Assembly: GCA_040954595.2 (NCBI GenBank)
Contig: CM082579.2
Location: forward strand, 10,777,625 to 10,841,624
Reading direction: 5' to 3'
From: Balanoglossus misakiensis
Taxonomy: Eukaryota; Animalia; Hemichordata
DNA length: 64,000 bases
In this document: piece by piece, positions 1 through 64,000 of the stretch
How the letters are laid out: each line of letters starts with the position of its first letter
Numbering within the stretch: position 1 is the stretch's first letter
The notes under the pieces: generated by a model
What the model saw: only the letters and a program-made list of their open reading frames with translations
The model's database searches: none
Told to the model about the DNA's origin: nothing
Translations under genes and position numbers: made by a program

Positions 1-311
1 AAACAAACAATATTGTTGTGTGGTATGCATTCTATTTTCTGTGGGTGTGTAAACCCATATTTCCAACCACACTGAGCAAAGCATTAAGTAAAATCCTGGT
101 CATTATTACAATACATGTAAAATTGTTTGCAGGACTTATATGAAGAGATCGACTGTCATGAAAGAATTCAAATTATTTCCAGATACAAGATTAAAATGGT
201 GTCTATCGGACATGCTTTTACTCTTCATGATATTTTAGACTTGCTTAGTATAGTGAAAACCAGTGGAATTCAAAACTAATGTCTTGCGTATTTTTTTATT
301 TTATTTTGTAG

Positions 312-553
312 GTTGCGTAAAGGTGTACACGAAGAGTTCTCATCTGAAAGCGCATCAAAGGATTCATACTGGGGAGAAACCTTACAAGTGTTCTTGGAGC
401 GGTTGCCAATGGCGATTTGCAAGATCCGACGAGTTGACCAGACATTATCGCAAACATACCGGAGCTAAGCCTTTTAAGTGCAAGGTTTGCGAACGAAGCT
501 TTTCTCGTTCTGATCACCTCTCACTTCACATGAAACGTCACCAAGATAAATAG
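312..553 (+). CDS. KLF5: Kruppel-like factor, KLF5-like; terminal coding exon with the three C2H2 fingers (upstream exons outside the window)
   Basis: Acceptor tttgtag at 311, phase 1. Encodes [25 protein letters not shown]...[21 protein letters not shown]...[17 protein letters not shown]. The intron inside the Gly codon before the second Cys of finger 1 and the HMKRHQ end resemble KLF5; KLF6/7 is not excluded. Confidence 0.85.
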
Positions 554-576
554 CAATGACAATTTTGGGGATTGAA

Positions 577-888
577 TTAAAGCAGGTATCTGTCGTCTCA
601 CACGCACGTTCCAACTGTAGCCGCTGGTTACAGACATTTAGTGAACAGTCAATCCCATAAGGCAGTGCTCTGTCCTAACAACAGACAAGATAGCGGCGAC
701 CATAATCTGTGTCGGAGATCGGGAAAAGACACCAGCTTGGGTGAAAAGGAGGGACAAAACCAGAATCTACTTATACGGTGTGCATGAAATATGGAAGGAA
801 GCGAAGGCAGTCCACTATTTGAATGCATCGAACGGAAAATTTGCTTGGAAGTTACGCGCATGCGCGTGAGACGAGCTACCCGCTTTAA
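577..888. mobile_element. TTAA-flanked MITE, family C (Kolobok-like), in the KLF5-like 3'UTR
   Basis: TTAA at both ends with imperfect TIRs; homologous to 22841-23189 and 41731-41985. Confidence 0.8.
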
Positions 889-3850
889 CTCATTCAAATG
901 ACCAACAGTGAAATGAAATTTCATTTTTTTGTACTTTTTTTTCCAAACATTTGTAATGACTGCATTGGAAGGAGTTTACACTGAAAACTTATTGATGATC
1001 AAACTATTCTCTGATGGAAGTTCACAAGTACATATCAAAATTTGTCTTTTTTTTCCTGAAAATTTTAAACTTACAGTGTTTCCTACTGAGGTCATTCCTG
1101 CTGCAACTTGTTCCATGCAAATGCAACTTCTATTTTTCACGAATTTCAATCATATTTTCTATGAATTTAATTTTTACTTTTTAAGTCTTAATTCTGCTAC
1201 AAAGCAAAGGTGCAATGGATTGGAACGACTATTCCACATCAGTACTTATACATAAACTGTTCAGGAATTAATGACAGAGCTTAAACTGCAAGAGTTTTTT
1301 TTTATTCACAGTCACATATTGTAGGATTTAGTGGAACTAGATCACACGGTAGTACAGTGTACCAGCAAAAAAAATAAATGCTTGTAAAGTAGATGACAAA
1401 TAGCCTATGTAGGCTAACACAAACAAATGTAGGCTTTAGTATTTAAATGAATTCACGACAGAAATGAATTGGACCGTTGACCAAATATGTCATTTCCCAG
1501 GCTTACTAATTAATAGGATTAAACTGTCCTTGACATTCCATAGCCTTAGTTACATGTTCACTTTTTATCTGGTAATCACTGTGTATTTATTACAGTAAAC
1601 ATTTGTTCTTGTCCATATTCTATGTACATTTTCAGTGTACTTATAAAGTGCATACTTACGGTAATAGTGCAAAAATATCTATTTATATAACAATTAGACA
1701 AAGTGAGAGGAGAGCAACTTTGCTATTTTTTCACAATTCAGAAGTTGCAGTTTTTAAAAAAAACTGGCACGTACACTTAACATTTGTACTGATTGACAAT
1801 TTGTACATTTTTGCAAATATTTTCAATAAAATTTTGGGAACAATAAGACGTCTTTGAGTAATTTTTTTTACTATGTTCTGAGTGGAACAATGTGATGGGC
1901 AGTTTAGCCGTGGTTACTGAAATCATAAATGGTGGCGATGAACCCCGTAAACTGAGAACAGTGTTGCAGCTAACAAGATGATAGCTTTGATGGCATGATG
2001 TCACATTATACTTGCAATTGGCTAAGTGTGGGGTCCTCAGTAAAGAACTTTCAAAAATGTTCTAAAGATTGATATCATGCTAACACACACACACACACAC
2101 ACACAGACAGTCAGACAGACATTAATATTGCATGAGACAATTTGATTAAAATCAGCTGTAGACAGGAAATGCTTTCAACTTAGCTGTGATCTATTTGCTG
2201 CTCAAGTTTCTCTTGCTGCCCCTTCTTCACGTTTGAATAAACAACAGTAGAAGGTCAATTATATAGAGCATTGCTAACTCCATATACCAAAGGTTCTGCA
2301 TGGTTTAATTGCATAAAATTGTAACAAGCAACTATTATTTGTTGAACGTATTTCTGAACAAACCAACAAGCAAGCAAACAAACAATGATCTTTATTGACA
2401 AATGTAAACACAAAACATGCTCTTCATTCTTTTTTCTATTATATAAAACATACATAACAAACAAACAAACAAACACACACACAGGATACAGAGCATCCTT
2501 TGGTTTGAGACCTCCCCCCCCCAAAAAAAAAAAAAAAAACACACACACCCACATGCCAACAGGAAGCATACCATTGCCTTTGCCTCAGTTTGTCAGTTTC
2601 TAAATATGCAAACTTGTTTTTGAAGAAATTATCTGTTTGTTAGTTAGTTCAGTTGTAATAGTATCTGAAATGTGACTGTGGTAGTTCCCAGTCATAATGG
2701 GCACACTTTCCCAATCTAACAACTTTCATACATACACCAAACCATTCTCTCCAGTTTGCCGAACAAAATAAGCCCATCACATCATTTCTGCAATAATACA
2801 AAATTTTGTTTTAATATATACATATTGGTTACAGTCTTAGTTGATTTGTAATATTACAAAGTGTTATATTGGATTAACAACTGCAGGACAACATCCCTAT
2901 TGAAAATTGGCAATCAAAAGCACATTGACATTTTAGATTTACGCATGTGTTTCTGAAAAACACGTCCCTTGATTTGTATTGAATTGGAAGCTATAATGTG
3001 TGTGCTCTATTTGACCACAGGATTTCTAAGAATAAACCTCTGGGTGTTTTGATGACCTAGCATCACTCAGTACACAAAAACATAACTTCACATATTGAAC
3101 ATATTAAGTAATTCTTCACCCAATATTTCCATATTTACATAATGACTATCACACTAAATGTAGAAATCTGTGTCCATCAAAACAAGTAACAATATCTAAT
3201 AATAACACTCTGTCTATCTGTTATTGATTTCATTTAAATGCATTTCACAATAAAGCACGATTCGAAAAATAAAATATTTGCTAATAAAAGTCCATGTGAC
3301 ACAATTTATAAACAATTGAGAAATTACACTATTAATTGATGAACCTGTCAAACTTAATCAATTTCACAAACATAAGAGCTACGTTGTTCTCAAAAATATG
3401 CCTTGTAACAAAATGTTAAGATAGTCCTTTCATGGAGTCACGAGAGAGCCAGCAACAAGATCAATTGAAAGTCAATGCAGAAAATATGCATGCACATCAT
3501 GCATACATTAGTGGTATTTATTTTCTATTATACTGTCATTTAATTTCACCAGTGTTCCTCAGTTATTCTTGCATTACTTGATACTTGACACATTTCTCAT
3601 TATCGGGGTGGGTGGGTGGTGGTGGTGGGGGGGGGGGGGGGTCAGGCAACATGCAATTGGAGGCTAGAAGATCAACTGCACTGCAATGCATCTTCCAGAA
3701 AGCAATATTTCATTGCTGCAGTTTGGTAACACCATCAGTTTCTTCCAAAATTTCTGGGAATTTGTTCAAACGACAAGCAGATTATCTTGCTTTGCTGATC
3801 AATGGTGAATGAAATCCTATATAAGATGCATTTTATGGTCTTCTGTCATC

Positions 3851-3944
3851 TTAACACTTTCACCACAATGGTTTTGCCCAATTTAATTCTTTTCAATGGC
3901 AAAGGTGGACTTCTATACAGGGAAATGGGGGGTGAAAGGGTTAA
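3851..3944. mobile_element. Tiny TTAA-flanked piggyBac-like MITE
   Basis: ttaa-CACTTTCACC ... GGTGAAAGGG-ttaa. Confidence 0.55.
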
Positions 3945-5090
3945 TCAAGTCAATTGAACTCACTATTACAAATATTTCAGTCTTACTTTCACTTTCTATC
4001 ACAAATACTGGCTACACCTTAAAACTGTAAGTTTACAGAGTATTTCCACAAGCCGGACTGCATGGGGTGGGGTCGGTGGGGGTAATAGCTAGTTAGCTAG
4101 ACTGCATCTTTAGGGAGGTAGATTTTCAAAAATGTGAACCTCCTTTTACATGTAAACCTGCCTCCACAAAACTTTGGTACAAATACATTGTATGGTTGCA
4201 TCTCTGCTGGAAAATCACTGTGGAAATCAATCAATCAAGGCATGTCTGTAATATGACTGAAAATATCTCTAAGAAAGCATTAGTCTGGAACTTCACACTG
4301 GAGCTTTATCACAAAACAATCAACAGCATATTTGATTGAATTTGAAATGGCATATAATGTGCATAATTACGTAGATCATAATAATGTAGTCCTTGTACTA
4401 TTAGTTGGAATGGAAATGGTTTATGGCTGTCTTTATATTCTGCCGGAGTAGTGTCACAGACATTTGATCTGAATTGCTACATTGATGTGTCATGTTCTAA
4501 TACTTCATCAGTGATATTTTGGTTTCATATGGATTGAATTCCAAATGCAAACCCAATCCACAAGAGAGTCTTTTACAGCATTATTCATATGTACATACAA
4601 CATCATGGCATGATGGGTGAATAAATCTGTGGGTGAACATTCCTAGAAATTTGCAAAGCAAAGTTTAAAGCGGGTGTCGGTCTCTGAAAAAATAAGACTT
4701 TCGACCAAATTGCCAAAAAGGACTATTGAGATTTGGACCATTTTTTTGTTCATTCATACTTTCTGTTCATTCAGCAAAGTGAATAACTCTAGGCATTGAC
4801 AAAGATGTCTAGCGTTATCAATTAAGTGCCCCTTTTATCAAGCCCATTTTAGTACAATAAAGCTACCAAGCTTTTTGTAATTATCTGGGTTAATTTTGTT
4901 TAATATTGCAAGTTGTTTATTATATATTGTTTCATTTGTTGGAAGATGTTGAAATGCCCGAGCTCTACTTACAGCCAAGTGTTTCATTAGAACTTCTCTA
5001 CACTCTACTTTGATGACAATTTTTTTTACAAAGTAATGAAAACATAGTAAACTTCACACAATATCAAAATAATCTAATGTCAAGAAACTT

Positions 5091-5436
5091 TTAAAGGGCG
5101 GTGATCGTCTTATGCGCACGTTGCATAATTTTGTGTGTACGAACATTACGTCCAATCAAAATGTTCTGCAAATTTTGCGTTCAACGCATTCAAATAGTGG
5201 ACTGTCTTCATTTCCTTCCATATTTCATGCGCACCGTGTAAGTAGACTTTACTTTTGTCCCTTCTTTTCACCCAATTTGCTGTCATTTCCCCAATGTCCA
5301 ACACAGACTATGGTCCCTGCCATCTTGTCAGTTGCTAGGACAGCACAATTCCTTAAGGCATTGACTGTATACAGTTTTTGTAACCAGAGTCTCTGGTTTG
5401 GCAATCAATGTGCATAAGATGATCGTCGCCCTCTAA
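5091..5436. mobile_element. MITE, family C-related subfamily
   Basis: Shares its core with family C; TIR agggcg..gatcgtcttatgc. Homologue in the opposite orientation at 46693-47031. Confidence 0.7.
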
Positions 5437-7413
5437 CTGTTAATTCTCACAAAGTGTACCAGGTGTAAAGTTCACAACAACAGATATCCTGAATATATCC
5501 ACAAATACAGTCAATAATAAGAGAAGTTATTCTACAACAGAAACATATCAACATCTACTTCAGTTGATGTATTGGAATAAATCCTACAGAGTTGTTTTCA
5601 TGTTTTATATTTTGTTACAAACCAGACAAACTGACCATTAAAAAGTATTTTTGGTAACAGGCAAACAATTTAAAAACTTTTATAACAAGTAACCCTCCTA
5701 TTTGAATAAGCACTTTCGAGACAATGGCAAGGTCATGTGAAGAGTACAAACCCCTCCAAAACTACAACACATTCTGATCCACTCTAGAAACATTCTCACT
5801 GTCTGATCAACCAAAAGAAGAATCATGATAAAACTACATTTCCTACTTATATCAAATATATGTGAAGACTGAATTTACAATGAACTTAATAGCAGCAAGA
5901 TTAATGAAGACATTTAGAGCTTTCCATAAAAACAAGAAACAAATCGAATACACACAGTGTATTTTCATTCTAGCTGCATTTTAAAAAAGTTATATTGGTA
6001 AGCAAACATTCCAATTTGCTTAGCATCACTTCAATTCTATAATGCATTTCTAAGCAGGAATTTGCATGTTTGTATTTCAGACTTATACTTAGAAATGTTT
6101 ATGTACACATGTGTTGGAAAATGATGTTACAATATGGACTTCTTGCAATTAATTTGCAAATAAAGGAACACACTTTTCTCTATACAGAAGCATTGTTGTT
6201 GGACAGAGGAAGGCCAGTTTTCGTGAAGTACAACCTGGATGGTCAACTTGGATGCAATTCACCTACGAAACATGCAATTGTACACTACTTTCTGAAATTG
6301 AAATAATGCAGAAAATGGAGATGTAGATACCATAGATTATTGCAAATAACGCTTACTATTGCAGTGGGATAAAAGATTACTGATACACTTCTAGGAGTAA
6401 AAAGTGACCAAATTCATGACAGTATAAGTGGTTTGGTCACGTCAAATTGAGTTCTCTCTTTTTGGAAGTAAGTAGGTCACTCAATTATGCTAAATCTTGA
6501 ACAAATAAGTATCTGATGAATCTTCAACAATACTGACAATATTCCAGTGTAACATTGCAAGTAAAAACAATTACGAACTGTACCAAAAGTGTTGAGCTTT
6601 TACAGATGCCTTTTTATGAACATTTCAACAGAATTCAAAATACACACTATGCTCTGCACACATGGAGAGATGTGATCCCCTTCAGAACAGAATGGAAGCT
6701 CCATACATACATTCAACGCTTTCGCATATGATGTATGTCCATTGGTCAACGCCACAGACTGGCTGGCTAATAGTTAAAATGAACATTGGTTTGAGTATTA
6801 TTGGCACGTCCTGCAATATGGACACCAGCAGCAACTACATGTACACATGTACAACATTATCAACTCTCAGTCATGAACATGAATGCATATTTTCAGCCCA
6901 ATATTACATACTATTTGATAGTCACATAGAAAATTATTGTCTACTTTACAAAAATAAAGGGCTCTGTCTGGCAATTACAACAATGTAAGGTTTCATGGAT
7001 GAGGTGAAAGCAAAACAAAAAAGTTTAAATATACTTTGATTATTTCATATGTCCTATTGAACGATTTCTATGACAAGGCCAATGACTATGTTCATGATGC
7101 AAGCACAACATACAGTTATATTTGGCTAATCTTCCCATAGACACTATAAAGGAGTTCATTCAATACTAACACATGCAATCATTTCTTGAATTCATTTCAG
7201 ACACTCTCTATGTATTTCGGTTATTAGATGGAGCTCTAAGTCAGCAATGAACTGACTGACAAGACAATTTGAATAGGTGAGGAGAGTTGACCAATCGCAA
7301 GTTTTTCCCTGATGAGAAACACCTCCTATGGACACAAGACATTAGGGTGTGTGACTTCTACAGGGAACACACCAAGTCAGGAAAAGTCTACATTTTAAAA
7401 TATATGGTTTGAG

Positions 7414-7767
7414 TTAAAGGGACAAAGTCTCTCTCTCGTTGCCCATTTTCCATTAATTACGTTTGATACAAGACACCGTTTATGTGAATGTACATGTGTA
7501 TATGTAGTGAATGAACATTCAACCACACACAACTTCCATCCCGTTCGTAGGATATGAGAGTAAAAACGTGCCCAAAATGAATAAATGGTAGAGACCGATT
7601 ATTCATTTTGGCGAGTTTTTCACTCTCTAACTACAAGTTGGGTGGAAGGTGTGTGTGGTTGAACATTGATTCACTATATATCCACATGTAGAATAACATA
7701 AGTGGTGTCTTGTATCAAACATAATTAATGGAAAAGGGGCAGCGAGAGAGAGACTTTGTCCCTTTAA
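7414..7767. mobile_element. TTAA-flanked, nearly palindromic MITE, family A (Kolobok-like)
   Basis: ttaa-AGGGACAAAGTCTCTCTCTCG ... CGAGAGAGAGACTTTGTCCCT-ttaa, with long TIRs. Confidence 0.88.
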
Positions 7768-8588
7768 ATTGGCTTTAACAACAGCACAGAAAGATTAATA
7801 AAACTCCCCAGCTTACAATCAATGTAAGGCAAGCGGCAACACATGTTGTAAAATCAGGGTGGATTGATGTCTGGACAAATACAGTGCCACAGGCACCAGG
7901 GTATGTAACACCATGATCCTAAAACTACTGCTGACGGTGGTCAGTTACATGCATGCTAAAAGCAGCCAATGGAAACACTTTTCTTACTTGATTTTTAAAA
8001 ACACATCATGTAAAAATAGCATGAGGGACTATATGCTCTTATTTGATCAAAATCGGTACAATCAAGTGTACAATATACTGTTATCAGTAATATCTGCCTG
8101 CTGACATTGAATACCAATGTGTCGTGTGCAGCAATTCTTAAACGTTTGCAGTACATGGACAGACAGATGTAAATTAGACAGACAGACAGACTGACAGAAA
8201 GACATTACAGACAAAATATGGTGGGGGGCACCATGTGATCACATAAGCTCTAATTTGCCATACATAAACACACAAGACGGGTGACTGTTCTTCTTTACAG
8301 ATTGAATTCCTCGTCCACGATCAACACATCTAGTCTACTATCGGACCTTGCAGAGGACAGGGGATGAGACTGCAGGTTACAGCAATCTGTCAAACAGTGG
8401 AGACATCGTGCTGCAGGTATATGAACACAGTACGCCACCCACTGGATTGAGTCACACATGGACTATGTTGTCACACTCCCTGTGCACACCAACTACTGAC
8501 ATAAAAACTTTCTCAAAAAAAGTACTCTCGTTTGGAAATGAATACGGAGCGCCACAGTCTCTGACATCAATGCACTGCACCAAATCAA

Positions 8589-17939
<9,351 letters not shown>

Positions 17940-18796
17940 CTTGGAGGACGTCACAGCCACACCCTTCTCATCCGGGTATTTTTGAGCCCCCAAAACAAGG
18001 TTAGTTGAGGTCAAGCACTCATGGTGCCCCGCCTAGTTCCACGCCTCCTGGCCTCCGTAGTATAAAAAATCGTTTTGTTTCCAGCAAGCAAAGATTGAAG
18101 CGGGTTGAAATTTGTACTTCCCTAATTTCCACGCAATTTAATTAGCATAACTAGACCATAGTTTGTATATATTTTTATTACTGATTTAATTGATTTGTCT
18201 TTAGTTCTTTTTGAAAGACAAAACGCAGCGAAGTTCTTTTTTATGCGCTTTCACGATTTAGTCTTTTTTCATCAAATGTCTGACTGAAAGTTCAAAATGT
18301 AAGATCGGCAATCATTATGTACTGTCCCTGTGCAACAATAGTATCACCGGGTCCCCAAAACTATTGGTTTGCTCACGTGGTTTGCTTGGTGGATACGCCC
18401 ATATATCTCACCACCAGATATCGACATCGGATTCTCTGCGCATGCCCAGAAATAATTTGGAGAAAACATCAGCACTGAACGAATCCAAACTCATGTGCTG
18501 GTTTATGTCGAAAGATAGGATTTGTGTTTCGGAGCATTAAGCAGTCCATTCGCTATTCAAAGGACAGGACACGAAGACCGAAGTTTAAAGATTGTGAAAT
18601 AAAATCGACGAGGACGAGGTGACTGGTCCCTGCACCGTGCGTGACTGTGGACAATCCATCGTGCATATCACATCGCAGCGCAAGTCTTGTGTTTACATGA
18701 TATGACTACCGTACATAGCATGACTTGCAGTTAGTCGTCATACCAAAAATAAGCGATCAACGAACATTTTGGTATTAACCAAAGTAAAAAGTACAA

Positions 18797-19741
18797 ATGT
18801 CTGTCGTCAGAGGACGAAATTGGTGGGTGATCGCTGGACTGCTAGCATTCACGGGAGGCACACTTTATCCGATTATAATTTCCCCTATGAGAAATCCAAG
18901 CCAATGGCGTAAGTACTGTCCAATGCATCCTTTACTAACTTTGCTTACATGTACGTAAATGTGGGTTGTTGGTATGTTGCTGCGGATCTGTTGAGGTATT
19001 TGTGTGAATGGTATTTTTGGACTTTTAGTCGCAGCATGTTGTTGTACAGTCACATGTGTCTATCGTTGTGCGCATGCGCTAGAAATACACCTGAGCAGCA
19101 CTTCTGAACCAAATTCACAATAAAAGGCAAAATACAGACAGCTGAATGTGTCTGTCATTCATGTGCCCAATTGTAACTTTTTCAGTGCATCATAATCATG
19201 TATGTCAACAGTTTTTGTTTGTTTGTTTTTTAATGCAGAGGATATTCAAAAAGAAACAAGAAAAGATGTTAAGCAAGAAGATATTCAACCAGGAGGTAAG
19301 TACAACATGTAATGGATTGTAGTAAAAAATTTGAAGGCTGCCCAGTTTAAGTTTACTGACTGTACATTACACTGGCCATCCATCTGTCTATCCGCAAAGC
19401 CATACTCAGATATGCCTTTTGCCAAATCCATTCAAACTTGTTGAATAATAGACAGCTAGTGGACTGCGATGAATATATGCAATTCTATTGATTGGGCAGC
19501 TATATTTTTTTTTCAATTTTTTATGTCCAGAGCCATCGTTATGTCGTCTCATGTTATGTAACATCACTATGTTGTTATAGTCATTGCTTTGTGGCATTTC
19601 TTTATCTGAAGATTTTGTCCAATTTGTTTCTGTCTGAAATTGTTCATTGAAATTGAAATAATCATTCATTGTTTTTCTTCAACTTTTCCATTTGTAGGTA
19701 TGAAAGTCTGGTCAGATCCGTTTGACCGAAGGAAGGAATGA
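18797..19741 (+). CDS. SMIM20: Small integral membrane protein 20 (MITRAC7 / phoenixin precursor), 3 exons, 70 aa
   Basis: Exons 18797-18908, 19239-19295 and 19698-19741 give MSVVRGRNWWVIAGLLAFTGGTLYPIIISPMRNPSQWQDIQKETRKDVKQEDIQPGGMKVWSDPFDRRKE*. This matches the SMIM20 pattern: TM helix-YPI, then QEDVQPPGLKVWSDPF. Confidence 0.93.
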
Positions 19742-21037
19742 TGGTGACTGATGGCCATTATGGAATCAAATCTGATAATTGGAACTGAAAACCCTCCGAA
19801 TTCACTGAGAGCAAGTGGATTGTGTATGAACAGAGAACTGTATGCAGCATAGCCCTTTCTTTCTTATTTTGGTTCCGACTGGACCATTCAATAGGCCATA
19901 TAACCAAGGTGCTCTAGTGAAAGGGAAAGATTGACTTTGTCAAATGGGTGATAACAATTCAGTTTTCAGTTTCAAATGTGTCCTACAAGAGACCAACAAT
20001 TGTAAAGTGTGGTGGATTGCATTTTTTGTAAAGTTCAAAATATCATTAAAAGAAATACTTGTGTACATTTTCTTGTTTTGTGTAGTGGTAAATACTTACA
20101 GAGGCACTGGAAGACAGGTAGGGATCTCGTGCTGATGTGTTTACACAAATGGAACTTTTTTCGGATAGCAACATGTGTAGCAATGAGAATGAAAATAGTT
20201 CAGAAATGCATGATGATGGCAGAAAAAAAAATTGTATCAGTACTTCGTCCGTTAAGAGCACACAAATAAGAATAGTTGAATGTACATCTTTTATTCGTAT
20301 AACATATAATGCAACAATATTATGGAAACCACATTTTATATAATAAAGTAAAATCCAGCAAAAGGTAAAAAACTTGAATATCATCGACCATTCACACAAG
20401 TGCAACAAGTAATTTTACACAATGCACAATATCTACTGAAATCTGTGTCTCACAAATTGGGACATGATGCAACATGATACATTCACGTACACACAAAGCA
20501 AACTACAAGGAAAGATTGAGCCATAAGGTGCATCTAGTTCTCAATGATTGAGTGAGGTTATTTGCCACGAGCTGATAACTGACTACAATGGATATGCTTC
20601 GCCATATTTTTACAGTGATACACTGTGACAACTGTCATTTGACAGTGTATAAAGCATGGTCTGAGTTTAGATAAAAACAATTTGTAAGATTACAAGTACC
20701 ATCAGTTTGTGCATGCCCATTGGAAAAGTAAACAATATCTGCTAATTTCAAGGCCATCTAAATGTGTATTTGTGTCATAAACCAAAAAAAATTCTTGTTA
20801 TAGTGAATATTTTGCTGAAATCATTTATATACAAATCTTATTTAATTATTATTATTAATATAAATACTCTTCCTGTTAGTGAGGACTTTGGCATTATTTT
20901 GATGAAAATTGAATGCACTGTTATGAGATAGCTGAAAGTTATCAGTAAATGTTAAAAAACACATCAAAGTAAATGGTGACATCATATCCAGTCACAGGTT
21001 CTCCAACAGAGAGGAAGCTCACTTGATCATATATCCT

Positions 21038-24000
21038 TTACGCCACTGAACATGTAGACTCCTTCTGTTGATTTTGCTGAGGGGGAAATAAATAGAATGA
21101 ATTGATTGTTAGATATCAACATTGCGGTGCAGTGGAATGGACTAATGTACAATAACCAAGATAAAACATATTGCGGTTTTAAGTTTGTTAATCATTGATT
21201 TATTTATTCATTCAGATAGACAAATGGACAGACAGATAGACATACCCAGTACTGCATCCATTTACAAAAAAAAGTTTTTCTTCTTCAATTTTTAGCAAAA
21301 ACGGGCAATTTGTGGTTTTAGATTGAATGTTTAATCTTAAAAATTTACACGCTATTTCGGCTCTCGCGTATTTCCAAAAATTTATTGCTCGCGAAAATAA
21401 AGTGTTTTACAGTATTACCTGTCTCTGCCGCTGTCTTTGCCGTCTCTCTTCTTCTTCACTTTCTGCAATGGCTTGAGCTAAAGCTAAATCTTCTTGTTCT
21501 TGGAGAGTTAGGCTGAAACAATGTTACAATGCAATGACAATCAATTAATGCACTCCATTATGTTCTCGGTATATAATTGAAATAGCATTGTAAAACAAGT
21601 TCTTGTCAAATGACACAGTCTCAGCTGGATGAACAGGAAAAGAAATCACTGGAGAAAGTCATGGTGAAATGAAAACACCCAAGTCTACAAAACAAACGGT
21701 CTACAAAATAATTCTAAACCCAATACTGTAGTGGGGCATATTGTGAGAGGAATTAAAATTTGTCAGATAGATATACAAATGTGTGTTTTGTTGAATCAAA
21801 ACTGTGAGTCCATATTTGCAAACATTACACCAAGCAACTTTCATCAAATTCAGTAAGAACCATAATAATATAAATCTCAAGGTTTCGTCTCAAACTATCG
21901 CACGGTCTTACCTTTGTGGTGGTGATGATGTTGGTTTTTGTGTTTGGCTATCCGGCTGTGAATCGGCTAAAGACATCTGCAGAGCTCTTGACATTGCTTC
22001 ATCTTCCGACTATTAGAGAAACAAAGACAGAATATCGTAAAAATTGGAAATTGCAGATGGAGTACGTAGATTTTATTGCCACACTAACCCCTTGTGCAGC
22101 TAAAGATTTTGCCACTTAACAGCCTTTTTTCCATCTTGACAATATCGAATCTACTAATATTTCTTACCTAGGCCTGACAAATACACATTGAAATGAACCC
22201 CCAAGGAGGCTGTTACAGAAAGCTTACCATTCCCGCTTGTAAAGTGAATGCTGAGTTCACTGGTTGACTCCGCCCTCCTCTATCTCTGCTTCCTCTGGAA
22301 ACAAATGTGAAGAAACAGCCACTTGAAAAACATGATCTAACAGGCCATGAGATGGCATCACTTATTCAAGGCAGGCTAATGCATTTGAAATACCAGATGA
22401 ATTCAAAGTAAACTGTGCATGTACATGGGCTATCATTTACATTAAGTTTAGACTGTTTGTAGCGTTGAATTATGTACGGTCGGTGTCATATCAACAAACC
22501 ACCAGGATGTCATGAAAGTGGTTTTTGACACACTTACCTGTGATCATTGAATAAAGTAGTCTGCTTTGGTTCTGGTTTCCGTATATCTCTTGCCTTGTGT
22601 TGTTGTGCCTTACTGTTACTGCTCTCTGCTCTTTTCACTGCTGATGCTCTGCATTGAAAAGCCAATTATATTATATCAGTGCAACAATGTTACAAATACA
22701 CTTTCGAGAATAGTTATATTGCCCCCAGAATATAGTAAATATTTTAAACTTTGATAAGCACAGAAAAGTCTAGACAAACTTGAAAACTTCCTAACACCAA
22801 CAGGGTTGCCAGCTGAAATGTGTAAAATGAATTTGTTTGTTTAAAGCACCTAGCTCGTCTCACACGCATGCGCGTAACTTCCCTTCACGACAGTTTTCCC
22901 TGTGTATAGCCAGAAAATGTTCAGCAAATTTTCCGTTCGATGCATTCAAATAGTGGACTGCCTTCGCTTCCTTCCATATTTCATGCGTACCGTATAAGTA
23001 GATTCGGGTTTTGTCCGTCCTTTTCACCCAAGCTGGTGTCTTTTCACGATCTCCGACACAGAGTATGGTCGCCGCCATCTTCTCTGTTGTTAGGACAGAG
23101 CACTGCCTTATGGGATTGGCTGTTCACTAAACGTCTGTAACCAGCGGCTACAGTTGGAACATGCGTGTGAGATGAGCTGGGCGCTTTAAAGAAAATGTGA
23201 TTTGGAATACTAAAAAGCTACCTTACCCTGCCAAGGAAATGGACCGACCACTGCAACAAATAAGACAAACAAGTCATTGTTACATATGTGCACATGATAC
23301 ATATCAGTAACAGTTGGATTACAATTCATGTAGATGTACATCAATCAATCATACAGGTTACACTGTGTGCCCATTTGATCAGAATTGATACATTAACCCT
23401 TATGCTACTGGGCGTCATATCTGTTTAGAGTCTCAAGTCCCTTAAAATACGTATTTGCCACTTTTTCTTCTAAAACGTATTTTGACTGTCTTGACATGGC
23501 TCTCATACGTACTTAGACACACTTGGCAGTTTGAGCCCCCCGAAAAATGTACCAAATCGTACTGGTTTGTACTGATTTGGTTTGAGGGTCTTGTATGGGC
23601 CCTACTGATTAACACACACTTGGCAGCCTAACGGGCCTGGGAGCCCGGATTCTAGGCACCCTGAAAATCAAACCAGTTCATACTGACTTGGCAGCGTTAG
23701 GGTTAAAGCTCCATTAGCTGTATCTTTTCACTATTTGCTTTGTGTATCTGGTGCAGTTTCATGTTCAAATTCCTGAACGAAAGATTGACTGACTGACTGA
23801 CTGACTGACCGACCGACCGACCAATCAATCTGTTTATTAATTTGAATATTCTACTCCCTACAATGTACCTCACAAGTTCACTCACCTGCCTTGAAAACCT
23901 TTGCACTGATGATCTGTTTGGTGGCGATGTTTTAGACAGAAATTTAAACGACAATTTCCACACACCACAGGTACAAGCTGAAATAAAAACATGAGTTTTA

Positions 24001-25232
24001 ACAGCAGTGCACGCCACTGGACAAAAAAATTATTCATGACCAGATGTAAAATACACGTGCAACTTGTGTGTGACTGATTGACTCAAACTTACACACAGTT
24101 AATACTGGGTTCATGAATTGAACGCCATACAAAATTCAAGGAATTTTTGAGGTAAGCAATACCACATGATGTACACTACCAAAAGGATCTTTTCCACATT
24201 GTGGACTGGGTGTGCTTATTCAGGCCAGTCATTTCACAGTCAGTGTATGGGTTATGTTAGCCTAGTCCTAGCCGCATTTTGTTAGTTTTGGAAGCAAAGC
24301 GGACAAAATACGGCTAGGACTAGGCTAGGGTTATGTATATATCACAGAATACTGCAGTACTGTTTGTACAAAGTGCAAAACAAAAACAGTTCAGGATTGT
24401 CTTAGAAGAGTCACTGGATGTGAATAACATACTGATCAAGCATCAACAGTAAAACTAGTCTCCCACTGGTTTTATTCAAAGCCTCATTACTGAGCGAAAT
24501 ACATCCGCGATATCTCATTAATATTCATGAAGTATATAAAAGCTAAGTGAAGACAAGATACAGTGTCATTCCTCGGCTAGGCACCGACGAGCGAGCATGG
24601 AAGCTGCAACTCGAACCACTAGCACTACAAGAACTACAAGTACCGTGAGCGATGCAAGTGCTTCTTTCGTACAGGCGCATAGTCAGCCCGTTCCCAGTAC
24701 AAGCCGTACCCAGGGACCGCAAAAGACAACTCGTACGAGTACTGTTCCCATGCAACCTGCAGGACCAGCAGTAGCTGCAGCTGCCTCAGCGAACGATACA
24801 GTGACAGAGGATAAAGAGAAGCAGGTATACATTGTTGTATATTTTCCGTCTTTTCTACAGGTGTTATATTTGCCATAGAATGCAGGTGTCAAGTGTGTTT
24901 CATCACAGCCACAATGACCGTTTCATTGTGTCCGACGTACTTGTTTCGTGGCAGGGTGTGGTCCCATTTTTTCCTAGACAGGATAGTTCAATAGGTGGAT
25001 TTGATACGTTAGGCCGGGCGAAAGCTCGTGTTTTTTTTGGACATTTATTTCTTATTCCCCTTTTTTTGTTTTTAGTAAACTGTTATAATTATTGTTTTTG
25101 ACGGAGGGAGTCGCAGCTCAATGTTCTTTTCTTGTTGAGTAGTCGTGTGAATAGCTTTTGTACGGCTTACCATGTGTGAATTTTGTGGGCCCTAGTTAGT
25201 AACTTTTTTATGCTAAAATTTTTGTAGCGCCG

Positions 25233-25273
<41 letters not shown>

Positions 25274-28099
25274 AAAGTGCCATTTTTTTTTTTTTGCGTG
25301 GGCACACAGTTGATGGTAATGCCAATTTTGTGGGCAGAGTTGATGAAAGTGCCAAATTTTGTGGGCACAGTGGAGGACAAGTAAGTGCCAATTTTTGTGG
25401 GCACAGTGGATAAAAAGTGCCAATTTTTGTGGGCAAAGTGGATGAAAAGTAAGTGCCAATTTTTGTGGGCACAGTGGATGAAACGTAAGTGCCAATTTTT
25501 GTGGGCATAGTGGATGAAAAGTAAGTGCAAAATTTTGTGGGCATAGTGGATGAAAAGTTAGTGCCAATTTTGTGGGCACAGTGGATGAAAAGTGAGTGCC
25601 AATTTTTGTGGGCACAGTGGATGAAAAGTAAGTGCCAATTTTGTGGGCACAGTGGATGAAAAGTAAGTGCCAATTTTTGCGGGCACAGTGGATGAAAAGT
25701 GCCAATTTTTGTGGGCACAGTCGATGAACAATGAATGCCAATTTTTGCAGGCACAATAGATGAAAGTAAGTGCCACATTTTGTGAAACTGCGGTGGCTGG
25801 TGATTGCAGGCTAGTCGTAAATATTTGGACTTGCAATTGATGAATTATGGCGTATTTGTATTTTCCAGATGCAATCAAAATTTAATGACTTAGTGACGAA
25901 GGTGGAAGAAATGGAGAAAGCTGTTGGCGGGGCTAACGTGGATGATGCTCTTCAAAAGTTGATGGAGATAGCCCATGCACCATCCTTTTATACGTCACGG
26001 CTACAAATAACGAATGCACTTCGTACACTAGTGGATAGAGCTACTAGGGTAGCCCACCCTAAATTAGCACGGTTTAGGGCCGTGTTAGCTCAGTTTGAAG
26101 CAAATGATTTTGGACCCGATGCTGGCCGTTTGATAGTGTTGTTACTTGGGAATAAAGAGGAGGAAGAAATCGCTGCCAAGGTCGCCAAGTTCGCCAATAG
26201 TAATGCTAGTAATTCCTTCGGGGCTCGTAGATACTATCGTTTTCAACCATATAACCAGAGGGCAGGTTCTACTTTTGAACGTCCCAAAAGAGAGCTTAAA
26301 TGTTATACATGTGGCAAGCCTGGCCACCTTGCTCGTGAGTGTAGAGGAAAACAAAATGAACATTGAGTTTCACTAGAGAACATGTGATTGTGTATTTTGA
26401 GAATTTCCCTTGGCAGATGCCATTGTAAATAAAATTTCAAAAAAAAAAAAAAAAAAATTTCAACTGTATACGCTTAGTGTGTTAGTGTCTCATTTAGACT
26501 TCCTTGACAGGGGGGCCTCACTTAGGCCCTTTGCTTTTTGCAACCTGCCATTCGCATGGTCCTGTCTTGGGGGGCCTTCTGTGGGATACTTGTTTTGCAT
26601 AAGTATATTTTAGTCGTGCGTGTTTGTTGTTTCAGTTCGATGTACCAGAATGGGAGTTACAATATCCGGTTGATCCGACGGTGGTTAAACGAAATCACTA
26701 CAATTGGGTGACCATAGAGGGCGCCCCTCGACGGGACAATGATGGTGGTAGGATGGTGGAGGACATGGATCAGCTATCTGGGTTTACGGTCGCTTTTTAG
26801 CATTGAATAGAACAGATTTGGGATAAAACACTACACACCATTACGCCCATTTTAAAACAGAAAGGATATACAAAATATAGAATACTGACAGAGGTGAATA
26901 TAACCTATTTGAGTGTCTCATGTACAGACAAGTTGTTTGGTGTGGAAAATAATTTAGTATTAGCCCTAGTGGTATAGGGTATACAATGAAGTAAAATATA
27001 ATTTTTGACGAATTAACTGCACTCAAGGTTGTATGTATGATAATATATTTGGTATGTTTGGGGTGTCTGTATGGGGTGCGCTGGGAAGTGTAGTATCAGG
27101 TATAGGGTTGGGGATGAGTTGTGGGAGAGTGAAGGGAAAAGCTTTTTGAAGATTTGGAGGATTGGGTGGAATGTAAGTTAGTATTGGAATGTTAGATAAC
27201 CGCGGCAAAGATGAAAACAATGAACATCCCGATCCCAATACTTAAACAATAGGATAATCCTTGAGCGGAGTGATGAGGCTTTGAATATTATATTATTCAA
27301 AGCCTCATTACTGAGCGAAATACATCCGCGATATCTCATTAATATTCATGAAGTATATAAAAGCTAAGTGAAGACAAGATACAGTGTCATTCCTCGGCTA
27401 GGCACCGAGGAAGAGGGCAAGAACTGCGAACAATTTAGGGGTATTGCTGATCAGGTGGAATGTATGTTCATGGCACAGGCGGGTCAAAATTTCCCACCCA
27501 CCCACCCTCGCCTTGAATGTCTTAATCACTTCGCTTCTGGATTTCCACAATGAACATCCCGATCCCAATACTTAAACAATAGGATAATCCTTGAGCGGAG
27601 TGATGAGGCTTTGAATATTATATAATTTCATTCCTACCTCTCTTTGTTTACATCCTTTCAATGAACATTTATTGCTGTATGCTTTGCGTTTCTTCTTAGC
27701 AGGATCAGACTGACAATCTGCATCAATGTGTTGTGACATTTTGATATCAGGTGGTTCACCTCTTGCTACGGGTACTGGTTGATTGCATAGTGGACAAACA
27801 GGCACTTGTACATCCTAAACACAAAATTGAAAAATTAGTACCAATGGCTCTGTAGTGACAATAGACTTCATTGCAAAATAAAGATGAAATAAGCAACACT
27901 TACCCCCCAAAAAAATGATTATATTATGGGCAAATAAGCGTGTGATTAATATTTGCATTTTGGCAGTGATCTCACGTTATACTGGTAGTTAAGTTACCGA
28001 CACTCTTCAAGGAATATGAAATATTATAATAACTTTAAGTTACATACCTTCTGGAAGGAATATTCACAATTATGAGACTTGTATGTTATGTGGTCTTTG
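21038..28099 (-). CDS. ZFAND2B: AN1-type zinc finger protein 2B-like (AIRAPL); 5'-incomplete in this sequence
   Basis: Phase-consistent exons 28099-28048 (C KDHITYKSHNCEYSFQK), 27814-27638 (DVQVPVCPLCNQPVPV...CSLKGCKQRE), 23977-23886 (LVPVVCGNCRLNFCLKHRHQTDHQC), 23250-23227, 22648-22538, 22294-22228, 22009-21912 (UIM SEDEAMSRALQMSL), 21512-21419 (UIM QEDLALAQAIAES), 21076-21038 (ends CSVA*, a CaaX box). Exons for the start and the first half of AN1 finger 1 were not found. Confidence 0.92.
21345..21414. mobile_element. Truncated family B MITE abutting a ZFAND2B splice donor
   Basis: One TIR present, ending aaagtgttttacagta at 21414; the donor GT is at 21418-21417. Confidence 0.75.
22841..23189 (-). 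mobile_element. MITE family C copy carrying an intact 72-aa mini-ORF
   Basis: TTAA TSDs and TIRs; ORF 23078-22860 MAATILCVGDREKTPAWVKRTDKTRIYL... Confidence 0.82.
23393..23706 (-). mobile_element. Non-autonomous piggyBac MITE with termini matching the large piggyBac
   Basis: ttaa-CCCTTATGCTACTGGG ... GACTTGGCAGCGTTAGGG-ttaa. Confidence 0.8.
24258..24327. mobile_element. 70-bp palindromic mini-element with 9-bp TSD (Academ-like)
   Basis: TAGCCTAGTCCTAGCCG...CGGCTAGGACTAGGCTA, flanked by GGGTTATGT on both sides. Confidence 0.75.
24533..24572 (+). promoter_or_regulatory. TATA box and Inr-like element inside repeat A of the retroelement
   Basis: TATATAAAAG at ~24533, TCATT about 30 bp downstream, ATG at 24597. 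Duplicated in repeat A2. Confidence 0.5.
24597..26366 (+). CDS. Gag-like protein with CCHC zinc knuckle, probably two exons (24597-24824, 25869-26366; 241 aa)
   Basis: ORF 25869-26366 ends in CYTCGKPGHLAREC. The upstream S/T-rich ORF ends CAG|gtatac, phase 0, and joins ttttccag|ATG in frame. Confidence 0.7.
25271..25780. repeat. Minisatellite, ~30-35 bp unit (aagtgccaatttttgtgggcacagtggatgaaaagt), roughly 14 copies, preceded by a long A run
   Basis: Tandem units visible directly; they produce the repetitive spurious ORFs at 25167-25878. Confidence 0.9.
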
Positions 28100-28970
28100 C
28101 TGAAAAAGAAAAATTACAATATATTTCTGGTTAATTAGGTGGGTATTCAAATATGATCTAAAAAATTACATGTACGGTACGTAGTACCGGTAATATTTAT
28201 ATCAACACAGTTAATCGCATCATATCAAAGTTGGATGCTATTGAAAATGATGGTGTCCTAAAATACTTCCTCTCAAAGTTCTTAAATAAAGTTTGATTTC
28301 TACAGTTGTAAATTTGTATGTGTCAATGCACTCTCGCCATATGTATAGGGCTTGCAAAGCATATGGAGCTACTGTGTGACAGGGCTGTGTATATTAACCC
28401 TAACGCTGTCGAGTCCGTAGCAGACCGCCCGATTTCCGGTGTGGGTAGAAGTCGGACGTTGGCGAGTGATGAACGACCGAATCGGTATGGATCGATATGA
28501 TTCGCCGACCCGCTGGAGTCTCTAGGCGTTTGCGTGCGCTTCGCTATAACGGGTTGACTTTGAACTACCGTTTTGAGGGCAAAATCTGTTAGGACAGGAA
28601 AGTCTCGACAGGGTTATTTGCCTTGAACTACAAAGAGCACACTATCCTTAGAGGCAAATTCCGCCGGTCACCCCCGACCCTGGGGAGACCGTTTTTTTAT
28701 GTGTCCGCAAAAACGTACTCGACAGCGATGCATAGTTTTCCATAGCAGACGGTTCCACAACGACATAGGGTATCGACCTTTTCGATGGCCAGACGTGTCG
28801 GACGCACTCGTGGGTGCCTGTTTAGGAGAGTGCGTTTTGGGATCGACTCGGGAAAACATGACGATTTTTGCTGATGGTGCGAACCGATGACCGACGTCTT
28901 GGCGTGCGTGCGTCGCAGGCCATATCTTTCGCGACCGACTCGTAGCCTACAATTACTCGTGAAAGAAAAC

Positions 28971-29613
28971 TTGGTACGGACAGGCTTTGACGGGACTTGG
29001 CTTGCGTAGCCAGCGGCACAAGTGTGTAAAAAGCGACTGGGTGTGCATTTTGACGAAACGGCCGACGATGTTAACCGACTCGTCGTTTACACCCCGGTTC
29101 GCGACACATTGGATCGGACAGGTTTTGACGGGACTTGGCTTTGCGTAGCCAGCGGCACGAGTGTGTAAAAAGCGACTGGGTGTGCATTTTGAAGTAACGG
29201 CCGACGATGTAGACCGACTCGTCGTTTACACCCCGGTTCGCGACACATTGGATCGGACAGGTTTTGACGGGACTTGGCTTTGCATAGCCAGCGGCACGAG
29301 TGTGTAAAAAGCGACTGGGTGTGCATTTTGACGTAACGGCCGACGATGTAGACCGACTCGTCGTTTACACCCCGGTTCGCGACACATTGGATCGGACAGG
29401 TTTTGACGGGACTTGGCTTTGCGTAGCCAGCGGCACGAGTGTGTAAAAAGCGACTGGGTGTGCATTTTGACGTAACGGCCGACGATGTAGACCGACTCGT
29501 CGTTTACACCCCGGTTCGCGACACATTGGATCGGACAGGTTTTGACGGGACTTGGCTTTGCGTAGCCAGCGGCACGAGTGTGTAAAAAGCGACTGGGTGT
29601 GCATTTTGACGTA
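28971..29613. repeat. 139-bp tandem repeat (~4.6 units) in the 5' region of piggyBac copy 1
   Basis: Units start at about 28971, 29109, 29248, 29387 and 29526. Confidence 0.9.
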
Positions 29614-30098
29614 AACAAAGCCGATGAATACGCTCTCGGTCCGGTGGGTTTTGCGTTACTCACCATTAGAGAACGACACAGTGTGCGGATGCCTGTAACA
29701 CAGGCTGGTGAATTGGACGGGTGTGTGCCGTAACGGTTCCTCGGTGCTGCGTGTTACCGAGGGGTATGTACAGACACGGGCGAAAGGCGTGCCTTGCATT
29801 CGCGTAACATACGGGACATGAGTTCTGCTTAGGCCGGACAGATGCGAAATTTTAACGTCATGGTCGATCAATACTTTCGGTATTGTTACGCAAATTGCCG
29901 TTCCAGATTTCCATTTCTGGCGGGAATTTTGAGGAGCCCCATAGGTCCGATTGCCTTCGGACATATTTTTGTGTCACGTGTTTGCGTACCTATATATTAG
30001 GCGTCCAATTAGATGGGAGAACGCCTGTCACAGGTTCATGTGCGACTGCTTATAAAAGGGGTGTTTCGTGGACAGTTTTGTCAGTACCACTACAGACC

Positions 30099-32798
30099 AT
30101 GAGTTTGACGGACCGAAAGAGTTTTTTGAAGGCAACCCGAAAGATTCGGAACCCGGAATCCAGTGGAACGGGCAGCGATCGCTATGATGTAGACTCCCCT
30201 GTTAGGAAGGGAAAGGCCAAGAAAAAGAAGGCAAAGAAACGCCTTTTGAGCGTCAGATTTGAGGAGACGGAGAAGCCTGGCGGGAAACGTAAGCGCAAGT
30301 CCAGTCGACCCGTTGTCGACTCGGACGATGAGACAGAAGCTCCACCCCGGAGTGATGAGGTGACTGCGGAAGCGGGCGAACCAGCCAGTACCCCGACAGA
30401 AGCTCCACCCAGGAGTGACGAGGTGACTTCAGAGGCTGACTTACAATCCAGTAAGCAGCAGAAGTCTGGCGGGAAACGTAAGCGCAAGTCCAGTCGACCC
30501 GTTGTCGACTCGGACGATGAGACAGAAGCTCCACCCCGGAGTGATGAGGTGACTGCGGAAGCGGGCGAACCAGCCAGTACCCCGACAGAAGCTCCACCCA
30601 GGAGTGATGAGGTGACTGCGAAGGCTGGCGAACCAGCCAGTACCCCGACAGAAGTTCCACGCGGGAGCGATCAGACGACCCCAGAGGCGGGCGAACCAGC
30701 CAGTTCCCCGCCAGTGACCCCATGTACGACAGATGATAGTCACGAGACCTCCCCAGAAGTGCCATCTGCTGCTCAGATGAGTCCTCATCAGGCAGTCGCC
30801 TCGACTTCCACTGGGAAGGTGGGATCATCCAAGAAAGCAGTAAAGAAAAAGGTGCGCTACAGTCCACCTGAGTTTGAGCCCGAAAAGATTTTGGACGCCA
30901 AAACAGGCTTGTTCCGATATAGACGGCCTGATGATGACCTTGAGGAGGATGAGGGAAACGTGACGGACATTGATGAGGATGCGGCAGAGGACGATAACTT
31001 TTACGAGCTGTCATTTCCTGGTACTCCATCTGAGGAGTCCGACTCCGAGAATGAAGCCGTAATAGAAGAGGCCATACGGCAGGCCTCCAAGGATGGGGAC
31101 GAGTGGCGTCTTTCGCAGCATGAGGACACTGAGATATTTTCCGAACCCCTGTTCGAGAAAGAGCGTGGACCCACGTTTACTATGGCAACACATGCACGGG
31201 AGTTGGAATACTTCCTGAAATTTATATCACCGGACATGATATCTCTGGCGGTGAAGGAAACGAACAAATATGCGTCGTATCACCAGCATTACGTCGCAAA
31301 GAAAATCGACTCTGAGTGGCGAGCGACCAATTACAGAGAGATGCAAGCCTTCCTGGGCGTTGTCATCATCATGGGCATTGACCGCAAGCCTGCTGTGGGC
31401 GACTATTGGTCCAGCGACATTTTCCTGCATAATGTTGGCATTTCGTCAGTCATGACCCGTCAACGCTACCACAGGTTGATGCGGTATTTCCACTTGGCTG
31501 ACCCCCAGAAGGATCCAAGACGAGACCCTGACCCGAACAGACGGTCACGCCGTTGTCAGGACGACCCAATGTATAAAGTAAACCCATGGATGGAGCCCCT
31601 TGTAAACAGTTGCGTACACAGCTATCAGATGGGACAGGAAATCTCCATCGATGAAGGCATGGTGAAATTCAAAGGACGTTCGAAATTCAAACAGAGGCTT
31701 CCCCACAAGCCAGACAGAGACGGCTTTAAGGTATGGCAGTTGGCGGACTCTGTCACATCCTATGTGGCAAACTTTGCTCCCTACCTGGGGGTGAAGTACC
31801 TTGACAGGAATGACGGGAAAAAACAGGAGAGGGGAGTAGTGAAAAGAATAACGATTGAACTTGTTCAGCCGTTCTGCGGGTACAACCACATCCTCTTCTG
31901 TGACAGCCTCTTCACAACTGTGTTAACTGCGAGAGAACTGATGGAGATGGGCATGTATATGGTTGGAAGCTTCAACCGACGTAACCGTCGGAGTATGCCG
32001 CCCATGCTTATTCCCCCCGGGAAAAAGAAGAAGCTTCCACTGGAGGTCGGTGAAATGAAGGCAGCCACCCGAGTCGATTGCCGAATCAACCTGACAGCTT
32101 ATCAGGATAGCAATGCACAGGTGTTGATCCTGAACAACGTTTATCCACCACTTGACACGGAGACAGTTGGCAGTGGTGAGGAAGAGAGAAATGTGCCCCT
32201 GAGTTTGTCGAAGTACCGCGTCTTCATGGGAGGCGTTGACCGCGCTAACCAGAAGCGAAAATACTACCACTGTGGGCGAAAGAACAACCGCTGGTGGGTA
32301 TATATGGCCTGGTACCTGATGGATGTAGCATTGACGAATGCTTACGTATGTTTCAAAGACCTTAACCCCCAGACCAAGGTGAAGCACAAGTTCTTCAACC
32401 TACGTGTTGGGAAGCAACTCATTGGCGGATTCTCCAGTCGTGGTCAAGGCAACGTACGGGAAATAGAGCGCACAGTTACTGACAGCTCTTTCATTTTCCC
32501 TGGAAACATACCCCAACACGTCGAAAGTAGATTACCTGGACGGCAGAAAACCTGCAAGCTATGCAGTAGGGAAGGCAAGAGGACCCTTTCTGGACGGCGT
32601 TCGGAGACTGTCATGGGATGTGCGCTCTGCCAAGTGCATTTGCATCAAGGCGAATGCTTCGCCTCGTTCCACCACCATATGATGCTACGAGGAAAGAAGA
32701 GCATCGGGACACAGTTTCCAGAAGGAGATGTGCGAGTTCGGCAGCCGAGACGGGACAAACCGCTCCGGCGAAGTTCCAGAAACACGGACCATTCCTAA
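30099..32798 (+). CDS. piggyBac transposase (PGBD4-like DDD domain, Cys-rich C-terminus, long acidic repetitive N-terminus), 899 aa
   Basis: ATG at 30099, downstream of TATAAAA at 30051. Catalytic motifs SIDEGMV, FCDSLFT, MGGVDRANQ; C-terminal CKLC...CALCQVHLH..CF; AATAAA at ~33403. Confidence 0.95.
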   Translation: MSLTDRKSFLKATRKIRNPESSGTGSDRYDVDSPVRKGKAKKKKAKKRLLSVRFEETEKPGGKRKRKSSRPVVDSDDETEAPPRSDEVTAEAGEPASTPTEAPPRSDEVTSEADLQSSKQQKSGGKRKRKSSRPVVDSDDETEAPPRSDEVTAEAGEPASTPTEAPPRSDEVTAKAGEPASTPTEVPRGSDQTTPEAGEPASSPPVTPCTTDDSHETSPEVPSAAQMSPHQAVASTSTGKVGSSKKAVKKKVRYSPPEFEPEKILDAKTGLFRYRRPDDDLEEDEGNVTDIDEDAAEDDNFYELSFPGTPSEESDSENEAVIEEAIRQASKDGDEWRLSQHEDTEIFSEPLFEKERGPTFTMATHARELEYFLKFISPDMISLAVKETNKYASYHQHYVAKKIDSEWRATNYREMQAFLGVVIIMGIDRKPAVGDYWSSDIFLHNVGISSVMTRQRYHRLMRYFHLADPQKDPRRDPDPNRRSRRCQDDPMYKVNPWMEPLVNSCVHSYQMGQEISIDEGMVKFKGRSKFKQRLPHKPDRDGFKVWQLADSVTSYVANFAPYLGVKYLDRNDGKKQERGVVKRITIELVQPFCGYNHILFCDSLFTTVLTARELMEMGMYMVGSFNRRNRRSMPPMLIPPGKKKKLPLEVGEMKAATRVDCRINLTAYQDSNAQVLILNNVYPPLDTETVGSGEEERNVPLSLSKYRVFMGGVDRANQKRKYYHCGRKNNRWWVYMAWYLMDVALTNAYVCFKDLNPQTKVKHKFFNLRVGKQLIGGFSSRGQGNVREIERTVTDSSFIFPGNIPQHVESRLPGRQKTCKLCSREGKRTLSGRRSETVMGCALCQVHLHQGECFASFHHHMMLRGKKSIGTQFPEGDVRVRQPRRDKPLRRSSRNTDHS

Positions 32799-32850
32799 AT
32801 TATTCCCCTCCCGAGAGGGTGACACGGGCTTCCGGTGAACCAGCCCCATT

Positions 32851-33360
32851 TGTGCGGACTTTAGTCATTTTTTTCTGTGGACCCCCACTAAATTATGCCC
32901 TTGAGTAGGGCTACGAGGTGACCGAGCCTCATTTACGGACAATGAAACACGGACTGTGAGAAACGGACAGGTTACTTGCGGACACTGAAACACGGATTGT
33001 GACATGGGCTCGTCTTGAACGAGCCCCGTTTGCGCGGACTTTAGTCATTTTTTTCTGTGGACCCCCACTAAATTATGCCCTTGAGTAGGGCTACGAGGTG
33101 ACCGAGCCTCATTTACGGACAATGAAACACGGACTGTGAGAAACGGACAGGTTACTTGCGAACACTGAAACACGGATTGTGAAATGGGCTCGTCTTGAAC
33201 GAGCCCCGTTTGCGCGGACTTTAGTCATTTTTTTCTGTGGACCCCCACTAAATTATGCCCTTGAGTAGGGCTACGAGGTGACCGAGCCTCATTTACGGAC
33301 AATGAAACACGGACTGTGAGAAACGGACAGGTTACTTGCGAACACTGAAACACGGATTGT
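32851..33360. repeat. 180-bp tandem repeat (~3 units) 3' of the transposase, copy 1
   Basis: Lines starting 32881, 33061 and 33241 are identical. Confidence 0.9.
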
Positions 33361-34778
33361 GTGATGTTACTGTAACGGTGCACGAATCACTCTTTTTTGG
33401 GAAATAAAGTGCTATTTATGAGGCAACCTGTGGTGGTGTTAATCCCTCTAATATGACGCACAGTAACGGGGGTCTTGTGTAAATAGTCGTCTGGTTCGAC
33501 ACTCGCCCCCGGCCGAAATGGTGCAATGGAGCCTGCAGAACTTGCGGGTTACCTGTGACCGTGTCGGTACAACCCTGTACCGTAAAAAACTATAGCGTAT
33601 TAACACCGTAATGAACGTCTGTCTACCGTGCGTAACTAACCAACGTGTCGTTATCACAACGTCCGTGTGTGTCTTGTGTGCGAGAATGAGTCGTTGTCAG
33701 GCGGCTGTAGAGCGGAACACTGTGCGCCAGTGTCCAGTCGTTCGCATTACGTGTCGAACTAACTCGTACCCTACGGGAAAGTGGCAGGGGAAGGGGTGCC
33801 CGAACACCCCTGGCGGTACACCCTGGGTACCCTACTAATAACTGATGGTGTCGTTGTTGTGACGTGATGTGGCGTGTACTAACACACTAACTTTACTTTC
33901 GTAAAAGTAAGCCTCGAAACGACGTTTACAGACGCTCCCCTCCCAGGGGAACGAACCCGATGACCCCACAACTTTTACCCGGTTAATTGTTGTTTGAGGT
34001 CCCGTCGACACGGGACGGTGCCAAACTTGAAGTCTAGCACGTTCAAAAGCAGCTAAAATGACCCTCCAAAAACCCGATTTTCAGGCAAAAAGCCTGGTAA
34101 TCCAGCGGGTGTAGAATGCCGGATTCTACATACACCGAAAAGGAGGCGGTCTCGTAACGACTCGGCAGCCCAACGGGTTTTGACCCCCGGTAGCAAGAGG
34201 GTTAACCCTAACGCTGTCGAGTCCGTAGCAGACCGCCCGATTTCCGGTGTGGGTAGAAGTCGGACGTTGGCGAGTGATGAACGACCGAATCGGTATGGAT
34301 CGATATGATTCACCGACCCGCTGGAGTCTCTAGGCGTTTGCGTGCGCTTCGCTATAACGTGTTGACTTTGAACTACCGTTTTGAGGGCAAAATCTGTTAG
34401 GACAGGAAAGTCTCGACAGGGTTATTTGCCTTGAACTACAAAGAGCACACTATCCTTAGAGGCAAATTCCGCCGGTCACCCCCGACCCTGGGGAGACCGT
34501 TTTTTTATGTGTCCGCAAAAACGTACTCGACAGCGATGCATAGTTTTCCATAGCAGACGGTTCCACAACGACATAGGGTATCGACCTTTTCGATGGCCAG
34601 ACGTGTCGGACGCACTCGTGGGTGCCTGTTTAGGAGAGTGCGTTTTGGGATCGACTCGGGAAAACATGACGATTTTTGCCGATGGTGCGAACCGATGACC
34701 GACGTCTTGGCGTGCGTGCGTCGCAGGCCATATCTTTCGCGACCGACTCGTAGCCTACAATTACTCGTGAAAGAAAAC

Positions 34779-35144
34779 TTGGATCGGACAGGTTTTGACG
34801 GGACTTGGCTTTGCGTAGCCAGCGGCACGAGTGTGTAAAAAGCGACTGGGTGTGCATTTTGACGTAACGGCCGACGATGTTGACCGACTCGTCGTTTACA
34901 CCCCGGTTCGCGACACATTGGATCGGACAGGTTTTGACGGGACTTGGCTTTGCGTAGCCAGCGGCACAAGTGTGTAAAAAGCGACTGGGTGTGCATTTTG
35001 ACGTAACGGCCGACGATGGTGACCGACTCGTCGTTTACACCCCGGTTCGCGACACATTGGATCGGACAGGTTTTGACGGGACTTGGCTTTGCGTAGCCAG
35101 CGGCACGAGTGTGTAAAAAGCGACTGGGTGTGCATTTTGACGTA
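34779..35144. repeat. 139-bp tandem repeat (~2.6 units) in the 5' region of piggyBac copy 2
   Basis: Units start at about 34779, 34918 and 35057. Confidence 0.9.
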
Positions 35145-35629
35145 AACAAAGCCGACGAATACGCTCTCGGTCTGGTGGGTTTTGCGTTACTCACCATTAG
35201 AGAACGACACAGTGTGCGGATGCCTGTAACACAGGCTGGTGAATTGGACGGGTGTGTGCCGTAACGGTTCCTCGGTGCTGCGTGTTACCGAGGGGTATGT
35301 ACAGACACGGGCGAAAGGCGTGCCTTGCATTCGCGTAACATACGGGACATGAGTTCTGCTTAGGCCGGACAGATGCGAAATTTTAACGTCATGGTCGATC
35401 AATACTTTCGGTATTGTTACGCAAATTGCCGTTCCAGATTTCCATTTCTGGCGGGAATTTTGAGGAGCCCCATAGGTCCGATTGCCTTCGGACATATTTT
35501 TGTGTCACGTGTTTGCGTACCTATATATTAGGCGTCCAATTAGATGGGAGAACGCCTGTCACAGGTTCATGTGCGACTGCTTATAAAAGGGGTGTTTCGT
35601 GGACAGTTTTGTCAGTACCACTACAGACC

Positions 35630-38330
35630 ATGAGTTTGACGGACCGAAAGAGTTTTTTTGAAGGCAACCCGAAAGATTCGGAACCCGGAATCCAGTGGAA
35701 CGGGCAGCGATCGCTATGATGTAGACTCCCCTGTTAGGAAGGGAAAGGCCAAGAAAAAGAAGGCAAAGAAACGCCTTTTGAGCGTCAGATTTGAGGAGAC
35801 AGAGAAGCCTGGCGGGAAACGTAAGCGCAAGTCCAGTCGACCCGTTGTCGACTCGGACGATGAGACAGAAGCTCCACCCCGGAGTGATGAGGTGACTGCG
35901 GAAGCGGGCGAACCAGCCAGTACCCCGACAGAAGCTCCACCCAGGAGTGACGAGGTGACTTCAGAGGCTGACTTACAATCCAGTAAGCAGCAGAAGTCTG
36001 GCGGGAAACGTAAGCGCAAGTCCGATCGACCCGTTGTCGACTCGGACGGTGAGACAGAAGCTCCACCCAGGAGTGATGAGGTGACTGCGAAGGCGGGCGA
36101 ACCAGCCAGTACCCCGACAGAAGCTCCACCCAGGAGTGATGAGGTGACTGCGAAGGCGGGCGAACCAGCCAGTACCCCGACAGAAGTTCCACGCGGGAGC
36201 GATCAGACGACCCCAGAGGCGGGCGAACCAGCCAGTTCCCCGCCAGTGACCCCATGTACGACAGATGATAGTCACGAGACCTCCCCAGAAGTGCCATCTG
36301 CTGCTCAGATGAGTCCTCATCAGGCAGTCGCCTCGACTTCCACTGGGAAGGTGGGATCATCCAAGAAAGCAGTAAAGAAAAAGGTGCGCTACAGTCCACC
36401 TGAGTTTGAGCCCGAAAAGATTTTGGACGCCAAAACAGGCTTGTTCCGATATAGACGGCCTGATGATGACCTTGAGGAGGATGAGGGAAACGTGACGGAC
36501 ATTGATGAGGATGCGGCAGAGGACGATAACTTTTACGAGCTGTCATTTCCTGGTACTCCATCTGAGGAGTCCGACTCCGAGAATGAAGCCGTAATAGAAG
36601 AGGCCATACGGCAGGCCTCCAAGGATGGGGACGAGTGGCGTCTTTCGCAGCATGAGGACACTGAGATATTTTCCGAACCCCTGTTCGAGAAAGAGCGTGG
36701 ACCCACGTTTACTATGGCAACACATGCACGGGAGTTGGAATACTTCCTGAAATTTATATCACCGGACATGATATCTCTGGCGGTGAAGGAAACGAACAAA
36801 TATGCGTCGTATCACCAGCATTACGTCGCAAAGAAAATCGACTCTGAGTGGCGAGCGACCAATTACAGAGAGATGCAAGCCTTCCTGGGCGTTGTCATCA
36901 TCATGGGCATTGACCGCAAGCCTGCTGTGGGCGACTATTGGTCCAGCGACATTTTCCTGCATAATGTTGGCATTTCGTCAGTCATGACCCGTCAACGCTA
37001 CCACAGGTTGATGCGGTATTTCCACTTGGCTGACCCCCAGAAGGATCCAAGACGAGACCCTGACCCGAACAGACAGTCACGCCGTTGTCAGGACGACCCA
37101 ATGTATAAAGTAAACCCATGGATGGAGCCCCTTGTAAACAGTTGCGTACACAGCTATCAGATGGGACAGGAAATCTCCATCGATGAAGGCATGGTGAAGT
37201 TCAAAGGACGTTCGAAATTCAAACAGAGGCTTCCCCACAAGCCAGACAGAGACGGCTTTAAGGTATGGCAGTTGGCGGACTCTGTCACATCCTATGTGGC
37301 AAACTTTGCTCCCTACCTGGGGGTGAAGTACCTTGACAGGAATGACGGGAAAAAACAGGAGAGGGGAGTGGTGAAAAGAATAACGATTGAACTTGTTCAG
37401 CCGTTCTGCGGGTACAACCACATCCTCTTCTGTGACAGCCTCTTCACAACTGTGTTAACTGCGAGAGAACTGATGGAGATGGGCATGTATATGGTTGGAA
37501 GCTTCAACCGACGTAACCGTCGGAGTATGCCGCCCATGCTTATTCCCCCCGGGAAAAAGAAGAAGCTTCCACTGGAGGTCGGTGAAATGAAGGCAGCCAC
37601 CCGAGTCGATTGCCGAATCAACCTGACAGCTTATCAGGATAGCAATGCACAGGTGTTGATCCTGAACAACGTTTATCCACCACTTGACACGGAGACAGTT
37701 GGCAGTGGTGAGGAAGAGAGAAATGTGCCCCTGAGTTTGTCGAAGTACCGCGTCTTCATGGGAGGCGTTGACCGCGCTAACCAGAAGCGAAAATACTACC
37801 ACTGTGGGCGAAAGAACAACCGCTGGTGGGTATACATGGCCTGGTACCTGATGGATGTAGCATTGACGAATGCTTACGTATGTTTCAAAGACCTTAACCC
37901 CCAGACCAAGGTGAAGCACAAGTTCTTCAACCTACGTGTTGGGAAGCAACTCATTGGCGGATTCACCAGTCGTGGTCAAGGCAACGTACGGGAAATAGAG
38001 CGCACAGTTACTGACAGCTCTTTCATTTTCCCTGGAAACATACCCCAACACGTCGAAAGTAGATTACCTGGACGGCAGAAAACCTGCAAGCTATGCAGTA
38101 GGGAAGGCAAGAGGACCCTTTCTGGACGGCGTTCGGAGACTGTCATGGGATGTGCGCTCTGCCAAGTGCATTTGCATCAAGGCGAATGCTTCGCCTCGTT
38201 CCACCACCATATGATGCTACGAGGAAAGAAGAGCATCGGGACACAGTTTCCAGAAGGAGATGTGCGAGTTCGGCAGCCGAGACGGGACAAACCGCTCCGG
38301 CGAAGTTCCAGAAACACGGACCATTCCTAA
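35630..38330 (+). pseudogene. piggyBac transposase copy 2 with +1 frameshift in a T run near the start (real or sequencing error)
   Basis: ATG at 35630. T7 at 35653-35659 versus T6 at 30122-30127 in copy 1. The remainder is open to 38330 with the DDD triad intact. Confidence 0.75.
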
Positions 38331-38382
38331 ATTATTCCCCTCCCGAGAGGGTGACACGGGCTTCCGGTGAACCAGCCCCATT

Positions 38383-38892
38383 TGTGCGGACTTTAGTCAT
38401 TTTTTTCTGTGGACCCCCACTAAATTATGCCCTTGAGTAGGGCTACGAGGTGACCGAGCCTCATTTACGGACAATGAAACACGGACTGTGAGAAACGGAC
38501 AGGTTACTTGCGGACACTGAAACACGGATTGTGAAATGGGCTCGTCTTGAACGAGCCCCGTTTGCGCGGACTTTAGTCATTTTTTTCTGTGGACCCCCAC
38601 TAAATTATGCCCTTGAGTAGGGCTACGAGGTGACCGAGCCTCATTTACGGACAATGAAACACGGACTGTGAGAAACGGACAGGTTACTTGCGAACACTGA
38701 AACACGGATTGTGAAATGGGCTTGTCTTGAACGAGCCCCGTTTGCGCGGACTTTAGTCATTTTTTTCTGTGGACCCCCACTAAATTATGCCCTTGAGTAG
38801 GGCTACGAGGTGACCGAGCCTCATTTACGGACAATGAAACACGGACTGTGAGAAACGGACAGGTTACTTGCGAACACTGAAACACGGATTGT
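38383..38892. repeat. 180-bp tandem repeat (~3 units) 3' of the transposase, copy 2
   Basis: Lines starting 38401, 38581 and 38761 are identical. Confidence 0.9.
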
Positions 38893-39862
38893 GTGATGTT
38901 ACTGTAACGGTGCACGAATCACTCTTTTTTCGGAAATAAAGTGCTATTTATGAGGCAACCTGTGGTGGTGTTAATCCCTCTAATATGACGCACAGTAACG
39001 GGGGTCTTGTGTAAATAGTCGTCCGGTTCGACACTCGCCCCCGGCCGAAATGGTGCAATGGAGCCTGCAGAACTTGCGGGTTACCTGTGACCGTGTCGGT
39101 ACAACCCTGTACCGTAAAAAACTATAGCGTATTAACACCGTAATGAACGTCTGTCTACCGTGCGTAACTAACCAACGTGTCGTTATCACAACGTCCGTGT
39201 GTGTCTTGTGTGCGAGAATGAGTCGTTGTCAGGCGGCTGTAGAGCGGAACACTGTGCGCCAGTGTCCAGTCGTTCGCATTACGTGTCGAACTAACTCGTA
39301 CCCTACGGGAAAGTGGCAGGGGAAGGGGTGCCCGAACACCCCTGGCGGTACACCCTGGGTACCCTACTAATAACTGATGGTGTCGTTGTTGTGACGTGAT
39401 GTGGCGTGTACTAACACACTAACTTTATTTTCGTAAAAGTAAGCCTCGAAACGACGTTTACAGACGCTCCCCTCCCAGGGGAACGAACCCGATGACCCCA
39501 CAACTTTTACCCGGTTAATTGTTGTTTGAGGTCCCGCCGACACGGGACGGTGCCAAACTTGAAGTCTAGCACGTTCAAAAGCAGCTAAAATGACCCTCCA
39601 AAAACCCGATTTTCAGGCAAAAAGCCTGGTAATCCAGCGGGTGTAGAATGCCGGATTCTACATACACCGAAAAGGAGGCGGTCTCGTAACGACTCGGCAG
39701 CCCAACGGGTTTTGACCCCCGGTAGCAAGAGGGTTAATGGTGAGGAATTTAAAAGATAGGGGGAAGATTAGAAAACAAATATGTAAAATTTGGCAGCTCT
39801 AGAGGCTTTAACGTTCTTATAAACCATCAAAACTCTGATAGCCGGATGTTGAAGACATTTAC

Positions 39863-42800
39863 CTTGCATAATGACAAAGATAACATTTCACTCTCCATGT
39901 TTTCAGACTGTAAATCAAATCTTCGTCTCCTGATATTGAAGGCTGACAATGTTCCATCGCCACTGTTGAGTAAATTAGAGACATTTTCAACTCCCGCATT
40001 TTGAAGTTTTCCATTGTCAAAATCTACCCAACAACCACACTGAATGTTTTTGTATATATTCTAAATGCACTATTAAAGGGACAATTAGTCTCTCTATCGC
40101 TGCCCCTTTCCCATTAATTATGTTTGATACAAGACACCGTTTATGTTATTCTACATGTGGATATATAGTTAATCAACGTTTAACCACACACAACTGCCTC
40201 CCAACTTGTAGACACAAGAGTGAAGAACTCACCAAAATGAATAATCGGTGTTAACCACTTATTCATTTTGGCGAGATTTTGACTCTCATATATCCTACAA
40301 ACAGGATGGAAATTGTGTGTAATTGAACGTTATTCACTATATATCCACATGTAGAATAGCATAAACAATGTCTTGTATCAAACATAATTAATGGAAAAAG
40401 GGCAGCGAGAGTGAGACTTTGTTCCTTTAAAACTTTTGAATGGCCAGCTGGGTACCAACACAATCTCCGTCTGCAGTTTCACCTCACTTTTTACAATGAC
40501 AGACAATTGCAATTCAAAATGGATTTCTTTTTCAACATCACCAAGCATATAAAGCTCCAACAGACGTAATCATCACAGAAAAATCTGATATTCAACAACC
40601 AATTGAGAGGTTTCGCTACACAACATTTGCAAAATGAAAACTAGTGGCAAATACAAGACATGATGACTACACCAATTAAAAACAAAATGTACCTAAGGTA
40701 TATGTACATGTACTTCAAATACTGGCGATATGGCCAAGCGCAGGTCAAATGAATGCTACCACAGAAATGGGTAATGTGTAAATAAAAGATGACTACACAC
40801 TGAGACTCTCATACTGACCATAAATGACATATAAATTGCCCATCACTATGTTTACAAATCACAGTGGATAGTGGGGGGGGGGGGGGTTACCTTGTTGCAA
40901 GCAGGATCTTTTTACCATTATCTATAACCATATCACTGATAAATTCTTCTGTCTCTTTCATTTCCATGATTGGTTTGTCTTTCCTCAAATCCCACAACTT
41001 GAAGTCAGAAGATGAAATATAAAAGGATATAAAAGGAACAGTTTAAAAGAAAAGAAAAGGTTGTACCTGAGGTAAAACTTGACTATTACATATTTCATGA
41101 TTTATGTGACTAATGTTTTGAAAGAAATTGCCAAAACTGTGATTGATGGTCACTTCGTTGCTGGGTGTTATCACAACTTCATGGCTGTAACCATGGAGAA
41201 GTGTTCAATCATGTTCCACATTTTCACAAAGCATGGAGACCACCTCAAATTTGATGTCTTTACGTTATTTTTATGAAGATTTGTGAGTTAAAGATCAGTA
41301 ACACGATGTTGACTTTTTATACAAAGTGCCTGTCATGGTGCTTGTTCCTTGTTGAAAAAAAAAATTTCTTTTACAGGTGATACAGTGGTACAGAGTTATC
41401 TTAGTTCTATGTTAGTCTCAATTTAAAATGCAAACAAATCATCATCTAAAGTTCACATTGTTTTCTCATTTCAAGTGATGCTGATGTGAATTCCATTACT
41501 GCACTTACTTTAAGGTGGCCATCATCATCTCCTGTTGCAATCATATTTTCATCAATGACAAGCAAAGAGTAGATTGGGCATTCGTGGGCTTTTTTAAACT
41601 TTTGTTTCACTTCTCCAGTGGTTACATCTACGACTTTGAAAGACTTGTCTTTTGATGCAGTGCACAGACCTTGAGGAATGACAAAACAAAAATGATTCAG
41701 TTCAGTTCAATGGTTCCTGTTGCTGTCTCTTTAAAGGCTATAGATCATCTCACACACACGCGCGTAACTTCCCAGCAAATTTTCCGTTCGATGCATTCAA
41801 ATAGTGGACTGCCTTCGCTTCCTTCCATATTTCATGCGCACTGTATAAGTAGATTCTGGTTTTGTACCTCCTTTTCACCCAAGCTGGTGTCTTTTCCCGA
41901 TCTCCGACACAGATTATGGTCGCCGCCATCTTCTCTGTTGTTAGGACAGAGCACTGCCTTATGGGATTGACTGTTCACTAAACAATGAATGTTCATGCAG
42001 ACATCCGGCATGATGACAGTCTTGTCGTTTGTCGTTTATAATACTTACTGTTCCCATCTTCTGTAAAGACAATAGCACGACAGGATTTTTTGTGATGTGA
42101 TAAAGTCAAAATGTTGCTGTTTTCCTCTAAAGAGTAGGAGTATCTGCAACAGTGAAAACAGAAACTGGGTTATTTGATTACCACTAGGTCAAAATGTCCA
42201 ATTTTTTCCTCAAGATGGATTTTTGGTGGTGATGGTGGTGGTGGTATGCATCTGGCACAGACACTTTAAGAAAGTTGACTTAAATTGTCATTAATAATAC
42301 GCCCACCCTCCAGTACTTGAGTACCTTCAGTAGTCAACTTTAATTAACTCTTAACGTAATATCTTAATGACCACTTGTTCAATAACGGTCCGGATCAGAC
42401 TCAGATAATACTTATAATACTTACAAGAGTACACTGCCATCAATTTGTCCACTTGCCAGGATTTCTTTTGTAGGATGAGCACTTAAACAGAGAACAACCT
42501 CTTCACAATCGATTGTCTTTGGAACAACAATTGTCTAAAAAAAAGAAGCAAAAAAGATGTGTGTTTTTTACTTGTAAAAAGCATTGTCCAGATTTTAATG
42601 AGGTCTAACAAACCTACAGGTAATGAGCAAAATAGTCTAGAATCTATCCGTTCGTAGTCGCATTCACCCTAGGTGAATGCGACTACGAACGGATAGATTC
42701 TAGACTATGAGCAAAATTGAGAGGCGGCAAACAACTTAATTAGTTAAGAATCTTTTGAAAGACAAAAAATGCCAAGCAACTTCATCATCACCACCACCAC

Positions 42801-43102
42801 CACCACCACCACCATCACCATCATCATCATCACCATCATCATCATCAGGGGGTGACGGGTGTACCCTCTTTCGAACTGAACTGAACCAGTATCAGAAGTC
42901 AATACGACATGTACAATGTCCATAAGCCCAGAAAAGGAAGGTGTAGAGTGGCATGAGATTCTATGAAAACAAACTCGCAAGTCTTAAGCGGTCCCGCATT
43001 TACGCTGACTATCATTCAATCAAATAATGGAAAGTGGAGGATGTCTATGGTAAAATTGAATAGTCAACATTGATCACGTTGTCTCACCTCGGAGGTTGCC
43101 AT
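39863..43102 (-). CDS. WDR55: WD repeat-containing protein 55; only the first 6 exons (196 aa) present
   Basis: Exons 43102-43088, 42534-42425 (..AHPTKEILASGQIDGSV), 42143-42049 (YSYS..HHKKSCRAIVFTEDG), 41669-41509 (LCTASKDKS..AHECPIYSLLVIDENMIATGDDDG), 40997-40891 (LWDLRK..EEFISDM), 39962-39863 (SGDGTLSAFNIRRRRFDLQSE..K|gt). The motifs track human WDR55. No further exons were found. Confidence 0.92.
40073..40430. mobile_element. MITE family A copy in a WDR55 intron
   Basis: TTAA TSD and family A TIRs. Confidence 0.85.
41731..41985. mobile_element. Truncated MITE family C copy
   Basis: Near-identical to the core of 577-888 (reverse orientation) and of 22841-23189. Confidence 0.75.
42633..42707. 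mobile_element. 75-bp perfect hairpin mini-element with 9-bp TSD (Academ-like)
   Basis: TAGTCTAGAATCTATCCGTTCGTAGTCGCATTCACC-cta-GGTGAATGCGACTACGAACGGATAGATTCTAGACTA, flanked by TGAGCAAAA on both sides. Confidence 0.8.
42782..42846. repeat. (CAT/CAC)n microsatellite
   Basis: Seen directly. Confidence 0.9.
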
Positions 43103-43719
43103 CTTGGAATAGTTTGTTGAGATTTCATGTCTCCACTGAATGTAGTCCTCACGATATCAGAATCAAAAGTGTGTGTACGGTGTACGTTTATGTCACGTTG
43201 CACTTCGACTGTAAGCAACGACATGTTTTGATATCATAATTGTATAATCATATCAACGAAGCCAATTTTACTGATAAATTAGCCATATAACGGAAAGTTT
43301 AACAGAGATAGATGTATTTGAAATTCAATCTGATTCTGATTCGAATGCTAATCGATGTTATGGTTGCAGGCATGCAGTTGAACATTATGCAAAACCCGGG
43401 CAAAATAAGTTTCATCGCAAGTGACATTTCACTTTTCTGAGCTTATTGCATTAGGTCACAATTTCATCCTTTTGTGGCCGCGCGTCTCGGGACCGCGCCT
43501 GCCTGACCGCGGGTCCCAGCTGCAGCAGCTGACCTGACCTGGCAACCCTGGATGACCCCACAAGTTCATCAACCTTTTTAAGGTGAGTGAAATACAAACA
43601 AACGAACCCACCTAATCCAGTTAGAGGTCGGCGTTCCACTTTACAGACGCTAGTAAAGGTATCCCGGGCCCCGGTTAGTGTGGAGTGACCGTGGTTGTAT
43701 TCCCGAATTTATTCACACT

Positions 43720-46675
43720 ATGGTTCCCAAACCAAAACAGCTGTCCGTACAACCCGAAGGCCTACTTCGGTGGCCTGCTTGGAAGATTGCCGCCTTGACA
43801 TCGGGGCTACCGCTTTTTTCGTTTGTTATATGCGTGGCGATTAGTTTTGCCTACAATTTTGACAAATCGGTTTCGACTCACTGCAATGTAAGTTGATGAA
43901 TCCTCTCTTCAGTTCAAATTCATTGACAAGACACACACTATGTTAATACTGTACATTGTGATTATACATTTATATGTGAGCAAGTTAAATAATACTCGGG
44001 TGCCACACCCGTTTATTAACCCGCCAATTTGCACAAGTACACAGCATCGTGCACATGGGTACTAGAATCCCCGCAAATTCAAAATGTGTCGCCTGTCGAC
44101 TTAAGCTGGGATAAGGAGCCATTGGGGCTTTTATAGTATTTTCATGATAATCAAGGAAGAGCACTGAACTCTTTTCAAAGATTAAAGTTGTATCATTATA
44201 CACATGATGACAGACAATGAGGGCAACAGTGTATTTTGATGACCGAGGGCGCTGCTAGTCACAACTAAAACAGTCTTGTTTTCCCGAGGGCAAACATGTC
44301 CATCATCATGTGTTTTATAACACACCAAACAAGACACACACCACATCCAGGCAACAATACTGGGCAGAAACCGATCGAAATGATGCCCTAGGGAACAGTT
44401 CGAAATGACTAAGGTCACGTGACGGCGGTTTGACGAATCACGATCGAGGGTTCACTGCATGGTGTGTTATAATTCTTTACATCTCCACTCACAACTACCT
44501 ATTACTGTTTCTACTTTACAGGTAGCAAACTATCTACCCACTGTAAGTGCAGCCATTTCCCTGACACCTCAGCGTTACATATGGAGATTCGGTATCGCTC
44601 TACACACAACTCCCAGGTTGATGTGGACAGCTATTTATTACGACAACTACAAGAAGACTGGATGTCCCAATCCGTTTCCATGGTTTCTATGGTTATGTCG
44701 ATTGGCTCTGCTTCTCCAAACGGTTGAAGTCTTATCTTTGCTTGGACTTACTGTGGTTGCATCGAGGGAGTACAAAGGTGAGTGGTCCAAAACATATCAC
44801 TGATGCCCTCCTGTAGAGTATTGCCCTAAATTGAAAGATTCATTTTCAAGCATGTCATGTTCATTAGTGAATATTGCCAAGCTGTACAGTGTATAAACAA
44901 TGCAAGGTGAAGACCATACATGTAGTAATCAGTGGTGCTCGTACCCATCGTATAGAGTGACAAAAGCACTAAGCTTGGCACTTTTCCCATTTAAAGTTGA
45001 TGAAGCCGTAGAATGCAAATTTTTGTCCTTTTTTGAAGTTTTACATGGCCCATAGGCACTATGGTTTTTCCTGTGTAACCAAAGCCAATGCTCACACCAA
45101 TGTAAAAATCAGCCTTGATTCATTTTTTCCTTTAAAAAAAAAACACCTGTGAAAACACCTGTGACATGTATGATATAAATACTGGATGAACAACTACATT
45201 TACAGCTGCCCATGAAAATTTCTTCATCACATTCATGGTGACATCGCTTGTTTATATGCTACTTGCATGTATACAACATTTCCTGTCAAAGAAAAAGTCA
45301 TGGAGTGACTTTCAGCTTCATGTAAGTAGTGCCAGTCTTTGCAACATTTGAATTCCATCTTTAGATATACCAGCTTTCTACTACATTTACTACAAGATCA
45401 GCAATTTGAATCAGTTGCAGAACACATTGTTCTGATGATTTGGTCCTTGATTTTCTATAGTAGTGTCAGGTTTTAAAATTTGTGCAAGAGTTACATATTT
45501 TTGGTGTATCCAATTTGCATAACTGTAGGGGAGTGTGAGGAACAACTAGAACTGCCCCCTTGCAAGGTGCATAATTAAGAAGAATTAAATTATAGATATT
45601 TCTACAAGAGGAAATATTGTACTTGAAGTGAATAATACTTGAGATAAGTCCAGTCCACATTTCTATCTCTTTGACAACATCCGTCTTTACGACTAAATGT
45701 TTGGGGGTTTTTTTTCTACAATTTCAGGAGCGGCAACAGCAGTTCAGACTTGTGGGCCTCTTTCTTGTCAACATTTCCTCTTTTTTCATCAGTCTTTATT
45801 TCTACTTCCGACATAATTGGTACTGTGAACCCGGCAGTAAGTATAACATTTCAAACGAAAAACAGATTAGTAGATAATGAAATACATGTACTGTAAAATA
45901 CTTTATTTTCACGAGTTAAAACTTTCGCGATATCGAGAGAGGCCACTGTTTCGTGAGTATTAATTTTCATGTTCTCTTACTTCATTCACTGCATCGTTAT
46001 CTTACACAAAAATTACGCGACTTTTTATTTTCACGCTATTTTGGCTCTCGCGTATTTCGCGAAAATTTATTGCTCGCAAAAATAAAGTGTTTTACAGTAT
46101 CACAACAGTATACACATAGTGACTGGCCATGAGCGTAACAGCACCTGTCTGACTGCACATTGTCATCTCACAAATATGGATGAAGTGTGTTATAATCTCC
46201 AATGTCACTGGGCAATTCATGCAGCAGAACATCAAAAGTTTGCCAAAATTTACTTTTCAAGTAATGCTTCCATACACTCACTGTCCTACAATCACAAAAT
46301 TAAGCCTTTTCTGGGGAAGTTTGAATTATGGTGATCTAGCTGCAAAAATTCTTATCTGTCACAAAAATTAAAGTTTATATAAAAGTCTCATTGGTTCCTT
46401 ATTCATGATGACTAGGGAAATACAAGCAGGCTGCAGGCAGATGGAACTTGTCATCCTGTCAATGCCAAGTTCACCTGAGTGCACTTTTTTTAAAATCATA
46501 GTCTCACTGAACTCTCTGGTCTATTTTTCCTTTTTTTTCAGTTTACAGCATCTATGCATTCTTTGAATATTTGGTGATTACATCCAATATTGGTTTTCAT
46601 GTAGCCGAAGCATATGAACTCTTCAAGAAAGAATTCATTGTTGGAGCCGTCAGGGTGGAACTCAAGACACAGTAA
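43720..46675 (+). CDS. PGAP2: Post-GPI attachment to proteins factor 2 (FRAG1/DRAM/Sfk1 family), 5 coding exons, 260 aa
   Basis: Exons 43720-43887, 44522-44777, 45206-45321, 45728-45836 and 46542-46675. Motifs THCNVANYLPTVSAAI, PQRYIWRFGIALH, HENFFITF, YFRHNWYCEPG, YSIYAFFEY, NIGFH. A possible upstream 5'UTR donor lies at ~43583. Confidence 0.93.
45889..46099. mobile_element. MITE family B copy in a PGAP2 intron
   Basis: TA TSD and family B TIRs. Confidence 0.85.
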
Positions 46676-46692
46676 CATTTGTGCTGACATAT

Positions 46693-47031
46693 TTAAATGG
46701 CGTCGATCGTCTTATGCGCATGTGCCAAACCAGAGACTCTGGTTTAAAATATTATATACTGTCAATGCCAAAACGCAGTGTGCTGTCCTAACCGACAAGA
46801 TGGTGGCGACCATAGTCTGTGTCAGAGATCAGGGAAAAGTCAGCAAATTGGATGTAAAGAAGAGACAAACCAAAAATCTACTTGTACAGTGCGCATGAAA
46901 TATGGAAAGAAGCAGAGACAGTCCACTACCTGAATGCGTCAAACACAAAATTTGCAGAACATTTGGATTGGATTTATTGTCTGTACTCACAAAATCATGC
47001 ACATGTGCATAAAACGATCATCGGCCTTTAA
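46693..47031. mobile_element. MITE family C-related copy in the PGAP2 3'UTR
   Basis: TTAA ends; reverse-orientation homologue of 5091-5436. Confidence 0.7.
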
Positions 47032-47959
47032 TGTGGACAGGGTTAAACTTTCATCTTTCCCACAGATCCCTATTTGAATGCACTGAACTGTCAAAGCTGG
47101 AACTTTTTCTATGTTTTCAGTGTTTTTGTTTTGTGTATCTTCTACAGATTTTTGTTCAAATCCCTAGATCGTAATTAAATATCCAGTATGTAGCTCATCT
47201 TTAAACACACTATGTGTGTGGGTGTCTAGCCAGCATTGTTATTGTGGAAAATTTGAATTCAAGTCCGGACTAGAATTAATTTGTCAACAATAACAATAGT
47301 CGTTACACATATAGAGGCTATGTTGACAAGTGGAGTTCTGCGTGTATTAGCATGCTGTTCATAGTAGAACAAGAAATTGCATTTGATACACAGAGCAAAA
47401 CTCCTGGAAATACAGCCAAAAGTTACAGCTAATGTCCCTTTAAAGAGACTGAACTGTTTTACCTTTGTTTTTAGTGCTACTTCGAAAATGTACACAGAGT
47501 ACCAACAAAAAAACATTCACGCATAATAACATGGCTTTATCAAGCACTTCAAACTGTAAAGTTACCAGATATTTTATGACTACATCTGCAGAATCAGAAC
47601 TGATCCATTGGTAATGGAGTCTGAACTTTTTCCTGATCTGGGATGGAAAGTATTCTGGCCCAATGTCAGTGTTTGTTTGTTTTGTTTGTTTGTTTTGTTC
47701 TGTAGATTAGTTGCAGTTTCTTGTTGGAATTCTTTAAACATGATGAAATGTACAGTGTTTTCTTGATCCAAATAATTAATGAAGTTTTAAATGGACAGTT
47801 TTCATAAATTCTATTAGGAGATTTTAAACTGCTTATTGTGTTTGTATGTTTTCTACATTTTATATACAGCCAGTTTTATTGGTAATGCGCTGAAAGTTAC
47901 AATGATTTGTATGTTACTGTTCAGATTTACAAGAATCATTTTGTTGATTATTTTTTTAT

Positions 47960-48349
47960 TTAAGGATGTACGCGCAGAACATAAACAGGCAAACTGCGCG
48001 CACTCGTCTTTTCCCCATAGGATTACATTGATAATCGCTAGAAAACAAACTTCTACTATTGTCATTTTCACAAAATTTTATACATAGCTCAGTCCAGCAA
48101 ATATAAATTCATTGGTCAAATAAAATATAGGGGTCACCGCGCTCTTTTTTAAGATAAATTGCATTAAAAAATTTGCCCATAGACAAACCATTGGTGAAAA
48201 ATGCTGAGTCAGCAGTTTTCTTCTATTATTGACTTAATTCATGGCTACGTATTTCAAAAACAAGCGTGGTGACCCCTATATTTTATCACGGATTTTCATT
48301 ATACATACACAGGATAATACTTTCAATTTTGACGAACGTACATCCTTAA
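47960..48349. mobile_element. TTAA-flanked MITE (Kolobok-like)
   Basis: ttaa-GGATGTACG ... CGTACATCC-ttaa. Confidence 0.7.
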
Positions 48350-51300
48350 ATATTGAGTGCGTGTCTGATACATATGATATGTGCAATCAATACTGAAAAA
48401 CTCCTAAGTGTAATCAAATCTACAGTATTTTGAGATTTTGTATAATTAATCTAATTTTTTTTAATCATTTGTAGACCCCCCTAAGAACTCTATTACACAA
48501 ACTCAATAATCTTGCATCTTGACTTCAGGGAATGTGGAGCTGCCTAAAGGATCTTAATTAATTAAGTAATTAATTTTGCCATTGTATCCTTTTGGAATTT
48601 ACAATATTTTATCAAGAAATGTTTTTTTGGGTGATATTTTTCAATGATCTTGCAATCAGTAGTTGTAGAATAAATAGCAATGTACCAGGAAGACAAAAAG
48701 CCAATGCTTAAGAAACACATCAGTTTTGATTGTTTGAATGAGGGGATCTTTCATGATGTCATACTCTAGTAGGTTATCAGAGGTCAGGGTTCAAATTGTA
48801 AGCTGTCTTGTTTTTAAAAGGAAACTGAAAAAGCATGATAAGGGGATTTACCAACTTCAAATAATATTTTTGATTGGTCACTACCTGATTGTAATTTCAA
48901 TCTAAATTTTACATATTTAGCTGCATACCTGAAATTTGCATGTCATCATGATTTTATCTCAATTTTAAAACGATTTTAAAATAGTGAACATTGTTCTTGC
49001 CCATACAAATGTAAAACTTGGTTACTCCTATAAAATGGGGATTTTAATGTTGGTAGGCATACTGTGTTGACATGTTTGTCAAGTCTTTGATATGCATAGT
49101 AATAATTTTTTATACAACTTCTGCATGTGTAAAGGCATTATGCTAAATGGATCATGTGTTAAGGCATATTGTTAGATATTGTAGTTTTTATATGAATTCA
49201 GGCATGAATATTTTTGATATGCATATTTTGATTTTTGTACTGATGTGGATATTATTACAAAAATATTTTAAAGTTTGATGCTGAATGTGATAAAGCAATG
49301 TTTTTCACACTATTTGACATGATGATATCACAAGTTTGATGTGAATAAATGATTAAACCACTGTTTTGATAAAGTCGTTTCAATGATATTGCCTATCGGA
49401 CAAAATTTGACACACATATACACAGTGTATCTCATAGATTTGATCTCAAATTACGTGCTGTTTTTAATCTGCATACCAAGTTTCAAGCAAACTGACTATC
49501 GATCGATACAAGCAGTTTACTATGAGAAAAAATTACAACAAATGACAAAAATATCCTCAAAAGACAGCAATGCTATTTTTGTCCTCATTTGAGGAAATCC
49601 AAATGGTTGCTGGCAATTTGAAAACTAAAATTCAGACCAACTAGTAGACATGGTGATTTTGAGGGGCTTTTGCAGTTGGCACACAAATCATCAGACAGGG
49701 CGCCTCCAATGTCCACACAATCAATGATCATTACAACTTTGTGAACTGTGGTGGCGCTCTAACTACTGCACACGACATGGAGTCTGTTGGGGAATGGCAA
49801 CGAGGCTGATTGGGATAATATGTATAAACACAATCTGATTAAAATCAGATGTAGGGAACGGCTTGGTATAAACATGCCTGTATACAGTTGCCATTTTCAT
49901 TTATTCATTCTTCCTTCCTTCCTTTTTTTCGTTAACCAGTGTGATGGTCAGGTAGACAATGATCATTCTAACTTGTTCATATTATCCAAATATCAAATAA
50001 ATAACACGCATCCATTATGGTAACATATATATGAAAATTAGCATCCTTATTGTTCAACCGCAAATTTTATATGTGAGATCTTGGAATAGAAAATATGTCT
50101 GACAGCTGTACGGTTGTAGTTTCCGTTTGAAACGTGTTCGTACTTTAAACATATAATGTATTTCTTTTCGGACGATAAACGGAAGGTATAAAAACAGACA
50201 AAATACGATGCATGACGTCAAGTTTCGTCGGACCTTGACACTGGCATATTAATGCCAAATTCTACCGGCGTTCATATCGCCTATCTCTTCATCGATGTCT
50301 TGTCTAGTGTTTAGTAGGCCCACAACCTTTAAAGTCGTTATCGATTAATGAGTCTTTAATGTTCCAATACAACTAACAGCATCCTGGTGTGGTGTCCTTG
50401 ATGTGTGTGTGTAGATATTCCAAGTTTGACCATTGCATTGTTTCACCGACTTTTTAAATCTTCGCGTCGTTATTTTTGAATTTTGTATGACCACACTGAT
50501 TTAATGATACATTAGGTATGATACTGAGGCTAAAAACGGCCAATGCATTCTACAGAATTATGCTGTTGTTTTTTCGTTTATATTACTATATCGATTGGTA
50601 TAAATGAGATTTTCTTGATACACTGTTATGTAGGCTACACAGTATGGAATTCTCCGCGGGTCAAACACACAACCACAATTTGTGGTGTAAACATCCCGCC
50701 ATATTATGAGAGAGTGGTTTGGCTGTTTGCCCGATCTTTGCCGCAAACGGAAACTAACACTTGTCAATTTGGCTCAAAACCAACGTTCTCACTCCTAACT
50801 TCCAATATTGTTTCGGGCCTCAAAGCCGTATTTAGTATATGTTACAAACGGCCAACAGAAAGCAACGTACAAAGGAGCAATCCATATATTTGATATCGGG
50901 GGCTGGAGGATTTTCGAAACAGGAAATTATTGCCAACCAACTTTGGGGGAAAAAAACAATTGTCTCTGCAAACGAAAAACAGAGAATGTCTTCACGGAAT
51001 GCCAACAATTGCTTGCGATGAGTTCCGCGCGACATCTTCGCCCACTAAGGTCTTGCTCTATTTTTCAGTGATCTCCGGAGATGTCGCCTACAAGTTCAAC
51101 GGTATTTGTCTCATTAGTGACGCTGCACACTCTATTTCTTGTTAGTTTTATTGCAAAATAAGTCAAATACCGGGGTCAAGTATTAGTGAATGAGTATACC
51201 ACGTTGTATACCGTAGCGAGAGACGAAGACTTCACAAAAGAACCAGTTTTCTGCGCCTCACTGGTTTTCATTATGGCACATGACCTACAGTCACTTGATG

Positions 51301-53042
51301 AAGTGAAGCCTGTGAAATGTACATTCTGTATTTAAATAATCTACAAGAAATCACTTTACTGAGGTGGTTCATCTCTACAAATAAGAATATATGCGTTTTC
51401 TTTGCTGTGCATGTTTTTTTTCTGCAGATGCAAAACCCAGTAAATTATGTATATGGTGTTTTACTTGTGACCCATATTGACAAGAGCGAATAATAGCGTA
51501 GTGCATCAACTATATCAAAGGAATTTCCTTCAAAACAACACTTGGTCGAAAAGTAACGATAAAGTTGCATTTCCTCCTAGCCCCTCAATATAAAATGGTT
51601 GTCCCCTATTAAATCGTAACCTACGTATAGTACAGTCTATCGGCAAGTTGCCAATATTCCAGTAAACTGCTGGTGTATTACATGCATATCATATGCCGAA
51701 GCTATGGCACCCACGGAATCTTTCTCTCCTCCAATGCATTTCGTGAATGGGCTGATAATTAAAACGGGACGTGGAGTTAAATTTACGACAAACCTTGCCA
51801 AGTTTCAAATAACCTCGGATCTAGTGTAATGACGTAGGAAAATAGGACGAGGTTCATTGAACGACAACTAGATTTCGCGAACAGCGCGTCAGTGGTGATC
51901 TTCTGAAAGCGGTAGACAATTTAAGGATTTACTTGACCTCGGCCAAGTTCAAGTGTTTTTCCTTTCGAGATTGTTTCGACCTTTAAGAAGATATCCAGTA
52001 CGCAGCACACCCCACCGGAATACCAAATGAATATTGAAGTACGTCTTTCAATCGATATGTTTTGCCAATTTGTATGCCAAACTTTTCAAATGCAAATTTC
52101 ATTGTCAGAGTTTTTTTTTTGATTACTTTTGCTTTAATTTTATGTAAGCGGACGCGAAATTTTCTCCTTGTTTAGTGTGATTATGTTTGTCTGTGTCATG
52201 TGTGAGTCTATATAAGAACAAAGTTAAAGGGAAGGGGTCGTCGCGCCGCGTGGGTGTCCCCCTTCATGAGAATATGTCCTCCCATACCAGCACAAACCTC
52301 ACTGCAGTTGCCACGACCTACTAGGATCTTCAGTTGCTGTCATGCCCGGTCTACTTGGTAAAATATTTTCATGGTTCAACTCCTAGTAAGATTTAAACAA
52401 TTCCATATGTCTATTCATTGGCGTTTTCTCTTTTATGATTTGGTGAGTTAGTGAAGGTATGGATACGAAACGCCTCCACAATACACCAGACTGGGTTATG
52501 AGGGCGCAGTACCCAGTGCCAATCATTGCTGGATGATGAGGTGATGAGAATCCAGCAGGACCAACCCGATCTATTCAGTCAAAGACCGTAAATTCAAATT
52601 TAAGATTTCCAATAACTTGGCATCAATACCATTTTATTTAATATTACTTCATCAGAAGGCGATATTAAAACAATCATTACATTTTGTGTGAAAATACAAA
52701 ATTTATCGTTACTGCATGTCTTCTACAAACGAGAGTTTTAACTCATTTTGGAACGGGTTCCTAGGAATATCGAGTACTTAAATGGACAATTTATCTGGTG
52801 CCAACCAGGAAAGTTATGAAAATAAGAAATATATCCCAAATAAATCAGCTTTTAAATTTCGTGGACAAATTTAATCTCTGGCATGTCTAAGACATGATTA
52901 TAGAAGATTTTTTACGTACTGATTCCGTACGTTGTGTCAATGAGGCTCACAACTTGGGTGGCAATCTTTCATACTCACTCACCCTGCTGAACGGACTAAA
53001 CCCATGAATACTTACTTCATCATTTTATGTTTGGTCAATACC

Positions 53043-53128
53043 TAGTCTCGGTTACCCAGAGCCCTCTGCTTCTTCCGTTGGGCACTCCAGAAACGGAAGA
53101 AGCAGAGGGCTCTGGGTAACCGAGACTA
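53043..53128. mobile_element. 86-bp palindromic mini-element (Academ-like)
   Basis: TAGTCTCGGTTACCCAGAGCCCTCTGCTTCTTCCGTT with its exact inverse at the other end; flanks gtcaatacc / gtcaataat (7/9 match). Confidence 0.75.
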
Positions 53129-54714
53129 GTCAATAATGAAATTGTGTCGAAGTATAGTATTCACACGTTATAATGCCCGCAAACAGGTGTGAGTTGTAAC
53201 CTCCGATTCGGATTCAGTTGCAACTTCAGAACGATTGAGTATTTAATATTGCCTCTCAAGTTTTCAAATCATAATTTAGATACTTAAAAATAACAACGGT
53301 GAGACAAGTTCTTGACAAATGATACATGTCCTAACTGTAGAAAATACAAAGCTTCGGCAAATAAAGAAATAGTCATAAATATTCGAACGGTTTATATTTC
53401 AATCATAAAAAAGAATTTACGCACCTTATGTTTACTTACTTAAATATCCATGCACTTAAAATAGCAAAAAATGATTGATAAATGGATTTCTTGGTATTTT
53501 ATCATAAAATTACCTATTTGCTTGCCAATTAAAATGATATGCAATACAAAGTCATACAGCTGCTTGTAACTGACCACTGAGGTAGAAACAATTTCATATT
53601 AACGCTATGCTCACAAATAATGGGTTTGGTTTGGAGGAATTGTGAATACAATCTTTCAGATTCTCTCCCCTCCCCCGTCTTCCCCCAAATCAGACCCCCT
53701 CCCCCTCATATAACATTCCAAACCCCTCTACCCTAAGGCATGCGAAATGTTCCAGTTCTTTACCGGAACACAAGCCTTATTTTTTTTTCTGTGCATAAAT
53801 CCTATTAATCTTCTACTTTCCCGAATATGTTTAGATTTCTACCTATCGGCACGGTTTTATATGTGAAACGCCCACTGATAACTGAATTCAAAATTTCCCT
53901 TGTGCACGTGATGACCACGTGATGACATAATCAGTACGTGTATTCCGTAGTCTACAGGTGTGTTGCAATTACTGTGATGACAGAAATGGTTTATAAATGA
54001 TATTTCATAATGGGTTATCTGTGAGCACCAATGCACGAGATTAGGTTGCTTCCTGTAGGAACCAATTTATTTCCAGATCCCCTTCTAACACCGGTAATTC
54101 CCAAGTCGTTCTCTACTGTCCTAAACATTTTCATGTCCTCCGACTCCTCCACCCACTATTTGCGAACGTAACCTAATCAGTTTACAAAAAGTACATGTGA
54201 CATGGCAAGTTGAATCCAGGCCAAGAAAAGTGACGACTGGATTTACGCAGATGTTGTTAGACCATGTCTTGTATCATGTTGCCGAGTGGTTTCATGATTG
54301 ATTTCCCAGTGACATGACCAAGAACCGAACTTAACGATAGAGATAATCGCATCTTGCATTTTGTCGCTTGGTGTTTACAAACGAGAGAGTAAAATTGAAC
54401 GTGAAAGAACAAAACACCATTTTGAAAGTACGATGTTCCATGTTACAATATCACCATGGAAATGTCTGATGTTCACCCGTTTATGTATGGGTTTCAATAC
54501 TTTTTATACGAAAAAAACAACAACGGAACGTATCAGTTAATTTCAATTCTCAAGTCTTTTGTTGATACGTGTACTATATAAAAGATGATTGTGTCGTTAC
54601 TTTCGCTAAGCCGGTATGTACTCCTATTGATGACAGAATCTCCGGATACCCACAAATTTCAGACGTTTTGTTTTCGGTGAAAGAAGCAGTCGTACGTATA
54701 CCAGTTCACTAAAG

Positions 54715-56367
54715 TCACTGTCTGTCGTTGAGTAAATCATGTATGAGACGCTGTAAGAAATTTCTGTTAGCATCAGCGCTATGGCGGATAGATTCTGTCA
54801 GTTTTAGAATACCATCCTGGATGTCCCGAATTTCATCGCCGAGGCCAAGGTCTTCGCGTTCCAAGTATTCGATTTTGGTTCGCACTTCGGCAAACTCCTC
54901 GCCATTGCCCTGCTGCATGTCTAAAAGGTTATCGACGGAGGTTTTGACACCCACCACATCAAACGAATGCTTGTCTTGGAGACTTGCCAGCGCAGAATTA
55001 GCATTTTGAAACAATGTGCTGTAATGGTGCTCACCCTGTTCTCGTTTCATCTCCTCTATCTTGACTTTATCTTCCAGATATGCCAGCCTGGTCCTAAGAT
55101 TGTCGCTTTCGGCTTTGAAATCCCCCAACTGCAAGTTAATCCCTTTAATCTGGCTTGTGATGTCTGCCAAACATTCATCCATGGCCGATCGGAATTGGCT
55201 CATATCGCTCTTAACCCTCGATATTTGAGTGTTCACAGTTTCGATATTGTCTTCACAGCAGTATTTCTGTAGGTTTTCCACCGTGTCGTCTAATGTATCA
55301 ATGTCTACCCACTGGTCTTTGTTCTCTGTTGTGAGCCGAGTGATGCTGTGTCGAATGTCGTCTATTACATCATCGTGGTCTTCTGTGAACTCCTGAAGGT
55401 CGCCCTCGATGCGGTGCACGTCATAGGTCATATGAACCATATCGATGCCCTGCTCGTACAACTTTTCTTTGTTTTCCTCGATGTCATCTTTCAGGTCATC
55501 TTCTATGTCTCCCACTTCTTCCCTGATAACCGCTACCAATCTTTCCACTTGGCCGATTCTTCGCTGCATATCAAGCACAGACTGCGAGACATCTAAACCC
55601 CCTCTGCCCACATGATGTCTCCATCCATCCGTCTCTTCTTTATTGATATCCCCGCTCAGTTGGATGACAGCGATATCCCTTTGGATATCCTTCGTCAATA
55701 CAGCTTGTTCGTCTAGATGTCCAATAGCAAAACCGAACCGCTCATGTTGGGCCTGCTTCAGCGTGGCGATTTCTTCTTCATTTTGTTGACTGATCACAAC
55801 TGCTTCCTTCAGTGTCTCTGTCAAGTTTTCCAGTATGCTCGCCTGCTCTTGCAATCGTGTGATTGCGTGCGGGTTAGCTTGTGACATCAACAGCTCTTCT
55901 AAGTGCCTGACGGTATCACTAATATTCCTGATGGTACCACTCTGCCGATCAAGTCTGCCTTTCCAGTCTCCCTTGCCTTGTTGTATTCTCAAGAGCTTCA
56001 GAGTATTTTCTAACACTTGGATGTTAAGGTCTTTCAGCCGCACGTCTAATATTGCCACTTTGGCCTCGATGTTCCTCCCGCGGAGTCTTTGAGACAACTC
56101 GTCGACAGTGGAGCCGTCCTCAACGTCGTTGGACACATCAAAGATTGATCCTTCCATGGCAGAACTCAGGGACTGCTCCGCCTGCGCCAGGCGGAAGAGA
56201 AAAAATTCTCTCTGATAGTCGTCTGGCGGTGGAATGGGAAAAGACTCCTCCTCGCCACGCTCATCCATCTGCTGCATCTGGTTGTCATAGTGATATTCAG
56301 GGAGAGATGAGGCGGTCACCATATGACTGCCACAGATAACTACCAAAGCTAGGTAAAGAGGTTGCAT
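54715..56367 (-). CDS. Intronless 550-aa putative secreted acidic coiled-coil protein, function unknown
   Basis: Long ORF with higher GC than its flanks. Hydrophobic N-terminus (MQPLYLALVVICGSHMVTASS) looks like a signal peptide; heptad-like L/I/E/D/Q-rich body; no recognisable globular domain. Confidence 0.8.
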   Translation of the reverse strand: MQPLYLALVVICGSHMVTASSLPEYHYDNQMQQMDERGEEESFPIPPPDDYQREFFLFRLAQAEQSLSSAMEGSIFDVSNDVEDGSTVDELSQRLRGRNIEAKVAILDVRLKDLNIQVLENTLKLLRIQQGKGDWKGRLDRQSGTIRNISDTVRHLEELLMSQANPHAITRLQEQASILENLTETLKEAVVISQQNEEEIATLKQAQHERFGFAIGHLDEQAVLTKDIQRDIAVIQLSGDINKEETDGWRHHVGRGGLDVSQSVLDMQRRIGQVERLVAVIREEVGDIEDDLKDDIEENKEKLYEQGIDMVHMTYDVHRIEGDLQEFTEDHDDVIDDIRHSITRLTTENKDQWVDIDTLDDTVENLQKYCCEDNIETVNTQISRVKSDMSQFRSAMDECLADITSQIKGINLQLGDFKAESDNLRTRLAYLEDKVKIEEMKREQGEHHYSTLFQNANSALASLQDKHSFDVVGVKTSVDNLLDMQQGNGEEFAEVRTKIEYLEREDLGLGDEIRDIQDGILKLTESIRHSADANRNFLQRLIHDLLNDRQ

Positions 56368-58070
56368 TTCTGACGTTGGACTGGCACCTGTCTGGGTCTG
56401 TCACGGGAACTGCGGCCACTTCTTGGCAATCGGAATATGTGAGCCACTATTTGTACTCCAGCCAAGTAATTTTGTGGGCATTCAACGATCAACATGATTT
56501 CCGGTACCCCACCACAACAAAAGAGACAATCCATTCTAGTCTGGTGAAGGGGGGTTGTACTACTAAATTGAGGGGACATTTGACGCAAATTTTAGGACCG
56601 GCGGTGCATTTCGTCCAGTCTTTCTGTTCAGAGGATTTTGTCACGTGCGGAATTGTAAGTAAATGATCGGTAGCCAGGAGTACTCTGTTTATATTGTTAT
56701 TTATTCAAAACCCAACTCTGAATAATTTGGGGCTACACCTGTTGAGTGGCCACCGCCGATGTATTTCCCGTCATTGTGCAAATCGCATCGCCAATTCTCC
56801 CCCCAAATGAAGGTTATGGGGTTATGACACAACGCCCGGGTGTTAATAGAAGTTTGGAATGGGAGGACATGTCGATGAATGGGATGTCACAAGAATGTCA
56901 ACCTTCTTCAATAGAGCTTGCCTTGGCAATTTGGTGTGAATGTCTTGACGTTTGATTTGTGCACGCAGAGCCTACATCCTCTGTCGTCATATTCTTACAA
57001 AACCATTAGAATTGAAAGTGGCAATAATACACTCGTAGTATAAATTATGCATCGTCACTTGCTTATACACGGTGGCTTATCCAAACATTTCTGTACGCCT
57101 TCAATATTCGATCATTGCCTTGCAACCGTATAGATACCTCATCACCTTGTCAAGGACCGACTTACAAAATGACACAATAAAATGGCCTTAAAGTGCAAGA
57201 GGCAACCTACTTATGTATGACCCTGTTTTGCAGAGAGGTTGACAAGGCAAATCATTTCCGCGAATCGTCGATACATCGACACACAAAGACTTTACACACA
57301 CATCTCTGATATCTGTACGCGATAGACAACAATTACTATGTCAGAAACTGAGTTCAACGTTAGTTTGGGGTGATTCCTGATTCGTGTGCGTGCTATAAAA
57401 TAAATCCATCAGTCTGTGAAATTTGTGAAATTGCCGACCCTTCAGGTAATCTTGTCCATCCGTTCATGAATCTTAAAGATTTTAAGCTAGACTTATGCCA
57501 TATTTCAACACACTTTTTTGCCTTATAAAGTACCCGAAGATGACTGGGCGATCTGCCAAATTGAACAGCTGGACTGAATATCCGTATGCGTAACATTGCT
57601 ATGAGCTATACCTACTGCGTTCTCAGCAGGAAACATTTACTTACGTTTTAAAAACAACCTTGTTTCTGAACTTGCCTTTGTGACTGCGTCTTTGTGACGC
57701 GAACTGTCGATGGTCAGACGTAGCAGGACGTCAAGGGCGTGAGTGACAGACATAATAGACAACTTTCAAAATCCAACCTTGTCTCGCAGTTCCAACTAAA
57801 CGAGGTCAAGAGGGAAGGAAAGCTGTTCACATGTGGGCCGTCAGATTGGCAGTTGAACACTTTCAATAGAATTCTCTCCTCCCCAGTCTTTATGAACGCG
57901 GTAAGATTACGTTAGTTTGTGTTGTAATCCAAAACTAAAAGAAGGTTCATATTTTGAATTCCACGTACTCTTCCTCCTATATTCTTTGGTATAAGTTTTA
58001 TTTCGCATTCGGGGCCGAAACACATTTAGAGAGTAGGATACACTTTGGAGATGACTCTCATGTTGTTGAA

Positions 58071-58163
<93 letters not shown>
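58071..58163. repeat. (GAT)n microsatellite, ~31 units
   Basis: Seen directly. Confidence 0.95.
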
Positions 58164-58164
<1 letters not shown>

Positions 58165-59941
58165 TATTTAAAAGCAAAACATGTACAGCTCAAATATACA
58201 TGTCTCAGTTTGTTTCATATTCAGCGATTATTGAAACAATCAAGTTGCAACTGACGTCTGCTGATGCGAAGGATTACAAGTTTATGGCTGCAGTGAACGG
58301 GAGAAGTGTCGTTGAACTATGCCAAAACAACAAGTGGTTAGTTTGGTTGCCACGCGATGTGGCGTAATACTACAGGATATGACAACAATTGGTCATTATA
58401 CTTCACTAATGACTTTGCCCACTAGGTCCCATAAACTAAAACCGATTTAACTACATGTAAATGTTTTAAAGGCAAACAAACGGCCTGTAGTTATTATTTC
58501 AACTTCTATCCATGTAATTTTCACGCGGCTACAAGAAGTGACCGAAAGGTATTTTAAAAACCGATGAGGTCGCGTAGTACTAATCGATTCCGTGTACACA
58601 GCAAACAATGTGCTCCTGGTCTTCTATATTTTACCCAATGGTGCTGTTCTAGAGACACCAAGAAAACATCGGCGTTTGGGGCTCTATCTCCCGAAGCTGG
58701 GGATAATTCTCCGTATCTGGAGTAACCTTATGATATGAGTTACATATCCTGCTTGCATTTACTCATGTATTTCAAAGTAAGGGACACGCGTGAAGTAATT
58801 TAAAATATATCTTTACAGACACATCATGTAATATGGCATTGTACATGTATATCGAATCATTCGTGTCATCAGTTATCGTTTTGTCGGTGGAATGTAGGTA
58901 CAAATGTACATGATTGCTGTGATGTGTTTCACAAGTCACATCCTCACGAAAGACCTCGACTGTCGGACTTGATTACTTTCCACAATATTTTTTTCTTAAA
59001 TAACTGCAATATTTGGCAGTACATGTACAGGACGAATGTCATACTGTAAAAGTCTGTATTACCGAGAACGCAAACGACCGACAACCACTTGGGGGCACTG
59101 CACTCTATGGGTCAACTTCCACTTTCAGACATATTGATTTGGCCTACAGTAACACGAGACATCAACAATCCCACTCTTGCTCTAACGAAACGTGTTGACA
59201 TGTTCAGGTCACACTGTTACAGTTTCTGCGTTTATTTGTAAGAAGGCACACTGCTTGATATATTTCTAATCCTTTTCTCCCAAACCACGAATTTTAATAT
59301 CTTGCCTGAACCGTCTCAAATGTTCACACTTGATTACATACAATTTGTACAACACAAACGACATTCCGATGAAGTGCGCACGTCATCAACTGGATTTTGC
59401 TCAGTGTAATGTTCATCTCGATCTTTCACGCACAGAAAATGAAGAAAGTATATCAGTCCATCTGTCTGTCAAGAGCCATTACTATGACAGACAGACGGAC
59501 AGACAAACGCATGGCCAAAATCATAAGTTCCCAATACATCATCTACAGCGACTAAAAATGACATTTCAGTTTCTCACTTCAGTTTAAGTTAATAATGCCT
59601 TGATCGGGGGGAAAGTCACACCCCAAACACAACAGATTCATAATATACCTTGATTTTTATTGATAAAGAAAATTACAATATTTGAAGTTTTTCAAACATA
59701 TTAGGGTACACTGGGATGTCTTTTCATCCGATGCAAATCATTTTAATTAATTGTTTATTTATTTGCATATTTATGTAAAATATGGTTGTAATGACATTCA
59801 TCGGTTACTATTTTATTGGAAATAATGACAATGGCCTTAAAATCAATGCTTGAGATTGTTGGGCATTGCATAATCTATTCTATAAACATTGAGTGAGTGT
59901 ATATAGTTTTTAATGATATGTCCATCTGACAAAACATGAAT

Positions 59942-60147
59942 TACTGTAAAACACTTTATTTTCGCGAGCAATCAATTTTCGCGAAATACGCGAGAGCCAA
60001 AATAGCGTGAAAATAAAAAGTCAATTTTTTAGAAGGTAACGATGCAGTGAATGAAATAAGAGAACGCGAAAATTAATACTCGCGAAACAGTGGCCTCTCT
60101 CGATATCGCGAAAATTTCAACTCGCGAAAATAAAGTGTTTTACAGTA
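59942..60147. mobile_element. MITE family B copy
   Basis: TA TSD and full TIRs. Confidence 0.85.
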
Positions 60148-60158
60148 TCCTGCAAACA

Positions 60159-60324
60159 TACAGTAAAACATGTCTAAACCGGACACCAAAGGAGACTGAG
60201 TATTGTTTGGTTTTGAAGAGGTGTCTGGTTTACAGAGGTTCTTTTGATCTGTGGTTTTATGTGAAGGGCACTGGAAAGAGTGTTCGGTATAGACAGGTTT
60301 CCAGATTAGACAGGTTTTAATGTA
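60159..60324. mobile_element. TA-flanked pogo/Tigger-like MITE
   Basis: ta-CAGTAAAACATGTCTAA ... TTAGACAGGTTTTAATG-ta. Confidence 0.6.
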
Positions 60325-62988
60325 TCTGCATGTTACTGACTCAGCTATTTATTTAGTGCAACAACATTAATACGAATAAAAAAAGACATCATTGGTGATG
60401 TCGTTAATCCTGGAGTGACAAGAAGGGATATTCTCTTTGCTAAAAAAACTCCTTTTGTATAAAAATCCTCATCTAAATCCACCCGTGGTTACAATGCTTG
60501 GACAACATCCGAAGTCTGCACTGCCAATGTTTCAGTGAAGTCTGCTCCAAAAAAAAATGACCACCAGATTCAAAAGCGTGAACATATTTGCAGACAACTG
60601 TAATGCACATTTGCACAGATGGTCAAAAAAGTATTTAACACATTTTAAGTTTACCGGAGGTAAAAGCCAATATACTATCTCCAGCAATGACTTTACGTGG
60701 TGAGGTACCAACTCTAACATGTGTTGCATTGTTAAGAATGAATCATCTTCATCTCGTATGTGAAGACAAGACACACACACATATTCCACTTTTTGACAAT
60801 TTCCCAACCTTTTCACTCTGGGGTCTACGGCCATACTATAACCATGTCACGTTTTGTAGAACTTTTGTATTCATGTTTTGACAGATTCACCCTGTTCAAT
60901 GTGAATGATACACACCCTGTAACTGCACAGCTTAGAATTCTAAAGCAATATAGAAAATATATATGAATGAAGAGTCTTTCATAGATGAGAACCACATCTG
61001 TTATGTCATCCACCATGTGCTGTATTTTCACATTTCTTTTTTCATTTTTAAAGTAATGTTATTTAATGCAATAGGCCACTTTCATGACCAATTCACACCC
61101 TGGCATTTTGTCAGAATTGATTTGCAGTTTTGAAACAAACTCTGGCTACCATGCTAATTCTTTAGTATCAATCACGTGATCTAGCCATGTGACCCATGGA
61201 GTTGTCATTTCCAGATGACAGGCAAGCAATATTTCGGCATCCAGTAATACTGTAAGACACTTGGTTGCTACATACATGTAATGCTTTTTAGATCCAATTT
61301 CCTTCAACCACTTAAATCATGTCCAGTTACAGAATGTGTATCTTTAAAACTTGCTGTAATGCACACATTATATAAAATAGTATTTGGTTACAAGTTTTAG
61401 TATATACATCCAAGGAAAAAATATTATATTTAAATAACAAAGAAACTTCTTTCCTCATTTTTGTGGTTTAAAATGGAATATGATATAAATGGGTACTAAT
61501 AGTCATTAATGATATGAGACCAGATTTTCTGGGTTTTTAAAAGTTCTGAAGACAAATAAGTTCTTTGGGTAGAATTCATCAAGCACATTTTCTTACTGTT
61601 TATGCAAATTTGTATCTCTGCAAAGGCTAAAGAAAAATAACACTGCAGAAACAAGTTTAAGATCCTCTAGCCTTACCCACCCCCACCTTTCACGATAATG
61701 GACTAATCCATAAATTTTAGGTCCAGTCTACTCCATTTGCACTGAAATGGGGGTAGGCAGGTTACTTAACTACATGTATTAAAACGGCAGTGGAAATTGA
61801 TTTGACAAACTTGAAAATAAATATTTTATCTTATGCACGTGTATTGTCCCAGCTATGGTACGCACTCAGACTTGCTATAAACAAAATATGTCAAGAAAAC
61901 TTTTACTTTCTTACCTGGTCTGGCACAAAGGAAATTTGAAACATTATTTCGCACTTGTATCTAAACATTTGTAACTTCACTGTAACATGACATAATGCAC
62001 TTGTTAATTGATCAAAATGTCAAAACTATCATTTCATTCAACAACACATGATAAATGTTACATCAAATCTATTGTCGACTGTCAAAAAAAACAAAGGTCA
62101 AACAATACTATTTTGTTGTTAATTAATTGCAGAACATGAAACACTAATGTTCTGAACAATTTCAATACTACATATGAAACTCAGTATTTGGTCATTGACA
62201 GTTCTCGATGAAACAACACTCTCAGAAAAGGTAAACCACAAGCACAGAACAATTTAACTTATAAACAACAAGAAATTGTCATTGAATTATCTACCATGTG
62301 ACAGTAGAATTGTAACGTCTTTAAGAGACTTTCTATCCCAAAAAGTTTTGCGTGTAACATGACAACTTTAGTGGTTGAACTGTGATTTCATAGTTTTCAC
62401 AGCTATTTGAAGAGATAATTGAAGACTTAATAATGCCATCCAACATGGCCTACAGAAACATGTTTTACTTAATGTGTCTGTCACTTTTTACAGCCAGTTT
62501 CAGGAAATCATTTCAACTTCAATACCAGACCATGGAAAAATCACCATACAAACTTATTAGAACACATGTAGTTTACTACCAAGGATGAAAGATCAGTCAG
62601 TTCACATGGTCGGGTATGTTTACCAAGAATTCAGTGGTTTCGGCCTATTATCATAATTACATTCTTTCACTCTTCTTTTAATATCAAACTACTCTCACAA
62701 GCCATATCTCTGTTGTTTAATTTTTGAATGAATGAATGAATAACGATATTCTTCTTGATAAGTTCTTCAGAACCACTGAGAGTCTTTCACTGTGTGCTCC
62801 ACAGGAGACTTGTTGGAATGGATGTTGAAACTTTAGTCAGTGCACATTTGGACTTGTTGGTCCAGACTAGATTCTCCAAGTGGACAACTGTGTTATTGAT
62901 GCTGTTCATGGGCCATAACTTTGCAGAGAGATGCGTTGCAAGACTGTTTGAAGATTCCCAGCCATTGTACCCTGCACACTGTCTGTTC

Positions 62989-63195
<207 letters not shown>

Positions 63196-63218
63196 TTATG
63201 TCAGGCAGAAAACAGGGT

Positions 63219-63442
63219 TTAGAGGGACAAAGTCTCTCTCTCGCTGGCCTTTTTCCATTAATTATGTTTGATATAAGACACCGTTTATGTTATTCTACAT
63301 GTGGATATATAGTGAATCAACGTTCAACCACACATAACTTCCATCCAACTTGTAGACATGAGATTGAAAAAACTTGCCAAAATGAATAATCGTTCTCTAC
63401 CATTTATTTATTTTGGACGAGTTTTTACTCTCATATCATACA
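63219..63442. mobile_element. Truncated MITE family A copy in a CYFIP intron
   Basis: Left TIR agggacaaagtctctctctcg plus internal homology. Confidence 0.75.
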
Positions 63443-63865
63443 AGTCGTTTGCAAATACACTTTGTCTGCCAATGAATGGACACAAATTTGATTCATTTAG
63501 AATCAAACTGAACTGGAAACTAATTAAGACTGGCCTCTACAGGACACAGCAAAATAAACATTGACAGTTTCAGTGATTAGATTAAAATAGCTATTTCCAT
63601 TTTATTGTCCGATTGATAATCTGGAATCTCTCCTTTTCAAACTACCTGTTATGTGAAGCCAAATGTTTGTCATTCAATTTCAAAGGTGATTGAGCCTGAT
63701 ACAGCTCTGACATTGAAAGGTGACATTCTGACTTCCAAATCTGAATATCACCCATCAACAGCACAATGGCTGGACAAATACAGCCATATTTGACCTGCAA
63801 CAAGGTCATTTTTGATTGGTTAATGCCTTTGTCACCATGAACAAGTACCCCCTGGTCATATTGAA

Positions 63866-64000
63866 TACTGTAAAACACTTTATTTTCGTGAGTTGAAATT
63901 TTCGCGATATCGAGAGAGGCCACTGTTTCGCGTTCTCTTAGTTCATTCACTGCATCGTTAAATGTGACTTTTTTATTTTCACACTATTTTGGCTCTCGCG
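63866..64000. mobile_element. MITE family B copy running off the window end
   Basis: ta-ctgtaaaacactttattttcg TIR. Confidence 0.8.

What the first reader, a model, noticed from the sequence alone, without database searches (positions are those of the whole stretch)
28048..39962. piggyBac tandem sits exactly where the 3' half of WDR55 and the 5' exons of ZFAND2B are missing
Seen: on the - strand WDR55 stops after 196 codons at a donor (39863), ~125 bp before the piggyBac pair. ZFAND2B resumes ~295 bp after the pair at an internal exon in the middle of AN1 finger 1. Neither gap contains the missing exons. The two copies share one TTAA and differ by SNPs and repeat number. Inference: a transposase-mediated deletion or rearrangement between two TTAA sites (joining the right end of one copy to the left end of another, or alternative transposition), or an assembly misjoin across repeats. 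A read-through transcript would hit a stop in exon 28099 but would be an in-frame WD40-AN1-UIM-CaaX fusion if that exon is skipped (phase 0 to exon 27814).
Basis: partly seen in the sequence, partly recalled or inferred. Interest (0 to 1): 0.7.

Follow-up and report, generated by a model that had tools for sequence, protein, structure and literature searches.

The report
Transposon pair seals a two-gene deletion
In what is likely an acorn worm, two near-identical piggyBac transposons sit head to tail between the front part of one gene (WDR55) and the back part of another (ZFAND2), likely because the transposons deleted the DNA between them on one chromosome copy, though an assembly error is not excluded.

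Summary
On the minus strand WDR55 ends after 196 codons, 125 bp from a head-to-tail piggyBac pair (5,804 and 5,528 bp, one shared TTAA, 29 substitutions). ZFAND2 resumes 294 bp beyond the pair at an out-of-phase internal exon. The missing parts are nowhere in the window. Contigs from two DNA runs of one sample show an empty allele at the left TTAA that continues into other DNA, so this is not a plain double insertion into one site. The two genes lie on records of the same length in 3 of 6 species, including the closest relative, Ptychodera flava, so the join is probably local. Weak hints favour a real one-copy loss: the empty allele has one-haplotype depth, and the spliced RNA contig carries only the other haplotype's letters. 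Best reading (0.55): a recent heterozygous piggyBac-made deletion, most simply the inner ends of two separate insertions joined through TTAA. An assembly collapse stays open (0.25): no read spans the pair and the right junction is untested. Known class of event, an unusually clean natural example; modest interest.

The parts
39863..43102 (-). WDR55 5' part, six exons, 196 codons, ends at a splice donor
39738..39862 (-). Remnant of WDR55 intron 6 (125 bp)
39734..39737 (.). Outer TTAA, WDR55 side
34206..39733 (+). piggyBac copy B, 5,528 bp; one extra T at about 35653 shifts the frame after the first codons; catalytic D residues intact
34202..34205 (.). Single TTAA shared by the right end of A and the left end of B
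28398..34201 (+). piggyBac copy A, 5,804 bp, with 139-bp and 180-bp subterminal tandem repeats
30099..32798 (+). Intact 899-aa transposase ORF of copy A (DDE_Tnp_1_7; D at 518, 602, 714; long repetitive N-terminus)
28394..28397 (.). Outer TTAA, ZFAND2 side; empty allele seen here in two DNA runs
28100..28393 (-). Remnant of the ZFAND2 intron upstream of the first surviving exon (294 bp)
28048..28099 (-). First surviving ZFAND2 exon (52 nt, starts in phase 2, second half of AN1 finger 1)
   Evidence: spliced to the next exon in run X3
21037..27814 (-). Remaining eight ZFAND2 exons to the stop, reading frame intact, CaaX end

Best explanation
A head-to-tail piggyBac pair joins the first six exons of WDR55 to the last nine of ZFAND2, and this is likely a real, recent deletion on one chromosome copy, likely made by the transposase. 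Shown: the anatomy, the single TTAA between the copies, an empty allele at the left TTAA that continues into other DNA, and two copies that differ by 0.5%. Inferred: (1) two different family members inserted separately, in the same orientation, one in a ZFAND2 intron and one in WDR55 intron 6 of the same chromosome; (2) transposase paired the inner ends (right end of A, left end of B) and cut them; (3) the DNA between them left as the donor flank; (4) the two transposon ends, each with a TTAA overhang after hairpin opening, were ligated to each other instead of inserting elsewhere. I give this route about 0.45 of the real-deletion cases; a flanking deletion plus a second insertion into the same TTAA gets 0.35, and recombination between a dimer and a third nearby copy 0.2. 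Both genes would be dead on this haplotype and covered by the other copy; read-through RNA would mostly hit the stop at codon 206 and be degraded.
For: (a) Empty allele: runs X1 and X2 each hold a contig that leaves the window right after the TTAA at 28397 with 133 other letters; the 30 letters shown match the window's right flank at 9 of 30 places (by eye, chance level) and their first 13 occur nowhere in the window. (b) Linkage: WDR55 and ZFAND2 lie on records of identical length in 3 of the 6 species listed in both searches (P. flava 50,616,078; Dendronephthya 2,213,081; Trichoplax 1,364,312). In P. flava the accessions are 86 apart (XP_070552498, XP_070552584-7); genes of one microsyntenic block in a published table span up to about 200 numbers. 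(c) Depth hint: subtracting the known contig from bin 28336-28381 leaves 23-26 (X1) and 58-66 (X2), one-haplotype level (21-31 and 54-57) and not the 1.8-fold expected if both haplotypes kept the DNA beyond the TTAA. (d) The spliced contig in X3 carries the non-window letter at all 4 exon differences, which fall in 2 clusters. (e) Those 4 differences are all silent and both gene remnants are open, so the break is recent. (f) The family looks young and able: intact ORF and three catalytic D, high summed depth inside the element. (g) piggyBac ends carry TTAA overhangs after hairpin opening (PMC7351741, passages); TTAA-to-TTAA deletions at a piggyBac end were seen in 2 of 49 yeast derivatives (PMC3064801, section 14). 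(h) WDR55 loss is recessive lethal in fish and lethal in null mice (PMC2515640, passages), in line with a one-copy state.
Against: No read or contig spans the 11.3-kb pair, and the WDR55-side junction was not tested with reads. The tool warns that contig depth is no copy number. The two haplotypes differ strongly in these introns (27868-27999 is replaced; an empty-site flank near 27625 matches only 23 of 30 letters), so one-haplotype depth can arise without any deletion; I weight hint (c) at about 2:1. Contig building keeps one allele per bubble, so hint (d) is at most 4:1. All three runs are one sample, probably the source of the window, so they are not independent. The genes are on different records in 3 of 6 species (Acanthaster, Priapulus, Tachypleus), and the Lottia ZFAND2B block lists no WDR55; adjacency, orientation and the size of the gap are unknown. 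The element has many near-identical copies, which is where assemblers err. End-to-end joints were a minority product in hAT episomes (3 of 38, 2 of 26, 3 of 60; PMC2803484, passages), and I found no paper showing them for piggyBac.
Confidence: 0.55

Rival explanations
1. Local assembly collapse: the chromosome carries a dimer in one intron and an identical single copy in the other, and the assembler jumped from one to the other, dropping real DNA.
For: Repeat of 11.3 kb built from a many-copy family (summed depth 486-685 inside the element against 21-46 in the flank in X1); no spanning read seen; an essential gene is cut.
Against: It needs three insertions close together on one haplotype, or two wrong overlaps. 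The copies are told apart by 29 substitutions. The depth and RNA hints lean towards one-copy DNA. A jump between unrelated loci would rarely land on two genes linked in relatives.
Confidence: 0.25
2. Balanced rearrangement: an inversion or move within the chromosome with this join as one breakpoint; the missing exons survive at a reciprocal junction on the same haplotype.
For: Alternative transposition yields inversions and translocations as well as deletions (10.1101/2020.01.07.897926, passages); the orientation of the two genes in the intact allele is unknown.
Against: The DNA beyond the left TTAA should then be at two-copy depth; it is at one-copy level (weak).
Confidence: 0.12
3. Plain double insertion into one TTAA, with the exons lost earlier for another reason.
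For: Head-to-tail dimers with one target duplication are common for DNA transposons (10.1101/158386, passages).
Against: The empty allele does not continue into the right flank; both outer ends are flush with TTAA. It would need a third, unseen allele in which the deletion ends by chance at a TTAA later hit twice.
Confidence: 0.05
4. A functional WDR55-ZFAND2 fusion gene made by skipping exon 28099.
For: 429 codons in frame with the CaaX end.
Against: It needs skipping of a normally used exon across an 11.8-kb intron; the WD propeller is cut part-way; the RNA contig over exon 27814 shows the other haplotype's letters.
Confidence: 0.03

Closest known systems
Alternative transposition of maize Ac/Ds (reversed-ends and sister-chromatid types)
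   Same: Ends of two nearby separate elements acted on together, giving deletions and other rearrangements (10.1101/2020.01.07.897926, passages).
   Different: Here the inner ends are joined to each other through one TTAA and not inserted at a new target; piggyBac, not hAT; a wild animal; mechanism inferred from one assembly.
Tandem transposon dimers by double insertion (Drosophila P, hobo; McGurk and Barbash)
   Same: Head-to-tail pair with a single target duplication between intact ends.
   Different: The outer flanks do not come from one site: the empty allele runs into other DNA.
End-to-end (signal-joint-like) joints of hobo/Hermes episomes and V(D)J signal joints
   Same: A right end ligated to a left end (PMC2803484, passages).
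   Different: There the joint is on an excised circle; here it would stay in the chromosome and the host DNA would be the part lost.
piggyBac / piggyBat transposases (PDB 6x67, 9c0f) and Saccoglossus PGBD-like proteins
   Same: Core matches at E 1.9e-29 and 3.6e-29; fragments from S. kowalevskii 55-65% identical; TTAA targets.
   Different: 899 aa with a 350-aa repetitive N-terminus, 5.5-5.8 kb element, very imperfect terminal repeats (10 of the first 16 bases), long subterminal tandem repeats.
TTAA-to-TTAA deletions with piggyBac in fission yeast
   Same: Deletion bounded by two TTAA, one at an element end (PMC3064801, section 14).
   Different: There part of the element itself was lost; here both copies are whole and host genes are cut.

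Membership tests
piggyBac superfamily | TTAA at both ends | tested here: met
   TTAA at 28394, 34202, 39734
piggyBac superfamily | DDD transposase of family DDE_Tnp_1_7 | tested here: met
   E 1.1e-67, above cut-off; three D align with piggyBat and are kept in both copies
piggyBac superfamily | Terminal inverted repeats beginning CCC | tested here: inconclusive
   Both ends begin CCCT but only 10 of 16 bases pair; a 306-bp element at 23397-23702 has the same unequal pair of ends
piggyBac superfamily | C-terminal cysteine-rich finger | tested here: inconclusive
   zf-Tnp_2 E 0.012, below cut-off; cysteines align with piggyBat
piggyBac superfamily | Transposition activity | not testable with these tools
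   Only indirect: open ORF, insertion polymorphism
Alternative transposition product | Breakpoints flush with element ends | tested here: met
   All four ends intact and flush with TTAA
Alternative transposition product | Outer flanks from two different sites | tested here: met
   Left empty allele differs from the right flank; shown from the left side only
Alternative transposition product | Two separate elements involved | tested here: inconclusive
   A and B differ by 29 substitutions and repeat number, so one is not a fresh copy of the other; their earlier positions are unknown
Alternative transposition product | Intervening DNA at one copy | tested here: inconclusive
   One-haplotype depth on a 165-nt contig only
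Alternative transposition product | Join present on real molecules | not tested
   No spanning read seen; WDR55-side junction without read data
Double-insertion dimer | Head-to-tail with one target duplication | tested here: met
Double-insertion dimer | Outer flanks rejoin to the empty site | tested here: not met

The most novel reading that the evidence does not exclude
A wild animal carries a chromosomal 'signal joint' made by piggyBac: the inner ends of two independent insertions were cut and sealed to each other through one TTAA, deleting half of an essential gene and the start of its neighbour without a scar. piggyBac's seamless chemistry would then be a route to clean deletions and exon fusions in nature, and some single-TTAA tandem dimers would mark deletions, not double insertions.
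Probability: 0.25. Interest if true: 0.5.

Novelty: new member of a known kind. Interest (0 to 1): 0.3.

Why it matters
If real, it is a clean natural case of a piggyBac family deleting host genes, although piggyBac is prized for leaving no scar; it would matter for how tandem dimers are read and for vectors placed close together. It is also a likely recessive lethal allele sitting in a reference assembly, so gene-loss claims for WDR55 or ZFAND2 in this species would be wrong. If an artefact, it flags a misassembly. Either way it concerns one allele of one animal, not a new system.

Tried and rejected
No whole genome is held, so the missing exons could not be sought elsewhere in the assembly. 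The run search listed no RNA holder; X3 proved spliced when laid. No contig bridging flank and element, and none for the shared TTAA joint, appeared among the 14 of 16 loose ends and the pieces shown (61 more pieces hidden): contigs drop such short links, so this is no evidence. The RNA contig stops at 28072 inside the first surviving exon: uninformative. Four other left-end flanks from the reads have no exact match in the window; three have one single-mismatch hit each, chance for 11-mers. The repeat at 41773-41983 looked like a WDR55 exon but is a five-copy dispersed repeat. Replication of one element as the source of both copies was rejected: they differ by 0.5%. Recombination between two single copies was rejected: it leaves one element. 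No paper holds both WDR55 and ZFAND2, none holds 'reversed ends', 'alternative transposition' and piggyBac; some searches gave listings without a natural piggyBac case that I could see from titles and abstract starts. Supplement searches for the gene pair were empty in PMC11175523, PMC11618098 and PMC11310086 (one file unreadable) and gave one ZFAND2B row in PMC8851819 (file cut), so unseen tables may hold the gene order. Earlier scan findings: none. The protein atlas did not answer.

Full report
Observation. Six GT-AG exons on the minus strand give 196 codons of WDR55 and end in phase 0 at 39863. Pfam WDR55 matches the three exons that were sent in frame, at profile positions 1-31, 68-120 and 121-155 of 296. 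Six full-length relatives align no further than codon 196, and a profile of residues 201-310 from 80 sequences finds only a cross-match to a WD repeat already in exon 4. ZFAND2 is present from residue 32 of the Ptychodera flava protein onward: nine exons, 250 codons, CaaX end. The first 31 residues are not found. Between them lie two piggyBac copies, 28398-34201 and 34206-39733, with TTAA at 28394, 34202 and 39734; they differ by 29 substitutions, 277 bp of subterminal repeat and one base. The leftover intron pieces are 294 and 125 bp.

Host and element. Exon 27814-27638 is 90% identical to P. flava, 85% to Glandiceps and 83% to Saccoglossus and Patiria, so the animal is likely an acorn worm (inference). 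Copy A encodes an 899-aa transposase (DDE_Tnp_1_7, E 1.1e-67) whose three catalytic aspartates align with piggyBat and are kept in both copies; B has a one-base shift in a T run near its start, which could also be a consensus error. The nearest named relatives are Saccoglossus fragments at 55-65% identity. The ends pair at only 10 of 16 bases, but a 306-bp TTAA-bounded element at 23397-23702 has the same unequal pair of ends.

Reads. One search found 3 runs, all of one sample, kept as contigs. Several contigs match the window without a difference, so this is probably the source animal and no independent witness. Laid on 27600-28960, X1 and X2 each hold a contig that leaves the window directly after the TTAA at 28397 and goes on for 133 other letters. 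The 30 letters shown agree with the window's right flank at 9 places (by eye), and their first 13 are not in the window. This is the empty allele, and it shows that the two outer flanks do not come from one insertion site. X3 is spliced (joint 27813 to 28047) and carries the non-window letter at all 4 exon differences, which the DNA runs confirm as alleles and which are all silent. The WDR55-side junction has no read data, and no record spans the pair.

Depth. Bin arithmetic reproduces a control bin exactly (55.65 against 55.6; 69.8 against 69.8) and leaves 23-26 in X1 and 58-66 in X2 for the empty-allele contig; one-haplotype contigs nearby have 21-31 and 54-57, shared ones 40-46 and about 107. 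A plain insertion would give about 1.8 times the one-haplotype figure. This leans towards a real one-copy loss, but weakly: the tool warns that such depth is no copy number, and the haplotypes differ much in these introns.

Linkage. Six species appear with a record length in both protein searches. In 3 of 6 the two genes lie on records of identical length: P. flava (50.6 Mb), Dendronephthya (2.2 Mb) and Trichoplax (1.36 Mb). In Acanthaster, Priapulus and Tachypleus they do not; the first two are fragmented assemblies. Accession numbers are 86, 166 and 44 apart; in a published microsynteny table genes of one block span up to about 200 numbers (PMC8851819, supplement 4, part 207). That is compatible with close neighbours but does not prove adjacency, and the Lottia ZFAND2B block in that table lists no WDR55. 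A random misjoin between unrelated loci is therefore unlikely; the join is probably local.

Mechanism. piggyBac cuts out with TTAA hairpins that are opened to four-base overhangs, and the donor flanks reseal without a scar (PMC7351741, passages). If the enzyme pairs the right end of one copy with the left end of a second copy further along, the host DNA between them becomes the donor flank and can leave, and the two ends have matching overhangs. Sealing them gives exactly flank-A-TTAA-B-flank. This needs two independent insertions, which fits the 0.5% difference between A and B, and one aborted reaction. Use of ends from two elements is established for maize Ac/Ds (10.1101/2020.01.07.897926, passages); end-to-end joints exist for hAT elements but are a minority (PMC2803484, passages); TTAA-bounded deletions at a piggyBac end were seen in yeast (PMC3064801, section 14). 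I found no paper showing this joint for piggyBac. All four steps are inferred. The alternatives are a flanking deletion plus a second insertion into the same TTAA (dimers by double insertion: 10.1101/158386, passages) and recombination between a dimer and a third copy, which is also the layout an assembler could collapse.

Consequence. With exon 28099 the read-through stops after codon 205, 685 nt before the last junction, which would invite nonsense-mediated decay (established knowledge). Skipping it gives 429 codons in frame, but with a cut WD propeller and without AN1 finger 1; nothing supports its expression. WDR55 mutants are recessive lethal in fish and null mice die before implantation (PMC2515640, passages), so the allele can likely persist only in one copy, as the empty allele suggests. 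Open frames and silent differences say the break is recent.

Verdict. Real heterozygous deletion 0.55, assembly collapse 0.25, balanced rearrangement 0.12, others 0.08. It works like alternative transposition; membership is not shown, because the join has not been seen on real molecules. New member of a known kind, interest 0.3. Earlier scan notes held nothing on it. Supplements that were cut or unreadable may hold the gene order in relatives.

Noticed in passing
window 24472-27627: A 3.1-kb insert 10 bp from a ZFAND2 donor with split direct repeats (24472-24590 = 27293-27411; 27217-27297 = 27547-27627) and a zinc-knuckle ORF at 25821-26366. The layout recalls Ngaro/PAT-type DIRS retroelements (recalled, not tested); no reverse transcriptase seen. 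A loose end at 27625 in X1 resembles the DNA left of 24472 (23 of 30 by eye), so the other haplotype probably lacks it.
   Followed up: partly
window 23393-23706: 306-bp non-autonomous piggyBac-type element, TTAA on both sides, ends related to copies A and B, opposite orientation, in another ZFAND2 intron.
   Followed up: partly
window 593-878, 5091-5436, 22915-23175, 41741-41983, 46693-47031: Five copies of a 200-350-bp dispersed repeat, 80-96% alike, in both orientations.
   Followed up: no
window 7414-7767, 8789-9148, 40073-40430, 63218-63445: Palindromic MITE-like family of about 360 bp; a second family at 9601, 21343, 45889, 59942, 63860.
   Followed up: no
window 39424-39429: One substitution gives copy B, but not A, an AATAAA on the minus strand about 430 nt past the WDR55 donor; it could end truncated WDR55 transcripts (speculation).
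   Followed up: no
window 54718-56367, minus strand: Single-exon 550-aa ORF with a signal-peptide-like start and coiled-coil character; only weak Pfam matches.
   Followed up: partly
window 18904-19741, plus strand: Possible three-exon gene for a very short protein (ATG at 18904, exons near 19240 and 19698), tail to tail with ZFAND2; not identified.
   Followed up: no
window 312-553 (+) and 8599-14400 (-): Two sets of KLF-type zinc-finger exons facing each other, suggesting two KLF genes.
   Followed up: no
proteins P0003/P0120, P0027/P0192, P0098/P0215: WDR55 and ZFAND2 share a scaffold in a hemichordate, a soft coral and a placozoan: possibly an old microsyntenic pair; no paper with both names was found.
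   Followed up: partly
run X3 on window 28393-28855: A diverged family member's left end (24 differences in 463 bases) is present in the spliced run.
   Followed up: no
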